Positions 1 to 64,000 of a DNA stretch of 64,000 bases are shown here, piece by piece. How positions within the stretch are numbered: the stretch's first letter is position 1; the number at the start of each line of letters is the position of its first letter. The stretch covers positions 101,439 through 165,438 of the forward strand of contig JACPIF010000008.1 of assembly GCA_016188215.1 (NCBI GenBank), written 5' to 3'. The notes under the pieces are model-generated. The model was not told where the DNA came from and ran no database searches. It saw only the letters and a program-made list of their open reading frames with translations. The position numbers and the translations under genes were made by a program. Source of the stretch: Candidatus Woesearchaeota archaeon. GTDB lineage: Archaea; Nanobdellota; Nanobdellia; Woesearchaeales; JACPIF01.

Positions 1-1067
1 TTCCTGGAGCTTTTCATGATGCCCAAGACCTGCAATGCTGCTATCAAGCCGTCGCCTGTTGGATTGATGCCCGGCATGATGATATGGCCTGCCTGCTCAC
101 CGCCCAAGCTCAATTTCTTAAGGTGCAGCTGCTCTGCAACATACTTATCTCCGACTTTGGTGCGCAACATGGTGATGCCTTGATTCCAAAGGCTCTCTTC
201 AATGCCAAGATTAGTCATGACTGTTGCCACAACCATGTTTTTTCTTAATTTATTTTCCTGCTTCATTCTTAGGGCGCAGAGCGCAAGAATATCGTCGCCG
301 TCCAAAATCCTGCCTTTTTCATCAGCCATGATGACGCGGTCAGCATCGCCGTCTAAAGCTATGCCTGCGTCTGCCTTATATTTTTTGACAGCTTTTCGCA
401 TAGCCTCGGGATGAAGCGCGCCGCAGTTCAGGTTTATGTTCAAGCCATCCGGGCTGTTGTTAATAGGAATTACTGTTGCCCCCAGCTGTTTGAGGACTGC
501 AGGAGCAACTGAATAAGCTGCACCATTAGCGCAGTCTATCACTATCCTTAATCCTGAAAGCCTTATCTTTATTGAGCTCTTTGCAAGAGAGATGTAGTGC
601 AGCCTAGCATCATCTAATCTATAGGCTTTCCCCAGGTCTCTTGCAGAAACTGTTGATTCTAAAGAATCCTGAAGGGCGAGATGCTCTATTTCCTGCTCAA
701 CATTTTCTGGAAGCTTGCCGCCTTTACTGGAGAAGAACTTGATGCCATTATCCTCTGCAGGGTTATGGGATGCTGAGATTACTATCCCGGCGGCTGCCTT
801 TGCATTGACTGTCAGGAAAGAGATGGCCGGGGTGGGCATTGGGCCTACCAATAATGCGTCTGCACCCATAGAGCAGATGCCTGAGGTCAATGCGCTTTCC
901 AGGATATAGCCTGAGATTCTCGTATCCTTGCCTATCAGGATTTTTGGCCGTTTCCTGCCTTTAGAGAAGACTAAAGCTGCGGCTTTGCCTAAGCGCAGCG
1001 CCATTTCGGGGGTTATTGGATAACGGTTAGCAGTGCCCCTAATGCCGTCTGTTCCGAATAGCTTCAT
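1..1067 (-). CDS. alpha-D-phosphohexomutase family protein (phosphoglucosamine/phosphomannomutase-like), C-terminus beyond window start
   Basis: Absent from ORF track because it runs off the edge; reverse complement of 1041-1067 reads ATGAAGCTATTCGGAACAGACGGCAT = MKLFGTDGIRG, and in frame further on GIVISASHNPAEDNGIKFF (phosphohexomutase active-site Ser motif SASHNP). Confidence 0.7.
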   Translation of the reverse strand, partial: MKLFGTDGIRGTANRYPITPEMALRLGKAAALVFSKGRKRPKILIGKDTRISGYILESALTSGICSMGADALLVGPMPTPAISFLTVNAKAAAGIVISASHNPAEDNGIKFFSSKGGKLPENVEQEIEHLALQDSLESTVSARDLGKAYRLDDARLHYISLAKSSIKIRLSGLRIVIDCANGAAYSVAPAVLKQLGATVIPINNSPDGLNINLNCGALHPEAMRKAVKKYKADAGIALDGDADRVIMADEKGRILDGDDILALCALRMKQENKLRKNMVVATVMTNLGIEESLWNQGITMLRTKVGDKYVAEQLHLKKLSLGGEQAGHIIMPGINPTGDGLIAALQVLGIMKSSR

Positions 1068-1139
1068 CTGCTGAATTCAGAAAGCATTATATATAAGTAT
1101 TACTAAAGTAATTATAGTACTATTAAAAGATATTTTTTA

Positions 1140-2063
1140 ATGGCTATGCACATTGTCAATAAGACCAAGGATAAGGTAATATCGCTGCCTGCTAAAGAGG
1201 TGACGTATAAGCAGCTTAAGCCATTGACATCTGAATTGGCCCATAAGATATTGCTGGAGCTGGCTAAAAGCCCTTCATACCCTATAGCTTTGGCTAAGAA
1301 GCTTGGGGTGCATGAGCAGAAGGTATATTATCATATAAGGAACCTAGAGAAGGCCAGGATAGTGCAGGTAGTAAAGACAGACAGTGTACATGGGGCTGCA
1401 GCTAATTTCTATGGATTGGTTGAGCCTGCCTTTGTAATAGCCTATAAAGAGTTCCAGGAGGCTTTAAAGCTTGAGGAGCCTGTTTCCTATAGCTTATTAG
1501 AGCCTTTTATAGAGAACGGGCAGCTGAATGCTGCCATTATAGTAGGAAGCCCGGATCCGCACGGGCCTGAGAAAGCAAGGAGCAGGGATGGGTATTATGG
1601 GATTGATTTTGCACTGTTCCTAGGCAGTTTCCTTAATACTATACAAGGGTTGAACGTGAAATTAGATACTGAAGCCAGGACAGAGGACTTGCAGAAGAAT
1701 ATCATATTGATAGGAGGGCCTGTGGTCAATAGCGTTACTGCTTCGCTTAATATGAAAATGCCTATTAGGTTTAACAAGGAGAATAACTGGAGCATCTATT
1801 CAACTGTTTCCAATAAAGAATATCACTCAGATGAGGCAGGCATTATTGTAAAGATGAAGAATCCGTTTAATAAGAAGAAGTTTGCCTTAATAATAGCGGG
1901 GAAACGACATTCCGGGACTAGAGCAGTGATGATAGCATTTATCAAGCACTTTAAGGAGATTGCCAAAGGGAACAAGTTTAATGACAAGGTCTTTGCCAAG
2001 ATCATAGAAGGCATTGATCTGGATTCTGACGGGATTGTCGATGAGATTGAGATTGTTGAGTGA
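1140..2063 (+). CDS. winged-helix (ArsR/TrmB-like HTH) DNA-binding protein with ~200 aa C-terminal domain of unknown function
   Basis: ORF track 307 aa; N-terminal LAHKILLELAKSPSYPIALAKKLGVHEQKVYYHIRNLEKARIV is a typical wH recognition-helix/wing pattern; AT-rich promoter region 1068-1139 upstream. Confidence 0.5.
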   Translation: MAMHIVNKTKDKVISLPAKEVTYKQLKPLTSELAHKILLELAKSPSYPIALAKKLGVHEQKVYYHIRNLEKARIVQVVKTDSVHGAAANFYGLVEPAFVIAYKEFQEALKLEEPVSYSLLEPFIENGQLNAAIIVGSPDPHGPEKARSRDGYYGIDFALFLGSFLNTIQGLNVKLDTEARTEDLQKNIILIGGPVVNSVTASLNMKMPIRFNKENNWSIYSTVSNKEYHSDEAGIIVKMKNPFNKKKFALIIAGKRHSGTRAVMIAFIKHFKEIAKGNKFNDKVFAKIIEGIDLDSDGIVDEIEIVE

Positions 2064-2161
2064 TTAATTTCAAATAATGAGCCGCAACCCACCAACCATA
2101 GTCCCACTACCCACTCCTTTTCAATAATTTTAAATATATCTAATAAAACATACCTCTTGAG

Positions 2162-2335
2162 ATGTGTTTCTCCAAAAAACAAAAGAAAATTATTGGGAGA
2201 TGGTTTGAAGGGTTAGGGATAGGTATTATTGCAGGTTCTATAGTAACATTTTCTATTGGTGAATACAGATATTGGTATTTTTTGATAGTCGGTGCAGTTA
2301 TAATAGTATTAGGTACTAATATCCATGAAAAGTAA
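2162..2335 (+). CDS. small (57 aa) two-TM membrane protein, hypothetical
   Basis: Hand-translated ORF MCFSKKQKKIIGRWFEGLGIGIIAGSIVTFSIGEYRYWYFLIVGAVIIVLGTNIHEK; below the 60 aa cutoff of the track; no homology claim. Confidence 0.2.
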   Translation: MCFSKKQKKIIGRWFEGLGIGIIAGSIVTFSIGEYRYWYFLIVGAVIIVLGTNIHEK

Positions 2336-2349
2336 ATAAAGTTTTTCCT

Positions 2350-2763
2350 ATGCGACTACATGATGTACAGTTGGAAAGGGAATTATTATGGAAAAAAATT
2401 AAAGATATTTTACAATCTTATGAATTGCAGGTAGAGGATTTAATAGCCAAAGCGTTTGAACGAGACCAACCTATTTGGGAATTTGAGCTAAAGACTAGAA
2501 GAGGTTATGTGTATATCATAAAGAATAACTATTGGAGGAGCAATCCGATTGAGCACAATTCGGATGAGTGGTTTTATTTTCACAAGTATAGCGTAAAAGA
2601 ACCAGAGTATATTTTGAAAATGGGAGGGGGAAAATACTTTCGAGTTTTTTTGTGCTTGGATTTTCTTAGAAAGGTAGATTTAATCCTTGTAGCCATATTT
2701 TATGATAATGTTGAAGAACAAAAGCCTAGGAGAAAAAACACAGAAAAGATAAAAAACAAATAA
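2350..2763 (+). CDS. hypothetical protein
   Basis: ORF track 137 aa, Lys-rich C-terminal tail, no recognisable motif. Confidence 0.3.
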   Translation: MRLHDVQLERELLWKKIKDILQSYELQVEDLIAKAFERDQPIWEFELKTRRGYVYIIKNNYWRSNPIEHNSDEWFYFHKYSVKEPEYILKMGGGKYFRVFLCLDFLRKVDLILVAIFYDNVEEQKPRRKNTEKIKNK

Positions 2764-2833
2764 TTTAAAAGTTTCGTCTAACAAATAAAATTTCTACTTA
2801 AAATGTGGTTTTTCTTCATATAACAAGCTTTGC

Positions 2834-3331
2834 CTAAATAGATTTCTTAATGTCAGAAACTAACTTTCTAAACTTTATTCTATCAAACTTAGTAGTATCA
2901 ACCTTCAGAACCTTATGCTTATTCTCCTGCGCTTCTGTCAATATTGATTCAAATATCTCGGCTTGGAGGTTCTCTTCTATCTTTTGTTGGGAGTATCTGC
3001 GCTTTGCAAGTCTGGCTTTTAGAACTTTAATATTGGTAGTTAGGATGACGCAGAGCTTTACCAGCTTTTTTGGCAGATGATGGGCGAGATGGGATTCAAA
3101 GATGATGCCTTTGTCCTTAGATGCATTTAGGAATTTTTGGAAGACCGCTGTCATCTTGTCTGTGTCCACAATTCTGGTTTTTCTTTCTTTGTCATAGCCG
3201 GAATAGATGGATTTATTGAGATTGTGTATAGAAAGATAACGGAAACCAAGCTCTTTGGCTAGCTTTTTTGCAATGACAGTTTTGCCTGTTCCAGGCACCC
3301 CTGATACGACTATAACTTTAGGTTTCGGCAT
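2834..3331 (-). CDS. P-loop NTPase, Fap7/AK6-like putative adenylate kinase
   Basis: 165 aa; Walker A VIVVSGVPGTGKTVIAKKLAKELGFRYLS at N-terminus, size and layout of archaeal Fap7/adenylate kinase isoenzyme 6 homologs. Confidence 0.55.
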   Translation of the reverse strand: MPKPKVIVVSGVPGTGKTVIAKKLAKELGFRYLSIHNLNKSIYSGYDKERKTRIVDTDKMTAVFQKFLNASKDKGIIFESHLAHHLPKKLVKLCVILTTNIKVLKARLAKRRYSQQKIEENLQAEIFESILTEAQENKHKVLKVDTTKFDRIKFRKLVSDIKKSI

Positions 3332-3333
3332 TT

Positions 3334-3903
3334 TTATTCCCTTCTGGAAAAGAACGTCTGCAGGGCTAGGTATAATGCGAGCGAGAGAAGGAAACCGACC
3401 AGAAACCAGAGCCAGGTATAATCAGCAGCAGGCTGCATCATATAAGCTTCCTGCGCAAAGTCTGCTGATCTCGCCATCATGGGAGCTGCTTCATCTATTG
3501 AGAAGGATTCCTGGATTGTTGTATAATACTTAATGAATGCAGTTGCGACCAAACCAATTCCAAGAACCGGAAGGATGCCCTTGAGCCGCTCCTTTAAGCC
3601 AAATGTAGATTTAGGCGCAATGATGATATACTTGCTGGCCAGCTTGTAATGATTGATAGTCTTGCCCTTGGAGCTGTAATGATACTCATCAGATATGACA
3701 AGGCCTGAGTCAACAAGCTGCTTCAGGTTATAATGTACTGTGGAAAGGGGGATGTCCAGCTTTTTAGCCAACTCAGTTTCAGTTGCATCCCTCTGCGTAA
3801 GATGCTCAAGAATCTTCTTGCAGCTGTCATTTGCAATGACTTGAGCAAGCTTCTTTGCCTTGTCTTCCTTTAAGGAAACTAAAAGGAATGATTCGCCTTT
3901 CAT
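3334..3903 (-). CDS. membrane-anchored ArsR-type HTH transcriptional regulator
   Basis: Track ORF 3334..4287 has an implausible low-complexity N-terminal extension; in-frame ATG at 3903 (CAT at 3901-3903) gives MKGESFLLVSLKEDKAKKLAQVIANDSCKKILEHLTQRDATETELAKKLDIPLSTVHYNLKQLVDSGLV (ArsR HTH) followed by two hydrophobic TM segments. Confidence 0.55.
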   Translation of the reverse strand: MKGESFLLVSLKEDKAKKLAQVIANDSCKKILEHLTQRDATETELAKKLDIPLSTVHYNLKQLVDSGLVISDEYHYSSKGKTINHYKLASKYIIIAPKSTFGLKERLKGILPVLGIGLVATAFIKYYTTIQESFSIDEAAPMMARSADFAQEAYMMQPAADYTWLWFLVGFLLSLALYLALQTFFSRRE

Positions 3904-4101
3904 GGGAAAGGGCAGTTTTGCACATTTAAAAAGGTATTGATAGCTATAAGCTGGATTGCACCTATACTCACGGACAAAATCTATTGAGCAATAGTTGTCC
4001 GTTCGTAATAAGTAAAGGTCATATCTATTGCTCAAATTATTGTGCCCTTTACTATATCTGCTCCGCAAATAATTTAAAGCAGGGGATATTGATTTTATGC
4101 T

Positions 4102-4542
4102 ATGAATTGTGACATGTGCGGCCGGAATCCCCAGCAGTTTAAGGCAGCTGTAGAGGGAAGCACCATGCTGCTGTGCCAGGCATGCGCAAAATTCGGGAAA
4201 GTGATTGGAAGAGCAACGCAGCCTGCTCCTGAGAAAGTAAAGATTGAGAAGCCCGAGACCATTGAAATAATTGTTGCAGATTTCCACAAGCTTATACGAG
4301 AAAAGAGGGAAGCATTAAAAGAGAACCATGAGGCATTTGCCGCAAGGCTGGGCATAAAGAGCTCAATCCTGCATAAGATAGAGGCAGGGCATTTTACGCC
4401 TGACATGGAAACTGCAAAGCGGCTTGAGAAGATTCTTGGGCTAAGATTGGTGACTACTGAGGATGCAGGGGGAAAGGCTCCTGTCTTTAAGCAGGCTGAG
4501 GGCATGACGCTTGGTGATTTCATTAAAGTAAAGAAACGATGA
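4102..4542 (+). CDS. archaeal multiprotein-bridging factor 1 (aMBF1)-like: N-terminal zinc ribbon + XRE-type HTH
   Basis: CDMCG...CQAC zinc ribbon, then helix-turn-helix LIREKREALKENHEAFAARLGIKSSILHKIEAGHFTPDMETAKRLEKILGLRL; 4-nt ATGA overlap with next gene. Confidence 0.6.
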   Translation: MNCDMCGRNPQQFKAAVEGSTMLLCQACAKFGKVIGRATQPAPEKVKIEKPETIEIIVADFHKLIREKREALKENHEAFAARLGIKSSILHKIEAGHFTPDMETAKRLEKILGLRLVTTEDAGGKAPVFKQAEGMTLGDFIKVKKR

Positions 4543-5867
4543 AATACAATGTTTTCTTCATTATTGTCCCGCTGGCCCTGCTTTTGGGCTATTTTGCATG
4601 GTTTGATGCGCTGCCTAAATGGGATGAGACAGTTTACATGACAAATGCGCGCTCGCATGTAGCTGACATAAAGCCGCTGGAAGATTACAGGAGCCCGCTG
4701 CTTGAATACGTGATTGCAGGAATCTGGCTGGTCACCTGGGAATCATTGGCTGCAGCACGGAGCCTTGCAATTGCGTTCACCTTGCTCCTCGTTTACTTGT
4801 TCTACTTAATCTGCCGGGAATATTTTGACTCGCAGCTTTCTTTCTGGCTTACCATGCTGTTCAGCGCATCACCTCTTATCATCACATGGGGATATACTGC
4901 TTATTCAGATATTCCAGGGCTTTGCCTCATTGCATTGGCCTTCTATTTCATTATTAAGGATAATTACACTGCGGCTGGCTTTTTCTCAGGAGCAGCATTC
5001 CTAATGCGCTTCCCATACGGATTGTTTGCCGCTGCTGTTTTACTTTATGTACTTCTTGAATATAAATTCACTAGGCAAATGGCAGAAAGAATTTTTCAAT
5101 ATGCTAGTACGTTTGCCATCATCCTTGTGCCATGGCTACTTTACAATTGGCTGCACTATAACAATCTGTCCTGGGATTTCAGGATATACCAGAGCGTAAT
5201 CAGGAATTACAGCCTGAATGAGCCTATTGCGTTATTTATGACCAGGGCATTTTGGCTTCTCATAATACTGCCGGCATTCATGCTTCTTGGATTAGCACAA
5301 GTCAGAAAAAGGCCTAAAGGATATGGCCTGATTGTAATAAGCCTTGCCGTAATCCTGGGTTACTACCTTTTCTTTGTAAACTTAAAGATTGAGCGGTATT
5401 TCCTGAGCTGGATATTATTCTTTTATCTCCTCGTGGGATTTGGATTCCTTTGGATCAAGATTAATTATAGAAAGCTGGCTATGCCTGCGCTTGTGCTTGC
5501 GTTAGTAATGGCAGCATATACGTTAGTGCCTGCTGTAGCAGCAGTACAGAACGATATAAGATGCAAAGCAGATGGAGCGCTAATGCAAAGCGTACTATAC
5601 CTGCAGCAGAGGGTAAATCCTGCATCGCGGATCCTGAGCAATACGTGGGTTTACTACCAGTATTACCTTGGAACTGAAAGCTATTCGTTGTGGTCGCCTC
5701 ATGTGGGAGCTTTAATCTCGCAATATAGCCCGAAATATGTTATCATAAATAACCAGGAAGGGGAGCTTTTTGACACGAGTTTGGCAGAACAGTCAGGCAG
5801 AGTCTATATTGAGCAAGAATTCAGGGATGATTGCGGGCAGCGGGTGACCTTATACAGGGTTAAGTAA
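4539..5867 (+). CDS. GT-C fold membrane glycosyltransferase (ArnT/PMT family 39-like)
   Basis: 442 aa, ~11 predicted TM helices, short periplasmic C-terminal domain; architecture of dolichyl/undecaprenyl-phosphate-sugar dependent transferases; no catalytic motif verified. Confidence 0.45.
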   Translation: MKYNVFFIIVPLALLLGYFAWFDALPKWDETVYMTNARSHVADIKPLEDYRSPLLEYVIAGIWLVTWESLAAARSLAIAFTLLLVYLFYLICREYFDSQLSFWLTMLFSASPLIITWGYTAYSDIPGLCLIALAFYFIIKDNYTAAGFFSGAAFLMRFPYGLFAAAVLLYVLLEYKFTRQMAERIFQYASTFAIILVPWLLYNWLHYNNLSWDFRIYQSVIRNYSLNEPIALFMTRAFWLLIILPAFMLLGLAQVRKRPKGYGLIVISLAVILGYYLFFVNLKIERYFLSWILFFYLLVGFGFLWIKINYRKLAMPALVLALVMAAYTLVPAVAAVQNDIRCKADGALMQSVLYLQQRVNPASRILSNTWVYYQYYLGTESYSLWSPHVGALISQYSPKYVIINNQEGELFDTSLAEQSGRVYIEQEFRDDCGQRVTLYRVK

Positions 5868-6509
5868 CTGCTCAACAGCTTCCCTGTCCAGAAAACCAAT
5901 ATGTTTTTCATTATTGATTATGATGGCAGGCGCCTGCTGGACTTCATAGATATCACGCAGGGCAGCAAGGGCGCTGTTGTTGATATTAAGGTCAAATGAA
6001 TAGACGCGGGTCTGCGGATATTTCTGCCGGATATAATTCAATACCCAACCCTGCTCCTCACAGCTTGGGCAATCCCCCTGGTTTGAATAAAAGTAGAGGA
6101 TGGGAACGACATCAGACTCGCATTCCTCCACAGTCTTCCTGATGAAAAGCCAATGCCTCATCTCAAGCAGGGAATAGTAGGACTTTAAGGCCTGCACCCT
6201 TTGATCACCTTCGCCCAAATTGCTCTCCATGAAATCAAGCCGTGTGCCTACATTGTAGAGCTGGTCTGTCATAAACCTTGTATTGATGCCCGTGCACGGA
6301 TTTTCTGATATCAGCAGGTATTCAATCTCAACTGCAAGTGTGTCAATGCGAAGGTCCTGCTCCAGCTGGTCAAGCTTCTGCAGCTTTATGTTAGTTATGT
6401 AAGAGCCTATAAGCAGGCCTATGAGAAAAATCAGCGTGGTAGTGGCAAATGCTGCAATATATTTTGTCTTTGATATCTGTTTGCGGTCCACAGAAAAGGC
6501 TTGAAGCAA
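5850..6509 (-). CDS. membrane-anchored thioredoxin-fold protein (CxxC)
   Basis: N-terminal TM helix then YFYSNQGDCPSCEEQ (CPSC redox motif in thioredoxin-like context). Confidence 0.45.
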   Translation of the reverse strand: MLQAFSVDRKQISKTKYIAAFATTTLIFLIGLLIGSYITNIKLQKLDQLEQDLRIDTLAVEIEYLLISENPCTGINTRFMTDQLYNVGTRLDFMESNLGEGDQRVQALKSYYSLLEMRHWLFIRKTVEECESDVVPILYFYSNQGDCPSCEEQGWVLNYIRQKYPQTRVYSFDLNINNSALAALRDIYEVQQAPAIIINNEKHIGFLDREAVEQLLNPV

Positions 6510-6536
6510 ATCGCTTTATAAATCTTTAGATGACAG

Positions 6537-7775
6537 TTAAAGCTCCTTGGCGCCCCACCTGATCTTGCGGCCTGTGGCTTTGTAGAAGAGTGCTGCTATC
6601 CACCAGAAGCCGAAGAGCATCCAGTACACAATGATATACAGCACATAGTTGCCCTTAATATCTGCCTTTTCCATGGCAACATACTTGGCGAAATAGACAA
6701 TAAGGATACCCACAAACATTGTCAGCACCGAGAGCAGCATGAGCGAATTTGCGTTGATAAAATATGCATCAAAGTTGAACTTCATTATGGTTAAAATATC
6801 AAAATTGATGGATGAGTAATTGATAAAGAGCCGCACCAGCGAGTCAATTGCCTTATAGGTGAAGTACAGGAGAGAAGCCATGACCAAGAATACAGAAAAA
6901 AAAGATGCTGGAAGGATGAACAGGCCAAGGTTCCCGTATTTCCCGCTGAACAGCTCGCGGTAGTTCCATACATTCTCAAAAAAGCCAATATACCAGCGCA
7001 TGCGCTGCCTGTATAATGGCCAGAAGCTTGCAGGAGTTATCGTGTAGACATTCGCATGCAGGGCATTCTCTATGTAATAGCCATGCTTCTGGATGCGGAG
7101 GGCAACTTCAATGTCCTCGGTTAGGTTTTTCTCGTCATAGTTTCCATGCATGTCAAAAAAGGTTTTGCGGTAGATGGTGAATGGGCCCGGGGTAACATGG
7201 ATGCTGCCCAGCAGCGCAAATATCTTGCGCAGGAACACCCCTATGAGATATTCAATGCGTTGCACTTTCTGCAGCATTGTCTTGGGTGTATACACCTTGA
7301 GGGAAGGTGTCACTGCCATGACCTTTGGGCTTGCCTCAAAGAAGCCCATGATGTTGAGCAGCGCATCAGGGTCAACGAACGAGTCTGCGTCCAGGGCGCC
7401 GACGAATTCAGTGGCGCAGCGCCGCAGGCCAAAATTTAAGGCAGAAGCTTTGCCGCCATTCTTCTTGCGATAGACTGCGCATTGCGAGCTTTCAAACCGC
7501 TTTGCAATGGAATACGTGCTGTCTGTGCTTCCATCATCAATAACGATAATTTTAAGCTTGCCTTTAGGGTATTTCAGGCGCAGCAGCGATTTCAGGGTCT
7601 GTGCTATGCTTGCCTCTTCATTGTACGCAGGCACAATGATGGTGACTGCTCCAAGCTGCCTTGCCTTCCTTGACTGGAGCTCTTTTCTGTTCTCCAGCAA
7701 TGTAAGGATAAAAAAAATAGAAGTGAACAGGCCAAAGTATGCCACGGTGTATACCAAAAGCTCGCCAAATGTCAT
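6537..7775 (-). CDS. family 2 glycosyltransferase, processive type (QxxRW), with flanking TM helices
   Basis: IIVPAYNEE...IIVIDDGSTDST (GT-A nucleotide-binding), DADS (DxD), and YRQRMRWYIGFF (Q(R/Q)xRW motif of cellulose/chitin/hyaluronan synthase-like GT2). Confidence 0.75.
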   Translation of the reverse strand: MTFGELLVYTVAYFGLFTSIFFILTLLENRKELQSRKARQLGAVTIIVPAYNEEASIAQTLKSLLRLKYPKGKLKIIVIDDGSTDSTYSIAKRFESSQCAVYRKKNGGKASALNFGLRRCATEFVGALDADSFVDPDALLNIMGFFEASPKVMAVTPSLKVYTPKTMLQKVQRIEYLIGVFLRKIFALLGSIHVTPGPFTIYRKTFFDMHGNYDEKNLTEDIEVALRIQKHGYYIENALHANVYTITPASFWPLYRQRMRWYIGFFENVWNYRELFSGKYGNLGLFILPASFFSVFLVMASLLYFTYKAIDSLVRLFINYSSINFDILTIMKFNFDAYFINANSLMLLSVLTMFVGILIVYFAKYVAMEKADIKGNYVLYIIVYWMLFGFWWIAALFYKATGRKIRWGAKEL

Positions 7776-9220
7776 GATTCACCCAGATACTTCCAGATGC
7801 TAATACCTCGCTCATAATAAATATTGCGGAAGGTCTGGTTATTATTGAGAAGGTAGAGAAGGCCTTCATCCTGCCTACTCCAGACCTGGCCATTTACCAT
7901 GCTGTCATCAATCCATATATATGTAATATTATACAGATTTAGACGTTTTTTGACATCGCGCAGGCTGCGATTCATAAATATGCTATTGCTCGCCTCAAGC
8001 CGCTCCGGAGCATCAAGGATATAGCCTATGTTGCTGTCCGTCATCACTTTCCGCTCTGCAAGGTACTCTATCCAGTAGCCTTTCGTGTAGTGCGATAGCA
8101 CCACTTCATTACGCCGTGAGTTTCCATTCAGCCATACCAGGCTTTCCACAACTTCTGTGCTGGGATTGGTTATGGCTAGGCGGTTGATATAGGATGTTGC
8201 AGAGAATAAAAGGCCACAGAAAATCGCCAAAATAGTGAGTTCCTTGATCAGGTAGAGCATCCATGTCCGCTTTAGGAGGCGGTGGATGCTAATGCCTGAA
8301 AAGATGGATACAATAAAATTCAGATATACTATAGCAAGGGAATAGAACACGGCAAGGAAAAACAATAGTGCTGTGCCAATATAAATGGGGGCAAGCTGTT
8401 TCTTGCGGTCCCAGGTGAACGCTATACCGATGCTGCACAGGATGAGCGAAAAGATGGAAAACCCGAATTTGCCGCCAAGATCCGAGAGCATGCGCTGAAT
8501 GAAGTCTTCACGGAGAAGCTCTGTATTCTGGGGTAGGCCATAATTCCAGTAAATAACAGCGGCATAGACTGCTATGAATGTCATGGTTACCACTGCAAGC
8601 AGGAAGTAATGACGGAGCAGCTTTTTCCTGTACAAGGCATAGGAAAGTAGGACGAGCAGGGTCACTAAAGGGGCTATGAGGCTAAACAGGCTTGAAGCTA
8701 TCAGGAAAAAGAATGAAAGCGTGAAATAAAGCATGTCTTCTTTAATAAAAAGGCATATTGCCGCAAGTGAGAACAAAATTGACAAGGCTGCTGGGTTGGA
8801 ATAGGTGAAGATTCCCAAAAATGGGGGTGAGAGGATAAGCGCAAGGAGGATATAGAACTGCTGCTCATATTGTATAGATAGCTGCTGAAGTATCAGGAAG
8901 AACAGGAGCAGGGCGATGACACCGCTGAGGAATGGCAGCAGCTGAGAGGCGAATTCAATGCCAATAATATATCCTATCCAAGACAGCACAACATGATAAG
9001 GCTCAATCACGTAAGGCCGCCCGCCCAAGATAGCTTCATCCCTCTCAGGGATACCGCTCTTGATGATTGATTGTGCAATCCGCGCATGGTAGTAGGATTC
9101 ATCCCCTACCAGGAGAGCGTTGAAGTAAAGCATTCTCATAAGAGGAACAAGCAGCAGGATAAGTGTGCCGGCAACCAGCGTGAAAATGAAAAGGTTGCGC
9201 CTGGTAAAGTATGCTTTCAT
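7772..9220 (-). CDS. polytopic membrane protein, GT-C-like putative glycosyltransferase (paralog of next gene)
   Basis: 482 aa, >10 TM helices, soluble C-terminal domain ...RLNLYNITYIWIDDS... homologous to C-terminus of 9217..10719 product; contains YWNYG resembling but not matching STT3 WWDYG. Confidence 0.4.
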   Translation of the reverse strand: MKAYFTRRNLFIFTLVAGTLILLLVPLMRMLYFNALLVGDESYYHARIAQSIIKSGIPERDEAILGGRPYVIEPYHVVLSWIGYIIGIEFASQLLPFLSGVIALLLFFLILQQLSIQYEQQFYILLALILSPPFLGIFTYSNPAALSILFSLAAICLFIKEDMLYFTLSFFFLIASSLFSLIAPLVTLLVLLSYALYRKKLLRHYFLLAVVTMTFIAVYAAVIYWNYGLPQNTELLREDFIQRMLSDLGGKFGFSIFSLILCSIGIAFTWDRKKQLAPIYIGTALLFFLAVFYSLAIVYLNFIVSIFSGISIHRLLKRTWMLYLIKELTILAIFCGLLFSATSYINRLAITNPSTEVVESLVWLNGNSRRNEVVLSHYTKGYWIEYLAERKVMTDSNIGYILDAPERLEASNSIFMNRSLRDVKKRLNLYNITYIWIDDSMVNGQVWSRQDEGLLYLLNNNQTFRNIYYERGISIWKYLGES

Positions 9221-10719
9221 GTTACCTCAAGCCTGCATAGCGCACGGTATATCTGTATGCCGTGCCTGTTGTACACCTCATTGAAACAAAGCTTGTCCCT
9301 AGTGAATTCCAATGACTGGATGCCATACTGCGCTTTTGTCTTTTGGGAGAAAAAGATATAATCCACATTGTACGCATTAAGTATCCTGATAGCCTCTGTT
9401 TCAGAAGGCGTGGTGAAAAAAAATCTTATGTCCTTCAGCCGATATTCCGCATCCTTGATAAGCAGGAAATTAGTGTCAATTACATTAGCACGGCGGCTCA
9501 CCGCAGTAATTACATGACCTTCCTCAAGGTTTCCAAGGACCATCGCCTTAGGATCACTATGCTCCTGCAGCCATGCAAGAGCCTGGATCTCTTCATCGCT
9601 CACATTATTCTGCATTGCCTTTGAAGCAGAGACAAACGCCGGTATGATAGAAAAAATGAAGAAAGCCAGCACAAACGCAAATATGAAGAGCTGATTATGC
9701 CCTGCAAACCTTGTCTTCTCAAAATATTCAAGCAGGCGCTTGTAGCTTACACTAAACAATATCACCAAGATGGGACTCAGGAAAAGCATACCGACAACAA
9801 GGCTGACAAACTTAAACCAGAGAAGGATGGATATTGTTATGGCAAATGATATAATCAGGTAAAGGCTGCGGTCCTTTTCCTTGAAAAGATAAAGGTAAAT
9901 AGTGTACATTCCCAGGATAAGCGGGATAAGGCCTATTGCGTAGACTGACTCTATAATGCTCAAATCCTTAAAATAATTATTCAATATTTCTGCAGGGATA
10001 TTCTGCCAGATCACATCAATGCCATGGGCAAGGAAGGGTCGCTTGAATGTTATGAAGATTGACCATACGATGAGGAATGTTGAGAACAGGATAATCTCAA
10101 TCTCCTCCTTAAGCTGCGGCAGACCTTCAAGGCGGAGCAGTATTAGATATGTAAGCAGGGACATTATGAGAAGTGTAACTGAAGGATGGATGAGGCGGAG
10201 CAGAAGGATTAGCACGATTATAATGATGACATATGAGCGGTGCTCGTGCAGACGCAGCATGCAATAGATAAATAGAAGGATGATGGGGATGACAATGGCA
10301 TAGACTGATATGTCATTTACAGTCTTAAAGAAAAAAATCGGTATGAAGCCGGCAACATATGCAGAGAAAAGGGCAATGCTCTTGTGCCTGGTGAGATAAA
10401 GGGTGATGGCATACATTACAATGATGATAGAGGTTGCAAATATGTTGGGTATTACCTTGTAAACTATTGCTTCAGGCAGGACAGTGCGGAATGCAGCCAA
10501 AATGTAAAAATACAGGAAGCCCTGAAACAAGCTGCGGCCGCCATAGCTTAACTCATCATTAAATAAAGGAAAACCTGTCTCAAGGATATGCTCTACCTGG
10601 CGGATCGTATAATATGCCTCTGGCGCATAATTATCAGACTGAAACGCGAAATAGAGGCGGATGCCACATATGGCAGCAAACAGCAGCGCCAGTACAATAT
10701 ATTCACTCTTGACCCGCAT
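9217..10719 (-). CDS. polytopic membrane protein, GT-C-like putative glycosyltransferase (tandem paralog)
   Basis: 500 aa, multi-TM N-terminal domain plus C-terminal soluble domain ...ILNAYNVDYIFFS... alignable with previous gene; 4-nt overlap implies operon. Confidence 0.4.
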   Translation of the reverse strand: MRVKSEYIVLALLFAAICGIRLYFAFQSDNYAPEAYYTIRQVEHILETGFPLFNDELSYGGRSLFQGFLYFYILAAFRTVLPEAIVYKVIPNIFATSIIIVMYAITLYLTRHKSIALFSAYVAGFIPIFFFKTVNDISVYAIVIPIILLFIYCMLRLHEHRSYVIIIIVLILLLRLIHPSVTLLIMSLLTYLILLRLEGLPQLKEEIEIILFSTFLIVWSIFITFKRPFLAHGIDVIWQNIPAEILNNYFKDLSIIESVYAIGLIPLILGMYTIYLYLFKEKDRSLYLIISFAITISILLWFKFVSLVVGMLFLSPILVILFSVSYKRLLEYFEKTRFAGHNQLFIFAFVLAFFIFSIIPAFVSASKAMQNNVSDEEIQALAWLQEHSDPKAMVLGNLEEGHVITAVSRRANVIDTNFLLIKDAEYRLKDIRFFFTTPSETEAIRILNAYNVDYIFFSQKTKAQYGIQSLEFTRDKLCFNEVYNRHGIQIYRALCRLEVT

Positions 10720-10771
10720 AGCATGGCTAGTTCACGGTACATTTATTAATTTTGTTATACCTCAATATTTT

Positions 10772-11416
10772 ATGGAAGAATCAGTGAATTCAGGCTTATT
10801 GCATGATGTACTGGGAAAACCTGGCATTACTCTGGTGCACGGACCGGCAGGCACAGGAAAGACATTGGCATGCCTGGAAGCTGTTGCACTACATGCGACA
10901 AAAGGCAAGGTCATTTACATTGACTGCCATGTAAGCAGCTTCCCGTTTGAGCGACTCATGCAGATCACTCAAATGAACCCTGAAAAGCTTAGCCAGCGCA
11001 TCTTTTTTATCCACCCTAGAACTTTTATTGAGCAAGGCAATGTCATCAAAGGCTTGCAGAAGCTGCACAAGGATATTGCATTGATTGTCGTTGATAACAT
11101 CACATACCTCTACCGGCTGCGCAAGGGGGGGTATGGAAAATCCTTTGCAACAAGCAAGGCCCTCATGGAACAGATGGAGATGCTGGCTGAGATTGCAGAG
11201 CGGCTGAAGATTCCGGTGCTGGTCACGAGCCATGTGTATGCAAGTCCTGAGCAGAGTTTCAAGCAGCATAACGTTGTCGGAGGAAAAATATTAGAGAGGA
11301 GAGCTGCACAGATCATTGCGCTTTCTGAAGCTGAAGGGCGCAGGAAAATGAATGTGCTTGGGGAAACCCATAAAGCATACTATTTTACCATTACAGAAAA
11401 AGGTATCAGAATTTAG
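10772..11416 (+). CDS. radB: RadB-like RecA-superfamily ATPase
   Basis: Walker A LVHGPAGTGKTLACLE, Walker B IALIVVDNITYLY, no N-terminal HhH domain, ~214 aa from in-frame ATG at 10772 (track start 10661 overlaps upstream gene). Confidence 0.55.
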   Translation: MEESVNSGLLHDVLGKPGITLVHGPAGTGKTLACLEAVALHATKGKVIYIDCHVSSFPFERLMQITQMNPEKLSQRIFFIHPRTFIEQGNVIKGLQKLHKDIALIVVDNITYLYRLRKGGYGKSFATSKALMEQMEMLAEIAERLKIPVLVTSHVYASPEQSFKQHNVVGGKILERRAAQIIALSEAEGRRKMNVLGETHKAYYFTITEKGIRI

Positions 11417-11419
11417 GCA

Positions 11420-12757
11420 TCATTCTTTATGCAGCTTGAACAGAACAGAAGCGGGGAATTTCTTATAGCCGCTCCGCGCATGCCACATGTCTTCCAGCTG
11501 GCCCCTGCATAGCACTGCAAGTGCCGCGAACAGGATGACATGGAATAAAAGAACCACTATCACGACATGCAGCAAGGTCTGGTGGAATAGGTAGATAAGG
11601 AGCAGCTCTAGGAATACAGCGGGCACAACCACATATAATATTGACCAGCGCTTGATGGCAAGGTTATAGACTACCAGGATATTGCTTAAGGCCAGTAGGC
11701 TCATGGCTATTGCGTAGATGCCTATGTAGCCCGCAATGTCATACTCGCTGCCAAGCATCACTAAAACTATAAAATCGGGAAACAGGAAATATGCAGTTAT
11801 TACAATGATGCAGCCGACTGCAGTCCACAGCATACCAAATCTGAGGTATTCTGAGGTATCCTCACCATTGCTATGGCTTTCAGACACTTTCGGAAATATG
11901 ATCGTGTTCAAAGCCCCTGAGATAAAGAAGACAACAGTGCCAATCAAGGAAAGGGCTCCATAGAATCCACTCTCAACCTCCTTGAAGAAATATTTTACCA
12001 GGATAACATCAAGATTGAGCAGGATGCCAATGCATACTGATGCAGCTGCTGCAAGCAGTATATATTGTGAAAGTCCTATATTGCCCAAGCGTGTTTTTTT
12101 GATTGAAAGGATTGTTCGCAGCGACCATAAGCAGAATGGGATGGTGGCAAGAGCTCCCAGAACCATGGCAACAAGCGCCCCCTTAACGCCGAGGGCAAAC
12201 AGGTAGACAAGCAGGATGCCCAGGAGTAGAGTAGCCAGCGCGTCAAAGATACGGTTAAGTCCCAGTGTGATATACCATTGCAACCCGTTAATCGCGCTCA
12301 AAAGCGCGCTGATGAAGAGAAATGACCAGATGAACATGCCGAGCAGGATGACGGAAAGCGCGGATGGTATGCGGAAGAATTCTGCTATATCTGCCGAGAA
12401 AAGTGTCAGGAGCAGGAATATAAGGAAGCCGAAAGCCATCAAGTACCTCATTGAGGCGCTGAGCAGCGTGCTTATCTTGTCATACTGGCTTTTTGCCTTG
12501 AAATATGTTATATATTTTATGATGATATTGCTAACGACTCCTGCAACTACCGCAGCCACCTGGAATATAGCAAGCAGCACCGCAAGGATTGAATATTCAG
12601 CAGGACCTAGCTTGCGGCTCATGATAACATAAAAGCCGACAGTAAAAAGATTCGCGATGCTGGAGAGCGTAACAACTGTAACCAGGTGCTTCAGCGCAAC
12701 CCAGTTCATAGGCACCTTCGCGTCTATACGATTCCGCAGATTACGAAAGAATTGCAT
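11420..12757 (-). CDS. MOP-superfamily oligosaccharide flippase (Wzx/RfbX-like polysaccharide biosynthesis protein)
   Basis: 445 aa, ~12-14 TM helices, typical Wzx topology and length; adjacent to GT genes. Confidence 0.55.
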   Translation of the reverse strand: MQFFRNLRNRIDAKVPMNWVALKHLVTVVTLSSIANLFTVGFYVIMSRKLGPAEYSILAVLLAIFQVAAVVAGVVSNIIIKYITYFKAKSQYDKISTLLSASMRYLMAFGFLIFLLLTLFSADIAEFFRIPSALSVILLGMFIWSFLFISALLSAINGLQWYITLGLNRIFDALATLLLGILLVYLFALGVKGALVAMVLGALATIPFCLWSLRTILSIKKTRLGNIGLSQYILLAAAASVCIGILLNLDVILVKYFFKEVESGFYGALSLIGTVVFFISGALNTIIFPKVSESHSNGEDTSEYLRFGMLWTAVGCIIVITAYFLFPDFIVLVMLGSEYDIAGYIGIYAIAMSLLALSNILVVYNLAIKRWSILYVVVPAVFLELLLIYLFHQTLLHVVIVVLLFHVILFAALAVLCRGQLEDMWHARSGYKKFPASVLFKLHKE

Positions 12758-12798
12758 CTACTGCCTATTTCGCATGCCATCATTTAAACTTTACTGTG

Positions 12799-13401
12799 CT
12801 ACTCATCCGAGAAATCTTCAAGCTTGAGGCTGATCTCCTCATTAGGCTTGATCATGCCGCGCTTTTTCATATACTCACTGGCAAGTATCCAGAACAATAC
12901 TCCGAGGCTTTTCTTGCCCTTGTTATTGCACGGCACTACCAGGTCAATGTTGTTTGACTGGTTATTGGTGTGGCATAATGCTATGACCGGTATGCCTATC
13001 TTGAGCCCGTCATTAATTGCGTTCCTGTCGGGCCACGGGTCAGTTACCATGATGATCTTCGGCTCAAAATATGTCTCAAGCTTCGGATTGGTGAGGATAC
13101 CTGGCGGGTAACGGCCGGCAAAAATCCTGGCGCCAGTAACTTTTCCGAACGCCTTCACCGGCTTCCATCCGTTCTCACGCCTGCTCACGATCAGGATATC
13201 CTCAGGCGCATAATTTGCCAATAGATTTGCAGCCTGGCGGGTGCGCTCGTCTATTTTCTGCAAGTTAAGGACTGAAAGGCCATCGGGGCGTATCTTGTAG
13301 ATGAACTGCTCCATGTGCCGGCTCTTGTTCTTGTTGCCGATATGGATGCCTGACTTTAAGTATACGTCCTGCGGAACCAAAAATGTGTCTTCTTCAGCCA
13401 T
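12799..13401 (-). CDS. rps2: 30S ribosomal protein S2 (uS2)
   Basis: 200 aa; GIHIGNKNKSRHMEQFIYKIRPDG, IIMVTDPWPDRNAINDGLKIGIPVIALCHTN are canonical archaeal/eukaryotic S2/SA motifs. Confidence 0.85.
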   Translation of the reverse strand: MAEEDTFLVPQDVYLKSGIHIGNKNKSRHMEQFIYKIRPDGLSVLNLQKIDERTRQAANLLANYAPEDILIVSRRENGWKPVKAFGKVTGARIFAGRYPPGILTNPKLETYFEPKIIMVTDPWPDRNAINDGLKIGIPVIALCHTNNQSNNIDLVVPCNNKGKKSLGVLFWILASEYMKKRGMIKPNEEISLKLEDFSDE

Positions 13402-13738
13402 AAATCACCTTTACTTATCAATGAATGTCCTGCACCGTTTATTGCCCTGTGCAGATTTGCAAATGCCGTAGCCAACATTTGCGTGGGCAATAAGCTTAGG
13501 AAAGTGTCACGATTTATAAGGTTTGTGTTAGAATAGTGCTGGTAAATCTGTGGGTGTTAAATGTGAGTGGTCATATCGGGTGATCAATTAAAATAAAAGG
13601 GATGATTAGAAACAGTATCTTTTTGTTCATTCTTCAAAATCTAATATTGGGATTATTTAAGGCTTTTCTCTAAAAGTGCCCTCCATTCAGGCTTAACTTG
13701 TATCCCTGCTTTCTGTGCTGGGGTTACTCCTAGTGCTT

Positions 13739-14251
13739 TTAATCCAATCCAAACTCCTTTACAACCTCATGCACAGCTCCCTTCGGGCTTAGCGTGCTTT
13801 TCATAAGATAAAACTTAGTGACCTCAAACTTAATCTTAGGGATCTGCAAAAGAACAATCCTATCCCTTAATTCTTTGATATCAGCAGGAGTGGCAACTCT
13901 GGCCAAGGTAATGTGTGGCTTAAATTTCTTATCCTTAGGAAACATACTTTCTAAGGCAATATCTATTTTTTTGTGCAGTTCCAAGAACTGTTCTTTAGGC
14001 TCTAACCCTAGCCAAATGACCCTTGGTTTGTTTGCACCAGGGAAATAGCCTATTTCAGCTGTTTCTGCATTAAAGCCCTTAACCTTAACCTTTCCTAAAG
14101 CCCCTATAATATGTTCTGGCTCACCTTCGCCTAGAAATTTTAGCGTGATATGGGGATTCTTATTTACAGAGACTCCCTGAATCTTAAGTGTGTTTGCCCC
14201 TTCAGTAATAGGGCCAGTTTCCGGTATAGCAATAGCTATAAATAATCTCAT
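13739..14251 (-). CDS. ligT: RNA 2',3'-cyclic phosphodiesterase / 2'-5' RNA ligase (LigT, 2H phosphoesterase)
   Basis: 170 aa with two H-x-T-x motifs: PHITLKFLG and PHITLARV. Confidence 0.8.
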   Translation of the reverse strand: MRLFIAIAIPETGPITEGANTLKIQGVSVNKNPHITLKFLGEGEPEHIIGALGKVKVKGFNAETAEIGYFPGANKPRVIWLGLEPKEQFLELHKKIDIALESMFPKDKKFKPHITLARVATPADIKELRDRIVLLQIPKIKFEVTKFYLMKSTLSPKGAVHEVVKEFGLD

Positions 14252-14284
14252 AAAAACAAATAAAAGAATAGAGAATTAAAAAGA

Positions 14285-14641
14285 TTATTGCTCTTCTTCG
14301 CCAAAATCCTCAGAATCTTCAGTTGATTCCTCAGCATCCGCTTCAGGCTCTGATTCCTGGGGTTCTGACTCTTCAGATTCCTCAGATGACTCCTCTGATT
14401 CGGATTCCTGCTGCTCAGACTTGCCTACAACCTCTGCAAATCCTACCTTGCTCAGGACTTTCTTGACCCGGATCCTTACCTGATCGCCGGTGCTTGTGTT
14501 TGGCACGAACAGGACAAACCCGTTTTTCTTGGCTATCCCATCGCCCTTCTCGCCAACCGCTTCAATCTTTACGTCCAACTCATCTCCCACATTTACAGGA
14601 GCTATCCTATTTGATCTAAATCCCCTATCGTCTTTTCTCAT
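14285..14641 (-). CDS. TRAM-domain protein with acidic C-terminal tail
   Basis: GDELDVKIEAVGEKGDGIAKKNGFVLFVPNTSTGDQVRIRVKKVLSKVGFAEVV is the small archaeal TRAM OB-fold; C-terminus is poly-E/S/D. Confidence 0.6.
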   Translation of the reverse strand: MRKDDRGFRSNRIAPVNVGDELDVKIEAVGEKGDGIAKKNGFVLFVPNTSTGDQVRIRVKKVLSKVGFAEVVGKSEQQESESEESSEESEESEPQESEPEADAEESTEDSEDFGEEEQ

Positions 14642-14740
14642 ACTTTAATTCACCTTTGTTAACGCGCTTATGCACGTATATGTCTGCTTGCTGAATTCCT
14701 GTTAGTTTATAAATGTTCCTGAAATTTCTATGGCAAATCT

Positions 14741-14784
14741 GGAGCCTGAGAATAAAATAAAAAAAGAAAGGGATCAGATATCCC
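14741..14784 (-). terminator. radA terminator: hairpin GGGATATCTGATCCC overlapping the stop codon followed by oligo-T tract (minus-strand sense TTTCTTTTTTTATTTTATT)
   Basis: Inverted repeat 14770-14784 and T-run 14741-14768 immediately 3' of radA stop; archaeal termination uses oligo-T. Confidence 0.45.
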
Positions 14785-15850
14785 TTAAGCCAGAGGTCTC
14801 AACATAGAAGTTAGCCTCACCTTCAGGCAAATTCGGGCTGTCCACCAGTTTGGCAACCCGGCTGCCCTTCTTGCCTTTCCTCAGATAAATCCTAAAGGTA
14901 GAGGCATGCGCAACTACGTGGCCGCCTATTGCCTGCGTTGGATCTCCAAAGAAGACATCGGGCCTTGACATGACCTGGTTGGTGACATAGACGCAGAGAT
15001 TGTAGGTGTCCGCGAGCTTGAGCAGGGTGTGCATATGCTTGTTCAGCTTCTGCTGCCTGTCAGCTAATGTCCCACGGCCGATGAATTCAGCCCGGAAGTG
15101 TGCGGTTAAAGAGTCAATGATGACCAGCTTCACCTTCAGGCCCTGCTTCTTGATAAGATCTTCAACCTTCTCGCCAAGAAGCATCTGGTGGTCTGAGTTA
15201 TAAGCCCTTGCCACCTTGATGTTTGAGAGCACTTTCTGCGAGTCCATGCCAAGACCTTCAGCCAGCTGCTGGATCCTTTCAGGACGGAAGGTATTCTCTG
15301 TATCTATGAAGACTGCAACTGCATCCGGGTCATCCTTCTGGACGTTAACTGCAAGAGAATGCGCTATCTGTGTCTTGCCGCTGCCGAATTCCCCGAAAGC
15401 CTCAACAATGCAGCCGGATTCAAAGCCGCCTCCCAATAAATTATCAAGAGCCTTGCTTCCTGAAGAGACTTTGAGCACTCTTGCCCTGCGCTCAAGCAAC
15501 TGGATGCCGGATTCAAAGCCCATCTCCAGAGCAGAGCGTGCCGCCTGGATCATCTTCCTCGCAGCCTGTTCAGTAAGGCCAGTAGCCTCAACAATCTCGC
15601 CGGGAGAAGCTACCGCAACACTTAACAGCGTTGTATATCCGACTTCCTCAAGGCGGGCTGCGGTTGCAGGGCCAACGCCCGGCAAATCGCTTATGCCGGG
15701 CTCTTTCTTGATGTGAACCTGCTCAACCTGCTCTGCAGTGCTGCTTCTGGAATGAGCAGTTTGCCTGCCCTGATTATCCTTTACCTTTTGTCTTTCTCTT
15801 GTTTCAGAATTTTGTCCTTTGGTTTCCAATACTACCACTTTTTGCATCAT
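14774..15850 (-). CDS. radA: DNA repair and recombination protein RadA
   Basis: HhH N-domain ISDLPGVGPATAARLEEVGY, Walker A EAFGEFGSGKTQIAHSLAV, Walker B VKLVIIDSLTAHFR; start placed at ATGATG 15850 with GGTGA Shine-Dalgarno 5-11 nt upstream, rather than track start 15970. Confidence 0.85.
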   Translation of the reverse strand: MMQKVVVLETKGQNSETRERQKVKDNQGRQTAHSRSSTAEQVEQVHIKKEPGISDLPGVGPATAARLEEVGYTTLLSVAVASPGEIVEATGLTEQAARKMIQAARSALEMGFESGIQLLERRARVLKVSSGSKALDNLLGGGFESGCIVEAFGEFGSGKTQIAHSLAVNVQKDDPDAVAVFIDTENTFRPERIQQLAEGLGMDSQKVLSNIKVARAYNSDHQMLLGEKVEDLIKKQGLKVKLVIIDSLTAHFRAEFIGRGTLADRQQKLNKHMHTLLKLADTYNLCVYVTNQVMSRPDVFFGDPTQAIGGHVVAHASTFRIYLRKGKKGSRVAKLVDSPNLPEGEANFYVETSGLRDI

Positions 15851-15863
15851 AATCACCTCTTGT

Positions 15864-16217
15864 TTATATAATTTCCTCAACCGGCTCTTCGTCAGAATTC
15901 TGCAGGGATTCCCGCATGACCAGGTATTCATATGCCTTCTGCAGCACAAGTGTTGCCCTTGGAAGGTCATTGATCCTCAGGCTGCCGGAGTTCTGCCACT
16001 TCCCGCTCTTGTCCTTATAGGCACGCTGGAATGATACTGTGCGGTAATTGACTACGCCATCCTTTCCGGCTGCCTGGTTTTGCCAAACTGTTGCAGAAAT
16101 AGTTCCAGACATGAACTTTTTTTCAGGGGCGTTCCTGGAATCTTCCACCCTGAAATCATTGTATTGCTTTAGTTTTTGCATTTTGATGCACCCTTTGCTT
16201 TTCGCATTTTGTTTCAA
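15864..16217 (-). CDS. small protein, possible PC4/Sub1-like ssDNA-binding fold, co-operonic with radA
   Basis: 117 aa; segment VNYRTVSFQRAYKDKSGKWQNSGSLRINDLPRATLVLQKAYEYL loosely matches the PC4 ssDNA-binding domain pattern; only 13 nt upstream of radA on same strand. Confidence 0.3.
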   Translation of the reverse strand: MKQNAKSKGCIKMQKLKQYNDFRVEDSRNAPEKKFMSGTISATVWQNQAAGKDGVVNYRTVSFQRAYKDKSGKWQNSGSLRINDLPRATLVLQKAYEYLVMRESLQNSDEEPVEEII

Positions 16218-16392
16218 ACCCGCTCAGAAATTCTTATTTTGATTCTGGCGCCCAGAAAAAACTTGTTTTTCCCGGGTTCCCTTGTTTTGCGCCTCTCGCG
16301 CCAGGAAGGGGGTGAACGAGCGTGCCGCATTTGCATGCGGGCACAGCCGTTTATACATAATAGAAGAGACCTTGCTTATATAGCTCACGCGA

Positions 16393-16412
16393 GGATGTCC
16401 AGTGACCAGTGG
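16393..16412 (-). promoter_or_regulatory. radA-operon upstream element: tandem half-sites, minus-strand sense CCACTGGTCACTGGACATCC
   Basis: Plus strand GGATGTCCAGTGACCAGTGG; differs by one base from the element upstream of mcm; second partial copy GAATGTCCAGTG at 16463-16474. Confidence 0.4.
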
Positions 16413-16474
16413 ATAGAGAAATGGCTTAATAAGGCTTATACGGCTCTTTATGCAGAGTTATAGAATGTCCAGTG

Positions 16475-17581
16475 CTAGTACACTGTTTCCTCTGGAACAG
16501 CAGCATCATCCATATCCCCTGTTTCAGGGCTTTTTCGCTTGATTGGAATTGAGATATCCTTAACTGGAATTGCGCCAAACTCCTGGATTTCCTTTTCAAG
16601 GTCAATTGCTTGTGTGGCTGAATTAACCACGAACTCAAGCCTATTAAAAAATTGGTTGCGGGTGCACCTGCCCCTGAATTTTGCGGTTGTGCCTAATAGT
16701 GAAGCTTTAGATATCTCAAACAGATCAGGCTGGTCTTTCATGGCAAGGATTTCTGCACTGCTCTTCTGCAAAAGCTGCTCAACTTGGCTGCGGAAGCAGA
16801 CAGCGCGGATGTTTTCAGTGCCGTCATCAATGACAAAATTGAGGAGGAATGCAAAGCCTGGCTGCACTGGCCCATGCTCAGGGCAGGTAAAATTGTCAGA
16901 AAGCCGGACGCGCTTGTTGCACATGCCGCACACTTCAAAGAATTTTAAATCAAAGACCTGCACTATGGTGGCGAACAGCTCGGCGTCTGCGTCCTGCTCT
17001 GATAAATCCTTGATAGATTTTCTGGGTGATTGCTTTGCATACTGGCGGGATGCGCCGTTGCTGCCATTGCTATCAGGAATATTTATTGCCACATCCTTGA
17101 TTTCAGTAAGCAGGTGGCTGTTGTCATTTAGATGCACTTCCAGCCTTCCCGTGTTCTCACGGACATAGCCGTTGCGCACCTTTACGATTGAATTCAGCTT
17201 TATAGAGCGAAGCTTTTCTGCAGATTCGCCCCAGAGAACTATACGGATAGAGCCTGTCTCGTCACCGATGAGCATTGAGCCTACTTTGCCTTCGCGCTTC
17301 TCAGTCTTGAATTCCCTGATATCATATACCTGGAGGACCTTGCCGATTGTTTCAACAGAACGGATGCCAGGCATGATGTTCTTTATCTTGAGCTGCCCGG
17401 TAAACTGCTCAAAGAGCTTGACGCCCAGCTCATGCGCAACAATATGCGCTGCGCCTTCCCTTGATATCAATCCAGACAATTGTGTGAGCTTGTTTTGTAT
17501 CCTTTCCTCAATATCCTTTTGCGGCAATTTAGCCTTTTCAGTTATCGCTGCAACAATCTCATTGTAAGAAAGCTTAATCAT
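16475..17581 (-). CDS. rpa: replication protein A (RPA) single-stranded DNA-binding protein with OB folds and zinc ribbon
   Basis: OB-fold repeats (IGKVLQVYDIREF...GSMLIGDETGSIRIVLWG), C4 zinc ribbon CGMCNKRV...CPEHG; start at ATG 17581 (MIKLSYNE...) rather than 17671. Confidence 0.75.
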   Translation of the reverse strand: MIKLSYNEIVAAITEKAKLPQKDIEERIQNKLTQLSGLISREGAAHIVAHELGVKLFEQFTGQLKIKNIMPGIRSVETIGKVLQVYDIREFKTEKREGKVGSMLIGDETGSIRIVLWGESAEKLRSIKLNSIVKVRNGYVRENTGRLEVHLNDNSHLLTEIKDVAINIPDSNGSNGASRQYAKQSPRKSIKDLSEQDADAELFATIVQVFDLKFFEVCGMCNKRVRLSDNFTCPEHGPVQPGFAFLLNFVIDDGTENIRAVCFRSQVEQLLQKSSAEILAMKDQPDLFEISKASLLGTTAKFRGRCTRNQFFNRLEFVVNSATQAIDLEKEIQEFGAIPVKDISIPIKRKSPETGDMDDAAVPEETVY

Positions 17582-17890
17582 GGGCACGAGGATTCTGGCT
17601 TGGTTTATATATGTTTGGAAAATAGATTTCACAAATATCACAAAACACATTGCGTTTCGTTGGTTTTGCATGGATTTATGGTGTATCTGTAATTTTCAGC
17701 ATTTTATTTATTTCCTTGCTTTTATTTTACTAACTATAACTTGGAGACACTGGGCTGCGCCCATCCACAATAGGAACTTTGTTCCTATGCCAAGAAATTC
17801 CCTGCATTTCCCTGGCATAGGGAAGTCCGCTCTTCTTGCTGTAAATTGTTGTGAGCGGACGACATGATGCCCGGGATTATGCATTAATGC

Positions 17891-18682
17891 TTATGGGAAC
17901 TCAAGGGCAAACCGGATCTTGTGCGCCTGCTCCACTATTTTGTTCTTTGCATCTGCTGTGATGAGCTTCTTGCCGGTATTGTAGCAGAATGTGTAAGTCT
18001 TCCGCTGGTACAGCTTTTCATCACATGTCTTGCCAATATCTCCTTTCCTGACTGCAAGTAGCGCTCCATCCTGGCCTTTCGCCATCCTGTAATTTAGGGT
18101 GCTGGAGAAGGATAGTGGGGCAACAAGCCTGGCATTATGGACTATGCCGGAATACTTTTGCTTATTTACCTCTGCAGTAATCTGGATATCATTTCCTGAC
18201 TGTGCAAGAGTAAACGTAGTGCCGCTAATGTGCTGATGGCCGCACTCGCAGTTCGTTGTCTGGCTTGAGGAGCAGTTGCTGACATAGTCCAGAAAATCCA
18301 TGAAGCTGCCTTGATCCCCCTCGTAGCAGCCTATTAATAACCGCTCTTGGGAATTTCCTGCTGCCTGCTCAACATTGTAGAGCAGCACCTCATTATTGAC
18401 GCAGGATTCCTTGCTTGATTCTGAGGAGCACTTATTGTAGATGCGGCTGAGGGCAGCCTCAATGCGGTCATACACATTCAGGTCATAATCCAATTCTACT
18501 GAGAAGGACGGGCGGATTGAGTAGGTGCCTACAACTATCCTGTCAGTAGATACTATGACCTCTGGCAGAGGACTAGATATGGCAGAGCCGGTAATCCCAC
18601 TGAAGTCGTAGAGCTCAAGCACAGCTGCCCCAGCTAGCAGGAGCACGGCAATCATCGGAATGAATAATATTTTTTTGTTCAT
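17891..18682 (-). CDS. secreted/membrane-anchored hypothetical protein (signal peptide), last gene of pilin-like operon
   Basis: MNKKILFIPMIAVLLLAGAAVL N-terminal signal; Cys-containing; no motif. Confidence 0.4.
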   Translation of the reverse strand: MNKKILFIPMIAVLLLAGAAVLELYDFSGITGSAISSPLPEVIVSTDRIVVGTYSIRPSFSVELDYDLNVYDRIEAALSRIYNKCSSESSKESCVNNEVLLYNVEQAAGNSQERLLIGCYEGDQGSFMDFLDYVSNCSSSQTTNCECGHQHISGTTFTLAQSGNDIQITAEVNKQKYSGIVHNARLVAPLSFSSTLNYRMAKGQDGALLAVRKGDIGKTCDEKLYQRKTYTFCYNTGKKLITADAKNKIVEQAHKIRFALEFP

Positions 18683-18683
18683 G

Positions 18684-19742
18684 TTACGTAATGATATATA
18701 GAGGCTTTACCTCAGCATTCATGCTCTTTGATTCCTCCTTTGCCCAGAGCGGCGTCCCGTATTCCCAGTGCCACCATTCATTTGCGAGATTGACAAAGCC
18801 TACGCTTGTCATAATTCTATTTAATTCTTTACGACAATCATTTATCTGAATACCGTTTGGATCCTTTGCATTATTGTAGTCATTGAGCATGCCCCTATAG
18901 CTGCTTACGGTTCCACAAGCCTGCCTTATACCTTTAAATTTTAGACGTACGTCTACAGCCCCACCAGTAAGATGTGCAGAAGATTCTGAAGCTGCTGCGA
19001 GAGGATTGCTGCATTTTCCTTCTCTTGTCTTTCCACCGCATAATTTTTCCTGCTCTTCCCTTGAGCGGTATGCGCTATTCACAATAAGCTCGTGACCTGC
19101 CTGCTGAGCCTCTTGCTGCGCCTTTTGCAACCTTTTATAGGCTTCCGGCTTCAATTTGCAGATATACTGCTGGCTTTCTGCAGCACAAGAGAACGGGATC
19201 ATATCAGGCAGGTCAGTTATTTCTGGTTCCTGTCTTATTGAAACTGTTGTTTTTGGCTCCAAGCTTAGATCTGATTGGAGCGCGCTCGTGGCAATGCCAA
19301 GAAATATGAGATGGCCTTTATTGACTACAGAATATTCATAATTCTCTGCCTTAATGGCTATATCCTTATTCTGATTCAATCTTTGATTAAAGGAGGTCAT
19401 GAATGTCTGCTTCAAAATAGTATCAATCTGCGTTTTAGCGGGCAAGCAAGATTTCTCTTTATACAAAATGGCATATGTTCCATATGCCTGGCATATGCCT
19501 AATCTCTCAGGAAGCTCCTTTAGTGCCAGCTGCACGCTAAAATGGGAGGCAGACTGTATGTAGGCAAGCTTCGTATATGCCTCATTCTCATTGCTATATA
19601 CAGATAGTGCAGCTTCCCCCACATATGTCAATTGAGGCTTGACCTCTGGAGCAGTTTTGGTTGCCTGCAATAATGCCCATGCAACTGAACCTATCCATGC
19701 GGCAAGTATCAGGTATATCATAATGCTTGATTTTTTATTCAT
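18684..19742 (-). CDS. secreted zinc D,D-peptidase, VanY / peptidase M15 family (LAS metallopeptidase fold)
   Basis: Signal peptide; C-terminal half has ELIVNSAYRSREEQ (SxHxxGxAxD-family first motif), HLTGGAVDV, and NEWWHWEYG (second His motif) in the order characteristic of VanY/M15B. Confidence 0.55.
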   Translation of the reverse strand: MNKKSSIMIYLILAAWIGSVAWALLQATKTAPEVKPQLTYVGEAALSVYSNENEAYTKLAYIQSASHFSVQLALKELPERLGICQAYGTYAILYKEKSCLPAKTQIDTILKQTFMTSFNQRLNQNKDIAIKAENYEYSVVNKGHLIFLGIATSALQSDLSLEPKTTVSIRQEPEITDLPDMIPFSCAAESQQYICKLKPEAYKRLQKAQQEAQQAGHELIVNSAYRSREEQEKLCGGKTREGKCSNPLAAASESSAHLTGGAVDVRLKFKGIRQACGTVSSYRGMLNDYNNAKDPNGIQINDCRKELNRIMTSVGFVNLANEWWHWEYGTPLWAKEESKSMNAEVKPLYIIT

Positions 19743-20236
19743 GGTAACATTAATGGTAATTCTGGAACATTAGCCTCTACAATATCTTTTCCTACTGATA
19801 GTGTCAATGTTAGAAGCTCTCCATTAGGAAGCGAAAGTGTAACAGATGAACTACTTTGTTTTCTAGCTGCGAATGCGTAACTTGGACCGTAAATTCCATA
19901 AGATTCATAACCACTCAACTTTAAGGACCATGTTGTATCACCTCTATAACGAGCATTAAAATAAGAGTTAACTGCCTTTTCAATAGCGCTATAATCTCTA
20001 GCGGCAATTCCTTTTGCAAAGATATCTATAATTTCTTGACCATCGCTTGAAGTGCTTACAAACTCAAGCAGCACTCTTGTGGCCTCAATTTCCTCCAGAG
20101 TTTGCTCTGCCTGGTTCTCCAGCTTTTCTTCCACACCTTTCCTGATTCCCACAAAAAGGATGAAGGAGAACGATATAAAGAAGATTGCAAAAATTATCTG
20201 CAGCCAATCGTCCATTATCGCTTTCTTATGAATCAT
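19739..20236 (-). CDS. membrane-anchored pilin-like protein (N-terminal KK + hydrophobic helix)
   Basis: MIHKKAIMDDWLQIIFAIFFISFSFILFVGI; ATGA overlaps with both neighbours. Confidence 0.35.
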   Translation of the reverse strand: MIHKKAIMDDWLQIIFAIFFISFSFILFVGIRKGVEEKLENQAEQTLEEIEATRVLLEFVSTSSDGQEIIDIFAKGIAARDYSAIEKAVNSYFNARYRGDTTWSLKLSGYESYGIYGPSYAFAARKQSSSSVTLSLPNGELLTLTLSVGKDIVEANVPELPLMLP

Positions 20237-20712
20237 TGTTCAATCTCAAACTGGAGCTTACCATCTACGAAATATCCTGACATGTAGATACTTACTTCCT
20301 TAGTCCTCTTACTAGCTGCGCTACCGCGCCAGTTCTTGCTGGTCAGAGCAGCTATCTGGCTTCCTTTAGCATCCTGTAATATAATTCGTATGGATTTTCC
20401 TTTGGTTTTGAAGTCTGCTGGATAGCAGCCATCCATAACACCCTGGGTAAATTTAGATGCATCTACCACACTTAGCCTGTACGTGAATTGGTCGGAAGTA
20501 TAAGCAAAACATTGCGGTGAGTTAATGAAACGCTCAGTCATGATAAAATTTCCCAGATCCTTAGGCGTAGCGAGGCTAAGGTTACTTATTGATACTACAA
20601 GATACATAAGCAAGGTAAGCAGGATAGTCAAAACAAACAATACTGCAACATAAAACATAATTTTATGCGCAAACATCTGGGCTTTATTTTGCCACAAGGG
20701 CTTTGAACTCAT
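20233..20712 (-). CDS. membrane-anchored small secreted protein, pilin-like
   Basis: N-terminal basic stretch then 25-aa hydrophobic helix; translationally coupled. Confidence 0.35.
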   Translation of the reverse strand: MSSKPLWQNKAQMFAHKIMFYVAVLFVLTILLTLLMYLVVSISNLSLATPKDLGNFIMTERFINSPQCFAYTSDQFTYRLSVVDASKFTQGVMDGCYPADFKTKGKSIRIILQDAKGSQIAALTSKNWRGSAASKRTKEVSIYMSGYFVDGKLQFEIEQ

Positions 20713-21593
20713 CTTTTAATCTCCTCCAGCGCCTTTATAACTGCTGCTGCAGCTTCTGCCGAATAAGGATAAGATTTATAGGAGTCACTTTTTATATTGC
20801 CTAATTCAAGGTATACTCCTTGGTTTTGCAAGGCAGCCCTAATGTCATCAGCAGGCATGCGGGCTGAGTCAATTGGAACAATATAATACCCATCTGCAGA
20901 AACCTTCTTTATCAATTGGTTAATGAGCGTGCACGCTACATAATACGATTTTGTGGAGTCATAAGGAATGTATGCCTTAATTAAATTTGGAGCCTTATCG
21001 TTATTGCTCATGCCTAGCATGATTACAAAATCACTGCTTGTTGCATCCAGCCTTGCTTGCACGTTTTGTATGCCTTTCGTGATTTTCTCTACTTCCTGCG
21101 CTTGCTCCCCCTGTATGTTGGATTTCCTGATTATTATTGAATTGAATTTATCCAAAGGGGGGATGCCGCAATAAATTGCATTCATAGAAGGAATATAGTC
21201 ACTTGCCTGCAGAATTGATCCCTGTTTTATAAGTGCAAGATAGGGTGGGTATTCAAACCTACTTTTTTGAAAGTTATAGCCGGCAGGCAAAGGTGCAAGA
21301 GGATATATTCCCTTAATAGGATCCCCTGCTGAGATTTCTACAGAATTAGAGCTTATAGTTACTATGTAATCATAGAGATTATCAAATTCAACATACGCAT
21401 TACCTTGTATCCCTGACAGGGCTTCCAGGGCCATTCCAATGTTATTTGCTATTCCCTGCTTAGAAGCGTATTCCCTGCCTACATACTGTTTTCCAAGCTC
21501 TATAAATAAATATCCTACCACAATTGCCAGGAGAATTTCAAGGATGGTTATGAGAGGATACTCTGTGCCTGTTTGAGCTTTTTTGTTTGCCAT
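20709..21593 (-). CDS. type IV pilin-like protein (class III signal peptide-like N-terminus)
   Basis: MANKKAQTGTEYPLITILEILLAIVVGYLFIELG: basic N-term, KAQ then Glu-containing hydrophobic helix. Confidence 0.4.
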   Translation of the reverse strand: MANKKAQTGTEYPLITILEILLAIVVGYLFIELGKQYVGREYASKQGIANNIGMALEALSGIQGNAYVEFDNLYDYIVTISSNSVEISAGDPIKGIYPLAPLPAGYNFQKSRFEYPPYLALIKQGSILQASDYIPSMNAIYCGIPPLDKFNSIIIRKSNIQGEQAQEVEKITKGIQNVQARLDATSSDFVIMLGMSNNDKAPNLIKAYIPYDSTKSYYVACTLINQLIKKVSADGYYIVPIDSARMPADDIRAALQNQGVYLELGNIKSDSYKSYPYSAEAAAAVIKALEEIKR

Positions 21594-21595
21594 GT

Positions 21596-22273
21596 CTAGT
21601 TATATGTCCCAGGCGGCAATATCTCGCAGTTGCTTGTTGTGCATACGCCAACCTTCCCGAGATCCTTTCGCACATATACTGCCTTTACATTCTGGTTAAT
21701 CTTGATGCCCGGGATATTATTAAAGTAAGCTGGCAGGGTCTCACTGCGCACAATAGCGAAGCCATTTTTCCAGAAGTAGCTTTGCATAAGGTTTTTGCTA
21801 GATCCTACTTGATCAGAGCGGCGCTCTGAGATAAGGGTGTAGCTGGTTATTGCCACTGTATTTAAGGCTCTGCACTCTGCTGCTGCAGTGCACCTGCTTT
21901 CTGAACCTATGCTTTCCCCTACTGAAAGCTCTGAGCAGAGGCAAATGCATGATTTCCCTTTCTGGCAGGTGCTAAGGCGCTCAACATATGTGAGCATTAA
22001 TTCCGCTCCGTTATATTCCTTATTGATAAGCTCCAGCCTTTGCGCGTCAGGAGAAAAGGCCAGGATTGCATTCTTATCTTTATCAAGGAAGAAGGCTAAC
22101 GGGTCCTGGGAACCTTCCTTTACTGATTCCATCTTCCCGATCATAGTTGTAAAAGAATTTGAAGTGCGAAAACTTACTGCAAATATATCATAAGCTATCT
22201 TGCCGACCATGACAAAGAGCAACACACCTATAACGACCAAAATAAATGTGATGGTGGCAAAGGCTCGTGGCAT
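21596..22273 (-). CDS. pilin-like membrane-anchored protein
   Basis: MPRAFATITFILVVIGVLLFVMVG N-terminus; Cys-rich C-terminal domain. Confidence 0.35.
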   Translation of the reverse strand: MPRAFATITFILVVIGVLLFVMVGKIAYDIFAVSFRTSNSFTTMIGKMESVKEGSQDPLAFFLDKDKNAILAFSPDAQRLELINKEYNGAELMLTYVERLSTCQKGKSCICLCSELSVGESIGSESRCTAAAECRALNTVAITSYTLISERRSDQVGSSKNLMQSYFWKNGFAIVRSETLPAYFNNIPGIKINQNVKAVYVRKDLGKVGVCTTSNCEILPPGTYN

Positions 22274-22276
22274 TTT

Positions 22277-22600
22277 TCAAGAGATGCAGTTTGTCTTGGT
22301 AGGATCTTTTCTCATTGCATCTATGAGTTTTCTGCATTCATTGGAAGGTGTGCTGCAGCTTCCATCTGCATTTGGTTCCTTATTAGGGTTGCATGGGCAC
22401 CTATCAAGAACGTCTTGTATCCCGTCATTGTCGCAGTCTGAAGAGATACCGGTGGTAGTGTCGCTTAATGGTTTTGTGCCTTTTGCCCATAATTGGCCTG
22501 GCCCAAATACTGTATATCCGATTACCGCCATGGCAAGCAATCCGAGTCCCATCCAGACTATGATCCATATCATATCTGATGCTGCTTTCTTGTTGTGCAT
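22277..22600 (-). CDS. small pilin-like protein
   Basis: MHNKKAASDMIWIIVWMGLGLLAMAVIGY N-terminus; 107 aa with CDNDG..C..C Cys-rich tail. Confidence 0.35.
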   Translation of the reverse strand: MHNKKAASDMIWIIVWMGLGLLAMAVIGYTVFGPGQLWAKGTKPLSDTTTGISSDCDNDGIQDVLDRCPCNPNKEPNADGSCSTPSNECRKLIDAMRKDPTKTNCIS

Positions 22601-22727
22601 AGTATCACCCCTGCATAGGTATTGATTCTTGCCCTAGAGCACGTTAATGTATGAAACTTTGATGCCAACATCGAGCTGCCTTCCATCTCCTTTTTAGTCA
22701 TTTGTCTCACCTTTTGTCCATATTTAT

Positions 22728-23516
22728 TTAGCATAGATTACCTGCACTTTTCCCCGCGAGCGCAGACATCATGTATGACTGTATGCCGATGTTGTAGGCA
22801 TTTGAAGGCAACCTAATTGTATCATAAGTCGGTATGAAGCAGATGTGACCCTCGTCTACATTAAAAAGCAGGCTATGATCCTTTAGTTCCCCCTTTATTA
22901 AGGAGACGCCTGATTTGTATTGCACATCAATCCTATCCCTTGCATAGGTAATTTTTGATGCCTCGGCATACCTATCCGCTGGATTGCTTATTGTATATTT
23001 TGAGACATCATAATTCCATTCCTTTTCCAAGCCAAAGCGCTTAATCAAATATGGAACCTGGGTATTGCCCGTTATCACACAAGGTGTTTTAATGGCTGCA
23101 GGGCTTCCAATAAAATGGCGCTTGACTTCTACATTGTTTGGGCCCACCAACACAATATACATGCCCTGCCTATTTTTGTCCGGTGAAGCCTGGAATACTA
23201 TTGAGAATCCCTGGAAATCAGCAGGCTTTGCAGGGTATGGCAACAAGCATTCCTTTGCGTATGTTCTACTGAAGATTATCAAAAAGTTGTTGTAGGCTGT
23301 GTTAACTTCCTCAGAAGGCACTGGCGTACTGACCTGCAAGTCCTTTTGCGGCCCTATGAATTCTATTGTAATAAAACTGAGGACAAAATTAAATGCGTAT
23401 TTGATGGCAGTGCCTATATTGATTCCCAAAACGTAGAGGGCAAATATGAAAAGAGCTAGAAGAACCAAGATTACTAAAAGGAAGCTCATACCTTTTTTGT
23501 GTTTCATGCAAACCAT
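22728..23516 (-). CDS. type IV pilin-like protein
   Basis: MVCMKHKKGMSFLLVILVLLALFIFALYVLG: KKG followed by hydrophobic helix. Confidence 0.4.
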   Translation of the reverse strand: MVCMKHKKGMSFLLVILVLLALFIFALYVLGINIGTAIKYAFNFVLSFITIEFIGPQKDLQVSTPVPSEEVNTAYNNFLIIFSRTYAKECLLPYPAKPADFQGFSIVFQASPDKNRQGMYIVLVGPNNVEVKRHFIGSPAAIKTPCVITGNTQVPYLIKRFGLEKEWNYDVSKYTISNPADRYAEASKITYARDRIDVQYKSGVSLIKGELKDHSLLFNVDEGHICFIPTYDTIRLPSNAYNIGIQSYMMSALAGKSAGNLC

Positions 23517-23659
23517 TCTAGTATAAAGTTTAATTTCCCACGTATAGCGAGATACCCTAAAGCAAAAACAATTATAACAGCGCCGGCTATTGCTAATCCT
23601 ACAACTGCATTTGGGATTATTTCTATGCCTTTTTTATTTAGCTTGGTATTACGCTGCAT
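23504..23659 (-). CDS. mini pilin-like protein (51 aa), class III signal peptide-like
   Basis: Hand-translated: MQRNTKLNKKGIEIIPNAVVGLAIAGAVIIVFALGYLAIRGKLNFILEWFA; NKKG/IEII nearly identical to N-terminus of the 23638..24876 product (NKKG/IELI); below 60-aa track cutoff; overlaps neighbours by 13 and 22 nt. Confidence 0.4.
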   Translation of the reverse strand: MQRNTKLNKKGIEIIPNAVVGLAIAGAVIIVFALGYLAIRGKLNFILEWFA

Positions 23660-24876
23660 AGTGGCTCGCCTCCGCCCTGCACTTGCTTATTTTCTATCTG
23701 TGACAGGCTAGTTAAATAGATTGTGGAAGCTGATCGAGCAGGATTAAAGAAATCGGCCAAACCAACATTAATAGTTTCAACTGCCTGTCCCGCAAACACT
23801 CCAGCTGTAATGCCAATTCCCCCTCCAATTACACCTATGGCAGTAGCTGTGATTGATAAAGGTAGGGTGATAGGCAGCGCAACAATTGCGATTCCAACTC
23901 CAACTGCTGCAGCGCCCCCAATCACAAAACCAGTTCCGATACTCAATGATTTGCAAAGGGTTGTATCGCAGGTATCAGCAGGGCTTCCAAAGCTAATTGC
24001 ATAAATTTCATTGGGCTTAATATCTGTAAGGATGAACACATTGCCAGGGCCGTTAGCTCGCTGGAAATATGTATAGTAGCTTAAGTCATTCTCCTTTTTG
24101 ATATAGCATGATTCCCCCTTTGGGCATTGCCAATTTGTATAGAGGGCGTAATCAAAACCGAGAGAGTCCTTGCTGCAGCGGCCGCCATTGTTGACGCATT
24201 GGATATTGCTAAAGCAACATCCTTCCCCTTTCTGGTCTTTTCTGCAAAAACTATTACGAAAATCAAATTGAATCTGGTCAGGGTTGCCCTGCATTTTATT
24301 AGGGCTAATGCAGTCAGCTTTGCTGTTGGCGCAAAATCCTCCCCTGTCTGTGCCTGAAGTAAAGCACCTGTCTGTCGTATCTTTTGGCTTAAAAGGGGTA
24401 GTTTGCAGGTAAAGCATGAATTCTTCAGGCGCAATCGGGCTTTTGATATCAGCATCCTGTTTTACAGTAAACAGATAGCAAGTCTGGCAGTTATTAATCC
24501 AAGGAGTCCCTTCCTTGAACACATCCCTGACCTTGCCCTCATCATACCTTTGCCAGCAGCTTTTCATCAATTCTGCTATGCCTCGCTCAACTGCTTCCCT
24601 GCTTTCACCTTTTTTTGGGATCTGGCCTTTATCAATGGTTACGCATCCAGCTAATGGAGCCCTGGCAGATACGGCCGTGACGCCTGCTATTTTTGACTGG
24701 ATCTCGTATCTTCTCAGCCCAATATTGATTTTGCAAGCTTCATCTTTAAGTGAGTCATCAAGGTTATACAGGATCTTTGGGAATATGGGCACAATAAGGA
24801 GCACCGCAATAAATATAATTACAAGGGCTGCAATCGCGCCAGTTATCAGCTCGATACCTTTTTTATTTATGGCCAT
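23638..24876 (-). CDS. large type IV pilin-like protein with Cys-rich domain and C-terminal Gly/Ala/Ile-rich hydrophobic region
   Basis: MAINKKGIELITGAIAALVIIFIAVLLIV (KKG then Glu at +2, pilin-like); 412 aa. Confidence 0.45.
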   Translation of the reverse strand: MAINKKGIELITGAIAALVIIFIAVLLIVPIFPKILYNLDDSLKDEACKINIGLRRYEIQSKIAGVTAVSARAPLAGCVTIDKGQIPKKGESREAVERGIAELMKSCWQRYDEGKVRDVFKEGTPWINNCQTCYLFTVKQDADIKSPIAPEEFMLYLQTTPFKPKDTTDRCFTSGTDRGGFCANSKADCISPNKMQGNPDQIQFDFRNSFCRKDQKGEGCCFSNIQCVNNGGRCSKDSLGFDYALYTNWQCPKGESCYIKKENDLSYYTYFQRANGPGNVFILTDIKPNEIYAISFGSPADTCDTTLCKSLSIGTGFVIGGAAAVGVGIAIVALPITLPLSITATAIGVIGGGIGITAGVFAGQAVETINVGLADFFNPARSASTIYLTSLSQIENKQVQGGGEPLCSVIPS

Positions 24877-25007
24877 TTTTTAATCATTGTGTTTACAATA
24901 ACATAAGCAAGTATAAAGAAAAGGATAAGCGTTAAGGCTATTACCATCGCCATGGCGCCTGGCCAGTTTCCTGCCTGCTCTGGCACTTCCCCCTTTTTTC
25001 CGATCAT
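24867..25007 (-). CDS. small membrane protein (46 aa), hypothetical
   Basis: Hand-translated MIGKKGEVPEQAGNWPGAMAMVIALTLILFFILAYVIVNTMIKKWP; stop overlaps start of downstream pilin-like gene. Confidence 0.25.
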   Translation of the reverse strand: MIGKKGEVPEQAGNWPGAMAMVIALTLILFFILAYVIVNTMIKKWP

Positions 25008-25077
25008 GCTATAAATCTGAAAAACGCTTTATTTAAGCCTTTCTAATAGAATAATAGCGCAATAGGCTATATAGCTA

Positions 25078-25188
25078 TATTGCCAGGGAGCCGCTGAACA
25101 AAAGGACTACAGAAATAACTATGATAAGGGCAAGTGAGGTTATTAAAATGATGCCGAGAGAAAGGCCCTGGGCTTTTGTCAGGATCAT
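25078..25188 (-). CDS. mini pilin-like peptide (36 aa)
   Basis: Hand-translated MILTKAQGLSLGIILITSLALIIVISVVLLFSGSLAI; ATGA overlap with stop of 25185..25472. Confidence 0.3.
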
Positions 25189-25472
25189 CTAGCTGTGGGA
25201 AAACAACATTTTTTATTCTTATCTACCTTATTATTTGCGTCATAACAGCTTGCACTTGGCAGATCCGCATAATCCGGAGGGCAAGCGGAGCCCGCGGCTG
25301 TGTCGCAGCTTCCGCCTTTAGATACACAATCCTCTACGCCAAACCTGAATATAGCAATCCTTCCTGTAAATATAAGGACCAGGATTACCAGGACGATCAG
25401 GGCTATAGCCGCTACAATAATCACGTTGAGAGAAAGCTCTGCGCCTCTTTTATTCCTCTTATTCTTAAACAT
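25185..25472 (-). CDS. type IV pilin-like protein (class III signal peptide)
   Basis: MFKNKRNKRGAELSLNVIIVAAIALIVLVILVLIF: basic region, RG-A, Glu-containing hydrophobic helix; small Cys-containing globular part. Confidence 0.5.
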   Translation of the reverse strand: MFKNKRNKRGAELSLNVIIVAAIALIVLVILVLIFTGRIAIFRFGVEDCVSKGGSCDTAAGSACPPDYADLPSASCYDANNKVDKNKKCCFPTAR

Positions 25473-25670
25473 GGTAATGCCTGCTCAAATCCTGCTATTA
25501 GTGATATATAAAGGTTTCTATGGGCTTCGGCTATGCCTAGTTTGTGTGTTACCGTCGGTTCGCATTTGGCTATTTTACTCTATGGCAGGAATTCCTTTTG
25601 CAATTCCCTTCCTGCACGCTTCTAAATTCAGAAGATGCTCACAAATGGAGACGGTAACCCTGCTGAATCC

Positions 25671-26192
25671 TTAACTGCAAATATCCAGCACAATAGTTAA
25701 TGTTCCTGCGTCCGTAGGGATATAGTTCTGCTTTGACTCTTTTTCGCCTGTGCACCTGCCGTTAAATGATTTCATGAGCGGCTGCCCAGGGATCCTGGCC
25801 TCAAAGTAATAGCTTTGGTTGCCCCATGCAATTAATGTGCTGTTGAACATGCTGGCAATTGTTTCTCTAGTATAGTCACAGGACCTTTCATTTGCATCGC
25901 AGCGGAGCTGGGTATTAGGGGTATTATAATTCTCTGCGCAGTCCTTGAGCAGCTCGCCTATTGAATTTCCTGCACAAGCATCGGCTGTAGTCCTGAGGAA
26001 AGAGCCTAATATGTTTGAGGCAAGCTGCGTCTGGGTAAAGGTCTTCTTGAGGGTTGAAGGCTCCTTGTTGAGGTTGAACTGTATGATAAATAGCATGCCC
26101 AGAGACACAAGAATCATGATGACTGCAAGGCCCATGATCTCCATCTGCGCGTGTCTGCCAGCCTTCTGCATATGCTGTATTTTCAGTATCAT
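25671..26192 (-). CDS. pilin-like protein
   Basis: ...MQKAGRHAQMEIMGLAVIMILVSLGMLFII N-terminus. Confidence 0.4.
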   Translation of the reverse strand: MILKIQHMQKAGRHAQMEIMGLAVIMILVSLGMLFIIQFNLNKEPSTLKKTFTQTQLASNILGSFLRTTADACAGNSIGELLKDCAENYNTPNTQLRCDANERSCDYTRETIASMFNSTLIAWGNQSYYFEARIPGQPLMKSFNGRCTGEKESKQNYIPTDAGTLTIVLDICS

Positions 26193-26665
26193 GGGTAATA
26201 TGTCACCTCAACCACGCCCATGTTATAGCGCTTGGCAACAGGGTCATAGAGTGAAACTGGAAGGGGTGTAAAAAGGCTGCCGGAGCTGTTAGTGGTGCGC
26301 TCATAGAGCTTCCATTCCTGCCTTGCCGGATAGAGCTGCTTCACTACAATCCTGCTTGACTCAAAAGAATCATAATAGATAAGCTGCAAGGCAGAATCTG
26401 CCTGCAACATACGGCTGAGCGCCTCAAGCTTGAGTATGTCAATACAATTGTCAATCATTATGTTGTTGGCAGCGCACTGCAATTCAGGCAGGCTGAAGGC
26501 GCGCTGGGCAACTTCAACTGAGCGCTTCTCCTGCTCCTCCTGCAGCACAGTCTTGAATGTAGCGCGCTGGAATTTTGCATAGAACATGAATCCAAATATG
26601 ACCAGGATCAGAAACACAAAAATGACGCCAAGGGTTTCAGCCATCTTGAGCTGGGCGCGCGGCAT
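26189..26665 (-). CDS. pilin-like protein
   Basis: MPRAQLKMAETLGVIFVFLILVIFGFMFY; ATGA-coupled to neighbours. Confidence 0.4.
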   Translation of the reverse strand: MPRAQLKMAETLGVIFVFLILVIFGFMFYAKFQRATFKTVLQEEQEKRSVEVAQRAFSLPELQCAANNIMIDNCIDILKLEALSRMLQADSALQLIYYDSFESSRIVVKQLYPARQEWKLYERTTNSSGSLFTPLPVSLYDPVAKRYNMGVVEVTYYP

Positions 26666-27747
26666 CAGTACACCTCGCTGCAGGATAAGCGCTGGGCCTG
26701 CTCGTTTCTGGACCTTAACTCCTGAGCCTTCTGGTGCAGCTGTATAAGGGCTGCCTGCTCAGGAAATGATGTTGCCAAGGAGGTTGCGTGCTGCTTTATG
26801 GATTGCAGGGCGTCAAGGCTCAATGCATACTGGGTTGCGCAGGCTGTATCGCCTGCTGCCTGTGCAGCCTGCTGCAGCTTGCCGGCCTTTTGAGTATAGA
26901 CTTCTGAAACTGTTTCCATGCGCTGGAACAGATTTTGCATGTTGCAATTATAGGACTTATAGTCATCAGCCATAACTGCCGCAAACAGGCTTTCCCTTCC
27001 AAGATAATTGCTTGATCCAGGGACAGTACTCCAGTATTGGCCGCGCTTCTGGTAGAATCTTAGTTCACCAGGGCCGTCAAGTGAGTTTCCCATAATAGAC
27101 AGGGCTGACACATCAGTATCCTCAAGCGTGTTTATGTCTAGCAATCCTTCAGTACCAAGAGGGTTGCGGTTGACAAAGATTAGCCTGATGCGGTAGTTGC
27201 CCTCATTCATTATAGTATTGGCATCAGCAACCGTCTCCTTGTTGAGCAGAAGCTGACGCGAACTGCCGCGGGCAATGAACTTGGGCGGCAATGAGCGGTT
27301 GAGCTCCCTAGAAAGGGATGAGTCGCCTACAATTAAGTACTTGACATTAGGAGATGTCACCATAAGGATGTTGCCAACCCTGAACGGCATGCTCCAGTCT
27401 TTAGACCATACCATTATCTTGAAACCCTGCAGACTGCCGGGGGCAAACGAGATGCCCTCATGCACCGGATTAAGGTCATTCACCGAAAAACCTTCACAGG
27501 AATACGTGATATCCTTGTCTGCAATGTCAACTAAGGATGCGGTTCCTGTGCTGGCGCGCGCCCCTGTAAATATTGTCTTGAGGTCTGAGCGCACTTTTGC
27601 AGATACCTTGACCTCTGAAACTGTCTTCTGCTTGTCCGCTATAGTAATGAAAAATGTGAGGATAATACCGCCTATGACAAGGATAAATATCCAGTTGAAC
27701 TGTATCTCAACAAACCCTTTTCTTTTAAATTGCCTCATCCTCTTCAT
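26665..27747 (-). CDS. type IV pilin-like protein, 360 aa
   Basis: MKRMRQFKRKGFVEIQFNWIFILVIGGIIL: RKG-FVEIQ resembles prepilin G-F-x-x-x-E cleavage context. Confidence 0.45.
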   Translation of the reverse strand: MKRMRQFKRKGFVEIQFNWIFILVIGGIILTFFITIADKQKTVSEVKVSAKVRSDLKTIFTGARASTGTASLVDIADKDITYSCEGFSVNDLNPVHEGISFAPGSLQGFKIMVWSKDWSMPFRVGNILMVTSPNVKYLIVGDSSLSRELNRSLPPKFIARGSSRQLLLNKETVADANTIMNEGNYRIRLIFVNRNPLGTEGLLDINTLEDTDVSALSIMGNSLDGPGELRFYQKRGQYWSTVPGSSNYLGRESLFAAVMADDYKSYNCNMQNLFQRMETVSEVYTQKAGKLQQAAQAAGDTACATQYALSLDALQSIKQHATSLATSFPEQAALIQLHQKAQELRSRNEQAQRLSCSEVY

Positions 27748-28268
27748 GACCAGGGTGAAAGCTCTGTATAGCTGCCCCTGCCCTCCAGCTTCAGCGTGAT
27801 TTTTGAGAATGCCACATTCTGGCAGAAGAAATGAGCCTGTGAAATGCGTGCAGCGCCTATGTCAATGGACAGCGCCTCCTGGTTTCGCGAAAGTAGAAAC
27901 ATATTTTTCTGGATGCGGTCCTTCCAGCTGTTGCAGATAATCGCATTATAATCGTCGTTTCCCTGCGTGCAGAGAGCTGTTGAAGACTGACCGGTATAGC
28001 TTAAATCTATAAAGCATACCTTATCGTATTGATTAGGGACTGCGACCTCTTTTTTCAGGACTGTGCCGTAGTCTGCAGCAACCTTCTTGACTGCTGACCT
28101 CAAATCCTTCTCTATCTGCAGGATCACAACCCTGTCAGCCTTGTCACCAAGGCTCCTTATTGAGTTGTAGCCATATATCATGATAAGCGAGAACAGGACA
28201 ACCGCAAGAATGTAGATAAATACCTCTCCGATAACCTGGGCTTTCCTTTGATTCATTTGCATTGCCAC
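27744..28268 (-). CDS. pilin-like protein
   Basis: MAMQMNQRKAQVIGEVFIYILAVVLFSLIMIY. Confidence 0.4.
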   Translation of the reverse strand: MAMQMNQRKAQVIGEVFIYILAVVLFSLIMIYGYNSIRSLGDKADRVVILQIEKDLRSAVKKVAADYGTVLKKEVAVPNQYDKVCFIDLSYTGQSSTALCTQGNDDYNAIICNSWKDRIQKNMFLLSRNQEALSIDIGAARISQAHFFCQNVAFSKITLKLEGRGSYTELSPWS

Positions 28269-28296
28269 GCAAGATAATAGTTACTATTTATGGCTG

Positions 28297-31200
28297 CTAT
28301 CGCTTCTGCCTCTTCTTGATTATTGTGTCCAACTTGCTAAACGGATCTTGCTTTGCCGGTTTCTGCTGTTTGGCTTCTGCCTTGGAAGTCTTTTGCTCTT
28401 CCTTTCCCTTTGCAGGCTTTGCCTCTTCTACCTTCGCCTGCTTTTCAGGCTTCTCTTGACCTTTAGGCTTCGCCTGTGAAGAATCTGGCTGCGAGCCTCC
28501 GGTGAATATGTCCAATAACCCGGTGCGAGTCTTGAGCTTCTCTTTCATGCGAAGCTCAAAAAGCTTATGCTTGCTTGTAGCTTCAACTGGTTTCTCTGAT
28601 TTTCCTGTCTGCCTTGACTGCTGAACAGGAGATGAGGCTGAAGAAGGGGCAGTTGGGGTGTACTTATACGCAGATTTCGGCTTGCGGCGCAGCAACGTTT
28701 TGAGGTTTTGGCCATATTTCCTGTACCCCATGGCGAGGCCGCTGATAATCAGCAGAAGGGCAGCTGCATAGATAAGGTATGAGAAGAAATTTGAGCTTGG
28801 ATATGACTCGGGATCAAGCGGATCAGTGCCTGCGTCAAGCTCAACACTGTCTGAATATGCATCTGCGTCTGTATCCTCTCTATACGGATCTGTGCGCGCA
28901 CGCTGCTCTTCTATATTATTGAGCTGGTCGCTGTCAAAATCCTCCTCGCCATCGTTAACGCCGTTTCCATCTGAATCTGCAGCAAACTTGTCAAGATTAT
29001 GCAGGTCTTCCCATTCGTTCTGCAGGCCGTCGCCGTCAATATCATCATCGCAGGCATCACCGACTGCATCCTTGTCAAGATCCTCCTGCTCCTTATTTTC
29101 AGTTGAAGGGCAGTTATCCCTGCTGTCAGGTATGCCGTCGGCATCCTCATCTGGCTCCAGCTGCACACATTTCTGGTGAATGCAGTCGCTTTCCGGAGTG
29201 CAATCCTCTTTGATGTTGCACTGCCTTCCAGCAGAGCAACGCAGCGGGCAGTAGGTGCCGCAGTCTATATCACCCTCGCCCTGGTCAAGGATGCCGTTGC
29301 TGCATGGAGTAGGCTTCTTGCAGGAGCCAAACTCGCAGTTGCCTGAGATGCAGTCGCGGCTGCTGATGCATTGCCTGTCCAAAGCGCATTTTGTTGGGCA
29401 GGCGCTGCCGCAGTCTATGTCAGTCTCCTGGCCGTTCCTTGCGCCATCATTGCATGACTGTGTTTTGCATTGCTTGAGCTGGGGATCGCAGAATCCTGTC
29501 TCACAATCAGAATTGCCGCCGCATGTGGCATTTTCACCGCAGCCTACGCAGGAGCCTCCGCAGTCAAGGTCAGTCTCGTCATCGTCTTTTACCAGATTGC
29601 TGCAATGAGTCGGCTTTTTTGAGACATCAACTGTAATGCCGTCGCTTTCCATAGCTTTCCCAGTAATGCCGACAATGTTAGTTGCATCAACCCTGAAGAT
29701 GTACCTTGCCTTGTCAGTCAGGTTCAATGGCCTGCCGGAATTGTCTTTGTTTACGACAAGGAAATCCTTGTCAGGAGCTATGCTAGTGACGCTCTGGTTG
29801 ATTATAGTTTCCCGGGACGGCTGAACTGCTTCAAGGCTGTAGCGGTAATAGCTGATGCTGCTCTCATTCTCCTGCCCAAGCCATTTGACACGGAGGGAAT
29901 CAGTCAGGAAGGTGAATTCAGGATCATTCGGCAGTGCACTGGTGTCATTCACGTATAGCATGGCAGGAGGCGTAGCGTCAACAGTAAACTGAATCTGCAC
30001 GACGCTGGAAAACAGGCCGCCTACAATGCAGCGGGCGTAATACGTCTGTGGGATGCCAGGCGAGATGCCTGATACTGCGCGCTGGTGCCTATAAGCCAAA
30101 TCGCCAAACAGGTTTGTAATGGCTTCCTGCGCCTGGCCAAAATAGCATTGGGCGCGCTTGTTGGTTGAGATGTCAAGAATAACAGTACTTGAGTTGCTGT
30201 ACCTTGGCGTATTCACCTGGATGGCGAGGGGTGCGCTTAGGTTAATGGAAAACCTGATGGATGATGTATTGGAGAGGAGGCCTGCCTCGTTCTCGCAGGC
30301 AATGAAAAAGGTATAGCTTGGCTGGCCTGCCAATGCAGTATAGTTTTGGCTGTGTATCTTCTGATAAATATCTGGCGCAATGAATTCTTCATCCATCTCA
30401 GTGTAGCCCTTCTTTGCTGCATCATAACGGCACACTGTATTGTCATCGGTCTGCACCTTAAGCACAGTCCGCAGATCTGATTCTATAATAGGATCCGGCT
30501 GCGCAAACGCGGACAGGATAATGGGAGGTGTCTTGTCTATAGCTATCCTGAATGCTTTCTCGCGGATGCCCGAGAGGCCGTCATCACATTTCACATAGAG
30601 CTTATGCTCCTTCTGGTCTCCATCCGGGATTTCGTTGAAGTTTGTGATAGTATGTGAGATACCTCCAGTCACGGTGAAAGGCTTCATATTCTGGAAGACA
30701 ACGTTCTCAAGGTCAAGGACATACCTGCATGCTGCATCGTTGTCAGTGCCAACTGTAATATTAAAGATGGAATCCTTTGAAACGCCGGTTTTCGGCAGCA
30801 GCAGGGTAATGACGGTTGGAACTGCGTTCACCACAAAGCTGAAGCTGCCTGAAACTGTATTTCCTGCGTAATCGGATGCCTCAACCAGCACCTGTTTTGA
30901 GCCGTCGCTCAGGTTAATGGGGATGGCATAGCTGCGGTTGTCGTGCGTGCTTGACCTGTTTTTAATGTCCATCTCTCCATTAACCTGCACCTTGGCAAGA
31001 TCAACTTCCTTGGTAAAATTAAGGGTAATGACGACATTCGCATTCCTTAAGGTCGTGTTTATGGGGGATGCTGTGAATTGCGGCGGTGTATGGTCAACAG
31101 CCAGCACAAGCTTGAGCGGGCTTTTCATCAGCTTACCATAATTGTTCCTGGCCGAGAGCGTGAAATTATAAATCCCGTCAGGGAGCTCTGCATCAGGCAG

Positions 31201-31554
31201 GAACAAGTATTTTGAATTGTTTTCCAGCGGCTGCGTCGTGAAGGGAACAGTTGCATTTTCAGCGGCAAGGCCGGAAAAGGTAAGGATTGTGTAATCAGAG
31301 AATGTTACGTTGATCATGGGACGCTTGCTGTTGGTGAAGTATACCCCATCGGCAACCTTGCTGTTTGATACTGTAATGGCAAGCGGCACAGGGCCTGAGA
31401 CATTTGGCGATGCGTTAAAAGTAATGGTTTTTATGATGCCAAGGTTGTTAGCAGTTGACCAGGAGAAATGTCCCGGAAATGTTGAGCGGAAATGTTGAGC
31501 CATCGTTGCAGGCAGCAGCCAAATGGCAGAGATATGTGGTATAGCCTGAGCCAA
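28297..31554 (-). CDS. giant surface protein, C-terminal part: Ig-like/beta-rich region, Cys-rich repeats, thrombospondin type-3-like Ca-binding Asp repeats, TM anchor, Lys/Glu-rich cytoplasmic tail
   Basis: Repeats CxxGxxNGxETDIDCGxxC; DEDADGIPDSRDNCP...DKDAVGDACDDDIDGDG (TSP3-like DxDxDGxxDxxD); TM FFSYLIYAAALLLIISGLAMGY; tail KPKGQEKPEKQAKVEEAKPAKGKEEQK; real N-terminus is upstream ORF (no own signal peptide). Confidence 0.55.
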   Translation of the reverse strand: MAQAIPHISAIWLLPATMAQHFRSTFPGHFSWSTANNLGIIKTITFNASPNVSGPVPLAITVSNSKVADGVYFTNSKRPMINVTFSDYTILTFSGLAAENATVPFTTQPLENNSKYLFLPDAELPDGIYNFTLSARNNYGKLMKSPLKLVLAVDHTPPQFTASPINTTLRNANVVITLNFTKEVDLAKVQVNGEMDIKNRSSTHDNRSYAIPINLSDGSKQVLVEASDYAGNTVSGSFSFVVNAVPTVITLLLPKTGVSKDSIFNITVGTDNDAACRYVLDLENVVFQNMKPFTVTGGISHTITNFNEIPDGDQKEHKLYVKCDDGLSGIREKAFRIAIDKTPPIILSAFAQPDPIIESDLRTVLKVQTDDNTVCRYDAAKKGYTEMDEEFIAPDIYQKIHSQNYTALAGQPSYTFFIACENEAGLLSNTSSIRFSINLSAPLAIQVNTPRYSNSSTVILDISTNKRAQCYFGQAQEAITNLFGDLAYRHQRAVSGISPGIPQTYYARCIVGGLFSSVVQIQFTVDATPPAMLYVNDTSALPNDPEFTFLTDSLRVKWLGQENESSISYYRYSLEAVQPSRETIINQSVTSIAPDKDFLVVNKDNSGRPLNLTDKARYIFRVDATNIVGITGKAMESDGITVDVSKKPTHCSNLVKDDDETDLDCGGSCVGCGENATCGGNSDCETGFCDPQLKQCKTQSCNDGARNGQETDIDCGSACPTKCALDRQCISSRDCISGNCEFGSCKKPTPCSNGILDQGEGDIDCGTYCPLRCSAGRQCNIKEDCTPESDCIHQKCVQLEPDEDADGIPDSRDNCPSTENKEQEDLDKDAVGDACDDDIDGDGLQNEWEDLHNLDKFAADSDGNGVNDGEEDFDSDQLNNIEEQRARTDPYREDTDADAYSDSVELDAGTDPLDPESYPSSNFFSYLIYAAALLLIISGLAMGYRKYGQNLKTLLRRKPKSAYKYTPTAPSSASSPVQQSRQTGKSEKPVEATSKHKLFELRMKEKLKTRTGLLDIFTGGSQPDSSQAKPKGQEKPEKQAKVEEAKPAKGKEEQKTSKAEAKQQKPAKQDPFSKLDTIIKKRQKR

Positions 31555-33127
31555 CGCGGCGCGGCAGGCCTACCTTTTCAGTCTTGTCAGTTATGTCAAT
31601 AATGAATTGCGTCGGGATACCTTCCTCAAAACCAGTGGCTACTATCTGCGTGTCAGGGGCAAAATAATCAGACTCGCAGGCTGCTGAATTGCAGTCACGG
31701 TTCGGGCTGTAGTCTGCATTCTTGCTGCAGGCGCCGAACACTGAGCTGCATACACCGATGCGGCACTTGTCATTGCTCTTGCTGCTAAGTGTATTGGTTG
31801 TCGGGTCAAGGGCGACCGGAGCGAAGGTGAGGCATTCTTCATTTGTATAATCAGTGCACGTAACCTTCTCACAGCTCAGGCTCTCGCCATTCTTGAAGAA
31901 GCAGGGGTAGGCATCAGTGGAAAGGGCTGCTGACTTTTCAGCAGTGCAGGTGTCAAAAACTGCATTGTGCACCTTTACAGTAGGAGACCCCTGCGTCCCT
32001 TTCTCAATGCACCAGTTGCAATTTTCAGTGTCAAGGTTGACGCAGACTCCGACTCCGAGCGAAGAGATGGTATCCTTCCACGAGCACCTCCCTGTGTTGC
32101 AGTTGTCAGATTCGCAGGCTGCTTTTGTCTTATAATCATAGCAGTCCATGTTGGGGTTGCAGTTGTAGCAGGTATTCACGACTGTGGCAGACTTGTCATA
32201 AAAGCAGTACCTATAACTGGAAGCTGTCCCCTCGCATTTTGCCTTATCTGCAAACAGGCCGAATGGATTGTTGGAAAGGTTTGCGCAGTTCTGGTTCACG
32301 GCGCAGCGCGGCCCTGAAGCGTCAGCGATGCAGGTGCATGCCTGGCCGGTAAAGCAGTCCGAGGTGCCTGAATTGCAGTTTACTGAAGGGCTGCTCAGGA
32401 CATTGTTCTCATTGCAGGAATATGCTTTGTTGAACCTGGAAGAGAATAGGTTGATGACCTCATTGTTGAAATTACTCTGGGTAAACCCTTTCTTGGTGAT
32501 CAGATAAGCAGCATATTGGCTGTAATAGCTGCGCTGGATGCAGAAAGGGGTGTTTGCATTCCTATTAAAGCATTCCAAGCTGCCGATGGTTGTGTTAATG
32601 CTGAGTGATGAGCTCTTGTCCTGCGCCCTGAAATAGCCGGTTACCCTGTATGTGTATTCAGTGTCAAATAACAGCTCATCTGACTCGTCTGTGAAATAAT
32701 TGTTAGAGGTGGCTCCCAGGGTCTTGAAATTGCATATACGACTTTCGCAGCGCGAGATGTTATAGTATTCAGCTGCGCAGTCTGCTGACCAAACTAATGT
32801 AAGCTGGCGCTTGCCCTGCACAAATACCTTATCTATAGTTTTTATCTTTGGCGAAAATGTCTGCTGGTTGCAGTTGGGGGCGCTTAAGTTAAGCGATGGC
32901 GTGCCGCCGCCGCATACTTCAGGGCACAACTGCCGGCTGCCCGGTATAACAAACCGGAATGAGCATGATTCACGATTCACGAATGTGTTTGGGGAAGCTA
33001 CATTGCCGTTGCAGCAGCAGCCTGCATCGCCAGCGATAACAAATATGCTGGCTGCTATTAAACTTATGATTATTGAAAGCAGCAAAATCAGCGCTGGCAT
33101 CAGTATCTTTCTTGTTTTCCGAGACAT
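31448..33127 (-). CDS. giant Cys-rich surface protein, N-terminal part (signal peptide); reading frame continues into 28297..31554 if one copy of a 13-bp tandem duplication is removed
   Basis: MSRKTRKILMPALILLLSIIISLIAASIFVIAG signal; Cys-rich; C-terminal ...AACNDGSTFP joins in frame to ...GHFSWSTANN of the downstream ORF after deleting 13 nt. Confidence 0.6.
   Translation of the reverse strand: MSRKTRKILMPALILLLSIIISLIAASIFVIAGDAGCCCNGNVASPNTFVNRESCSFRFVIPGSRQLCPEVCGGGTPSLNLSAPNCNQQTFSPKIKTIDKVFVQGKRQLTLVWSADCAAEYYNISRCESRICNFKTLGATSNNYFTDESDELLFDTEYTYRVTGYFRAQDKSSSLSINTTIGSLECFNRNANTPFCIQRSYYSQYAAYLITKKGFTQSNFNNEVINLFSSRFNKAYSCNENNVLSSPSVNCNSGTSDCFTGQACTCIADASGPRCAVNQNCANLSNNPFGLFADKAKCEGTASSYRYCFYDKSATVVNTCYNCNPNMDCYDYKTKAACESDNCNTGRCSWKDTISSLGVGVCVNLDTENCNWCIEKGTQGSPTVKVHNAVFDTCTAEKSAALSTDAYPCFFKNGESLSCEKVTCTDYTNEECLTFAPVALDPTTNTLSSKSNDKCRIGVCSSVFGACSKNADYSPNRDCNSAACESDYFAPDTQIVATGFEEGIPTQFIIDITDKTEKVGLPRRVGSGYTTYLCHLAAACNDGSTFPLNISGTFLLVNC
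31474..31500. repeat. perfect 2x13-bp tandem duplication (GGAAATGTTGAGC) causing +1 frameshift inside the giant surface protein gene
   Basis: Read directly: tcccGGAAATGTTGAGCGGAAATGTTGAGCcatcg; 13 is not a multiple of 3; the two flanking ORFs are in frames differing by 1. Confidence 0.9.
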
Positions 33128-33151
33128 TTGCTTATTGCTTATCCATTTTGC

Positions 33152-34423
33152 TTATCCATTCTTCTTAACCTTGCTTTTTTTGGCTGTTTGGAATTCAAGA
33201 TCCTGGTAATCAGATAGCAGGCCATCTGACACTGTTACAGTAAGATGCCACTTATCATTATAGTCAGGCACGTCTGCCTCACCTATGGTATAGGGGAGTG
33301 GCGGGTTGTACGAATAATTCAGGATGTCTTCATCCGGATCGTATGCAGGTCTTGTGTTCAGAGAAACAGGAGGACTTACAAAAATAGATTCTCCATCTCT
33401 CTCTACAATTAATGCAGCCGAACTATTGGATGAAATCAAGTCCCCTTCCTCCAATACAGGAAGGGTTTGTTCATTGATGGCATGAAGGGCTGGATACCTG
33501 TTCTGCACCGTGAAAGAAAATGTGTATGGTCTTGCATACAAGCTTGAGCGGGGGTCTGTTATGGTAACAACAGCGTCATTGCCGAACACATGCTTGGTAA
33601 GGGCAACTTCCATGTTTTCGTAGTTTACGGATTGGGTGCTGAAGACAATGGAAGAAGATTCCTGCTCAATGATAGTCCGCGCCAAATCATAGACCAGCCT
33701 GAGCCTGATCCTGAGCGGAACCGAGAAATCCTCCATAGTGGTGATCTCCTCGCCTGTTGGCTTGTATACAGTAATTGGAACTTTTGCATTGATTATTATG
33801 CCGCCTTTCACATAATTGTCAGAAATAATGCCGGCGGTTGAGATATTTCCCAAGGTAACATTATATTGCCTGAATTCCTTAAAAGTAAGGCAGGAGGCCG
33901 CATTGTTATTTATGTAATGCTCAATCTGCCTGAGCACTGAATCATTTGAGTTAAGGAGGGCAGGAAGCTGAATCGTGCCATAGTAGCCATGCTCAAGGTC
34001 AATAGATTCGTAATCTGCATCCTTATATGGAAATTCTGTCCATGGATAAGCTGGAGGCTGCCAGAAATATAGGTCGCCGATGTCTGTAACTGGGCGCCTG
34101 AGGCCATAGCTTATTTTACTGTTTGAGAATTGCACATAATCCTGGCCATTGATAATGGGGTCTGCAACCAGGCCGCCCTGTGAAGCATAGATAGCACCCT
34201 GCCTGCCTACAAGCTCAAGGGCTTTTGAAGACACATCTTCTATACACTTGTTAGTATACTCCCTGAGAGTCTCCAAACCGGTATCTAATGTTTCTATCTT
34301 CTCCTTTTCCAGTTTCTTTTCTGCCTTGAAAAGGATCAGATAGAGCAAGAAGATAATCATCGCAAATACAAGAATGCCAACAATGATGATTATAGTAAGC
34401 TGAGACTTATTATGCAAAGCCAT
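33152..34423 (-). CDS. type II membrane-anchored extracellular protein, hypothetical
   Basis: MALHNKSQLTIIIIVGILVFAMIIFLLYLILF N-terminal anchor, 423 aa, no motif. Confidence 0.4.
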   Translation of the reverse strand: MALHNKSQLTIIIIVGILVFAMIIFLLYLILFKAEKKLEKEKIETLDTGLETLREYTNKCIEDVSSKALELVGRQGAIYASQGGLVADPIINGQDYVQFSNSKISYGLRRPVTDIGDLYFWQPPAYPWTEFPYKDADYESIDLEHGYYGTIQLPALLNSNDSVLRQIEHYINNNAASCLTFKEFRQYNVTLGNISTAGIISDNYVKGGIIINAKVPITVYKPTGEEITTMEDFSVPLRIRLRLVYDLARTIIEQESSSIVFSTQSVNYENMEVALTKHVFGNDAVVTITDPRSSLYARPYTFSFTVQNRYPALHAINEQTLPVLEEGDLISSNSSAALIVERDGESIFVSPPVSLNTRPAYDPDEDILNYSYNPPLPYTIGEADVPDYNDKWHLTVTVSDGLLSDYQDLEFQTAKKSKVKKNG

Positions 34424-34556
34424 TATCCCCTCTTTTTAAATTTGGAATGAAACTGAACTTATGCCTCTATATACTTTCCTATATATTAAGAGGGGCATAT
34501 TTAAACGTTACTAGATGGATTCTGGATTGTGAATCCGGATTGAAGATTAAAGCGGT

Positions 34557-37253
34557 TTAGGCAGTGCTGTTTGCGGGGAGCTGCGGCCTCAGCTTTGAAG
34601 TAAGGTCCTGCCATACCTGGCTGCCTACCTGGTAGCGGCTGGAGACAAGAGTGGTTGCTCCAGACTCATCGCAGAAGAGGACATTTGCGCCTAAGGCCTG
34701 CTTGTTCATGGTTGTTACGATTGAGCAGATGCTTGCCTCTGGTTTCGTGTATTCTATGCTTACATATGAATCGCCGCCTACTGTCTCAATGACGCCTTTT
34801 ACTGACTTGTCGCCAGCACGGGTAATATACAGCCTGTTGAACTTTTTCACGTTATTCAAAAAAGTAAGGTCAACCTGGATTCCTTCAAAGGCTGGCTTTG
34901 CAGACAAGACTTTGCCGAAGAGCAGGGCAAAGGGCTGCTTGACAAGCTGTACAAATTTCTCAAGAAAATTGAGCTGAGGAGTAAGGCTAATGGGTGTCTG
35001 GCTTAAGATGACTGCCTTTTCCCTGTTGTCATACCAGACGATAGGGCTGCTGCACGCGTGGAACTGGCCGTCATTAACCAATGCGTTGTTGCAGAAGCTT
35101 GCAGGCAGGTCAAAGGTCTCAAGGATAGAAGGCTGCTTATTGATGACGGTGTTAAGGGTCGTGCCGAGCAGTACCTTGCTGCCTTGCCTGATGACGCAGA
35201 AATTGTTGGCGCAAGGCAATTGGGAACCATTTATGCTGCAGCTCGCTATGACATCTGTCTTGACGCTGAAGCCGCTAGGCAAGGAATATTCATAATTATT
35301 AAGCACGTTGGTGAATGTGTCGCAGTAAAGAGTGTAATCTGCGCCGCTGCTGATTTCTGCATTATCCAGCATAGCTATTGCAAGAAGCTTGGTGCGCGAG
35401 CTCCAGTTGCCGTCTTCACAGTAATTGTCGCCTATGTATTGCGTGTCGTTGATGCACTGGATATTGTTGTTGAGCGCCACCGAGAAATCCTGGGTGAAGT
35501 TTTCCAGCAATCCGTGCCTGCTGTTCTTGCTTCCAGGATTAACCAGGCATTGGCTCTTTTTGGGGCAGAAGCCTGTTGCGGTTTCGTCCCAGTTCTTCTT
35601 TACAGGAGATTCAGACCATTCGCCATTGATGCAGCGCTGGCCGTTGGTTGCGGTGCTTGATGCTGAGGTCGATTGATCGTTGAGGCACTTAAAGCCGTCC
35701 CAGCATTGCTCCTGAGTACAGCATTCAGTCTTCTGGGCAACTGCATTGTCCCAAGGAAATGTCTTCAAGGAATTCTTAAGCTCAGCAGACCTGTTCCATA
35801 TGCCTGCGGCTGAGCAGAATGCATGCTGGCCCTGCTGGAAGCCGTTTGGAAGGACTGTACAGAGCGGATTGCTGTGCACGAGCTGGGTACTTGTTATTGA
35901 ATCCCTTAGCGCAGCTATAGAGCCTGAATCAGTCTTGCACCCTTCAAACGTGCCATTAATGCTCATGACCTCTTTTTGAACAGGATTTGTGTTGCTTGTG
36001 ACATAATTTCTTGAGAATACTGGAATTCCGTTCCAGCAGGCTATTGTCCTGTTCGGCTCGTTGTAGTATTCACCAGAATCATCGCCGCAGCATCTTGTGC
36101 CTGTCCAAGTGTAGCTTTTTCCGCCTGAAACGCAGGATTCCTGGCTTGAATCGCCATCTTTCCATACACTGTTGTCGCAGTAGAAATTATTTGAAGTGTT
36201 TGACCAGGAGCCTGAGCTGAAGCAGTTGCTGTTAAAGCTGCAGTCTGTGCTGCTGGGGCAGCAGGATAAAGTGCCGTCAGCAAGATCGCCTTGAGCTGCG
36301 GTAATGTACTCGTCTGCATCATCGCCGCAGCAGGCATGCTCGGCCTCCTGCGGGCCGCCTATCTGCCATTCTGTGCCATCGCAAGAGCTGCACCATAATT
36401 CTGAGGTATCCAAGTTTACAGGATCAAAAGCGCAGCCGCCTGATGCACAGCTATAGTCGCGAGCGCTGCACACCCCGCCATTGCCGCATTGGCCATCGCA
36501 GGATGGCTGGCCTGAAACTACTGGCCTGTTCTCATTGGTTGAATCGTATGCGTTGCAGTCAACTGTCTTCTTTTCACTATCCTGGCCTGTGCAGCGGTAA
36601 GTAGTTAAAGTGGAGGTTGAGCAGGCACTTACCAAAGCGAGGTCCTCGCCGCACTTTCCAGTGTCAGAGCCTGAGGCAGTGCAGCCTTCATTATCAGTCA
36701 CAGTTACCTGGCCAAAATCATTGAACTGCGTCGGGCCGACGCAGTTGTCAGTGCCGCAGTTGCCCTGATCCTTGCCCTGAAAGCAGCCTCTGCTGCCCAC
36801 ACAGTACTTATCTGTTGATTTATCACAGCACCTCTTTGTGGTGTCCCAGAATGATTCTGCAATGCATGAGCATGCCTGATTTGAGTCATCTGGATTCCTT
36901 TGGCCGCTGCCTGCTGCAGTTGCAGGGACTGTGCATTTGCACTTTTCAGGGTTTCCCTCAATGCATGCCTGCTGGGAATAATAGATCTTGAATTCGTCTA
37001 TAGTCAATGTTCCAAAGGAAGAGAACTCGTCCCGCTGGTCATAGCAGCCCGGGCTATAGGTGAAACATGGAGGCGGGACCTGGCATTTTCCAGTGAGGCA
37101 TACTAAACCGGAATTGCAGCTTGTGCCGCTGCAGCAGTTCTCACCATTTCCGCCGCATGGCGGGGGAGGGGGAGGGGGGTTATTCTTGCCTATAACTATT
37201 GCGGAGGCCAGTACAATTATGAGCAAACTCAACCATATCCCTTTTGCTTTCAT
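34557..37253 (-). CDS. giant secreted Cys-rich protein (898 aa) with poly-Pro linker and repeated CCGDD...EY modules
   Basis: Signal peptide MKAKGIWLSLLIIVLASAIVIG, PPPPPPPP, >70 Cys, internal repeats CCGDDADEY / CCGDDSGEYY. Confidence 0.5.
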   Translation of the reverse strand: MKAKGIWLSLLIIVLASAIVIGKNNPPPPPPPCGGNGENCCSGTSCNSGLVCLTGKCQVPPPCFTYSPGCYDQRDEFSSFGTLTIDEFKIYYSQQACIEGNPEKCKCTVPATAAGSGQRNPDDSNQACSCIAESFWDTTKRCCDKSTDKYCVGSRGCFQGKDQGNCGTDNCVGPTQFNDFGQVTVTDNEGCTASGSDTGKCGEDLALVSACSTSTLTTYRCTGQDSEKKTVDCNAYDSTNENRPVVSGQPSCDGQCGNGGVCSARDYSCASGGCAFDPVNLDTSELWCSSCDGTEWQIGGPQEAEHACCGDDADEYITAAQGDLADGTLSCCPSSTDCSFNSNCFSSGSWSNTSNNFYCDNSVWKDGDSSQESCVSGGKSYTWTGTRCCGDDSGEYYNEPNRTIACWNGIPVFSRNYVTSNTNPVQKEVMSINGTFEGCKTDSGSIAALRDSITSTQLVHSNPLCTVLPNGFQQGQHAFCSAAGIWNRSAELKNSLKTFPWDNAVAQKTECCTQEQCWDGFKCLNDQSTSASSTATNGQRCINGEWSESPVKKNWDETATGFCPKKSQCLVNPGSKNSRHGLLENFTQDFSVALNNNIQCINDTQYIGDNYCEDGNWSSRTKLLAIAMLDNAEISSGADYTLYCDTFTNVLNNYEYSLPSGFSVKTDVIASCSINGSQLPCANNFCVIRQGSKVLLGTTLNTVINKQPSILETFDLPASFCNNALVNDGQFHACSSPIVWYDNREKAVILSQTPISLTPQLNFLEKFVQLVKQPFALLFGKVLSAKPAFEGIQVDLTFLNNVKKFNRLYITRAGDKSVKGVIETVGGDSYVSIEYTKPEASICSIVTTMNKQALGANVLFCDESGATTLVSSRYQVGSQVWQDLTSKLRPQLPANSTA

Positions 37254-37256
37254 TTT

Positions 37257-37787
37257 TTATGGCTCTACATTCATGTATATGCTTATATGTGAATAATTAT
37301 ACATTGAGTCTCCATAAGGGAAATCTATGTTTCTTACATAAGCTACAAACTTTGTACGGCCGATAAATCCGTCATTATGATAATATATGGGGAATAACCT
37401 AATCTCCTTAGGCTCTAAAATAAATTGCTCATAATCATATTCAAATAGCCCTGATTTTATAACATCAGCATTTTTGGAAGAATTGACCTCTTTGATGTCA
37501 ACACGCAGATTAACATTATTATCAAATTTATTTATGACGCCTATAAGAAATTCTTTCTTAATCCCGTTTTTGGCAACATACTCGTCCTGATCCAAATATA
37601 CCCTGTCATTTTCATGCCTTAGCTGCGATTTTATATAGGCTTTTTCTGTTTTAATATTTTCCAAGAAACATCCGCAATTTGGATACAGGTCAGTCAAGGA
37701 ATAAGAAAGTGCAAGCGAAAATAGAACAATTATAAGAATTATGAGAACAAACCTCAAACTAACCTTAATCACCGCTTTTTTGCACAT
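37257..37787 (-). CDS. small secreted/membrane-anchored protein, first gene of the minus-strand surface locus
   Basis: MCKKAVIKVSLRFVLIILIIVLFSLALSYS signal/anchor; 4-nt gap to downstream giant gene. Confidence 0.4.
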   Translation of the reverse strand: MCKKAVIKVSLRFVLIILIIVLFSLALSYSLTDLYPNCGCFLENIKTEKAYIKSQLRHENDRVYLDQDEYVAKNGIKKEFLIGVINKFDNNVNLRVDIKEVNSSKNADVIKSGLFEYDYEQFILEPKEIRLFPIYYHNDGFIGRTKFVAYVRNIDFPYGDSMYNYSHISIYMNVEP

Positions 37788-37888
37788 TGTTAAAAGATTG
37801 CTTTTATAGTTATTTAAATATTCCTATTTAAAATTCCGATACTGAGAATTTGGCAAGTTTTATAAAAAAAGTATAATTCCTTATTTTT

Positions 37889-38212
37889 ATGCTAGGGACA
37901 CATATTATAGGGGTAATTAATGGCAAAAATCTAGACTTGTCCAATATAGACCAGAAAATAACTAAAGCTGCGAATTTGACAGGGCTAAAGATAGTCAGAA
38001 AGGCTTCCTATAGATTTAGCTCAAATAAAGGAGCTACTTATTGTTTTATTTTGTCACAGTCCCATCTCATAATACACACATGGCCTGAAAAAGACTCAAT
38101 TGCCTTTGATTTGTTTACTTGCGGGGGAAAGGGCATGGGGCTCAAGGCTGTTAGGAGGATTGCAGAATACACTAACGGAAAGATAAAGAAGTTAAAAACC
38201 ATACGATTATGA
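37889..38212 (+). CDS. speH: S-adenosylmethionine decarboxylase proenzyme (pyruvoyl-dependent, SpeH/SpeD class 1)
   Basis: 107 aa; ILSQSHLIIHTWPEKDSIAFDLFTCG matches the AdoMetDC family LSESHxSIHTWPE...FTCG signature (self-cleavage Ser region). Confidence 0.7.
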   Translation: MLGTHIIGVINGKNLDLSNIDQKITKAANLTGLKIVRKASYRFSSNKGATYCFILSQSHLIIHTWPEKDSIAFDLFTCGGKGMGLKAVRRIAEYTNGKIKKLKTIRL

Positions 38213-39816
38213 GATTTGGATATTTGTTTGGAAATAGGAAAGCAGATTTTTGCATGATTTTCCTTATAATGTTCTTGACAGGCTTTTCAAGCCTTCTTTA
38301 TGAGGTTGTCCTACTGCTGGTGTTTTCAACAATAATAGGAGCAACTGAGACTTCTATAGCTATTATACTCTCAACATTCCTGCTAGGTTTGGCACTTGGG
38401 GGCTTATTCGGCGGGATTTTGTCAAAGAGAAAGGTAAACCATGTGCTAATCCTAGTTTTTATAGAAATCGTCATTGCTTTATTTGCCTTTACATCCATGC
38501 CCATGATTAAAGAGATAGCGCTATTGTCTTCAAGATCATTCGGGCAGTTCTTTTTGATCCTGCTACTTGTGTTAATCCCCACATTTTTAATGGGCGTGGA
38601 AATCCCATTAGCTGTAAGGATATTGACATATGGAAGCAAACCTGCACATCCAACTGGATTTGTATATTTTTCTGACACTTTCGGGGGCGTATTAGGCTCC
38701 TTTTTATCCGGAATAATAATAATACCTATCTTAGGATTCTATGGCGCCATGATTTTCGGCGGCGTATTGAATATCTTTGCTGCTATACTTGGGATTATGC
38801 TTTTTATAAAATCCAGGGATTTGAGATCTTACTTACCTTTAATTATAATACTGATGATTTTTATTGGTGCAGCTGTTATGTTGAATAAAGAAAATTTCTA
38901 TAAACAGGACCTTAATTTCTTTAATTCAATATATGATAAAAAAGACTTTTATTATGCTGAAACCATATATTCCACAATAAGCCCGTTTCAGTCCATTATA
39001 ATAGCAAATTCCCCATATTTCGGGAATCAGCTATACATCAATGGCGATTTGCAGGTATCGGATTATGATTCGCTTATTTATCATGAATTCCTGGTCTTAC
39101 CTGCGTTTGCGGTCCACCCCAATCCCAAGAAGATATTAGTTATTGGCGGAGGTGATGGCGGGGCTTTATATCAAATCTTAAAATTTAATGCTACAAAAAT
39201 TGATCATGTAGAATTGGATAAAAAGGTTATTGATGTATCCCAGAATTACCTGAAAAATGTGCATAAAGGAACACTTGATAATCAGCGTGTAAATACCTTT
39301 ATTGAAGATGGAAGATACTTCTTAGCCAATAATAAGGATAAGTATGACATCATAATTATTGATCTGCCAGACCCTAAAAAGATAGAATTGGCAGCCCTTT
39401 ATTCCAAAGAATTCTACCAATTAGTGCATAATTCTCTAGAAGATGACGGCGTAATGGTGACACAGACAAACTCTCCATACCATTACCTTTTCGCATATGC
39501 CTCAACCTATAATGCAATTAGGAGCATATTTCCGAATGCAGAGGCTTATACTGTTCAGATACCCTCAATGGGCAATACAGGATATATAATAGCTTCAAAG
39601 ACCACAAATTTGAAAATTGTTAAAAATAAGATATACAGCAAATGGTACAACAGCGATAAACATGAGGAGATATTTTACATGCCTGAATATTTAACCAGCT
39701 TCCTGGAAAATAATACTGTGCCTATCTCAACTGATACCAATCCGGTTATCCATCTTTATAGCCAACCAGTATATTATGCTAAAGGAATTTTGGATACAGA
39801 AGTTGAATCTAAATGA
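38209..39816 (+). CDS. speE: polyamine aminopropyltransferase (spermidine synthase) fused to N-terminal ~7-TM membrane domain
   Basis: C-terminal domain ILVIGGGDGGALYQILKF...DIIIIDLPDP (SAM-binding GGGDG and Asp of SpeE); ATGA overlap with speH gives speH-speE operon. Confidence 0.7.
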   Translation: MRFGYLFGNRKADFCMIFLIMFLTGFSSLLYEVVLLLVFSTIIGATETSIAIILSTFLLGLALGGLFGGILSKRKVNHVLILVFIEIVIALFAFTSMPMIKEIALLSSRSFGQFFLILLLVLIPTFLMGVEIPLAVRILTYGSKPAHPTGFVYFSDTFGGVLGSFLSGIIIIPILGFYGAMIFGGVLNIFAAILGIMLFIKSRDLRSYLPLIIILMIFIGAAVMLNKENFYKQDLNFFNSIYDKKDFYYAETIYSTISPFQSIIIANSPYFGNQLYINGDLQVSDYDSLIYHEFLVLPAFAVHPNPKKILVIGGGDGGALYQILKFNATKIDHVELDKKVIDVSQNYLKNVHKGTLDNQRVNTFIEDGRYFLANNKDKYDIIIIDLPDPKKIELAALYSKEFYQLVHNSLEDDGVMVTQTNSPYHYLFAYASTYNAIRSIFPNAEAYTVQIPSMGNTGYIIASKTTNLKIVKNKIYSKWYNSDKHEEIFYMPEYLTSFLENNTVPISTDTNPVIHLYSQPVYYAKGILDTEVESK

Positions 39817-39828
39817 ATTTGCCAAGAA

Positions 39829-39849
39829 CCACCATTCTTAGAATGGTGG
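39829..39849. terminator. perfect 9-bp stem hairpin (CCACCATTC tta GAATGGTGG) between convergent speE and UbiA-family genes; possible bidirectional terminator
   Basis: Read directly from sequence; lies 13 nt after speE stop and 26 nt after the minus-strand gene stop. Confidence 0.35.
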
Positions 39850-39874
39850 AATTCTGACATTAAATAGAGTTCTT

Positions 39875-41350
39875 TCAAACCATATAGAGCATATAGAACA
39901 CAATAATGCCAAAAATGCTGGACATCAGATATACAGGCCGCTCATCCCCTTTTTTATAATATAGGAAGGCTGTTGCGATTGCAGTTGCCGCTGAACCTGC
40001 GATAAAGGCGGGATTCTGAATGAATAGCGATGGAATCAAGAAAGAAAAAAACAGTAAATATGTAACGATCTTTTTCCCTTTATTTCTCCCAAGGAGGGTA
40101 TATAAGTTAATTATCTTTTCCTTGCTATCGCCTTTAATATCTTTGAAGTCTTTTGAGAAGGAAGAGCTAAGGCCTGTTATCAAGAGCCATGCTCCAAATT
40201 TTAAATTGAGACTGCTAAGAATTTTTGAGGCATCATTGGTTATAAGAAATCCGGAGGCCAAACATATAAGCAGGCTTAATGCTATAATGAAATGACCAAG
40301 TAAGTTGTTTCTCAACCTAAATGGGGGGACAGAATATAGAACTCCAAACAGCAGGCCTATGAGTACTATGAAAAGGACTTTTAAATTAATAATTGCTGAG
40401 AGGGAGATTGCAAATGCTGAGCATATCAAAGCAATGTTTTTAAGTTCGTGTTTTTCCAGTGTTTTTTTGACAAGGGGCCTTTTAGCATTGCTTATTTTAT
40501 CAATACTATAATCATAAATATCGTTTAACGCTACTGCACTTTGTCTTACAAAAAATATTGCAATGATGGCGTATGCCGCATTGTACCAGTTAATTGAATA
40601 ACCGAAAGAGTAGGCTGCTAAAACACCGAGAGCTGCCACAATCATAAATTTGACTGCTCGGCCTGGCCTTAATTCAAAAAGCATTGCCCAAAGCTTTTTC
40701 TTATTTTTATTATTCGCATTGTAATATAGAATAGAAGATAAAACAAGAAGCGGGAGGAAATAGTAAGCAGGAAGGAAATAGTCATAGTAAAAATCCCCTT
40801 TGCCTTCTCCGAAAAAGATATCTGGAGTCGAAAGTATGGTAATTATGAGCGTAATTGCAAAAATTGCGGCAGCTGTCCGCAGCAGGGATTTGCTTCTAGT
40901 AAATGCGTACCAAGATACCCCTGATAAAGCTAGGATAAGCTCTAGAATTATTCCATAGCTTGCGTCTCCCTGCACTATCGAAAGAGTAAATAAGTTGCCT
41001 AAAAAGTTTGGGATTGTAGCATATACGTATCCTGCTGTCCGATTGAAAATAAAGAAATCAAGCAAGGGTGGAAGAAGGATGACCATGTACATCCTAGCAC
41101 CAAAATTAGCTACATCAATAAATGATTTTTTAATTATGAGAGATAGAGCAACGGATATGAGAAGAAAAGCTATGATAAAATAATATACATTTTCTAAATA
41201 AAATCTGATATAATCCTGCGTACCGTCAAGCTCAATAGGGTATGTCAACAACATCCATTCAAGAACAACCCTTACCGAAGAAAGAACTATGACCAAAACT
41301 ATTATCTGTTTAAGGCTGAGTCTTTTTTTCAGAAGAGTTTGTACCTGCAT
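39875..41350 (-). CDS. UbiA-family prenyltransferase (DGGGP synthase-like) with extra N-terminal multi-TM domain
   Basis: ALNDIYDYSIDKISNAKRPL (NDxxDxxxD motif 1) and DFKDIKGD (second Asp-rich motif) in C-terminal half; N-terminal ~240 aa additional TM helices. Confidence 0.55.
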   Translation of the reverse strand: MQVQTLLKKRLSLKQIIVLVIVLSSVRVVLEWMLLTYPIELDGTQDYIRFYLENVYYFIIAFLLISVALSLIIKKSFIDVANFGARMYMVILLPPLLDFFIFNRTAGYVYATIPNFLGNLFTLSIVQGDASYGIILELILALSGVSWYAFTRSKSLLRTAAAIFAITLIITILSTPDIFFGEGKGDFYYDYFLPAYYFLPLLVLSSILYYNANNKNKKKLWAMLFELRPGRAVKFMIVAALGVLAAYSFGYSINWYNAAYAIIAIFFVRQSAVALNDIYDYSIDKISNAKRPLVKKTLEKHELKNIALICSAFAISLSAIINLKVLFIVLIGLLFGVLYSVPPFRLRNNLLGHFIIALSLLICLASGFLITNDASKILSSLNLKFGAWLLITGLSSSFSKDFKDIKGDSKEKIINLYTLLGRNKGKKIVTYLLFFSFLIPSLFIQNPAFIAGSAATAIATAFLYYKKGDERPVYLMSSIFGIIVFYMLYMV

Positions 41351-41359
41351 AAAAGAAAG

Positions 41360-42217
41360 TTAAGAGAGTGTCTTTAATATGCTTTCTATTTCTTCCTTTG
41401 ATTTCCCAATCAATGGCTTTAGAACTATATTATTTGAATTTGCTTCTGATTTCTGCCCAAGTGTTGCCCCTGTAACTATTACGGCTTTATTTGGAATATC
41501 TGTTAATGGAAGAAATTGCAAAAGATTGTAATTATTGAATTTATTTAATTTGTTGGCTAATTCAGACTGTTTGCTAGTTTCATTTAATACTAAAATTACT
41601 TCGCAGCCCCGCTTCATCATGAACCATGCTGCCACTATAGATTTCTCGTCTTCAATCAGGCAATAGACAGTTCCCTGTGAGCCAAGCGGCAGGCCGCCGT
41701 ATCCCTGAATGCGATTGTCAAAGACATAGCAAAGATCATCCATGACTTCAATGCCAATTTCTAAATCAAAATCCTTGAGCGAGACTTTCATGCCCGTTGC
41801 TCCTGCTATAAAAGCTCCAAAAACTTTGTTGTAAGCAAAGCTGTCAGTGCCTCTTTTGTTGCCTACGTTCCTGGTGCTCACCCTAAATGTCTTATTTGAG
41901 AAATCTTTGCCTTTCAAGAGCGTAGTGATTGCCTCTTTTATAGCATCAATATCATTCGGAATTTCAAGAGCATAGCTAAAAGAGGAGATGCCAAAGACAT
42001 TCTTAATAGGTTCCTCCTGCCTGGCGGCGTATACGGGATCAGGAATGTGCACTATGATTCTGGTGTTCTTTCTCTGAAGAGAGCATTCAATGTTATTGAC
42101 ATTGCACACCTCCTGAATATTTGCGGCAAGCTGCTTCTCAAACATGCTGCGGTTCCTGCCTTTTATGGCAATTTCATTATAGCGGATAATGATGCGGGGT
42201 TTCATTAGATGGCTCAT
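41360..42217 (-). CDS. ThiI-like THUMP-domain protein with degenerate PP-loop (likely not a functional tRNA 4-thiouridine synthetase)
   Basis: THUMP-like N-terminus IIIRYNEIAIKGRNRSMFE; region aligned to ThiI PP-loop reads TVYCLIEDEKSIVAAWFMMKRGCEV (SGGxDS replaced by IEDEKS); 285 aa, shorter than canonical ~380 aa. Confidence 0.5.
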   Translation of the reverse strand: MSHLMKPRIIIRYNEIAIKGRNRSMFEKQLAANIQEVCNVNNIECSLQRKNTRIIVHIPDPVYAARQEEPIKNVFGISSFSYALEIPNDIDAIKEAITTLLKGKDFSNKTFRVSTRNVGNKRGTDSFAYNKVFGAFIAGATGMKVSLKDFDLEIGIEVMDDLCYVFDNRIQGYGGLPLGSQGTVYCLIEDEKSIVAAWFMMKRGCEVILVLNETSKQSELANKLNKFNNYNLLQFLPLTDIPNKAVIVTGATLGQKSEANSNNIVLKPLIGKSKEEIESILKTLS

Positions 42218-42421
42218 ATATGAAGGTAATTAGGCAGGATATATTAAAGGTTATGTAAGCTGTATTAAGGCTTTAGATAATGGTTATAGCCATTATTACA
42301 CCGGAAAGGAAGGGGGTATATCAAAATAGACCTATGCGTTTAGAAATGAAAGTATTTATAAATCCTTTAAAAATACCTTTATAAACAGGGCCTTTGCAGG
42401 CTTTTTGGGGGTTATGGCCAT

Positions 42422-42982
42422 ATGGCTAAAAAACAACAAAAATCTCAGAAAGAAATCAAGGTTGTCAATATAGTAGTCTCTACATCTCTAAAGCATGACA
42501 TCCCGCTTGAGAAAATGGCAGCTACTCTGTCAAATACTGAATACAATCCTGAGCAGTTCCCAGGGCTTGTCATAAGGATAAAGGAGCCGAAAACATCTGC
42601 ATTAATTTTCAGCTCAGGCAAGATCGTGTGCACTGGAGCAAGAAGCATGGATAAGGTGCATGAGTCAATCTCAAAAATCATCAAGAGCCTGGAAAAGATA
42701 AAGGTCAAGATCACTATAAAGCCAGAGGTAAAGATACAGAATATTGTGGCTTCAGGAAGCGTGGGCATGGACCTGAACCTTAATACGCTGGCCATGAAGC
42801 TGGATAATACTGAATACGAGCCGGAGCAGTTCCCTGGTCTGGTTTACAAGCTTGATGAGGCCAAGGCAACTTTCCTGCTGTTCAGCAACGGCAAGGTTGT
42901 CTGCACTGGCACAAAGAGCGAGAAAGAGGTTGAGATAGCACTGGACAAGCTGATTGCCAACCTGAAAAAGGTCGGGGCATAG
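42422..42982 (+). CDS. tbp: TATA-box binding protein
   Basis: Two direct repeats: NIVVSTSLKHDIPLEKMA...EYNPEQFPGLVIRIKEPK...GKIVCTGA and NIVASGSVGMDLNLNTLA...EYEPEQFPGLVYKLDEAK...GKVVCTGT; TATA-like TTTATAAA elements 40-70 nt upstream. Confidence 0.9.
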   Translation: MAKKQQKSQKEIKVVNIVVSTSLKHDIPLEKMAATLSNTEYNPEQFPGLVIRIKEPKTSALIFSSGKIVCTGARSMDKVHESISKIIKSLEKIKVKITIKPEVKIQNIVASGSVGMDLNLNTLAMKLDNTEYEPEQFPGLVYKLDEAKATFLLFSNGKVVCTGTKSEKEVEIALDKLIANLKKVGA

Positions 42983-42984
42983 GG

Positions 42985-43020
42985 CACTGGACACTGGACA
43001 TCCCCGCGTGAGGCTTATAA
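42985..43020 (+). promoter_or_regulatory. mcm upstream element: tandem CACTGGA half-sites (CACTGGACACTGGACATCC) abutting a TATA-like box (CTTATAAA, 43013-43020)
   Basis: Read from sequence; near-identical 19-mer in same orientation upstream of radA operon; ~55-90 nt upstream of mcm ATG. Confidence 0.45.
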
Positions 43021-43074
43021 AGGGGTAAGGCAACATACTGGTATGATGCAATACATTTATAGCATAGTCATTAG

Positions 43075-45102
43075 GTGGTTTACGTGGAAGAGGTTCAATT
43101 TGCGAGGCAGTTTTATCAGTTCTTTGATGAGTATTATCACGCTGAGATTCTAGAGAAGATCAGGAAAGGAGAGAATTTCCTGCTGGTTGATTTTGCAAAA
43201 CTGGCTGCATTTGAGCCTGAGCTTGCAGACGAGCTTCTGGAAAGGCCGGATGAGGTAATACAGAATGCCGAGCTGGCGTTTCATGAGTTTGACCTTGGGA
43301 ATATAACAAGATTCAAGATCAGGTTTGTAAATCTGCCTGCAGCGCAGCGGCTCATGATCAGCAATATCAGGAGCCTGCATATCGGCAAATTCTTACTTGT
43401 TGAGGGAATTGTGCGGCAGAAGTCAGATGTGAGGCCGCAGGTGGTTTCTGCAAGGTTTGAATGCCCTCAGTGCGGTAATATCATACCAATACTGCAGCTT
43501 GAAAATACGTTTAGGGAACCAAGCAGGTGCAGCTGCGGCAGGAAAGGGAAGTTTGTGCTTCTTGGTAAAGAGCTGGTGGATGCGCAGAAACTGGTGCTTG
43601 AGGAGGCGCATGAGAGCATGGAAGGGGGCGAGCAGCCAAAGCGAATCGGCGTATTCCTGAAGGATGATCTTGTAAGCCCGCTAAGCGAGAAAAGGAGCGC
43701 GCCGGGGACTAAAGTAAGGGTCTTGGGCATAGTGAAAGAAGTCCCGATCACCCTTAACAGCCAGGGCACAAAATCAGTGAGGTTTGACCTGCAGATTGAG
43801 GCAAATAATGTTGAGGCTATTGATGAGACATTCTACGACCTTGTTATTTCAAAAGAGGAAGAGGCTGCAATAAAGAAGCTTGGGGAAGACCAAAGGATAA
43901 TGCAGAAGCTTGCCGGCAGCATTGCGCCATCCGTCTATGGATATGAAAAGATAAAAGAATCGCTTGTGCTGCAGATGATGGGGGGCGTGCATAAAGTCGG
44001 GAGCGATGGCAGCATCAAGCGCGGGGATATACATATCCTGCTTGTTGGAGATCCTGGAGCTGGAAAATCCATGCTTCTAAAGCGCATTAATATTGTGGCA
44101 CCTAAAAGCAGATATATCTCCGGAAAGGGGATTTCAGCCGCAGGATTAACAGCGTCAGTTGTCAAGGATGAATTCCTGAAAGGGTGGAGCCTGGAGGCGG
44201 GGGCCATGGTGCTTGCTTCAAACGGGATTTGCTGCATCGATGAATTAGACAAAATGAGCAAGGAGGACTCAAGCGCTATGCATGAAGCACTTGAAAACCA
44301 GACTATCAGCATTTCAAAGGCGAATGTGCAGGCTACGCTTATAGCCAGGACTACTGTACTTGCGGCTGCAAACCCTAAACTTGGAAGATTTGACCAATAC
44401 GGCATTATTGCCGAGCAAATAGATTTGCCGCCTGCGCTTATTAATAGGTTTGATCTTATCTTTCCAATCAAAGATTTGCCTAACAGGGAGAGTGATGAAT
44501 TGATGGCAGAACATATACTAAACCTGCACCATGCGCCTGAGAAGGTTGAGCAGGAAATCCCGACTAAACTGCTGAAGAAATATTTTGCATTTGCCAAGCA
44601 GCGACTGCAGCCAAGGCTGACAGAAGGGGCTATGGAAGAGATCAAGAGCTATTATCTCAAGATGCGGATGAGCGGCGGAGGAGAGGAAGGTTTTCATGCT
44701 ATTCCAATATCTGCGCGGCAGCTGGATGCGCTCGTGAGGCTTTCCGAGGCGGCAGCACGCGTGCGGCTTGATGATAAGGTGACAAGAAGGGATGCAAAAA
44801 AGGCGATTGAACTGCTTGAATACTGCCTATTACAGGTCGGGCTTGACCCTGAAACAGGGAAGATTGATATTGACCGGATTGCGACAGGCGTTGGCGCTTC
44901 GCAGAGGAGCGCAATTTTCACGGTAAAAGAGATATTGCATGAGCTGGAGCAGCGGTTTGGGAAGCAGATCCCGGTGCAGGAAGTTGTAGAAGCTGCACGG
45001 GAAAAGGGGATAGATGAGACAAAGACGGAGGATGTACTGGATAAGTTACGCAGATCAGGCGATGTGTTTGAACCTAAGCGAGGATACCTGCAGCTGGTTT
45101 GA
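43075..45102 (+). CDS. mcm: MCM replicative helicase
   Basis: 675 aa; zinc finger CPQCGN...CSCG, Walker A ILLVGDPGAGKSMLLKR, Walker B CCIDELDKM, arginine finger region; no intein (normal length). Confidence 0.85.
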   Translation: MVYVEEVQFARQFYQFFDEYYHAEILEKIRKGENFLLVDFAKLAAFEPELADELLERPDEVIQNAELAFHEFDLGNITRFKIRFVNLPAAQRLMISNIRSLHIGKFLLVEGIVRQKSDVRPQVVSARFECPQCGNIIPILQLENTFREPSRCSCGRKGKFVLLGKELVDAQKLVLEEAHESMEGGEQPKRIGVFLKDDLVSPLSEKRSAPGTKVRVLGIVKEVPITLNSQGTKSVRFDLQIEANNVEAIDETFYDLVISKEEEAAIKKLGEDQRIMQKLAGSIAPSVYGYEKIKESLVLQMMGGVHKVGSDGSIKRGDIHILLVGDPGAGKSMLLKRINIVAPKSRYISGKGISAAGLTASVVKDEFLKGWSLEAGAMVLASNGICCIDELDKMSKEDSSAMHEALENQTISISKANVQATLIARTTVLAAANPKLGRFDQYGIIAEQIDLPPALINRFDLIFPIKDLPNRESDELMAEHILNLHHAPEKVEQEIPTKLLKKYFAFAKQRLQPRLTEGAMEEIKSYYLKMRMSGGGEEGFHAIPISARQLDALVRLSEAAARVRLDDKVTRRDAKKAIELLEYCLLQVGLDPETGKIDIDRIATGVGASQRSAIFTVKEILHELEQRFGKQIPVQEVVEAAREKGIDETKTEDVLDKLRRSGDVFEPKRGYLQLV

Positions 45103-45118
45103 GTGAAAGGCTGGAATA

Positions 45119-45712
45119 ATGGCTGATGAAGAATTAAAGCGGGCAACTGCATACAAGGTTAGCGTAAAGGAACTATTGAATGGCACTTTTCTGAGGACTG
45201 ATAATGCCCCTAGTTTTTTGCTGAGCGAAAATGGCAGGAAAATTCTGAGAGTGAACCTTATAGGGATATTGGTTGAGATTATATCAGAGACTATGTGGCT
45301 GCTGGACGATGGCACTGGCAGCATCATGGTACGCTCTTTTAACAAGCTGCCGTTTTATGTTGCAGGCGATCTTGTGCTGGTTATTGGAAAGGTGAGGGAG
45401 ATAAATGAAGAAAGGTATATTGTAGTTGAGATCGCGCGCAAGCTTACTGATAATGGGTGGCTTCGGTTAAGGGCAGCTGAGCTGCAGAAAGAAATTCCTG
45501 TGCAGCAGGCTGTGGCAATAGAAACAGTTGAGCAGATGGCTGATGGGCAGGAGATATACGATTCTATCAAGAAGCTTGATACTGGAAATGGTGTTGCGCT
45601 TTCTGTATTGACTGAAAAGTTTGGCGAAGGAGCTGAAGCGTATGTGTCCAAGCTGCTGGAGCACGGCGAGATATTTGAAGTGCAGCCGGGGAGGGTCAAG
45701 GTCTTAGAATAG
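45119..45712 (+). CDS. OB-fold plus C-terminal winged-helix protein, RPA32/Rpa2-like (assignment tentative)
   Basis: OB pattern KILRVNLIGILVEI...LDDGTGSIMVRSF...GDLVLVIGKV; C-terminal GVALSVLTEKFGEGAEAYVSKLLEHGEIFEVQPGRVKVL resembles RPA32 wH; 16 nt after mcm stop. Confidence 0.4.
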   Translation: MADEELKRATAYKVSVKELLNGTFLRTDNAPSFLLSENGRKILRVNLIGILVEIISETMWLLDDGTGSIMVRSFNKLPFYVAGDLVLVIGKVREINEERYIVVEIARKLTDNGWLRLRAAELQKEIPVQQAVAIETVEQMADGQEIYDSIKKLDTGNGVALSVLTEKFGEGAEAYVSKLLEHGEIFEVQPGRVKVLE

Positions 45713-45745
45713 TGAAGATGTTATTTTTGAATTAGCCTACACACC

Positions 45746-46609
45746 TTAAAATAACTGCGGCGTGACATATACTTCTACAAACGCGGCAAACACGAGGATG
45801 GCAAGAGCTATGACAATCAGGTCAAGAGTGTCCACCAGAATCTTTTCAAATTGTTTGGTGCGGAAGTCGCCGCGGATGATTGCTATTGAAATTATGCCGC
45901 CGGCCAGGCCCGCGATGAAGTAAGCAGCAATCTCCAGCAAACCGTGAGTGAAGTACCTCATAATGCTGAATGAGGCGGCCTGCAGGTATGCTGATACTGA
46001 ACTCAGGCCAAAGGTTTGCGCTGCAGAGCCCAGCTCAGCCTTGATGAAGTTGCCCATGGCAACGCCGATGACTGAAGCATTCCAGGTCAGGATAAAGATT
46101 GCACCTATACCATACACCAGGGCAAATATAAGGACAAAAAGCAGGACTTTGACGTTATTAGACAAAATCCTCATCATAATTCCAAAATGCGCTATGGCAT
46201 TTCCTGTTGCCTTTGCGCTGATCTGTGAATTGATATCAGAGATGGTCTGCTGCTGGATGCCAAACAAGGAGTTGGTATAAGGAGCAGGCAATATAGTATA
46301 CCAAAACGTGATGGCCAGTGTGATGCCTATAAAGAGAAACATGAGGAAGGTGATGGCTCTGCCATGCTCTTTGAGCAGGTTCTTTTCGCCGGACATCAGC
46401 ATATCTTTCTTTTCCTCGTAGCGGATAGTAAAGTAAAAAAGGGGGACAATTGCAAGCACTGTAAGGAATACGGTGACCAGGTCTGCATGGCGCTCAAATA
46501 CCCACAATGACAAGAGCAAGGCGATTGAACAGTAGAAAAAGCCGATGAACAGCAGCTTCCAAGGCTTTTGCTCTGCCTTGCGCGGCCTGATAAGGGATTC
46601 AATTACCAT
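45746..46609 (-). CDS. SpoIIM/DUF95-family membrane protein
   Basis: 287 aa, 5-6 TM helices with the long loop and conserved layout of stage II sporulation protein M-like proteins. Confidence 0.45.
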   Translation of the reverse strand: MVIESLIRPRKAEQKPWKLLFIGFFYCSIALLLSLWVFERHADLVTVFLTVLAIVPLFYFTIRYEEKKDMLMSGEKNLLKEHGRAITFLMFLFIGITLAITFWYTILPAPYTNSLFGIQQQTISDINSQISAKATGNAIAHFGIMMRILSNNVKVLLFVLIFALVYGIGAIFILTWNASVIGVAMGNFIKAELGSAAQTFGLSSVSAYLQAASFSIMRYFTHGLLEIAAYFIAGLAGGIISIAIIRGDFRTKQFEKILVDTLDLIVIALAILVFAAFVEVYVTPQLF

Positions 46610-46916
46610 ATGCTTCTCCTGAAAGCAGGACTATTTATACTTTGTTGGTTGATTGAATGCGCAAGCCTGATTGTTCGGCGTTCGGCTATGCCTTCCCGTG
46701 CATCCTGTGCGGCGTTATTGAAAAGTCCCTCAGCATTCGCTTCGGTTGGCATCGGTTCAGCTTTATAAGCGAATTTGTTGGCAATGTTCTCTCTGGAACC
46801 CCGAACATTGCTCCAAGCTTTATCAGATAAGCTTCACAAATTGATGCCAACTTCGAACTTTTCAATAACGCCCCCTGTGCATTACCTTTAAATAGGGCTA
46901 TTGTTTCCTGCAGGGT

Positions 46917-47324
46917 ATGGATTATGAGGAGCTTTTGGATATGGGAAAGAAGCAGCTGCCGGAGCGAGTGCTTGCTAAAGAGCGATTTGAGATACCTAAA
47001 GTGGTTGGGCATATACAGGGAAACAAGACTGTTATCAGCAATTTCAGCCAGATAGCCTCAACACTCATGCGTGAGCCTTCACATCTGCTTAAGTTTATAC
47101 TCAAGGAACTGGCAACACCCGGAGAGCTGCAGGGTAACCTATTGATAATCGGCACCAAGGTAAGCGCCTCGCGCATCAATGACAAGATAAAGGAATATGC
47201 TGAATCATACGTAGTATGCCCTGACTGCGGCAAGCCTGACACAAAAATTTTCAGGGAAGGAAATGTGATGTTCCTCAAATGCCAGGCGTGCGGGGCAAAG
47301 CAGCATATCAAGAAGGCCTTTTAG
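46917..47324 (+). CDS. eif2b: translation initiation factor 2 subunit beta (aIF2-beta)
   Basis: 135 aa; C-terminal zinc ribbon YVVCPDCGKPDTKIFREGNVMFLKCQACGA; conserved central helix region. Confidence 0.85.
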   Translation: MDYEELLDMGKKQLPERVLAKERFEIPKVVGHIQGNKTVISNFSQIASTLMREPSHLLKFILKELATPGELQGNLLIIGTKVSASRINDKIKEYAESYVVCPDCGKPDTKIFREGNVMFLKCQACGAKQHIKKAF

Positions 47325-47325
47325 C

Positions 47326-47619
47326 ATGATTGCAAAAATACATGCTCTTCAGGGCAGAAAAGTGCTTGCGCTCTGCGACAAAAATCTGCTGGGAAAACGG
47401 TTTGAAGCAGGGAAGCTGCAGCTTGACCTTACATCACAATTCTATAAGGGGGATGTGATCAGCGAAAAAGAACTCCTGGAAATCCTGAAAGATATTTACA
47501 CTGTGAATGCTGTTGGCAGGAAAAGCATAGCAGTCTTGGCAAAGTTTGCAGTCATCTCAAAGAAGAATGTGTGCAGAATCAAGGGAATACCTTATGCCAA
47601 CGTCATTTTGGAGTTCTAG
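47326..47619 (+). CDS. DUF424-family protein (commonly found downstream of aIF2-beta in archaea)
   Basis: 97 aa; KVLALCDKNLLGKRFEAGKLQLDL..FYKGDVISEKELLEIL pattern; 1-nt gap from aIF2-beta stop. Confidence 0.5.
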   Translation: MIAKIHALQGRKVLALCDKNLLGKRFEAGKLQLDLTSQFYKGDVISEKELLEILKDIYTVNAVGRKSIAVLAKFAVISKKNVCRIKGIPYANVILEF

Positions 47620-47625
47620 CTTGAA

Positions 47626-50600
47626 TTACTGGCTGAACCATACAGTCAACCCTTCCTGGCGCTCGCTTGCCTTGCCGAATACGCCTTCTATCCTGCGCTT
47701 AGTGACTTCAAGGCTTTGCTTGAGATAAGGAGGTGCATCATATACCTGCGCCAGGTTTACCGAACTCTCAAGGTACTTAATGACTGAGCCTTCAGTGACT
47801 GTAAATATGAGCTTGCTGCCGCATGCGTCACATTTTCCCTGCAATGAAGGCCTCCTGAACTTCTCATTGCATTTTGAGCAGCGAAATTCCTGGGTGGAGA
47901 ATTTCCTAAGATTCCCTTTTATGTCTTTCAGGAAATGCTTTTCAATGACTAATTTTGCAACATCTGCTGTATCAACTGCGCGTATTTTCCGTGCAAGCTC
48001 CATCTGCCCCTGCAGCTTCTCTTCCATAGTGGGAATGGTCTTGTAGGCTGAGCAGAGCACTCCACTATTGATATTTGAAGTTTCATGCGTATACCCCATG
48101 CCCTCGTACTGGAGGGGAGTATGAAGCCTGTCGCCTAGCTTTTCAAGCTTGATGTCGTGTTTACCGCGCTGGCAGGCATGGTAGAATTCAAGTGGATATT
48201 TCCAGACAACGTCAATGTCAAATACCATGTCATCAACTTCCGCAGGATTCAGGCGAGAGGTCATGACCAAGCAGGCGTCCTGCACTGATCCGCGATGATG
48301 CGGCAGGTATTGCCGGGAGAAGTTGAGCAGGGCGTCCATCAGCAGGATAATTGAGCTCTCATCGCCGTCAAGGTCCCGGCGCATGGCTGCATGAAACATT
48401 GGATGGGCAAAGAATCCCTGGGTCTTGCTGAAGCCTATGATCCTGCCAGCGATCGCGGCGGAGGTATGCGGGGCTATGCCCAACACTAGGTGGCCTATCA
48501 AATCCTCCTCGTTCTGCAAATTGTAATACCTCGGCAGACCGTACAGTTTTTCCAGCAAGTCATCTGAAAATTCTGCAATGCGCATCAGAACCTTGCCTGC
48601 GCCTTCATTGGTTGATTCAGAACCAGAAGGGAGGATGATATCCTGCGGCTTGATTTCAAGCACTTGATCATCTGCTGCCAATTCTTTCCCGTGGATATCA
48701 ATTGTGTACCCCAGCTCGTGAGCCTTTGAAATGCCCAAACCAATCTCTTTTGGCCTGAAATGGGTTATGCCGAGCTGAGTCATGTCATACCTAGTGGTCC
48801 CATCCTTGTTGACACAGATGTCGTGCTTGGCGCGGAGGATGCCTTTGAGAAGATGTTCAGTTACGTGCTCTTTATTTGAGGTTCCACGGACTCCTTTAAA
48901 ATTGTCAGGCACTACCTTGTTGCCTGCCTTTGCTGCTGCAGCTTCGTATAATTTTCCGATGGTAATCTTCCTTGTTGAGAATTTTGAGGCGCGTCCATGC
49001 CGGCATTCAGGGTCAGACCCATAGCCGCATATCTTGCAGAAATACTGCTGCAGGCATTGGCTGCCGCAGCGATAGCATTTTGCGGCAACCATGTCAAGGG
49101 CGCATGCTGCACAGTAAAAATTGGGAAAGCTTGATTCTACAAAACCAGTTTCAAGCGCTGCCTGGAAGCTTCGCATCCTGCCTCCTTCCTCGCCAACGGG
49201 AAAAAGCACTGAGGGAGATCCCTTCAGCTTCCGAAGTTTAGCCTTTTCGGGCCTGCCCATGCGCGCTCCGATGAAGATTCCTGCCTTATCCATTATCCTG
49301 ATACCCATGGCTTTTTCAACTGTCCCCAGAACACTGTCGGCCATGCCGGCAGGTCCCGCGGCAGACAGGATGGTGTACATTGTTTTTGCAACATCACCCT
49401 CAAGCACTATAAACTCCAGCTGCACTAAAATGTGGGGAATACCAAGTATCTCTAGTGTGCGTTTTGGCCCTTCCTGGAAGGGCAAGACTATTTTTTCTAT
49501 GTCATTGTAGCTGGATGGCTCCCCCACAATTGCGCCTTGGGTGAACCAGACCTTTAATGCTGCAAATTCTTCCAATGAGATGGCCGTCCAGTAGTATGTA
49601 AATTGCGGATGAAGCGGGATGTTGTAGGTTTTACTGATATTATATGCCTCATCAAAACTCAAACTGGGCAGAATTGTAAGAGGGTTTGAGATTAGAGATT
49701 GAAGGCGCAAATAATCTGGCTGCAGTTGTTCCTGCTGCCCTATATTGCCTATATTGGCTTGCCTGTACTGGGCTTGTGCAAATGAGGATTCCAGTTCCTG
49801 CGCCCACCATTCCTCACAGTATCCTGGCTGCACCAATGGATGACCCCTGTTTAAGAAGTCGCCATAGTTGATTAGGATGTCACCTAAGTACAATATCTCC
49901 TTGATTTCCTTAGCCAACCTGCGGGCCTCACGTTCATCCTGCAGCTTCAGCACTGAGCCGTTCTGCAGAAGGACAACAGGACCTTCAATTGAATCGCAGG
50001 AAGTAACTGTAGTTGCTTTCCCAGGACGCTCAAGCTTGAGCTGAGTGCCGACCGCTATATACTTGTCAAGGATGTGCATAGTAGCAGGATGGATGGCGTA
50101 CGAGGAAAAACCTGATGTCCGCGTCCGGCCATACCTTAGGCGGAATCCGCCATAGCGCATAGGATATGTAAGGATGGGTCTTCCTGCAATCATGTCAACC
50201 ATGAACGTATGGTCGGGCCCAATTTTCTTGTCGCCTGTTATCTTGCCTTTTGACTTGATCTCGCGCTGAATTGCAATAAATATCTCAAGAAAATTCCAAT
50301 GCTCAAGGCCAAAATCCTTGCCCCAGCGGGAAAGCTGCTTCCACAGCTTGACTGCCTTCTGCGCAATGCATTCGCCAAGGACAAGGCACGGACCGTTCCT
50401 TATCTGGTTGGTCTCTATCCGTCCCAGAAACTTATAATTAGATACTTCAATAGTTTCAGAAGGGTCGCCGTCAATCTGCACAGGAACATGCTGCACTAAA
50501 AATACGATCTCCTTCTCACTAGGCAAGTATTGTAGGTTGGTGATGCGCTCATGATAATCATACATCTCAATGACAGCTCTCTTAGTCTCCTCATCCGTCG

Positions 50601-51150
50601 GATCGTATACATCATACCCCATCTGCTTCCTGATATAGTCTGCAATAAGCACGGATACTGAGGCGCCTGTGCCACCCGCGCTCCGGATTGGGCCTGAGTA
50701 GCATATAGCAAGATATTCTTTACCGTCTTTCCGTTTCCTCACCTTAAGGTTAGTGAATCCCTCTAACGGTGAAGCAACTGTCCCAAGTGTATGATATGCA
50801 AACCCTACCCTAATCCCGGCTTCCATTGCCTCAAGCTTATTGGAAAAAGTACAGAACTTTTCCTGCGCAATCTCCAGCGCTATGACCAATGAGATACGCC
50901 AGTCAAGCACACTGTACTGCTGCTCAAGCTCCCTCAGGCGTTTCGGGATGCCTTTGCCCTTTATTTGAGGGCAAACCGCCGAGACAAGGCCTTCAACTCG
51001 CTCTGCCATATCAATTGCGACAGGGATGTCAACATGCGTTTCAGGGTCAAAACCAAGCGAGCGCGCAGCTTCTGCTACAGAGTAGGCCTCCTTTGTTTTC
51101 CGATCAATCTCCTCAAAATATGCAAGCATTTGTTTTGAAGCTGCTACCAT
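47626..51150 (-). CDS. polD2: DNA polymerase II (PolD) large subunit DP2
   Basis: 1174 aa; zinc fingers CAACALD...CYRCGSQC, CKICGYGSDPEC and C-terminal CSKCNEKFRRPSLQGKCDACGS; length typical, no intein. Confidence 0.85.
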   Translation of the reverse strand: MVAASKQMLAYFEEIDRKTKEAYSVAEAARSLGFDPETHVDIPVAIDMAERVEGLVSAVCPQIKGKGIPKRLRELEQQYSVLDWRISLVIALEIAQEKFCTFSNKLEAMEAGIRVGFAYHTLGTVASPLEGFTNLKVRKRKDGKEYLAICYSGPIRSAGGTGASVSVLIADYIRKQMGYDVYDPTDEETKRAVIEMYDYHERITNLQYLPSEKEIVFLVQHVPVQIDGDPSETIEVSNYKFLGRIETNQIRNGPCLVLGECIAQKAVKLWKQLSRWGKDFGLEHWNFLEIFIAIQREIKSKGKITGDKKIGPDHTFMVDMIAGRPILTYPMRYGGFRLRYGRTRTSGFSSYAIHPATMHILDKYIAVGTQLKLERPGKATTVTSCDSIEGPVVLLQNGSVLKLQDEREARRLAKEIKEILYLGDILINYGDFLNRGHPLVQPGYCEEWWAQELESSFAQAQYRQANIGNIGQQEQLQPDYLRLQSLISNPLTILPSLSFDEAYNISKTYNIPLHPQFTYYWTAISLEEFAALKVWFTQGAIVGEPSSYNDIEKIVLPFQEGPKRTLEILGIPHILVQLEFIVLEGDVAKTMYTILSAAGPAGMADSVLGTVEKAMGIRIMDKAGIFIGARMGRPEKAKLRKLKGSPSVLFPVGEEGGRMRSFQAALETGFVESSFPNFYCAACALDMVAAKCYRCGSQCLQQYFCKICGYGSDPECRHGRASKFSTRKITIGKLYEAAAAKAGNKVVPDNFKGVRGTSNKEHVTEHLLKGILRAKHDICVNKDGTTRYDMTQLGITHFRPKEIGLGISKAHELGYTIDIHGKELAADDQVLEIKPQDIILPSGSESTNEGAGKVLMRIAEFSDDLLEKLYGLPRYYNLQNEEDLIGHLVLGIAPHTSAAIAGRIIGFSKTQGFFAHPMFHAAMRRDLDGDESSIILLMDALLNFSRQYLPHHRGSVQDACLVMTSRLNPAEVDDMVFDIDVVWKYPLEFYHACQRGKHDIKLEKLGDRLHTPLQYEGMGYTHETSNINSGVLCSAYKTIPTMEEKLQGQMELARKIRAVDTADVAKLVIEKHFLKDIKGNLRKFSTQEFRCSKCNEKFRRPSLQGKCDACGSKLIFTVTEGSVIKYLESSVNLAQVYDAPPYLKQSLEVTKRRIEGVFGKASERQEGLTVWFSQ

Positions 51151-51151
51151 T

Positions 51152-52681
51152 CTAAAACCTCAATATCCTCAATTCACGCGTCTGCAAATTCAGCACTGGA
51201 ACCCTGCCTGGCTCAGGATTATGGCCAAGCTTTTCCTGGAATGGAGTCTTGTCCTGCCAGCATGAGCCGCAGATGAGGGTTACATGCTTGTAGGCGCGGG
51301 CAGAAACTTTATGCAGGTGGCCAGTAACAAAAATGTCGGGGACTTTATCAATAACTAAAGGATCTGACTCGGGATCCGGGATATAAAGGGTGGAAGTGTG
51401 TGTTGGGGCAAGGTGCCGTTTCTTGAGCATAAATCTCATGATTAAATCCGGTCTGTCATATCCTCCATTGTTCCGTATAGATTCCACGTTGGCAATGTAG
51501 TAGTCAAAAGAGTAGCCATGGTAAATAAGGACATCAAATCCCGGAAAGCCGGGCGCAGATTCTATATTTACCATTCCGGGATTGGAAACCATGACAACAT
51601 TTTCAAGCTTCCAGAGATCAGCTGCAAAATCCTTGTAGAGCTCAGGCTGCGGCTCGGAGATGCGCATGGCATCGTGATTTCCAGGAGAGATAATGATGGT
51701 GATGTGCTTGGGAATTCTGGACAGCAGAGCAGCGCATTCCTTGTACTGGGAATAGATATCGGGTATCTCCAACTCTTTCTCCTGGCCTGGATAAATGCTG
51801 CAGCCATCCACTATGTCACCTGCAACAAAAATGTATTTTATCTTAGATACCCATTCATGCTGCTTTCCACTACCCCCATTAATCCATGCAAGGAACCTTT
51901 CAAATGTTTCCCTGAGGAAAAGCCGTGAGCCTACATGAAGGTCGGAAAGGAACAGGGCATATGATTCTATCGGCGCTTTCTTTTGCTCACGGAAGCTGAT
52001 GTCTGGCTCAATGATGCTGTTTGCAAATACTATGTTGTTGCCAGGAGCGCCGACGATACCTACTACCTGGTCAAGCACAATATCCTGGGCATTGCCAAAC
52101 AGTTCTTTATTATTCTTGTTCACAAACACCTTGACAGAGCCAGTGAGGTCTTCAAGGATAAGGCTTATGCCGCCGCTTTTTGTTGTTTCCTTATCCTTGA
52201 CCATGCCAATAATGGCAACAGGCTCCCTGTCACGCTTGCCGGCCAGGCGATTAATGGATAAAGGACTTTGCAGCTCAGGCCGCGCCTGTAATATTTTTTT
52301 GAGAGCTGTAAACCTGTTAACATAGTATGCAACAAAATCCTGCAGTTCAATCTGCTTTGGTTTTTTTGTATAGGAGAATAAGATTTTTACATTATTGCCT
52401 GCGGCGCGAGGGAGATGGGCTACCGGAATTTCGGATTCTTGAACAGGGCTGGATATGAGGTTTGATTCAGGCCTTGGGTGTGGTATGAATCTTTGTTTCA
52501 GTTTCCTTAGCTCATACATCAGTTGTGATTCGCTGCCGTCATATGATTCCAGAAATTCCTTGATGCTGTTAAAATCAAGCTCATTAGTAAGTGCAAGCAG
52601 CTCTTGGTCAACCAGAATATTCTTTGCAAGAAGGTACGTAATAAGCTCTTTTCTCCTGCTTAGGCTTGCTTCCATGGTCAA
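51152..52681 (-). CDS. polD1: DNA polymerase II (PolD) small subunit DP1 (Mre11-like phosphoesterase domain)
   Basis: 509 aa; calcineurin-like motifs ALFLSDLHVG, FVAGDIVDG, SPGNHD, YHGYS, FVTGHLH; 1-nt spacing to DP2. Confidence 0.85.
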   Translation of the reverse strand: MTMEASLSRRKELITYLLAKNILVDQELLALTNELDFNSIKEFLESYDGSESQLMYELRKLKQRFIPHPRPESNLISSPVQESEIPVAHLPRAAGNNVKILFSYTKKPKQIELQDFVAYYVNRFTALKKILQARPELQSPLSINRLAGKRDREPVAIIGMVKDKETTKSGGISLILEDLTGSVKVFVNKNNKELFGNAQDIVLDQVVGIVGAPGNNIVFANSIIEPDISFREQKKAPIESYALFLSDLHVGSRLFLRETFERFLAWINGGSGKQHEWVSKIKYIFVAGDIVDGCSIYPGQEKELEIPDIYSQYKECAALLSRIPKHITIIISPGNHDAMRISEPQPELYKDFAADLWKLENVVMVSNPGMVNIESAPGFPGFDVLIYHGYSFDYYIANVESIRNNGGYDRPDLIMRFMLKKRHLAPTHTSTLYIPDPESDPLVIDKVPDIFVTGHLHKVSARAYKHVTLICGSCWQDKTPFQEKLGHNPEPGRVPVLNLQTRELRILRF

Positions 52682-52705
52682 AGATGAGAAGAGTTATGCT
52701 TGTGT

Positions 52706-53917
52706 TCAAGTTAGGTCTAACTCTTCCTCTAACATCTGCTTTATCTTATTAGTTACTTCCTGCTGTGTCGCAAGGCTTATCTCCCTCGTCCGGCCGTGTC
52801 TCCCTTTTGAGACTACACGCCCTTGGATAATACCAAGCATGTCAAGCTCTGCCAAAATATCTGAAATGCGGCGCTGCGTCAGCGGGCGAAGACCTACACG
52901 ATTGCAAAGCTGCCGATATATATCATATACTTCGCCTGTCAGCACAGGTTCTTTGGTTGCATGCAGCAACTTGATGATGGCATAGGTAATGCATTGATAC
53001 TGTTTGGGCTGGGTAGCTACTATCTCTATGATATAGTCACGCTCAATCTTTTCCTCAGCCTCGTCAATATGCTCAAGACTTACCGCGGTTGTCCCGTTGC
53101 GCTCGGCGATCTCTGCAGCAACACGCAGCAGCTCGATGGCGCGGCGCGCATCGCCATGGTCCCTTGCAGCATATGCGGCACATTTTTCAATAACACCTGC
53201 CTCAAGAGAATTTTCCCTGAACGCCATGCCAGCACGGTATGCAAGGATGTCCTTGATCTGGAGCGCGTTATACGGGGGGAAAACAATGCCTTCCTCTGAC
53301 AGCGAGCTCCTAACCCTTGGATCCAGATTATCCAAAAATTTTGCATCGTTTGAGATACCGATGATAGCCACCTGAGCCTGCTTGAGCTCCTCATTAATCC
53401 TGGTCAGGTTGTAGAGTATCTCATCTTCTGCACGTTTTATGAGATGATCTATCTCGTCAAGGATGAGGAGGATTATCTGCTCTCTCTCATCAATTACAGA
53501 ATGGAATATCTTGTAGACCTCATCTGTTGGCAGCCCAGTTGCTGGAACAGCCTTGTTAAGGTCGCGGGCAAGCTGGGCAATAAGCCTGTATTCAGTATCT
53601 GCAATCTTCTTTAGCTTGCAGTTGAGGTAAAGAACTTTGAGGGGCGCCTTGCTCTTTTCAGCAACCGAAAGCAATTGGTTTGTTACATGTTTTATGGTTA
53701 CTGTTTTACCCGTACCGGTTTTTCCGTATAACAGCACGTTAGAGGGCTTTTCTTTCTTGAGTGTGGGCGCAAGAATCTTTCCCAGCTGCTCAATTTGATC
53801 GTCACGATGCACAATCTGGTCAGGAACAAAATTCGTTTGTAGCGCCTTTTTGTTTAAGAAAGTAGAGTAGTTGCTTACATACTGCTCAAAATATGCTGCC
53901 AACCCCCTTTGTGCCAT
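52706..53917 (-). CDS. orc1: Orc1/Cdc6 replication initiator
   Basis: 403 aa; Walker A VLLYGKTGTGKTVTIKHV, Walker B LILDEIDHL, sensor motifs and C-terminal winged helix; immediately adjacent to predicted oriC. Confidence 0.9.
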   Translation of the reverse strand: MAQRGLAAYFEQYVSNYSTFLNKKALQTNFVPDQIVHRDDQIEQLGKILAPTLKKEKPSNVLLYGKTGTGKTVTIKHVTNQLLSVAEKSKAPLKVLYLNCKLKKIADTEYRLIAQLARDLNKAVPATGLPTDEVYKIFHSVIDEREQIILLILDEIDHLIKRAEDEILYNLTRINEELKQAQVAIIGISNDAKFLDNLDPRVRSSLSEEGIVFPPYNALQIKDILAYRAGMAFRENSLEAGVIEKCAAYAARDHGDARRAIELLRVAAEIAERNGTTAVSLEHIDEAEEKIERDYIIEIVATQPKQYQCITYAIIKLLHATKEPVLTGEVYDIYRQLCNRVGLRPLTQRRISDILAELDMLGIIQGRVVSKGRHGRTREISLATQQEVTNKIKQMLEEELDLT

Positions 53918-54256
53918 ATGGTTCCAGAGGAAATAGGGGTTATTTAAAGTTTTATGTTGTGGAAAGGGTGTGCCCCCCTGGTTTCTTATGGAGATGTTTT
54001 CGGGATGTCCGTCACTTTTTATTATTATATATTATTATTTTCTATATTGATTATTATTATATATTATATATTTAGATATTTATATATTATATTGATATTA
54101 TATATCATATATCTATATTTTAATATTAAAGAAGGAGAAGAGTGTTGCACAGGAAACTAAGGGGAGCTAGAGAAACCCACCCACCACTACCTGTTGCTAT
54201 TATAAAGTAACAACTTTGTAGAAAGATTTAAATATAAGGTAATAATCCGATTAAAC
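53918..54256. promoter_or_regulatory. predicted chromosomal replication origin (oriC): ORB-like elements flanking an AT-rich DNA-unwinding element
   Basis: ORB-like TTCCAGAGGAAATAGGGG (53922-53939), inverted ORB-like CCCCCCTGGTTTCTTATGGAG (53973-53993), DUE 54011-54130 (>90% A+T with ~18-nt direct repeats TTATTATTATATATTAT), ORB-like TTGCACAGGAAACTAAGGGG (54145-54164); matches Pyrococcus/Sulfolobus ORB consensus TCCAnnGGAAAC..GGGG; classic oriC-cdc6-polD arrangement. Confidence 0.65.
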
Positions 54257-55057
54257 ATGATAATGCAAAAGGAAATATTAGGGAAATTACGCGATTTTGG
54301 GTTAAATTCTTATGAAATAAGGCTTTGGGTAGCGCTGCTCTCCCGCGGCATAAGCACAGCAGGCGAACTTTCTGATATAGCCAATGTGCCAAGGAGCAGA
54401 AGCTATGATGTCTTAGAAAGCCTTGAAAAGAAAGGATTTGTCATGACAAAGGTCGGCAAGCCTATAAAATATATTGCAGTGCCTCCAGAAGAGGTTTTTG
54501 AGCGTGTTAAAAAGAGAATTAAGGTGAACACGGACGAAAGGCTGGCAATAATAGATAATATGAAGAAAAGCACGGTCCTTGATGAACTCAACTTGCTACA
54601 TTCAACAGGATTGGAGCTTGTGGAGCCTTATGATCTATCCGGCTCATTAAAAGGGCGGGAAAACCTGTACACCCACCTCGAAACAAGGCTCAAGAACGCT
54701 AAGCAGTCCATAGTTATATCAACAACTGCGCAGGGCCTTATCAGGAAAGGCGCGGCGCTCAGGAAAGCATTGCAAAGGGCGCAGGAGCGGGGAGTGCAGG
54801 TTAAGATCCTTACTGCATTGGGTAAGGAAAACCAGGATGCTGCCAAGGAGCTTTCAAAATTTGCAGAGATAAGAAGCAAGGCAAACCCTGCACGGTATGT
54901 TATGATAGATGGGAAAGAGATAACGTTCATGCTATCTGATGACAAGCAAGTGCACGCAAATTATGACACTGGAATCTGGGTCAATACACCATTCTTTACT
55001 GCCGCTATTGAATCAATGTTCCAGAGAGAATGGGAAGGCTGCAGGCCGTACAAGTAA
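54257..55057 (+). CDS. TrmB-family transcriptional regulator
   Basis: N-terminal wH YEIRLWVALLSRGISTAGELSDIANVPRSRSYDVLESLEKKGFV typical of TrmB; ~160 aa C-terminal effector-like domain. Confidence 0.6.
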   Translation: MIMQKEILGKLRDFGLNSYEIRLWVALLSRGISTAGELSDIANVPRSRSYDVLESLEKKGFVMTKVGKPIKYIAVPPEEVFERVKKRIKVNTDERLAIIDNMKKSTVLDELNLLHSTGLELVEPYDLSGSLKGRENLYTHLETRLKNAKQSIVISTTAQGLIRKGAALRKALQRAQERGVQVKILTALGKENQDAAKELSKFAEIRSKANPARYVMIDGKEITFMLSDDKQVHANYDTGIWVNTPFFTAAIESMFQREWEGCRPYK

Positions 55058-55186
55058 ATTATCTAAAAGCATTTTATCTATTATCCCCCCTCGTCCTCTC
55101 ATTTCAAAACTTTTATATACTACAACACGTAGACTCTACATTAGTCCAACGTTAGTTATTTATCATATAAAAAAGGGAGGGATAGC

Positions 55187-55390
55187 ATGGCATTAGACGT
55201 TCAAGGGGTTACTCTCGCAGTTATTATAGGCACATTAGCGGCAATAGTCTATTCACTCAGAATTCTTGTATTGATGGAGAGGCGCGTGGCAAACGTGGAG
55301 GAGCATCTGGAGCGTATCGCCAATAAAATTTTCAGGGAAGAGATGCGCATTGAGAGATCCCTAGGAAGAAGGAAGGGCAGGAAGCGCTAA
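55187..55390 (+). CDS. small single-TM protein, hypothetical
   Basis: 67 aa; strong Shine-Dalgarno AAAAAAGGGAGGGATAGC upstream of ATG; TM VTLAVIIGTLAAIVYSLRILVL then charged helix. Confidence 0.4.
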   Translation: MALDVQGVTLAVIIGTLAAIVYSLRILVLMERRVANVEEHLERIANKIFREEMRIERSLGRRKGRKR

Positions 55391-55777
55391 AAGCTCAAGC
55401 AGTTCTTCAAGCAAGATACCTTTTTGTTTAGCCTGCTCTAATGAGATGCAATATGCAGTATGCGTCTTATCAAGGTCATCAAGCGCGACAAAATGCCATT
55501 CTGTCCTTGAAAACCTTAGGCCAATCCAAGGCTCGGCGCCAAACATCACGCAAAACTTTCTTAGTTGGTCTATCTCATCAAGCGGAAAATATTTTCGGGA
55601 GGCCTTTGTAGTCTTGCACTCTATTGCCAATTTTCTTGACGGGGTGCCAACTATAAGATCCGGACTCGGATAGTGGGAAGAGCCGGAGCCGGCAACACGG
55701 CTGCAAGCCCATCCTTTGCTCCAGAACAGGTGAAGAAGCTCACGCTCGGCATTGCTGCCCTTGTGCTTGTTTGCCAT
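55361..55777 (-). CDS. hjc: Holliday junction resolvase Hjc
   Basis: 138 aa; GSNAERELLHLFWSKGWACSRVAGSG (catalytic E), DLIVG (D), AIECK (E-x-K) matches archaeal Hjc nuclease motifs. Confidence 0.85.
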   Translation of the reverse strand: MANKHKGSNAERELLHLFWSKGWACSRVAGSGSSHYPSPDLIVGTPSRKLAIECKTTKASRKYFPLDEIDQLRKFCVMFGAEPWIGLRFSRTEWHFVALDDLDKTHTAYCISLEQAKQKGILLEELLELLALPALPSS

Positions 55778-55803
55778 GGCTATTTTATCTTACTTCAGGT
55801 ATA

Positions 55804-56694
55804 TTAACTTTGCACTTTCAAGAAATCCTCAGCAGAAATCACATTATCAAAATAGGTGCGGGCATCATTTTCAAGGTCATGCGTATTCTTATAACGTGTG
55901 CTAAAATGTGCAAGTACAAGTCTCTTGACATTGCTTTTGCTTGCTATCAAAGCCGCATCTTTTGCAGTAAGATGGAGGTATTGTTCAGCCTTTTCACCTA
56001 ACTCAGACGTGTATACTGCCTCACATACCAAAATATCCGCATCCTGTGCAACCTTATAGCAGTTCTCATTCATAGCCGTGTCAAGGATAATTCCTATACT
56101 TTGTCCCCTGCGGATTGTAGCCGCTTGCTCAGGCCTAATCTCCTTGCCTTTTACCTTAATGGACCGGCCTTCCTGCAGGTTGCTGACCATACTAGAAGGA
56201 ATACCCAATTCCCTTATCCTTGATGCATTAATTTTCCACCTGTCCTTTTCTTTTATTATGTATGCATTGCAGGGAACACTGTGTTTCATCGGAAGCGCTT
56301 CTATGAATAGTTCTTCATCTTCCCATATCCTTCCCGGCTTTACTTCAATAACCTTAAGATCCAGCTTGTTGTCAAACTCAAATGCCTTAAACATGTATCC
56401 TATCTTCTCTTTCGTCTGCTTCGGGCCATAAATTTCAAGCGTACCGTTGTAATCTGAGGCACTCATGCTCTGCAATAATCCGGGCAGGCCAAGCGTATGG
56501 TCACCGTGCCAGTGGGTGATAAGTATCTTGTTTATCTTTGAAAGCTTGATTCCCGCATGCTTGAGCTGGCGCTGCGTCCCCTCACCGCAGTCAATCAGGA
56601 TGCCTTTATTCTTATAACTAACAAAAAGCGAGAACTGGTTGCGTTCCTTAGTCGGCTTCATACAAGATGTACCTAAAAAGGTCAGGTTGAACAT
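55804..56694 (-). CDS. rnz: ribonuclease Z (tRNA 3'-processing metallo-beta-lactamase)
   Basis: 296 aa; ILITHWHGDHTLGLPGLLQS (HxHxDH), downstream His/Asp motifs, LAHFSTRY near C-terminus. Confidence 0.8.
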   Translation of the reverse strand: MFNLTFLGTSCMKPTKERNQFSLFVSYKNKGILIDCGEGTQRQLKHAGIKLSKINKILITHWHGDHTLGLPGLLQSMSASDYNGTLEIYGPKQTKEKIGYMFKAFEFDNKLDLKVIEVKPGRIWEDEELFIEALPMKHSVPCNAYIIKEKDRWKINASRIRELGIPSSMVSNLQEGRSIKVKGKEIRPEQAATIRRGQSIGIILDTAMNENCYKVAQDADILVCEAVYTSELGEKAEQYLHLTAKDAALIASKSNVKRLVLAHFSTRYKNTHDLENDARTYFDNVISAEDFLKVQS

Positions 56695-56815
56695 ATCACA
56701 AGCAGAGAAACGAGGCTATATATACTTATCCACAAAAATGAGAATGATATTACTACTATATTGAAAACAAATCAGTGTGAAAACCTTTTTAACCTCACGG
56801 ATAACTCCTCATGTT

Positions 56816-57379
56816 ATGAAAAAGAAAGAAGACGGAGAAGAGCGAAAGGAGAAGGTTGAGATACGAGCACTGCTCTCAAAGCAGAAAGTAACTACAGAAG
56901 CGTCCGGTGAGGCAAAAGAATTGTATGAGCAGAGCAGGTATGGGACGCTGCTTGAAGACGGTAAGGTGCAGCTATCACTTATAGAGGCATACTATCTGAT
57001 GGAAAAAAAGAGGATGCATGTGAACGATGCGCGTGGCAAAAAGGTTCTGCCCGATAATTTCATGAAGAAAGCTGAGAAAGTGGACAAGGATTTCTGGATA
57101 AAATATTGTGTATACAAAGACATGAGGAACAGGGGTTATATTGTCAAGACCGCCTTAAAATTTGGTGCTGACTTTAGGGTTTATGACAGGGGTGTCAAGC
57201 CAGGAGAGGATCATGCGCGCTGGATTATATACCCCGTGCATGAAGGCGAGCACTTGACATGGCACGAATTTGCTGCAAAAAACAGGGTGGCGCATTCCAC
57301 CAAGAAAAGATTGCTCGTGGGTATTGTTGATGATGAAGGAGATGTGACATATTATGAGATCAGATGGATGCGCCCATGA
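56816..57379 (+). CDS. endA: tRNA-splicing endonuclease (EndA)
   Basis: Catalytic domain VYKDMRNRGYIVKTALKFGADFRVYDRG...HARWIIYPV; start set at first ATG (56816); track ORF begins at an upstream GTG (56777). Confidence 0.8.
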   Translation: MKKKEDGEERKEKVEIRALLSKQKVTTEASGEAKELYEQSRYGTLLEDGKVQLSLIEAYYLMEKKRMHVNDARGKKVLPDNFMKKAEKVDKDFWIKYCVYKDMRNRGYIVKTALKFGADFRVYDRGVKPGEDHARWIIYPVHEGEHLTWHEFAAKNRVAHSTKKRLLVGIVDDEGDVTYYEIRWMRP

Positions 57380-57423
57380 TCACCATCAATAACTTTTTAT
57401 AACCCACACCTATCAATTGCGAC

Positions 57424-58365
57424 ATGAGCAGAGAGAAAATACTCGCATTTGTCAGGGCGCAAGGGCCAGTCATACCTTCACAGATAGCAAAAGAAGTAGG
57501 CACCAACATACTATTTGCGTCTGCAATGCTTTCTGAGCTGGTTGCGCGGAAGGAACTCAAGGTTTCCTCTGTAAAGATTGGGGGAAGCCCTCTCTATTAT
57601 ATCCCCGGGCAGGAAGCGCAGCTTGAGCAATATTCCGGCAAGCTGCATGAGAAAGAGAGGCAGGCATTTGAGCAGCTCAAGGAAAAAAGGGTGCTGCGCG
57701 ATATCCAGCAGGCGCCGGTGACAAGAGTGGCGCTCAGGTCCCTGAAGGATTTTGCAGTGCCTCTTGAGGTATCTTTCAACAATCAGACAGAAATATTCTG
57801 GAAATGGCATACCTTTAATTCCCAGGAAGCTGAGCAAGTTATCAGAAGCCAATTGTCGCAGATCCCCGCCAGACAGATTCAAGAAAAAATAGAAAAGGCC
57901 GTGCATGCTCCCATTGGGCACACTACAGAAATAGCAGGAACTACAGCCACAACCCAAACTTTACCGACTTCTGCCTCTCCAGTACTTGCAAAAGCCTCTG
58001 AAGAAAGGTCAGGCAAGCAAAAACGGGCTGGAAAGCGAAAATCCAATATTAATGAAGCTCAAGGACCATTTTCTGCGAAGGTGCAAAAATTCTTTGGAGA
58101 GAACCATGCTGTTGTACAAAGCTCTGAAGTGAAAAGGAATGGTGAGTCTGAAGGATTAATACAGCTTCCAACGCCTTTTGGTGATATATCTTACTATTAC
58201 CTTGCCAAAAATAAGAAAGCAATTACTGAGAAAGATATCAGCGAGGCCCTGGCAAAGGCGCAGCTGCATAACACCTCTATTGTTATATTTTCAACAGGTG
58301 AGCTGAATAAAAAGGCGCAGCAGATGCTGCAGAGCTTCAAGACAGTCCATTTCAAGCAGCTTTGA
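57424..58365 (+). CDS. winged-helix protein with low-complexity linker and conserved C-terminal domain, hypothetical
   Basis: N-terminal wH-like IPSQIAKEVGTNILFASAMLSELVARKELKVSSVKIGGSPLYYIP; no catalytic motif; function unknown. Confidence 0.35.
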   Translation: MSREKILAFVRAQGPVIPSQIAKEVGTNILFASAMLSELVARKELKVSSVKIGGSPLYYIPGQEAQLEQYSGKLHEKERQAFEQLKEKRVLRDIQQAPVTRVALRSLKDFAVPLEVSFNNQTEIFWKWHTFNSQEAEQVIRSQLSQIPARQIQEKIEKAVHAPIGHTTEIAGTTATTQTLPTSASPVLAKASEERSGKQKRAGKRKSNINEAQGPFSAKVQKFFGENHAVVQSSEVKRNGESEGLIQLPTPFGDISYYYLAKNKKAITEKDISEALAKAQLHNTSIVIFSTGELNKKAQQMLQSFKTVHFKQL

Positions 58366-58444
58366 CGAGACTATCAATGAGACCTCAAAATAGCAATACT
58401 ATAATTCGGAATACAGAGCAACATAGGCTACAATATAGGCTACA

Positions 58445-59493
58445 ATGGGGGTAAAACTAACAGAATTACTGACTCTGCGCGAGCTTGAGTTCAAGGATTT
58501 GAAAGGAAAGACAATAGCAGTGGATGCGTCAAACTGGATATACCAATTCCTTGCTGTTATCCGGCAGCCTGACGGCACGCCGCTTACCGATGCTGAAGGA
58601 AACATAACTTCTCATCTTATGGGATTATTCACAAGAAACCTAAAACTGGTACAGCTCGGCATCAATCTGGTATACATATTTGACGGCAAGTCACCAGAGC
58701 TTAAGCTTGTGACTCAACAAAAAAGAGAAGCTGCAAAGCATAAGGCAGCAGCTTCGTATACACAAGCGGTTGAGAGCAAAAATGTTGAAGGCATGCGGAA
58801 ATACGCGTCTATGACATCCAGGCTAACGCCTGCAATGGTGCAGGAATCAAAACAATTACTGAATCAAAACAATTACTAACAGCCCTTGGCATACCTATAG
58901 TGCAGGCCCCTTCTGAAGCAGAAGCACAGGCTGCATTCATCGTAAAGCAGAATGACGCATTCGCCATAGGCTCGCAGGATGCAGACTCGCTTCTATTCGG
59001 GGCACCCCGGACAGTCAGGAACTTAACCTTCTCAGGAAAGCGAAGGACAGGAGCTGCCAAATATGTCGTAGTAAAGCCAGAGATGATTGATCTGAAGGAG
59101 AATTTAGCGCACCTAGGTATCACACAGAGACAGTTAATAACATTATCTATGCTTGTCGGCACGGATTATAATCATGGAGGCATCCCTGGCATCGGACCAA
59201 AAAAGGCATTGCAGCTTGTAAAGAAGTATGGCACTAATTTTGATGAGATGTTTGCCTCAGTGGACTGGCAGGCACACTTTTCATATCCCTGGCAGGAGGT
59301 TTTTGATACATTTATGAATATCCCTATAGAGAAGAACTATTCATGGAAACCGCAAAATCCTGACCGCAGAACTATCCTTTCACTTCTGATTGAAAAACAC
59401 GGATTCTCAGAGGAAAGGGTACTGAGCCTGCTTGACCCATATCTTGAATTCTGCAAGAAGCGGCAGAAAGGATTGGGTGAATTCTTTGGCTAA
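58445..59493 (+). CDS. fen1: flap endonuclease FEN1, interrupted by a 17-bp tandem duplication (frameshift; N part 58445..58879, C part resumes in frame +2)
   Basis: N domain MGVKLTEL...IAVDASNWIYQFL...; after removing one 17-nt copy the frame reads ...[32 protein letters not shown] (canonical FEN1 I-domain start); H3TH GIPGIGPKKALQLVKKYG; as it stands the gene is split into two ORFs. Confidence 0.85.
58844..58877. repeat. perfect 2x17-bp tandem duplication (GAATCAAAACAATTACT) inside fen1 creating a frameshift and premature stop
   Basis: Read directly: cagGAATCAAAACAATTACTGAATCAAAACAATTACTaacagcc; 17 mod 3 = 2; stop TAA at 58877-58879. Confidence 0.9.
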
Positions 59494-60319
59494 GATAACT
59501 TTGAAAGACCTGCTGAAAGGAAAGCTAACAGCAGCAGAGCTGCAGCTAGTAAGGAGCAGCTACGATGTTATAGGGAACATAGCGGTGCTGGACATACCAA
59601 AAGAGCTCAAGAAAAAGGAGAAGCAGATTGCGGAAGCAGTACAGCAACACCATAAGAATATACAGACTGTTGCGAAGCGCGCAGGGATTCATGAGGGGAT
59701 ATATAGAACCCAAAAAGTGCGCATCATCCTTGGGAAAAAGACAACAGAGACTACACATAAGGAAAGCTCAGCATTGGTCAAACTGGACATAACAAAAGTG
59801 TATTTTTCACCAAGGCTGGCAAGCGAGCGGCTGAGGATAGCACACCTAGTCAGACCCGGCGAAAAAATCCTGGTAATGTTCTCCGGGGTCGCGGTGTATC
59901 CCGCTGTCATTGCAAAGAATTCAAAAGCATTGATAATATACGGGATTGAGAAGAACCCGGCTGCACACAGGTATGCGCAGGAGACTATCCTCTTAAATAA
60001 ACTGCAAGACAGGGTTGTGCTCAAGAAGGGAGACGTAAAGAAAATTGCTGCAACACTTCCACTTAAATTTGACAGGATCATCATGCCGCTTCCAAAAGAT
60101 GCATACGGATACCTCGCGGAAGCAGTGCATGCAGCTGGCAGGAGATGCACCATCCATTACTATGCCTTTGGCAGCCTAGAGCAAGCACCCCATATTGCGC
60201 AATCTATCAAGGAATCTGTAAATGAATTAGGAAGGCCATGCAAAATTATGGGAATTGTTAAGTGCGGGCAATATTCTCCAGGTATTTACAGGCTCTGCAT
60301 TGATCTTAATATCTTGTAA
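59432..60319 (+). CDS. trm5: tRNA (guanine37-N1)-methyltransferase Trm5 / Taw2-like class I SAM methyltransferase
   Basis: KDLLKGKLTAAELQLVRSSYDVIGNIAVL N-terminal pattern, ILVMFSGVAVYPAVIAK SAM-binding region, NPAAH; start uncertain (ATG 59432 overlaps fen1 end; in-frame GTG 59477/TTG 59486 possible). Confidence 0.7.
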   Translation: MTHILNSARSGRKDWVNSLAKITLKDLLKGKLTAAELQLVRSSYDVIGNIAVLDIPKELKKKEKQIAEAVQQHHKNIQTVAKRAGIHEGIYRTQKVRIILGKKTTETTHKESSALVKLDITKVYFSPRLASERLRIAHLVRPGEKILVMFSGVAVYPAVIAKNSKALIIYGIEKNPAAHRYAQETILLNKLQDRVVLKKGDVKKIAATLPLKFDRIIMPLPKDAYGYLAEAVHAAGRRCTIHYYAFGSLEQAPHIAQSIKESVNELGRPCKIMGIVKCGQYSPGIYRLCIDLNIL

Positions 60320-60533
60320 CTGTTCAGAATTGAACAAACTACGGCAGCTTCAAGATTCACAAGTTTTTAAAACCCAGCATGAGAAATACATAGTGGTGCA
60401 TAATGCACGAGGAAGACGTGAACACCCTGGGAGCTTAGGCGATGACCGACGGAAGTAACTGCTGAGTGCATGCAAAACCAAGAAATCCACCTATATCATT
60501 GGCACAATCTTAAAAAATAAAAAGTTCCCTGAA

Positions 60534-61694
60534 TCAGCCAAACATCTTCAAGTAATCTTTTCCTTCAATCTCCTCTGCCCGCCTGACTTTTTCAATAGCC
60601 TGCTCAAAATCGTCAGCAGTCACCCTGGAACGGCTGTCACGTATCGCAAAATAACCTGCTTCTGTGCACGTTGCCTTTATCTCCGCGCCTGAGAAATTAT
60701 CCATGCGTGCCACCAGGCTGTCAAAGTCAACATCCCTGTCACAGTTCATGGAATTAGTATGAATCTTTAGGATCTGTTTCCTTCCTTCCTTGTCAGGCAA
60801 ATCAATCTTGATGAGCCTGTCAAGCCGGCCGGGCCTTGTAATAGCTGGATCAAGAATATCCTTACGATTTGTGCAGCCAACAATCTTTACATTTCCCAAT
60901 GGCTTGAACCCGTCTATTTCCGCAAGGAGTTGCATGAAGGTGCGCTGCACTTCCCTCTCGCCTGAGGTGCCTATGTCAATACGCGTAGCTGCAAGAGCAT
61001 CAAGCTCGTCAATGAAAATTATGGCAGGGGCCCGGTCCTTGGCCAACTGGAAAATCTCTTTCACAAGCTTAGCACCTTCCCCAATAAATTTCTGCACCAG
61101 CTCTGAGCCTACAATCTCAATGAATGTTGAATTTGTTGAAGAGGCGACTGCCTTAGCCAGCAGCGTCTTCCCTGTACCCGGAGGGCCGTGCAGAAGCACG
61201 CCTTTCGGCGGCTGGATACCAACTTTCTTGAACAGCTCAGGCGATTTCAGAGGAAGCTCAACAACTTCCTTGATCTCCTCCACCTGCCGCCGAAGGCCGC
61301 CTATCTCAGACCATTGCACCTTTGGATTATCAATGATGACAAACTTCTCAACATTAAACTTCTTGGTATTCTGGATCTTTCTTACCACTGTAAGATTTTT
61401 CTGCTCAGCCAGAACTGTATCGCCTGTGCGCACAGGCGGGCATTCGTGCGCTATCTCAACCAAAAATTCATTACCATTCTGCAATCTTACTACAGCATGC
61501 TTGTCCAGGATGTCATATACCTCACATACAATAAGAGGAGGCTTCTTGAATTTTTCAAGCTCAACCCGCAGGCTCTCAACAGTCTCCTTGAGCAGCCTGT
61601 TCTCTTCCTCAAGCTGAGGAATATGGGTTGCATAATTATATATCATGGAATCAAGCATTTCCTTGTCCTTTTCCTTTGAATCTGAATTATCCAT
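60534..61694 (-). CDS. pan: proteasome-activating nucleotidase PAN (AAA+ ATPase)
   Basis: 386 aa; N-terminal coiled coil, Walker A VLLHGPPGTGKTLLAKAVA, Walker B IIFIDELDA, second region of homology, C-terminal hydrophobic-Tyr-X-like tail. Confidence 0.85.
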   Translation of the reverse strand: MDNSDSKEKDKEMLDSMIYNYATHIPQLEEENRLLKETVESLRVELEKFKKPPLIVCEVYDILDKHAVVRLQNGNEFLVEIAHECPPVRTGDTVLAEQKNLTVVRKIQNTKKFNVEKFVIIDNPKVQWSEIGGLRRQVEEIKEVVELPLKSPELFKKVGIQPPKGVLLHGPPGTGKTLLAKAVASSTNSTFIEIVGSELVQKFIGEGAKLVKEIFQLAKDRAPAIIFIDELDALAATRIDIGTSGEREVQRTFMQLLAEIDGFKPLGNVKIVGCTNRKDILDPAITRPGRLDRLIKIDLPDKEGRKQILKIHTNSMNCDRDVDFDSLVARMDNFSGAEIKATCTEAGYFAIRDSRSRVTADDFEQAIEKVRRAEEIEGKDYLKMFG

Positions 61695-61703
61695 TTTAAG
61701 TTG

Positions 61704-63032
61704 CTAGAGCTCCAAAGGCCTGGTTATATTTAAACCTTTCACCAACACGCTTGGCGTGACGACCGGGTTCTCAACTTCCCATCCCCTTATCTGCTTGCCA
61801 TCATTCGCAATTGCCTGAATACTTTGCAGGATGTGCAGCATGTTCTCACTAATTCTGATATTCTTGATTGGATGCTTTATCTTGCCATCCTCAACATAGA
61901 AGATGCCGTCCCTTGGAATTGTTGAGAAATCGCCAGTAGTCATATTCTGCGAGCGGGTATACCATACATTAGTGACGTATATACCTTTTTTGATCTGACC
62001 CAGAAGACCCTTCTGGGATTCCCTGCCAGGCGCCAGGATTATATTCCTCGGATGAGGAGCAATCAATCCAGCGTTTGCGGTAGTAACTGTCCCATATTTG
62101 CGCGCGGTAGAAGTATTATGAAGATAATTCTTGAAGATACCGTGCTCAATGATCGCTGTCTTTTTGCTGGGAACACCTTCCGCATCACATATTGAAGAAG
62201 CCAATCCATTGTAAATAATGCCGGTATCATGCATAGTAACTATATCAGAAGCAACTTTCTTATTCACACTACCGCCAAAAAAGGAGAATCCTGCCTCCAC
62301 ATTGAACATGGATGCAGCATTGCCAACCATTTCCAGCAGGTTTGCAAAAGGCAGCGGCTCAAAGAGAATATCAAATTTCCCAAAGCTTCCTTCCTTTGGA
62401 TTCCTTGCCATCACTGCAATCTCAGCTGCTTTTCTTGCAGCCTGCTCAAATTTCCAATTTTTAAGTGTCCTTGAAACTGCAAGGTCGTGGCCTGAGGCAT
62501 CCTTATCGGTAAACGCACGTAGAGAGAAATATAAAGTTGAGCCTTTTTCATTGACATCTGTATCCCCAGAGGTTAGAAGAAGATGTTCTGTTTCAGTAAG
62601 CTCAAGCACACCTGCTACACGTGAAGCGCCGTTGGCCAGCGCAGCATGTATGCCTCGCTCAGCAATATCGCCAAGCTTAGGAACCAGTGCACTGACACGC
62701 TTGTCGTATAAATCTTTTATCTTCTGATATTTGAACGGACCTTTTGCAATACCATAATAATCATGATTTTCAGCAGAAGCCTTTGCCAAAGTAATAACCT
62801 GCCTTACAATAGCATCAATATCTGCATCTGCTTGCTGCAGCGAGCATGATACCACCCTCTTGCCAAGCGCTGCAAAGATCTCAGTATTGTAGGTCTCCCA
62901 TGATTTCAGCACGCTTACCTTATTATTGCTGATCTTCGCGTGCTGCACACAGCTTTTTGAAAGTGCAACTATCGTATCGTCAGATACTTTACTAAGTTTC
63001 TTAAACAATTGCCGTGTGCCAGTTTCATCCAT
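61704..63032 (-). CDS. pmbA: TldD/PmbA-family metalloprotease (PmbA/TldE-like partner)
   Basis: 442 aa, PmbA_TldD domain layout; 9-nt gap to pan; paired with tldD upstream. Confidence 0.65.
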   Translation of the reverse strand: MDETGTRQLFKKLSKVSDDTIVALSKSCVQHAKISNNKVSVLKSWETYNTEIFAALGKRVVSCSLQQADADIDAIVRQVITLAKASAENHDYYGIAKGPFKYQKIKDLYDKRVSALVPKLGDIAERGIHAALANGASRVAGVLELTETEHLLLTSGDTDVNEKGSTLYFSLRAFTDKDASGHDLAVSRTLKNWKFEQAARKAAEIAVMARNPKEGSFGKFDILFEPLPFANLLEMVGNAASMFNVEAGFSFFGGSVNKKVASDIVTMHDTGIIYNGLASSICDAEGVPSKKTAIIEHGIFKNYLHNTSTARKYGTVTTANAGLIAPHPRNIILAPGRESQKGLLGQIKKGIYVTNVWYTRSQNMTTGDFSTIPRDGIFYVEDGKIKHPIKNIRISENMLHILQSIQAIANDGKQIRGWEVENPVVTPSVLVKGLNITRPLEL

Positions 63033-63049
63033 TTTATTTTTTCCAATTT

Positions 63050-63251
63050 ATTATTGAAAATTCATTGGTTTAAAACACCTTGCTTTAGCATGAATTTTCA
63101 ATCCCGCAAACTTGCCTATCAATCACGAGGCGCAATCAAAACCCCAGCTTTTAAGCTGGGGATTGCGCCGAGTGGCAAGTTTGCGTTATTTGATATCTTA
63201 CATCTTCCCAAATCTGGATTTATCTTTATTGAAAATTCATTGGTTTAAAAC
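63050..63251. repeat. two 26-nt direct repeats (TTATTGAAAATTCATTGGTTTAAAAC at 63050-63075 and 63226-63251) flanking a 41-nt two-stem hairpin (63129-63169)
   Basis: Read directly; hairpin GGCGCAAT c aaaa CCCCAGCTT tt AAGCTGGGG ATTGCGCC; lies between tldD stop and pmbA start. Confidence 0.8.
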
Positions 63252-63257
63252 CCCTAC

Positions 63258-64000
63258 CTATCTCATTTGTACGTTTCGCAGCCTGATTGACGGGCCGCCC
63301 AGCCAGACCGGGATGCCCTGCATAGGCTCTCCTTTTCCACAATCGCCTGCATGATACTCAAGATTGTCAGCTGCTGCGTCCACTGCCTTCCAGAGAATAG
63401 GCGTAGCTATTTCCAGCACTGGCTGGAATACAGGCGCTACTATCTCCCCGTTCCTTATGAGATATGCCTCTGCCCCAACATATTTCTGATTGTAGCGCTT
63501 GTCATCAATATTCCATTCAGTAAAACTCTTCATGTAAATCCCTTCCTTTATGTCCTCAAGCAGCTCATCCTCGCTGTAATCACCCGGAGCAAGATATGTA
63601 TTGGACATACGCACTATAGATTCCTTGTCATACTCACTCGCCCGCGAGCTGCCGTTGCTTTTCATATTGCAGGCAGCAGCAGTCTGCCTGTTATGGAGAA
63701 ATTCGTTGATTATGCCCTGTTTTATAAGCACCTTCTTCCTTGCCTTGACACCTTCGTTGTCGTATAAATAAAATCCGTTACTGTTAACGATTGTTGGATC
63801 GTCAATGACTGTAACCTCGTTGCTTCCAATGCGGGTGCCTAACATGTCCAGGCTGACAAAAGATTCGCCTGCCTGCGCAGCCTCCCTTCCCAGAATACGA
63901 TCCGCTTCGAAAGGATGGCCAACGCTTTCGTGCACCATGATACCGCTGATCTCAGAGCCGCATACAACATCTATAGCTTTCTTTGGCGCCCTGATGCCCT
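63258..64000 (-). CDS. tldD: TldD metalloprotease (N-terminus beyond window end)
   Basis: HESVGHPFE (HExxxH zinc-binding) at the track ORF start; reading frame stays open upstream to the window edge (...GIRAPKKAIDVVCGSEISGIMVHESVGHPFE), so gene is partial. Confidence 0.75.
   Translation of the reverse strand, partial: GIRAPKKAIDVVCGSEISGIMVHESVGHPFEADRILGREAAQAGESFVSLDMLGTRIGSNEVTVIDDPTIVNSNGFYLYDNEGVKARKKVLIKQGIINEFLHNRQTAAACNMKSNGSSRASEYDKESIVRMSNTYLAPGDYSEDELLEDIKEGIYMKSFTEWNIDDKRYNQKYVGAEAYLIRNGEIVAPVFQPVLEIATPILWKAVDAAADNLEYHAGDCGKGEPMQGIPVWLGGPSIRLRNVQMR

Follow-up and report, generated by a model that had tools for sequence, protein, structure and literature searches.

The LAS fold, a central antiparallel sheet with helices, is common to Hedgehog-N and MepA, and peptidase family M15 covers L,D-carboxypeptidases and L-Ala-D-Glu endopeptidases as well as D,D-peptidases. 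In VanX, a lid region limits the enzyme to the free dipeptide. VanX and DdpX (MEROPS M15D; PDB 1r44) are soluble, cytoplasmic bacterial enzymes of ~200 amino acids; other described M15 enzymes are those of the VanY/LdcB/CwlK type (M15B) and the phage endolysins Ply500, LysB4, and T5. Hydrolases that are interchangeable and borne on a larger apparatus are VirB1 of the T4SS, flagellar FlgJ, VgrG/PAAR-linked effectors of the T6SS, and phage tail-associated lysins. These act mostly on the wall of the cell that makes them or on a target from the same domain of life.

Murein-type catalytic domains have been described in murein-free archaea, with Nanoarchaeota prominent and secretion predicted (Strock et al., 2025, PMC12352652). 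These archaeal peptidoglycan hydrolases (PGHs) were recognized by the combination of a catalytic domain with a Pfam cell-wall-binding domain, are patchily distributed and plasmid-biased, and include LysM+Peptidase_M15 and LysM+SLT proteins of Woesearchaeales. Furthermore, giant extracellular SLT-domain proteins of Woesearchaeota and Pacearchaeota are known (Castelle et al., 2015, 2021; Vigneron et al., 2022), and it has been proposed that Woesearchaeota attack or attach to bacteria via SLT and LysM-PGH proteins. A murein hydrolase in an archaeon, which the first-pass annotation had presented as surprising, is less so in view of these reports. As far as the account in PMC11291902 goes, every DPANN archaeon brought into culture lives on an archaeal host and none on a bacterial one.

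The gene studied here lies in a 64,000-nucleotide stretch of a Woesearchaeota contig (the window). Its features are collected in Table 1.

Table 1. Features of the locus, in positions of the 64-kb window
Feature	Position	Strand	Description
NMOD, target gene	18684..19742	(-)	352 aa: N-terminal membrane helix, N-module, linker, M15/LAS zinc peptidase
Residues 1-30	19653..19742	(-)	MNKK, then hydrophobic helix of ~21 residues; helix 3-30 in model
Residues ~40-160, N-module	19263..19625	(-)	No Pfam or NCBIfam match
Residues ~186-340, LAS-fold M15 zinc peptidase head	18723..19187	(-)	Closest to VanX
SAYRSREEQ, residues 223-231	19050..19076	(-)	Aligns to SGYRSYDRQ of YodJ/LdcB
HLTGGAVD, residues 257-264	18951..18974	(-)	H-x6-D, zinc ligands H257 and D264; align to VanX H116/D123
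NEWWHWEYG, residues 321-329	18756..18782	(-)	E-x-x-H, general base E322 and third zinc ligand H325; align to VanX E181/H184
TAIL gene	17891..18682	(-)	263 aa, last in cluster; homologs in 28/46 loci
Eight upstream cluster genes (g165, g159, g294, g225, g107, g262, g51, g412)	19739..24876	(-)	Homologs in 5-25/46 loci, order conserved
PIL95	25185..25472	(-)	95 aa, candidate major pilin-like subunit (MFKNKRNKRG/AELSLNVIIVAAIALIVLVILVLIFTGR...); 70 homologs in 39/46 loci
Upstream block (g173, g158, g360, g174) and 1085-aa surface protein	25671..31554	(-)	Homologs in 9-22 loci, order conserved
Four more same-strand genes	31448..37787	(-)	559, 423, 898, and 176 aa; continue the run

Compared with VanX and DdpX, the target protein is archaeal and membrane-anchored or extracytoplasmic, and it has Cys pairs of the disulfide type as well as an N-terminal scaffold of 160 residues. 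Its identity to the M15B enzymes and the M15 phage endolysins is just 17-24%, and no close phage relative was found. It shares with the archaeal PGHs a murein-type catalytic domain in a murein-free archaeon; in the target, however, only the catalytic domain was detected, and the family is carried on the N-module, from a chromosomal locus with a fixed cluster position. No SH3, LysM, or PG_binding wall-binding domain was detected in the target. The family without a known binding domain would thus be missed by a screen of that kind. The giant SLT proteins come from the same lineages and have led to the same inference of bacterial hosts or prey, but they reach 3000 aa with a single, glycan-strand-cleaving SLT domain, whereas the N-module family has a small scaffold with four alternative heads, that of the target being a peptidase. 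The apparatus-borne bacterial and phage hydrolases are a functional analogy only, without homology of the scaffold. In contrast to those, any wall attacked here must be foreign, as the producing archaeon has no murein.

The head was assigned to M15 by Pfam matches above cut-off (VanY, PF02557, 34.5 bits vs. 25; Peptidase_M15, PF01427, 34.4 bits vs. 27), and the same two matches are precomputed at NCBI for an identical Woesearchaeota protein. A structure model was generated with AF2 from a 38-sequence family alignment. Its head has the LAS fold, with VanX (PDB 1r44) as the closest match among PDB folds. R226 is the counterpart of the VanX/LdcB arginine that binds the substrate and the transition state. 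R226, H257, D264, E322, and H325 are each kept in 68 of 69 non-identical family members at ~25% identity, Q231 likewise in 68/69, and E327 in 69/69 homologs; these are counts in alignment columns, and a stricter regular expression for the full motif set matched 27/69. The first-pass annotation of a VanY/M15-type zinc peptidase with ordered motifs, encoded among the genes of this cluster, is therefore confirmed, and loss of the zinc ligands, which would have spoken against it, was not seen. Judged from these residues, the head is apparently catalytically competent, with its active site under selection. The predicted scissile bond is a peptide bond in murein stem peptides or cross-links.

The N-terminal helix serves either as a signal anchor or as a class III-like signal. 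In 43 N-module family proteins, the residue preceding the helix was mostly G (18 proteins), S (12), or A (12). Because the membrane helix is accompanied by conserved Cys pairs (C84/C99 and C186/C195, kept in 66-69 of 69 homologs by alignment column), the protein should be extracytoplasmic, in agreement with the initial assignment, and is probably secreted or displayed at the surface.

Residues 1-190 of the target gave no Pfam domain match. The N-module was modeled as two long helices and a beta-hairpin, for which no fold match was found in the PDB; the pilin fold, with a long N-terminal helix on a beta-sheet globular domain, is absent. Its signature consists of the membrane helix followed by ...IGE.QL...AEKALFYIDQSAKYSA...GG...CG.Y.GY.iW...CFPD...NY..., with an invariant Gly (G42, 69/69) and a Cys pair (C84/C99, 66/69); the core motif of the target is divergent (LAYIQSASHFSV). 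The family was collected by an exhaustive profile search combined with genome and metagenome scans. Among the matches listed in the profile search, ~35 of the 50%-identity clusters aligned with the target over its full length. In a scan of 185,579 GTDB species genomes, all 44 confirmed N-module loci were found in DPANN-type archaeal MAGs, and the carriers found were Woesearchaeota, Nanoarchaeota, and Pacearchaeota MAGs only. A spread among free-living archaea, named beforehand as a sign against a role toward bacteria, was thus not observed. The N-module appears to be new, an undescribed and DPANN-specific domain.

The same N-module bears different enzymes. A census of 65 unique N-module proteins gave 30 with M15, two with M15_3, two with amidase, and two with SLT heads, besides nine N-tail proteins and ~20 headless ones. 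Pfam matches on 36 GTDB proteins were distributed similarly (VanY 12, Peptidase_M15 9, M15_3 2, SLT 2, Amidase_2 2, Phage_lysozyme2 1). Specifically, P0078 combines the N-module with SLT (78 bits) and a tail, P0082 with Amidase_2 (96 bits), and P0025 with M15 and a tail; fused N-tail and N-SLT-tail architectures both occur. An SLT-like C-terminus guessed by eye in L052 was discarded, as Pfam did not support it. The heads, VanX/VanY-like M15, Peptidase_M15_3, Amidase_2, and SLT lytic transglycosylase, are four classes of murein hydrolase, and no catalytic domain outside these classes was found among the 65 proteins. This murein-only set on a lineage-specific module makes bacterial murein the likely target and strengthens the earlier suggestion of an interaction with bacteria. 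As about one third of the N-module proteins have no enzyme, the apparatus does not require wall cutting.

The history of the M15 heads was approached by a neighbor-joining tree, in which 44 scaffold-borne heads fell within a 67-tip clade together with 23 others of varied architecture; the tree did not tell one acquisition from several. Recent capture of a phage endolysin was rejected, with one marginal tblastn match in 50,697 phage genomes and weak viral structural matches. The structural matches included large structural proteins of phages in which an M15 domain is embedded.

The target gene holds a fixed, penultimate place in a syntenic cluster of ~16 genes whose products have pilin-style N-termini, and it is tightly packed or coupled with its neighbors. 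Depending on the gene, homologs were found in 5-39 of 46 loci with the order kept, at 20-50% identity between orthologs. The end of the cluster is conserved across related loci as NMOD-TAIL-RPA-RadA, and the locus is chromosomal. TAIL is a homolog of the C-terminal "tail" that some relatives carry in fusion with the N-module; it matches the tails of P0075 and P0025, and fn3 domains were present in 8/21 TAIL homologs. Most of the eight genes directly upstream of the target encode a basic N-terminus followed by a hydrophobic helix; Pfam assigned none of the eight to a family, save for one sub-threshold TSP_3 match. PIL95 homologs occur in one to five copies per displayed locus, often in tandem, and share a very uniform, pilin-style N-terminus (KK[GAS]Q.[IL]S.N.II.AAIAL). 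The 1085-aa surface protein has Pfam Big_13 and TSP_3 domains and a C-terminal membrane anchor. The outermost four genes of the run had no homologs in the related loci, and two of them are very Cys-rich.

The first-pass annotation had spoken of a pilin-like operon. The tight packing among genes for proteins with pilin-style N-termini stood; pilin profile matches, a pilin fold of the N-module, and TFF machinery in the window were not found. Class_IIIsignal (PF04021), Pilin_N (PF07790), and the NCBIfam archaeal pilin and flagellin models matched neither the target nor its neighbors, and 76 homologs of PIL95, g173, g158, and g174 gave no Pfam match at E<=1 to pilin profiles, including Class_IIIsignal/DUF361 with its QxSxExxxL motif. 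A strict FlaFind-type class III pattern ([KRDE][GA][ALIFQMVED][ILMVTAS]x3 plus a hydrophobic stretch) was found in 15/65 PIL95 homologs, in 1/25 locus-derived NMOD proteins, in 6/43 NMOD representatives from the protein search, and in 0-7 proteins per family in the other cluster families. A relaxed pattern ([KR][GAS] plus helix) matched the majority of cluster proteins, but as it also matched 31% of unrelated ORFs it was given no weight. Among ~60 proteins scanned in the window, there was no secretion ATPase, platform protein, or class III signal peptidase; such machinery may be encoded elsewhere in the genome. In 15 inspected loci, Walker-A proteins occurred only downstream of the cluster and agreed with RadA in size and position. 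An assembly role for the genes at 7772-12757 was rejected, since they encode polytopic, glycosylation-type membrane proteins and adjoin the cluster only in the closest relative. A comparable case is the Sulfolobus bindosome and other class III-signal TFF proteins, which likewise are non-pilin proteins with pilin-style N-termini encoded away from the ATPase/platform core; bindosome proteins, however, bind sugars and are not hydrolases, and class III processing of the target family is putative. "Pilin" is a putative label for the cluster proteins, and the apparatus may be a filament.

Our preferred reading, for which the balance stands about even, is that an extracytoplasmic M15 head sits on a subunit of a DPANN surface apparatus and opens bacterial walls for attachment, penetration, or nutrients. 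The enzyme would be the head of a two-part protein in which the membrane helix and the N-module form the conserved structural subunit. This subunit would belong to a DPANN-specific apparatus encoded by the ~16-gene cluster, whose other probable parts are small pilin-like subunits encoded in tandem, tail proteins with fn3 domains, and the large Ig/TSP3 surface protein. Lineages would have mounted different murein hydrolases on one subunit over evolution (VanX/VanY-like M15, M15_3, Amidase_2, or SLT). The apparatus would most likely hold the enzyme against the bacterial cell wall and open it locally, and an episymbiotic or predatory archaeon might use it for attachment, penetration, or access to nutrients.

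The M15 enzyme evidence would fit equally well with a stand-alone, membrane-anchored or released murein hydrolase of antibacterial or scavenging use, with generic envelope proteins as neighbors and the N-module as a mere stalk or anchor. The missing TFF machinery and pilin profile matches and the non-pilin fold of the N-module agree with such an enzyme, and archaeal PGHs, including the Woesearchaeales LysM+Peptidase_M15 proteins with Sec signals, are known as secreted enzymes that stand alone (PMC12352652). However, the gene keeps its penultimate place in the cluster despite the low identity of the orthologs, and in about one third of the genomes the N-module persists without an enzyme, while other genomes encode it fused to the tail, which argues for a primary structural role in a multi-protein assembly. 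Furthermore, weaponised PGHs are reportedly patchy and plasmid-biased (PMC12352652), whereas the target locus lies on the chromosome in synteny with RPA and RadA. We consider the stand-alone enzyme unlikely, although it deserves serious attention.

The D,D-peptidase specificity given by the first-pass annotation says more than the sequence allows, M15 being broader. If the protein were a D-Ala-D-Ala dipeptidase of the DdpX/VanX type, or acted on an envelope component of the archaeon itself, it would serve nutrient salvage or self-remodelling. The D-to-E spacing of 58 residues in the target is VanX-like, so that its own head might not act on polymeric murein. However, the target scored far below the NCBIfam equivalog cut-offs (DdpX, PRK10178, 56.5 vs. 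176; dipept_VanX, 26.9 vs. 320), and the length of the lid region ranges between 26 and 74 residues in the family (mode 34), so the family as a whole does not share a closed dipeptide pocket. The N-module also bears Amidase_2 and SLT heads, and the substrates of these classes are the MurNAc-L-Ala and MurNAc-GlcNAc bonds of polymeric murein. In addition, no murein or pseudomurein synthesis genes were present among the annotated genes of the window. Salvage or self-remodelling is accordingly improbable.

Murein of a bacterial partner is the probable substrate. A methanogen host (Methanobacteriales or Methanopyrus) would offer pseudomurein instead, in keeping with the archaeal hosts of every cultivated DPANN archaeon in the account cited above. 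All four head classes (M15, M15_3, Amidase_2, and SLT), however, are defined on murein. In pseudomurein, the amino acids are all of the L form, with isopeptide bonds, and the N-acetyltalosaminuronic acid is beta-1,3-linked; the polymer resists lysozyme-type enzymes, and its known hydrolases, PeiW and PeiP, are cysteine endoisopeptidases. We regard a pseudomurein target as very improbable. A catalytically dead M15 module that binds D-Ala-containing ligands as an adhesin, in the manner of Hedgehog-N, is hardly credible, since the three zinc ligands, the general base, and the arginine are conserved as in an active enzyme.

While the enzyme itself is of a known kind, the scaffold with swappable heads and its cluster appear to be new. 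They add a class of archaeal murein hydrolases to those already described. The locus bears on the question of which organisms host the very abundant Woesearchaeota and Pacearchaeota and how these attach; bacterial hosts have so far been suspected only. A conserved chromosomal locus with repeated gain of murein-cutting heads has few plausible explanations other than contact with bacterial walls. The small enzyme, the candidate filament subunit of ~95 aa, and the scaffold protein offer experimental handles, and the N-module signature provides a means to mine metagenomes and to correlate carriers with bacterial partners. More tentatively, and with somewhat less than an even chance in our view, the ~16-gene apparatus, vertically inherited in Woesearchaeales-type DPANN archaea, with the Ig/TSP3 protein as an adhesin and a universal adaptor for murein hydrolases (two M15 types, an amidase, and a lytic transglycosylase), may be a machine by which these archaea breach bacterial walls. 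If this is true, many abundant uncultured archaea would live on bacterial rather than archaeal hosts.

The gene under study lies exactly at the position claimed in the first-pass annotation (Table), and its product carries the three reported motifs in the claimed order: SAYRSREEQ (residues 223–231), HLTGGAVD (257–264), and NEWWHWEYG (321–329). An NCBI entry labelled "Candidatus Woesearchaeota archaeon" matches the product at 100% identity. Given its genes for RadA/Rad51, RPA, MCM, PolD DP1, PolD DP2, Orc1/Cdc6, PAN, and an archaeal-type S2 protein, the window is archaeal chromosome. The packing described as translational coupling is real, since the ATG overlaps the stop codon of the upstream gene (ccATGA) and one nucleotide separates the TAA from the start of the downstream gene. 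The RadA frame as called has an N-terminus ~48 amino acids longer than the ortholog in the closest related locus, L001 (350 aa); an internal ATG is probably the true start.

Coordinates of the features discussed (window positions unless a locus is named)
Feature	Coordinates	Strand	Size or remark
Target gene (NMOD)	18684..19742	-	ATG start, 352 aa
TAIL, last cluster gene	17891..18682	-	
One-strand run	~17.9 to ~37.8 kb		
Conserved part of the run	17891 to 31554		
PIL95, small subunit candidate	25185..25472	-	95 aa
BIG1085, surface protein	28297..31554	-	1085 aa
Two Cys-rich proteins and a third protein	31448..37253	-	559, 898 and 423 aa
Four genes lacking homologs in the 46 loci	31448-37787		
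Glycosylation-type locus	4539..12757		
RadA as called	14774..15970	-	398 aa
MFS-like/spermidine synthase fusion	38209..39816	+	535 aa
Unusual regulator fusion	1140..2063	+	
Unusual regulator fusion	54257..55057	+	
N-module protein with Peptidase_M15_3 head	L033:2687-3736		replaces VanX/VanY-like head
N-module protein with Peptidase_M15_3 head	L034:9881-10882		replaces VanX/VanY-like head

The target protein belongs to peptidase family M15/LAS, of which it shows three defining features. R226, H257, D264, E322, and H325 are each retained in 68 of 69 non-identical homologs (~25% identity), among them the three zinc ligands (H257, D264, H325) whose conservation had been proposed as a check. The active site is intact, and the C-terminal head bears the mark of selection for enzymatic activity rather than that of a degenerate binding module. 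Family M15 comprises D,D-dipeptidases, D,D- and L,D-carboxypeptidases, and L-Ala-D-Glu endopeptidases, and the head may have any one of these specificities. The target scores below both the DdpX and the VanX ortholog cut-offs and is an ortholog of neither. Its spacing from D264 to E322 (58 residues) is VanX-like; across the family this segment spans 26 to 74 residues, most often 34, so that a closed dipeptide pocket of the VanX type is not a shared trait. As to a possible acquisition from bacteria, a rough neighbor-joining tree showed the scaffold-borne heads interspersed among 23 further M15 proteins that differ in architecture. No close phage relative was found.

The head is carried by the DPANN-specific N-module (residues ~40–160). 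The motif L[FL]YID[QL]SAK was scanned over 185,579 genomes, one per species and in majority bacterial, and yielded 44 confirmed N-module loci, a lower bound because the target's own copy of the motif is divergent. Every one derives from an archaeal MAG labelled as Woesearchaeota, Nanoarchaeota, Pacearchaeota, or "uncultured Methanosarcinales" (TPA records). Pfam matches in the 36 complete proteins from these loci were VanY (12), Peptidase_M15 (9), Peptidase_M15_3 (2), SLT (2), Amidase_2 (2), Phage_lysozyme2 (1), and fn3 (2). A metagenome scan added 57 loci. The 65 unique complete proteins bear 30 VanX/VanY-like M15, two M15_3 (46–48 bits), two Amidase_2, and two SLT heads; nine consist of N-module and tail, about 20 are headless, and the only catalytic domains detected are those of murein hydrolases. 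Individual architectures include N-module plus SLT lytic transglycosylase (78 bits) plus tail (P0078), N-module plus Amidase_2 (96 bits; P0082), N-module plus M15 plus tail (P0025), and N-module plus tail with nothing else (P0075, P0096). The M15_3 (DUF882/YcbK-like) heads represent a second, independent acquisition of a LAS peptidase onto the same scaffold. Four unrelated enzyme classes thus occur on one scaffold with the substrate as their sole common property, which is the strongest available argument for murein as the probable substrate.

The TPA_asm MAG records named "uncultured Methanosarcinales archaeon" that contain the DPANN cluster are L006, L009, L013, L014, L017, L018, L020, L021, L024, L027, L029–L032, L034, L038, L041, L045, and L046 (GC 30–41%). 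This name is apparently erroneous or a placeholder, because these loci share the RPA-RadA synteny with the window and their RadA is 69–75% identical to the window RadA, as in the Woesearchaeota-labelled loci.

Within a run of genes on one strand, the target comes next to last; nearly all products of the run open with a short basic segment and then a hydrophobic helix. Each window protein was compared by phmmer with the ORFs of the first 46 related loci, which delimited the conserved part of the run. Homologs were detected in 28 loci for TAIL, 26 for NMOD, 17 for g165, 23 for g159, 17 for g294, 20 for g225, 21 for g107, 25 for g412, 22 for g173, 19 for g158, 19 for g360, and 15 for g174. PIL95 gave 70 matches in 39 of the 46, with one to five copies, often in tandem, per displayed locus. 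The retained order is BIG - g174 - g360 - g158 - g173 - PIL95xN - g412 - ... - g165 - NMOD - TAIL - RPA - RadA. BIG1085, conserved at the cluster head in nine loci, has repeats of two kinds, Big_13 Ig-like and Ca-binding thrombospondin type 3, with Cys-rich EGF-like spacers; a C-terminal membrane helix and a cytoplasmic tail rich in Lys are also present, and the protein looks adhesin-like. At the upstream end, four genes had no phmmer homolog in the 46 loci. Three of them encode two highly Cys-rich predicted surface proteins, the larger with a poly-Pro stretch behind its signal helix, and a 423-aa protein; as these also lack Pfam matches, they look lineage-specific and possibly serve host recognition.

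TAIL shares a module with C-terminal tails fused to N-modules in other genomes. The tail is a separate gene in the window and is fused behind the N-module in P0075, P0096, P0078, P0025, L011, L015, and L020, with an SLT or M15 head in between in some and absent in others. The ancestral unit thus looks like N-module plus tail; enzyme heads would have been inserted into it or added to its end, and a gene would at times have split. Without the N-module fusions, which reach 733 aa, TAIL homologs are 173 to 620 aa long; fn3 domains occur in 8 of 21, among the longer ones.

Outside the cluster, a glycosylation-type locus adjoining the S2 gene encodes PMT_2 and GT2 proteins, three membrane proteins that have no Pfam match (two 11-TM proteins of 482 and 500 aa, one 12-TM protein of 445 aa), and, on the opposite strand, a RadB/KaiC-like ATPase that also matches the Zot (filamentous-phage assembly) family. 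Only L001 retains this arrangement. The fusion of an MFS-like membrane domain to a spermidine/spermine synthase domain lies in a low-GC stretch (0.36–0.37 at 38–42 kb vs ~0.45 elsewhere). The two regulator fusions are of the types HTH_20 plus an S-layer-like outer domain (S_layer_C) and TrmB plus a PLD-like domain.

The first-pass annotation placed the peptidase in a pilin-like operon. Its enzymatic part stood, as an M15 enzyme with conserved zinc ligands; the pilin part was not established. In its favor, PIL95 is small, multicopy, and strikingly uniform at its N-terminus (KK[GAS]Q.[IL]S.N.II.AAIAL.VLVVL..IFTGR), and 42 of 43 N-module proteins have G, A, or S as the residue preceding the helix. 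Functional proteins of archaea that bear class III signals and are encoded apart from the core machinery are already known, the bindosome being an example. Against it, no cluster protein, PIL95 included, matched pilin, archaellin, or class III signal profiles; the strict FlaFind pattern was met by a minority, and the relaxed pattern is unspecific, also fitting 31% of unrelated ORFs. Furthermore, no secretion ATPase, platform protein, or A24 peptidase was found in the cluster or the remainder of the 64-kb window, and the modeled N-module fold is not pilin-like. The target is thus not demonstrably a component of a type IV pilin system. We therefore speak of a conserved cluster for a surface assembly, putatively a filament, whose proteins have pilin-style N-termini. 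PIL95, the C-terminal part of which is Cys-rich (C...C...C...CC), is a candidate new archaeal filament subunit family.

The N-terminal membrane helix and conserved Cys pairs indicate an extracytoplasmic location. The scaffold is lineage-specific, exchanges heads only among murein hydrolases, and keeps a fixed position in a syntenic cluster. We regard it as an even call that the head, mounted on a cluster-encoded assembly, opens the bacterial wall locally. The N-module would integrate the protein into the assembly, the assembly would touch the bacterial envelope, and the head would cut stem peptides or cross-links at the contact point. In function, such a head would resemble the lysins of phage tails, the spike effectors of the T6SS, and the VirB1/FlgJ-type hydrolases of machines that span the envelope; the viral structural matches include large structural proteins of phages in which an M15 domain is embedded. 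The main rival, rather unlikely in our judgment, is a stand-alone anchored or secreted hydrolase, antibacterial or scavenging, with mere envelope proteins as neighbors. A DdpX-like dipeptidase or a self-directed role would suit the VanX similarity of the target's own head but not those relatives whose heads are amidases or SLT enzymes, and is improbable. Pseudomurein is a very improbable target, as this reading conflicts with pseudomurein chemistry, and a dead adhesin domain is scarcely credible with the catalytic residues so widely retained.

Archaeal murein hydrolases as such are already known, and the target enzyme adds a member. Modular peptidoglycan hydrolases occur in ~5% of archaeal genomes, with Nanoarchaeota prominent, and the tabulated examples include Woesearchaeales LysM+Peptidase_M15 and LysM+SLT proteins with Sec signals (Strock et al., 2025; PMC12352652). 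Large SLT proteins of Woesearchaeota and Pacearchaeota led to the suggestion of bacterial hosts or predation (Castelle et al., 2021; Vigneron et al., 2022). The screen by Strock et al. (2025) required a Pfam wall-binding domain, whereas the N-module family lacks one. No description of the N-module scaffold, its alternative heads, or the conserved cluster was found in the searchable literature. A scaffold with swappable heads in a conserved DPANN surface cluster appears to be new, and it makes the targeting of bacteria by archaea, and its means, directly testable.

What the first reader, a model, noticed from the sequence alone, without database searches (positions are those of the whole stretch)
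42985..43003. Shared ORB-half-site-like cis element upstream of mcm, upstream of the radA operon, and inside oriC
CACTGGACACTGGACATCC sits directly 5' of a TATA-like box (CTTATAAA) about 55 nt upstream of the mcm start. The radA-operon upstream region (16393-16412, minus-strand sense CCACTGGTCACTGGACATCC) carries the same 19-mer with one mismatch, in the same orientation relative to the downstream gene, plus a partial copy at 16463-16474. A related GGATGTCCGTCAC lies in oriC at 54002-54015. The core TCCAGTG is the half-site of the archaeal mini-ORB bound by Orc1/Cdc6. This suggests Orc1/Cdc6, or another factor recognising the same core, co-regulates mcm and radA with origin activity. Such regulation has been proposed in other archaea, but this particular tandem half-site element is not a described motif.
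Basis: seen in the sequence. Interest (0 to 1): 0.6.

Follow-up and report, generated by a model that had tools for sequence, protein, structure and literature searches.

The report
Shared promoter switch for DNA-maintenance genes
A short tandem DNA repeat (CACTGG-N-CACTGGACA) sits about 13 bases upstream of the TATA box of the mcm and radA promoters in this DPANN (Woesearchaeota) archaeon and in at least 33 related genomes. It marks a previously undescribed set of co-regulated DNA replication, recombination and repair genes, and it is not a replication-origin (ORB) site.

Summary
The two promoters share a 37-bp module: CACTGG-N-CACTGGACA, a variable N6, CGTGAG, one base, then a TATA box. It occurs twice in the window, against 0 expected.

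The window comes from a Candidatus Woesearchaeota (DPANN) genome. The tandem repeat is invariant upstream of mcm in relatives whose other intergenic bases have diverged. It is also present in 4 of 4 independently fetched radA-operon promoters.

A scan of 185,579 species genomes found 51 exact copies (about 0.3 expected). All lie in 33 Woesearchaeota/Nanoarchaeota-type assemblies. Every site whose flanks could be profiled abuts a TATA box that the search pattern did not require.

Downstream genes include the radA operon, mcm, a radical-SAM repair protein, DinB, a Rad50-like ATPase, nucleases, a conserved winged-helix protein, a tiny-ORF operon, and mobile-element genes (integrases, homing endonucleases, TnpB).

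The ORB/Orc1 reading fails. The element lacks the TTCC…GAA core. This genome's own ORBs read TTCCAGAGGAAA. oriC has no copy: the "related" oriC sequence matches only the non-conserved spacer.

Best reading: a binding site for a lineage-specific transcription factor, probably an activator, controlling a DNA-maintenance regulon. The factor is unknown.

The parts
42985..43000 (+). mcm promoter, block A: tandem heptad repeat CACTGG-A-CACTGGACA. This is the core of the element.
   Evidence: It is invariant in 5 relatives with 77-100% MCM identity, while the rest of the intergenic region has diverged.
43001..43006 (+). Variable 6-nt spacer (TCCCCG).
   Evidence: It is not conserved in alignment A1. 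Information content is low across 54 sites.
43007..43012 (+). Block B, CGTGAG, at the BRE position immediately 5' of the TATA box.
   Evidence: It is invariant in the 5 mcm promoters. It is absent from 3 of 4 independently fetched radA promoters, so it is lineage-specific or optional. It is not the general BRE of this genome.
43014..43021 (+). TATA box CTTATAAA of the mcm promoter. By inference the transcription start lies near 43045, giving a leader of about 38 nt with a Shine-Dalgarno AGGTGG at 43067-43072.
   Evidence: A TATA box lies 1 nt after CGTGAG in 54 of 54 sites, although the search pattern did not include it.
43084..45712 (+). Target operon: mcm (43084-45102) plus a co-directional OB-fold gene (45119-45712).
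   Evidence: Pfam domains MCM, MCM_OB and MCM_lid. The start at 43084 follows from P0001. The TBP-mcm-OB-fold gene order is conserved.
16396..16411 (-). radA-operon promoter, block A: CACTGG-T-CACTGGACA.
   Evidence: Tandem block A lies 13-15 nt 5' of TATATAAA in 4 of 4 radA-operon promoters fetched by protein identity, not by motif.
16384..16389 (-). Block B, CGTGAG, of the radA-operon promoter.
16376..16383 (-). TATA box CTATATAA of the radA-operon promoter. By inference the transcription start lies near 16352.
16466..16474 (-). Distal single core CACTGGACA, 63 nt upstream of block A and directly after the RPA stop codon. It is probably an auxiliary site.
   Evidence: A same-orientation core 60-66 nt upstream recurs in 7 of the 53 site entries and again in L144. 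About 0.1 would be expected by chance (my arithmetic).
13739..16181 (-). Target operon: small ORF (16181-15864, 105 aa), radA (15850-14774), a TRAM-domain gene (14641-14285) and a LigT-like gene (14251-13739).
   Evidence: Pfam Rad51/HHH_5, TRAM and LigT. The small ORF always precedes radA in relatives. It has a beta4-alpha fold with no significant structural match.
16189..16217 (-). Conserved 5'-UTR block TTGAAACAAAATGCGAAAAGCAAAGGGTG just 5' of the small-ORF start codon.
   Evidence: It is conserved in 9 of 9 aligned leaders from relatives. Its function is unknown.
54003..54015 (+). Examined and rejected as a member.
   Evidence: It shares only the non-conserved spacer plus GGACA and has no CACTGG.
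42939..42947 (+). CACTGGACA inside the TBP coding sequence (codons A-L-D-K), 46 nt upstream of block A. Membership is doubtful.
   Evidence: The same A-L-D codons give this 9-mer in some relatives and not in others, and it is absent in L003. It is probably driven by coding.

Best explanation
The element is the recognition site of a sequence-specific transcription factor restricted to Woesearchaeota-type DPANN archaea. Its core is two direct 7-bp-spaced repeats, CACTGG-N-CACTGGACA. The core always points toward a consensus TATA box and sits about 13 bp (range 10-15) upstream of it, which corresponds to roughly -59 to -44 from the transcription start. In many lineages CGTGAG occupies the BRE position, and a distal single core often lies about 64 bp (six helical turns) further upstream.

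The module defines a regulon of DNA replication, recombination and repair genes. Mobile-element genes appear to have acquired the same module.

Shown:
- The module, its conservation and its fixed register to TATA boxes.
- The identity of the downstream genes.
- Its absence from oriC.

Inferred:
- A protein binds it, with two subunits or domains on the two repeats and cooperative contact with the distal site.
- The protein most likely acts as an activator that helps recruit TFB/TBP. This follows from the upstream-of-BRE position, the fixed orientation and the near-fixed spacing.
- The factor is not Orc1/Cdc6.
- One candidate is a conserved ~150-aa winged-helix protein whose own gene carries the module.
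For: Chance is excluded:
- The 28-mer occurs twice in the window against 0 expected.
- The genome scan gave 51 exact genomic copies. About 0.3 would be expected from 596 Gb, two strands and 21 specified bases (my arithmetic). All 51 lie in 33 Woesearchaeota/Nanoarchaeota-type assemblies, with up to 6 per genome.

Purifying selection:
- Block A is invariant upstream of mcm in 5 relatives, while the flanks and the N6 spacer vary.
- Single-core variants with the same ~13-nt spacing to TATA occur in mcm clades at 60-66% identity.
- Four of 4 radA-operon promoters fetched by protein carry tandem block A.

Promoter function:
- 54 of 54 sites are followed by T-W-T-W-T-A-A-A one base after CGTGAG, although this was not part of the search pattern.
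- At least 15 downstream ORFs start 25-34 nt after CGTGAG, the distance expected for leaderless mRNAs.
- Sequence outside the module carries no information, so this is not a copied repeat.

Coherent regulon:
- Among the 51 genome hits: 9 radA operons, 3 mcm, 3 TIGR03916-type radical-SAM repair genes, HNH plus DinB, a Rad50/SbcC-like gene, an RNase-H-like nuclease, a PolB-exo-like nuclease, 8 tiny-ORF operons and 3 winged-helix genes.
- Also among the 51: integrases, LAGLIDADG endonucleases, TnpB, KilA-N, PIN.

Cooperative architecture:
- Extra same-orientation CACTGG lies upstream in 20 of 53 site entries, against 4 in reverse orientation. These extra copies cluster at -60 to -66.
- In L144 both repeats changed together, from CACTGG to CACAAG.

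Activator geometry has an archaeal precedent: the GvpE UAS is 20 nt made of two 8-nt portions directly upstream of BRE (PMC2241852 abstract).

Candidate factor:
- The module precedes the winged-helix gene in L023, L030 and L048 and in 2 of 3 independently fetched homologues.
- The AlphaFold model (pLDDT 82) shows a winged helix plus a long C-terminal helix. Weak fold or Pfam matches point to TrmBL2, Fur, MarR, Sso10a and ArsR types.
Against: - No binding or expression data exist. Everything is comparative sequence analysis of uncultured organisms.
- The TATA boxes are near-perfect consensus. That fits strong promoters held off by a repressor better than weak, activator-dependent ones.
- Block B overlaps the BRE, so a bound protein could just as well occlude TFB.
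- The gene set (recombinase, translesion polymerase, mobile-element genes) resembles the repressor-controlled bacterial SOS regulon.
- The winged-helix candidate rests only on apparent autoregulation and fold. It is about 60% identical across the whole phylum, including a lineage whose gene lacks the module (L140). It may therefore be just another target.
- The genome-wide list was obtained with a pattern that forced CGTGAG. The regulon is therefore under-sampled and biased toward lineages that have block B.
Confidence: 0.55

Rival explanations
1. The same site is the operator of a repressor, analogous to SOS regulation. A protein bound to the repeats and to CGTGAG covers the BRE and blocks TFB. 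DNA damage or a cell-cycle signal then removes it.
For: The TATA boxes are consensus-strength in 54 of 54 sites. Block B lies exactly at the BRE position. The regulon content (radA, dinB, radical-SAM repair gene, integrases, homing endonucleases, toxin-antitoxin genes) parallels LexA regulons. If the winged-helix gene encodes the regulator, it would be autoregulated.
Against: The conserved core ends about 13 bp upstream of TATA and never overlaps the TATA box or the start site. Block B is dispensable in L145, L146 and L149. The strict orientation and near-fixed spacing are not needed for simple occlusion, and SOS boxes vary in position. The site is a direct repeat, not a palindrome.
Confidence: 0.25
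2. One reading: Orc1/Cdc6, or a non-initiator paralogue like Sulfolobales Orc1-2, binds the CCAGTG core as an ORB half-site. This would couple mcm and radA expression to origin activity.
For: CCACTGG is the centre of the Pyrococcus ORB and mini-ORB (ATTTCCACTGGAA; PMC1904270). An Orc1 paralogue is a proven damage-response regulator in Sulfolobales (PMC6061795). An exact copy of this genome's 13-nt ORB core lies 75 nt upstream of the radA module, at 16486-16498.
Against: The ORB-defining TTCC and GAA are absent from the element. This genome's own ORBs have AGAG or ACAG, not AGTG, at the centre. oriC has no CACTGG. ORB-like boxes accompany the module in only 2 of 53 site entries. The 16486 copy encodes the RPA C-terminus (V-P-E-E) and is also in coding sequence in L144. 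ANTTTC is absent. The cdc6-polD cluster lacks the module.
Confidence: 0.07
3. The module is an extended core-promoter element read by an alternative general factor (a TFB or TBP paralogue), not by a separate regulator.
For: Block B occupies the BRE position and differs from the AAAG/AAGG-type sequence upstream of other TATA boxes in the window. Its register to TATA is fixed. TFB paralogues drive specific programmes in other archaea (title and abstract of bioRxiv 10.64898/2026.09.06.749720).
Against: Block B is not needed in 3 of 4 independently fetched radA promoters. A TFB helix-turn-helix reads about 6-7 bp next to TATA, not a 16-bp repeat 13 bp away. Distal cores at -64 are not explained. 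I could not survey TFB paralogues in this genome.
Confidence: 0.08
4. The element has no regulatory role. It is chance similarity, a by-product of coding, or a dispersed mobile repeat.
For: One core copy (42939) and the ORB-like 13-mer (16486) are indeed explained by coding. Some module sites precede transposase or homing-endonuclease genes.
Against: The statistics exclude chance. The module is intergenic. It is conserved at orthologous promoters while the flanks diverge. There is no flanking similarity or terminal repeat. There were 0 hits in 2.9 million viral contigs.
Confidence: 0.02

Closest known systems
Archaeal upstream activating sequences adjacent to BRE/TATA (for example the GvpE UAS of haloarchaeal gas-vesicle promoters; the Ptr2 and TFB-RF1 sites are cited from my own knowledge)
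   Same: The site is bipartite and repeated. It lies directly upstream of the BRE with fixed spacing and orientation to the TATA box. The position is roughly -60 to -44.
   Different: The sequences are unrelated. The repeats are 7-bp-spaced direct repeats. The target set is DNA maintenance rather than gas vesicles or metabolism. The factor is unidentified and activation is not demonstrated.
Archaeal ORB / mini-ORB bound by Orc1/Cdc6
   Same: It shares the 6-7-nt string CCACTGG with the centre of the Thermococcales and Sulfolobales ORB.
   Different: It lacks the TTCC…GAA(A) core and the G-string. It is not at an origin and is absent from this genome's oriC. It is a direct tandem repeat in register with a TATA box.
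Sulfolobales DNA-damage response element (ANTTTC) bound by Orc1-2, with TFB3
   Same: Both are promoter-proximal motifs shared by a DNA-damage or DNA-transaction gene set in an archaeon. This is the only archaeal precedent for such a regulon.
   Different: The motif is different. The target genes differ (ups, ced and tfb3 there; radA, mcm, dinB and a radical-SAM gene here). The lineage differs (Crenarchaeota versus DPANN). There is no evidence for an Orc1 paralogue here.
Bacterial SOS box / LexA regulon
   Same: The regulon logic is similar: recombinase, translesion polymerase, nucleases and mobile-element genes share one promoter motif, and the regulator may be autoregulated.
   Different: The SOS box is a palindromic operator at variable positions bound by a self-cleaving repressor. 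Here the site is a direct repeat at a fixed position upstream of TATA, and no LexA homologue is known in archaea.
Eukaryotic G1/S promoter elements (E2F sites, yeast MCB/SCB)
   Same: They co-regulate MCM and Rad51-family genes through a short promoter motif.
   Different: There is no sequence or factor homology. The comparison is by analogy only and is drawn from my own knowledge.

Membership tests
ORB / mini-ORB (Orc1/Cdc6 binding site) | The conserved core TTCC…GAA(A), reported as perfectly conserved in Pyrococcus ORB and mini-ORB | tested here: not met
   The element reads N-CACTGG-W-CACTGGACA. It has no TTCC and no GAA. The definition comes from PMC1904270.
ORB / mini-ORB (Orc1/Cdc6 binding site) | Located at or clustered around a replication origin, flanking an AT-rich unwinding element next to cdc6 | tested here: not met
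   oriC (ORB-like boxes at 53921 and 54144; unwinding element 54016-54135 at 13-14% GC) contains no CACTGGACA. All copies lie at two promoters 10.9 kb and 37.5 kb from oriC.
ORB / mini-ORB (Orc1/Cdc6 binding site) | Same core sequence as the organism's own origin boxes | tested here: not met
   The window's ORBs are TTCCAGAGGAAA and TTGCACAGGAAA, whereas the element is CCAGTG(A/T)CCAGTG.
ORB / mini-ORB (Orc1/Cdc6 binding site) | Bound by Orc1/Cdc6 | not testable with these tools
   This needs a gel shift or footprint with recombinant protein from window 52706-53917.
Orc1-2 damage-response element (Sulfolobales) | The hexanucleotide ANTTTC in the promoter | tested here: not met
   No TTTC or GAAA occurs within the conserved module. 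The motif definition comes from PMC6061795.
Archaeal UAS-type activator site | Immediately upstream of BRE/TATA, with fixed spacing and orientation | tested here: met
   The distance from core to TATA is 13 nt in most sites and 10-15 nt overall, always in the same orientation.
Archaeal UAS-type activator site | Repeated sequence portions, implying a multimeric binder | tested here: met
   The tandem heptads are invariant. Both repeats changed together in L144. A distal core lies near -64.
Archaeal UAS-type activator site | The bound factor increases transcription | not testable with these tools
   No expression or in vitro data are available.
SOS-box-like repressor operator | Palindromic operator overlapping core promoter elements at variable positions | tested here: not met
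   The site is a direct repeat at a fixed position, and only the optional block B overlaps the BRE.
SOS-box-like repressor operator | The regulon contains the recombinase, a translesion polymerase and mobile-element genes | tested here: met
   The regulon includes radA, DinB, a radical-SAM repair gene, integrases, LAGLIDADG endonucleases and TnpB.

The most novel reading that the evidence does not exclude
Woesearchaeota (DPANN) run a dedicated DNA-damage or S-phase transcription programme. A novel ~150-aa winged-helix regulator would bind tandem CACTGG heptads locked 13 bp upstream of TATA and switch on radA, mcm, dinB, Rad50-like and radical-SAM repair genes, together with an operon of tiny proteins of unknown function. 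Integrases, homing endonucleases and TnpB elements would have captured the same module to time their own expression to host DNA stress. This would be the first regulon defined in any DPANN archaeon and only the second DNA-damage-type regulon in Archaea, built on a different regulator from the Sulfolobales Orc1-2/TFB3 system.
Probability: 0.3. Interest if true: 0.75.

Novelty: new member of a known kind. Interest (0 to 1): 0.55.

Why it matters
Almost nothing is known about gene regulation in DPANN archaea, which are uncultured and have reduced genomes. Outside Sulfolobales, no archaeal DNA-damage or replication regulon has a defined cis element.

This module gives a concrete, testable handle. 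It is a 16-bp site that can be used for DAP-seq or gel shifts with synthesised proteins, for regulon prediction in any Woesearchaeal genome, and for reading metatranscriptomes.

It also points to unstudied regulon members as candidates for new DNA-maintenance or cell-cycle functions: the small protein that always precedes radA, the tiny-ORF operon and the conserved winged-helix protein. Finally, it shows selfish elements plugging into a host regulon in archaea.

Tried and rejected
- **ORB/Orc1 identity:** rejected on sequence definition, location and co-occurrence.
- **oriC copy:** rejected, because it matches only the non-conserved spacer.
- **CGTGAG as the general BRE of this genome:** rejected. 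CGTGAG as an obligatory part of the site was also rejected.
- **RNA element:** Rfam found nothing in the window or in 13 loci apart from two tRNAs elsewhere. The element also lies upstream of the TATA box, so it is not transcribed from the promoter it belongs to.
- **tRNA or bacterial promoter and terminator scans:** nothing relevant.
- **Viral origin:** 0 hits in IMG/VR with the strict and the relaxed patterns.
- **More sites in the window:** a relaxed scan (core with up to 1 mismatch plus TATA 10-16 nt downstream) found only the two known sites. RPA, cdc6-polD and hjc promoters lack the module.
- **Sua5/YrdC gene as a target:** rejected. It has its own promoter after a terminator-like hairpin. 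The module drives the tiny ORFs upstream of it.
- **Consensus structure of the radA-operon leader:** RNAalifold predicted no pairs.
- **Identity of the winged-helix candidate:** PDB sequence search and Foldseek gave only weak generic winged-helix matches.
- **The window's exact MCM ORF from GTG 43075:** not on record, because the true start is 43084.

Full report
**1. What is in the window**

Reading both promoters in the sense of their downstream genes shows a longer match than the reported 19-mer:

- mcm: CACTGGACACTGGACA-TCCCCG-CGTGAG-G-CTTATAAA
- radA operon: CACTGGTCACTGGACA-TCCTCG-CGTGAG-C-TATATAAG

The pattern CACTGGNCACTGGACANNNNNNCGTGAG matches exactly twice in 64 kb, with none in 100 shuffles. 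The 9-mer CACTGGACA occurs five times against 0.38 expected, and every copy lies at these two promoters.

**2. Gene context**

The plus-strand site lies between the TBP gene (42422-42982) and mcm. The database protein P0001 is 100% identical and 672 aa long, which puts the mcm start at GTG 43084.

The minus-strand site lies after the RPA gene (17671-16475). It precedes an operon made of:
- a 105-aa ORF (16181-15864);
- radA (15850-14774);
- a TRAM-domain gene;
- a LigT-like gene.

The organism is a Candidatus Woesearchaeota (DPANN) archaeon.

**3. Phylogenetic footprint obtained without using the motif**

*mcm promoters.* Four relatives were found by MCM protein identity (77-91%). In their TBP-mcm intergenic regions CACTGG-N-CACTGGACA is invariant, the next six bases vary, and CGTGAG and the TATA box are conserved. 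Only the ribosome-binding site is otherwise conserved.

I then examined the upstream regions of 73 of 80 more distant MCM loci from metagenomes.
- The tandem form is confined to the closest clade.
- A single CACTGGACA about 13 nt upstream of TATATAAA survives in clades at 60-66% identity (L059, L067-69, L088, L097).
- Many other lineages have the TBP stop and the mcm start only a few bases apart, so mcm has no promoter of its own there.

*radA-operon promoters.* Four promoters were fetched through homologues of the small ORF.
- All four carry a tandem block 13-15 nt upstream of TATATAAA.
- Three have the canonical repeat but no CGTGAG.
- One (L144) has CGTGAG, but both repeats have changed together to CACAAG.

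The core of the element is therefore the tandem repeat. CGTGAG is a lineage-specific addition.

**4. Genome-wide distribution**

The strict 21-specified-base pattern was scanned across one genome for each of 185,579 species. It returned 51 exact sites. About 0.3 would be expected by chance (my arithmetic from 596 Gb, two strands and 4^21). All 51 lie in 33 Woesearchaeota/Nanoarchaeota-type assemblies, with up to six in one genome. Several of these records are labelled Methanosarcinales or Aminicenantes but carry Woesearchaeal genes.

In all 54 sites that could be profiled, a TATA box (T-W-T-W-T-A-A-A) starts one base after CGTGAG, although the pattern did not include it. Sequence outside the 37-bp module carries no information. 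At least 15 downstream ORFs begin 25-34 nt after CGTGAG, the distance expected for leaderless archaeal mRNAs. These are functional promoters, not a dispersed repeat.

No copy was found in 2.9 million viral contigs.

**5. What the module drives**

ORF calling, clustering and Pfam/NCBIfam annotation sort the 51 genomic sites as follows.

| Downstream gene(s) | Sites |
|---|---|
| Small-ORF-radA operon | 9 |
| mcm | 3 |
| TIGR03916-type radical-SAM DNA modification/repair protein (one followed by a beta-CASP nuclease) | 3 |
| HNH plus DinB | 1 |
| Rad50/SbcC-like ATPase | 1 |
| RNase-H-like nuclease | 1 |
| PolB-exonuclease-like nuclease | 1 |
| Operon of two or three tiny ORFs (24-50 aa) with a conserved leader hairpin | 8 |
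| Conserved ~150-180-aa winged-helix protein | 3 |
| Tyrosine recombinases | 2 |
| Free-standing LAGLIDADG endonucleases | 3 |
| TnpB | 2 |
| KilA-N | 1 |
| PIN or MazE-PIN | 2 |
| Nucleotidyltransferase | 1 |
| Unassigned | 7 |
| At contig ends | 3 |

The window's own two sites and the mcm promoters of L003, L004 and L005, which were found by protein rather than by this scan, add further mcm and radA cases. Bro-N precedes one of the three radical-SAM genes.

In the window, RPA, the cdc6-polD cluster and hjc lack the module. It is therefore not a generic mark of replication genes.

**6. Architecture**

An additional CACTGG in the same orientation lies within 300 nt upstream in 20 of the 53 site entries examined, against 4 in the reverse orientation. 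Seven of these copies, plus one more in L144, sit 60-66 nt upstream. This includes the window's 'partial copy' at 16466-16474, which is a perfect core at -63. About 0.1 would be expected in that 7-nt window (my arithmetic).

Sixty-four base pairs is about six helical turns. This suggests cooperative binding on one face of the DNA. The concerted change of both repeats in L144 suggests that the two repeats are read by equivalent subunits.

**7. The ORB/Orc1 interpretation**

The window does contain an origin-like region:
- cdc6 (52706-53917, minus strand);
- a 120-bp stretch of 13-14% GC at 54016-54135;
- two ORB-like boxes, GTTCCAGAGGAAATAGGGG (53921) and GTTGCACAGGAAACTAAGGGG (54144).

However, that paper states that the perfectly conserved parts are 'TTCC' and 'GAA' (PMC1904270). 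The promoter element has neither, and this genome's ORBs differ from it at the centre.

Further points against the interpretation:
- No CACTGGACA lies near oriC.
- The oriC sequence GGATGTCCGTCAC shares only the non-conserved spacer.
- ORB-like boxes accompany the module in only 2 of 53 site entries.
- The exact ORB 13-mer at 16486-16498 encodes the C-terminal V-P-E-E of RPA, and it is likewise in coding sequence in L144.
- The Sulfolobales Orc1-2 element ANTTTC (PMC6061795) is absent.

Orc1 binding is therefore unlikely, although it has not been excluded experimentally.

**8. Mechanism**

The core lies at roughly -59 to -44 from the inferred start site, just upstream of the BRE. Its orientation is fixed and its spacing nearly fixed (13 nt, range 10-15). 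This is the geometry of archaeal activator sites such as the bipartite GvpE UAS adjacent to the BRE (PMC2241852 abstract). I therefore favour a dedicated transcription factor that helps recruit TFB/TBP.

A repressor is the main alternative, for three reasons:
- The TATA boxes are of consensus strength.
- Block B overlaps the BRE.
- The gene set looks SOS-like.

An alternative general factor is less likely, because block B is dispensable.

**9. Candidate factor**

The winged-helix protein family has 2,523 homologues, is essentially confined to Woesearchaeota/Nanoarchaeota, and is about 60% identical across the group. Its gene carries the module in three strict hits and in two of three independently fetched loci (L138 and L142, but not L140).

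The AlphaFold model (pLDDT 82) shows a winged helix followed by a long helix. It has weak similarity to TrmBL2, Fur, MarR, Sso10a and ArsR-type domains. Autoregulation would fit a regulator, but the evidence is circumstantial.

**10. Novelty**

Full-text searches for archaeal or DPANN promoter motifs, for radA/mcm regulons and for the sequence itself found no description of this element. It is a new cis-regulatory motif and predicted regulon of a familiar kind. The mechanistic label (ORB/Orc1, shared with oriC) is not.

Noticed in passing
window 53921-54166 (with cdc6 at 52706-53917 and the TrmB-like gene at 54257-55057): This is an origin-like region. The ORB-like box GTTCCAGAGGAAATAGGGG lies between the cdc6 TATA box (about 53940-53949) and the cdc6 ATG, a geometry that would allow autorepression. 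A 120-bp stretch of 13-14% GC (54016-54135) contains imperfect ~32-41-bp AT-rich repeats. A second ORB-like box at 54144 lies on the same strand. The cdc6, polD DP1 and DP2 genes are colinear.
   Followed up: partly
window 16486-16498 (-); L144 about 1760-1775: An exact copy of the 13-nt oriC ORB core GTTCCAGAGGAAA lies in the last codons of the RPA gene, 75 nt upstream of the radA module. The same 13-mer is in the RPA 3' coding sequence of a relative with 77% identity, where it also encodes V-P-E-E. It is probably driven by coding, but two exact 13-mers in 64 kb is unusual.
   Followed up: partly
[not shown]
   Followed up: yes
window 16189-16352 (-), and the leaders of L022, L027, L038, L043 and L144-L149: The radA operon has an unusually long 5' leader of 110-200 nt. 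A hairpin lies near the predicted start (window 16322-16344). A purine-rich block, TTGAAAnAAAAnGCGAAAAGCAAA, lies just 5' of the start codon and is conserved in 9 of 9 relatives. RNAalifold predicted no consensus structure.
   Followed up: partly
L011, L017, L025, L028, L046, L051, L052, L055 (downstream of the module): A module-driven operon of two or three tiny ORFs occurs in eight genomes. The ORFs read M-x-DLSxxTIExLFFQQIK…; …W(E/D)SYKRRIDFLSxFxFQQxVR…; and an acidic …EEAFMKGYL. In four of the eight loci (L011, L025, L028, L051) a conserved leader hairpin (CAGCAGGA…TCCTGCT) precedes the ORFs. In most of the eight a terminator-like hairpin follows them. There is no Pfam match, and no homologue in the window.
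   Followed up: partly
L144 1840-1855: In one genome the radA promoter has CACAAGTCACAAGACA: both repeats carry the same TGG-to-AAG change. Its mcm promoter (L001) keeps CACTGG. This could reflect concerted evolution of the two half-sites or a second specificity.
   Followed up: partly
L009, L016, L042 (genome UBA10192), 20-90 nt upstream of the module: Promoters in this genome carry extra TTCCGGAAA-like repeats between the distal and proximal CACTGG cores. This may be a second factor's site.
   Followed up: no
L023, L030, L048, L138, L142 (proteins P0121-P0240): A ~150-aa winged-helix protein family is very highly conserved across Woesearchaeota. Invariant stretches include PLxEITLRRYEKP, LQPGDSRD and GIASSNIRRQLKRLR. 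It has no curated family. It is a recurrent module target and the candidate regulator.
   Followed up: yes
L005/L045 (MCM with intein, 1102 aa); L012, L013 (two copies), L021, L026: Some relatives carry a LAGLIDADG intein in MCM. Free-standing LAGLIDADG genes, which cluster by BLAST with that MCM sequence, sit under the same promoter module. In L013 the gene has been duplicated together with the module.
   Followed up: partly
L001/L010/L013/L041 (CAZRPY…), L017/L020/L021/L037 (JAFCCF…): Public MAG records titled 'uncultured Methanosarcinales archaeon' and 'Candidatus Aminicenantes bacterium' carry Woesearchaeota-type MCM and RadA loci, including MCM 79% identical to the window's. Their taxonomic labels look wrong.
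   Followed up: no
L092-L095, L111, L115, L124 and others: In many Woesearchaeota the TBP stop codon and the mcm start codon are only a few nucleotides apart, down to 1-2 nt in L092-L094, L111 and L115. TBP and MCM are therefore probably co-transcribed there. A separate, module-bearing mcm promoter is a derived feature of some clades.
   Followed up: partly

Follow-up and report, generated by a model that had tools for sequence, protein, structure and literature searches.

A probable Orc1/Cdc6-dependent chromosomal replication origin beside orc1/cdc6 in an uncultured woesearchaeote

Background

In Pyrococcus abyssi and Pyrococcus furiosus, the replication origin oriC lies directly upstream of a single cdc6/orc1 gene that is itself followed by dp1 (Myllykallio 2000; Matsunaga 2001, 2007: PMC1904270), and its origin recognition boxes (ORBs) are arranged as an inverted repeat with A+T-rich DNA in between. 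Arrays of 13-bp mini-ORBs are also present in the Pyrococcus oriC and a second ORB cluster is found inside dp1 (PMC1904270). In Sulfolobus, which has three origins and three initiators, oriC1 is associated with Orc1-1/Cdc6-1 (Robinson 2004; 2QBY; PMC3089459, PMC3607249) and displays inverted ORBs around an unwinding element located beside the initiator gene. Mutagenesis of the Sulfolobus Orc1-1 has shown that residues G120/L121 of the ISM, R341 of the HTH and R365 of the wing matter for ORB binding (PMC3089459). The haloarchaeal oriC1 (PMC1868953, PMC4010727) is adjacent to orc1 as well, with ORBs that end in a G-string and that surround an A+T-rich unwinding element, and haloarchaea possess many orc1 paralogues together with several origins. 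Finally, a survey of complete or chromosome-level genomes that included Nanobdellota found the ORB(-)/DUE/ORB(+) pattern, DUE being the duplex unwinding element, in 67% of the predicted origins (10.64898/2026.08.15.744077). In that phylum, 206 of 208 complete genomes have one copy of ORC1 each (10.64898/2026.05.13.725050); woesearchaeal ORBs were not described in the literature searched.

The locus analysed here is the gap of 339 nt (53918-54256) that separates orc1/cdc6 from a trmB-like gene in an uncultured Candidatus Woesearchaeota archaeon (DPANN, Nanobdellota). All coordinates refer to the window, which designates the whole 64-kb stretch of contig DNA (64,000 nt) that was analysed. As judged from sequence comparisons, this gap is very probably the chromosomal oriC of the woesearchaeote, dependent on Orc1/Cdc6 and of the oriC1 type. 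The same interpretation had been proposed in an earlier note on this DNA and finds support in the scoring with a PWM, the inverted ORB pair, the residues retained in Orc1, the conserved architecture and the gene order, all described below. The design is standard for archaea and the locus is a further example of the well-known Orc1-dependent class. An Rfam scan of the whole 64-kb window gave no RNA family at gathering score, so that the intergenic region does not correspond to a known RNA gene.

Results and discussion

Genes flanking the intergenic region

The initiator gene orc1/cdc6 (52706-53917, minus strand) encodes a product of 403 aa with the Pfam domains Cdc6_C, Cdc6_lid and AAA_22. It is followed on the same strand by the genes for the small subunit of polD, DP1 (51152-52681; Pfam Metallophos, DNA_pol_E_B and OB fold), and for its large subunit, DP2 (47626-51150; Pfam PolC_DP2_N, central and catalytic domains, E 1e-81 to 1e-115). 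The gaps downstream of orc1 amount to 24 nt before dp1 and then to 1 nt before dp2, and the three genes probably form one operon. Divergent from orc1 across the predicted origin is the gene of a TrmB-like transcriptional regulator (54257-55057, plus strand; Pfam TrmB and Regulator_TrmB). These Pfam assignments agree with the identities given to the flanking genes in the earlier note, which had further compared the gene order with that of Pyrococcus; in the latter, dp2 presumably follows dp1. For oriC-cdc6-dp1, the order indeed agrees with that described in Pyrococcus (PMC1904270), but the Pyrococcus origin literature examined reports no TrmB neighbour. The polD operon arrangement is absent from haloarchaea. 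Further right in the window are genes for an Hjc resolvase and an MBL-fold nuclease, and both are also seen near orc1-polD in some related loci.

The best PDB match of the window Orc1 is Sulfolobus Cdc6-1 (2QBY_A, E = 1.9e-102), the closest solved initiator homologue, followed by Aeropyrum ORC1 (2V1U). The alignment with 2QBY_A is full-length and the DNA-contact residues are kept, G120/L121, R341 and R365 of Sulfolobus corresponding to G128/L129, R349 and R373, respectively. Unlike Sulfolobus with its three initiators, Nanobdellota have a single Orc1. The exact Orc1 also occurs on contigs of four sequencing runs (SRR12113385, SRR12113420, SRR12113422 and SRR12113431).

Three origin recognition boxes in the 339-nt gap

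ORBs were scored with a PWM of 30 columns refined on the orc1-upstream regions of 80 related genomes, the window being left out (consensus of the relatives only, TTCCAnAnGAAAyNAAGGkGT). Over both strands of the 64-kb window, the three highest matches are ORB2, ORB1 and ORB3, with 26.0, 22.5 and 17.9 bits, respectively (scoring windows 53968-53997, 53918-53947 and 54141-54170), and the fourth reaches 13.1 bits; 400 block shuffles put the expectation at 0.0425 matches of 17.9 bits or more in a 64-kb window. As the analysis covers 64 kb of the chromosome, further origins or ORB clusters may exist outside it. Scoring with a proper PWM had been set beforehand as a check on the three ORB-like elements of the earlier note, whose exact positions were also confirmed in the sequence. 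Their match to the ORB consensus holds in so far as they are the three top PWM matches, with the reservation that the third deviates by a TGCA in place of TCCA. A search with a loose consensus had three of its five window-wide matches inside the 339-nt gap.

All three are full ORBs made up of a TCCA-N3-GAAA dyad followed by a G-string. The proximal box, ORB1 (53922-53939, plus strand; TTCCAGAGGAAATAGGGG), has its core start 6 nt from the orc1 ATG and its G-string directed away from orc1. Its core, GTTCCAGAGGAAAT, differs from the P. furiosus ORB1 core, GTTCCAGTGGAAAT, at one of 14 positions, and this position is not a conserved one. ORB2 (53973-53993, minus strand; CCCCCCTGGTTTCTTATGGAG, which reads CTCCATAAGAAACCAGGGGGG on the minus strand) is inverted with regard to both ORB1 and ORB3, has its TCCA end toward the unwinding element, and is conserved in two relatives (L005 and L006). 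The distal box, ORB3 (54145-54164, plus strand; TTGCACAGGAAACTAAGGGG), carries the TGCA and is the weakest of the three; it is inverted relative to ORB2, with its TGCA end toward the unwinding element.

When compared to Pyrococcus, the core of the boxes is nearly identical, but the G-string lies 8 nt after GGAAAT in Pyrococcus and 1-4 nt after it in the ORBs of the window. In haloarchaea, the G-strings are extended and halophile-specific. Unlike Pyrococcus with its mini-ORBs and its additional cluster, the window has three full ORBs only: no PWM match of at least 6 bits occurs within dp1 (51152-52681), and no further sub-threshold box was found with the PWM in the intergenic region except the reverse reading of ORB1.

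The matrix built from the relatives also recognises boxes known to bind an initiator. ORB1-3 oligonucleotides of P. furiosus, which bind Cdc6/Orc1 in gel shifts (EMSA) (PMC1904270), score 12-14 bits and their 14-nt core 16-17 bits, while the P. furiosus non-binding mutant and control oligonucleotides score about -20 with the same matrix. In addition, a seedless search for 8-mers enriched in the 450 nt upstream of the relatives' orc1 retrieved TCCATAGG, CATAGGAA, GAAATGAA, ATGAAGGG and AAGGGGTG, the remaining enriched 8-mers being A+T-rich words.

An A+T-rich duplex unwinding element between inverted ORBs

The region between ORB2 and ORB3 is occupied by a predicted duplex unwinding element (54011-54130, with a core at 54016-54129), of which 92.5% is A+T, a share that rises to 94.7% in the core. 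The window contains no other 120-nt stretch as rich in A+T (0.933 vs 0.783 for the runner-up) and no other 100-step duplex as unstable (-86.4 kcal/mol vs -107.2 kcal/mol for the runner-up); with a window mean of -135.4 kcal/mol and a standard deviation of 8.1, the element lies ca. 6 standard deviations below. The earlier note had described this stretch as more than 90% A+T, as is indeed measured, and as built from direct repeats of about 18 nt. Such a period was detected neither by Tandem Repeats Finder, which reported periods of 2, 3, 7, 8, 32 and 41, nor by shift autocorrelation, in which self-identity at shift 18 is 0.45, with no peak at that shift. In the earlier description, the positions of the elements, the A+T richness and the genes are therefore retained, and the repeat structure is not.

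ORB2 and ORB3 flank this element of ca. 115 nt and ca. 95% A+T with their dyad ends inward and their G-strings outward. The resulting ORB2(-)/unwinding element/ORB3(+) succession corresponds to the ORB(-)/DUE/ORB(+) minimal origin pattern, the logic also followed by Sulfolobus oriC1 (10.64898/2026.08.15.744077); with this pattern next to an initiator gene, current origin-prediction software would call the locus too. If the locus functions as in Sulfolobus, Aeropyrum and Pyrococcus, monomers of Orc1 would bind every ORB via both the AAA+ initiator-specific motif and the winged-helix domain, and would thereby bend and underwind the DNA (PMC3089459, PMC1904270, PMC4010727). The inverted Orc1 complexes at ORB2 and ORB3 would bring MCM onto the A+T element between them (54016-54129), which would then melt and allow bidirectional replication to start.

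Conservation of the architecture in related genomes

A scan of one genome per species provided 80 related loci whose Orc1 has 57-75% identity with that of the window, and in which the complete relative AR20 (CP010426.1, L041) is covered over 9.2 kb. They are mostly labelled Woesearchaeota, Nanoarchaeota or Nanoarchaeia (DPANN); the "uncultured Methanosarcinales" titles borne by some of the MAGs look like placeholder labels. With a threshold of 12 bits, the 500 nt that precede orc1 contain 5.89 PWM matches per kb vs 0.077 per kb elsewhere, a 76-fold difference. Of the 57 loci whose upstream sequence is long enough, most share one order and orientation of the boxes, the same as in the window: counting from orc1, an ORB(-) at ca. 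-7 is followed by an ORB(+) at ca. -70 to -140, by the A+T block and by a distal ORB(-). The block between the inverted ORBs is at least 85% A+T, with the distal ORB(-) at its far edge in most of the relatives. This architecture holds in genomes of 24-63% GC, and the fact that the A+T block is kept even in those of 55-63% GC argues for selection on easy melting and not for compositional drift.

Gene content is conserved as well. In ca. 36 of the ca. 52 relatives with enough upstream sequence, the divergent gene on the other side of the origin is TrmB-like, and orc1-dp1-dp2 synteny is found in 79 of the 80 loci. The latter bears on whether the origin could have been brought in, together with its own orc1, by an extrachromosomal element that became integrated, a scenario in line with the frequent acquisition of archaeal replicator-initiator pairs from such elements (PMC4010727) and with the low-GC islands present elsewhere in the window. 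This scenario is nonetheless highly improbable given that orc1 is syntenic with the essential polD genes in nearly all of the relatives, that genomes of the phylum have a single initiator gene, that GC content at the locus is ordinary and that neither integrase nor repeat borders were seen near it. A chromosomal oriC is thus the reading retained.

A palindrome in the unwinding element

Comparison of the related loci further revealed a single-copy palindrome, TTTC[T/A]ATAT[T/A]GAAA, located in the unwinding element and always present once per locus. Of 62 related loci, 33 have an exact copy and 50 a copy with at most one mismatch, for expectations from local shuffles of 0.01 and 0.41, respectively; the other 545 kb of the relatives' loci contain one exact copy and five with at most one mismatch. 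The palindrome is found about halfway between the two inverted ORBs, the median distance being 112 nt to the ORB2 equivalent (interquartile range 60-160) and 104 nt to that of ORB3 (70-174). It marks a switch from T-rich to A-rich DNA, with a mean A-T skew of -0.18 in the distal flank and +0.20 in the flank nearer orc1.

In the window, a degenerate copy with two mismatches (TTTCTATATTGATT, 54039-54052) is one of three matches at two mismatches or fewer and is not significant alone. It lies 53.5 nt from the ORB2 core, just under the interquartile range of the relatives, and 100.5 nt from the ORB3 core. In the two closest relatives, the copies likewise have two mismatches. With the window copy being degenerate, the palindrome, even if functional, may be dispensable in this sub-lineage.

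Three other identities were considered for this motif. In the first case, that of a hidden ORB, consensus sequences compared by eye showed that it has neither the TCCA motif nor the GG of the G-string. In the second case, that of a hairpin, variants in the two halves are not compensatory, which argues against such a constraint. The third case relates to a site of the neighbouring TrmB-like regulator, which is unlikely since the palindrome also occurs at loci that have no trmB next to it; the trmB promoter has a different dyad, of the TACT-N7-AGTA type. Conversely, metagenomes were searched with a perfect 17-mer (TTTTCTATATAGAAAAT). This gave 120 matches, six of which adjoin an orc1 homologue and seven of which are accompanied by two or more ORBs within 400 nt, orc1 being absent from the contig of one of the seven. 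The remaining matches correspond to unrelated A+T-rich DNA, so that the 17-mer alone is not diagnostic.

A palindrome in the unwinding element was not described in the literature searched, in which no counterpart was found for Sulfolobus oriC1 either. It is conceivable, with confidence falling somewhat short of even, that the palindrome has a function in woesearchaeal origins and is an element not described before. It could then mark the place where melting or MCM loading begins, or else be the site of some dimeric origin factor.

Overlap of ORB1 with the predicted orc1 promoter

Promoter elements were read from the sequence together with their conservation in relatives. Based on the archaeal TATA consensus, the predicted TATA box of orc1 is located at 53941-53948 (TTTAAATA on the minus strand), immediately next to the G-string of ORB1. 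Between its end and the ATG there are 23 nt, and orc1 mRNA is predicted to be leaderless on account of this distance. ORB1 fills the whole interval from the TATA box to the start codon. The arrangement CTTTAWATA-CC-...TTTC..TGGAA..ATG is conserved in 35 relatives, in which the box equivalent to ORB1 precedes the orc1 start by 5-8 nt. This position suggests that Orc1 autorepresses orc1, in which case Orc1 at ORB1 would probably repress the downstream polD genes as well.

On the trmB side, a predicted BRE/TATA (AGAAAGA-TTTAAATA, 54220-54234, plus strand) that fits the archaeal promoter consensus and is conserved in L006 is separated from the ATG by 22 nt. Just upstream of it is a dyad, GTTGCTA-N8-TAACAAC (54193-54214), which is also conserved in L006. 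To judge from the TrmB operator consensus, it is a candidate TrmB operator, and it is probably not part of the origin. In several relatives, dyads resembling TACT-N7-AGTA occur at the same place in the trmB promoter.

The conserved overlap of ORB1 with the TATA-to-ATG interval is also what would be seen in the main alternative, according to which the region is only an orc1 promoter whose operators serve Orc1 autoregulation, or else a dormant origin, and replication normally starts elsewhere. In its favour, several ORB clusters adjacent to orc1 in haloarchaea are without ARS activity (PMC4010727), and in two Thermococcus species oriC is located 349-453 kb away from cdc6 (PMC4640148). Autoregulation, however, needs ORB1 only and leaves unexplained the inverted ORB2 and ORB3 around a block of 95% A+T as well as the origin-specific palindrome, while dormant origins linked to initiator paralogues are unlikely in a phylum in which the initiator is single copy (10.64898/2026.05.13.725050). 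This alternative is considered unlikely, strand asymmetry (see below) having something to say on each side of it, and a probably active oriC is the interpretation kept in what follows.

Strand asymmetry and gene orientation

Replication- and transcription-type asymmetries were separated by counting G and C at fourfold-degenerate codon positions in the 64-kb window. Left of the site, the coding-strand skew is +0.205 for plus-strand genes and -0.222 for minus-strand genes; these opposite values imply that the plus strand is G-rich by ca. 0.21 regardless of gene direction. Accordingly, plus-strand fourfold GC skew, which is +0.21 over 1-52.7 kb, is about 0 in the remainder of the window. The best change point in the window falls at 52,499 (2-lnL support interval 50,344-54,340), where the 2dLL is 22.1 vs 9.8 for the 95th percentile of the permutations, the highest of which reached 19.4. 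The cumulative fourfold G-C of the window climbs to ca. 53.9 kb before reaching a plateau, and so has the shape of a maximum, not of a minimum.

For an origin, this polarity is inverted: the leading strand would be C-rich, as at the haloarchaeal oriC1, and opposite to the rule that holds in bacteria and in Pyrococcus, where polarity is of the bacterial type (PMC1868953). Under the bacterial rule of a G-rich leading strand, forks would instead move rightward through 1-53 kb, and the cumulative maximum at ca. 54-60 kb would mark termination, the locus then being a replication terminus or a rearrangement breakpoint. Such a reading fits the sign of the skew only. It gives no reason for three ORBs, an unwinding element and an initiator gene to be conserved across the order, and it would place 73% of the genes in the left 54 kb head-on with replication. 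In contrast, a fork leaving the site to the left would run in the same direction as 35 of the 48 genes on that side, which favours an origin over a terminus. Proven origins with inverted skew polarity are also on record, the precedent being found in haloarchaea only (PMC1868953). A terminus or breakpoint at this place is accordingly held to be most unlikely, and the origin is preferred.

As to whether that origin is used or is dormant, the presence of a skew change point at the locus speaks against a purely regulatory or dormant region, but the right flank lacks the mirror-image skew and to that extent sides with it: over the 10 kb available only, the skew is +0.02 +/- 0.04, not the mirror image of -0.21. 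In the 80 relatives, pooled fourfold skew showed no replication component within +/-4 kb of the site and a coding-strand effect of ca. -0.13 only. Overall, replication-type asymmetry changes at the locus and the skew is no more than compatible with an origin.

Conclusions

With the likely replication start fixed on the contig, genome rotation, growth-rate estimates from read depth and assembly checks would be helped in an uncultured DPANN lineage. The ORB/unwinding-element/Orc1 logic of cultured archaea appears to extend essentially unchanged to Woesearchaeota. While unsurprising in kind, the locus provides leads for the replication biology of DPANN archaea, namely the conserved overlap of TATA box and ORB1, the central palindrome and, possibly, the inverted skew polarity. 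Of these leads, the palindrome shared across the clade in the unwinding element is the most novel one.

Strand asymmetry and low-GC regions

At fourfold-degenerate sites, the window (1-64000) displays a strong strand asymmetry that is independent of gene direction, with a plus-strand G excess of ca. 0.21 over 1-52.7 kb and a skew of ca. 0 over 54-64 kb. If the proposed oriC (53918-54256) is indeed the origin, the leading strand would be C-rich, an inverted polarity that is known in haloarchaea (PMC1868953). Two islands (1001-4000 and 37001-42000) have a GC content of ca. 36-37% versus ca. 45% elsewhere. The second encodes an AdoMet decarboxylase, an MFS-spermidine synthase fusion, a UbiA prenyltransferase and a ThiI/THUMP protein and, since part of its genes depart from the local skew, it may correspond to a recent acquisition.

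ORB-like sequences outside the proposed origin

A lone mini-ORB-like site, GTTCCAGAGGAAAC, was found on the minus strand at 16472-16501 (13.1 bits with the matrix trained on related genomes, window excluded), at the 3' end of an ORF of the same strand (16475-17671). It has its first 13 nt in common with the core of ORB1, the box nearest orc1, and it is devoid of a G-string. In Pyrococcus, isolated mini-ORBs show no binding in vivo (PMC1904270). Another ORB-like match (…TCnATAAGAAAnnnnGGnGG…; 14-17 bits) occurs inside dp1, the polD small subunit gene, at one shared place (ca. +2440 to +2490 relative to the orc1 start) in five relatives (L008, L022, L028, L032 and L045). It is reminiscent of the ORB cluster contained in Pyrococcus dp1 and probably reflects a conserved peptide; this match is absent from dp1 of the window (51152-52681, minus strand).

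Conserved features of the proposed origin region

Contigs end less than 1 kb upstream of orc1 in 28 of the 80 related loci, as do the four contigs having an identical Orc1, which suggests that assemblies break recurrently at the A+T-rich origin. Among the related loci, many MAGs are labelled "uncultured Methanosarcinales archaeon" and yet group with Woesearchaeota and Nanoarchaeota by Orc1 identity and locus structure; this name seems to be either a placeholder or wrongly assigned.

Woesearchaeal origins carry one copy each of a palindrome, TTTC[T/A]ATAT[T/A]GAAA, inside the A+T-rich unwinding element (54011-54130 in the window). Located 100-700 nt upstream of orc1 in the related loci, it matches perfectly in 33 of 62 (0.01 expected), and 50 of the 62 have it with at most one mismatch (0.41 expected). 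It lies where T-rich sequence gives way to A-rich sequence, about midway between the inverted ORBs. The window copy (54039-54052) is degenerate.

On the trmB side, a dyad, GTTGCTA-N8-TAACAAC (54193-54214), lies just upstream of the predicted BRE/TATA (54220-54234) and is probably a TrmB autoregulatory operator. This candidate is kept in one relative (L006), and several others have TACT-N7-AGTA-like dyads at the equivalent position.

On the orc1 side, the G-string of ORB1 abuts the predicted orc1 TATA box and 5-8 nt separate ORB1 from the ATG, both in the window (53918-53949) and in 35 related loci. The orc1 mRNA is predicted to be leaderless. Because of this arrangement, ORB1 spans the entire TATA-to-start interval, which suggests that Orc1 represses its own expression.
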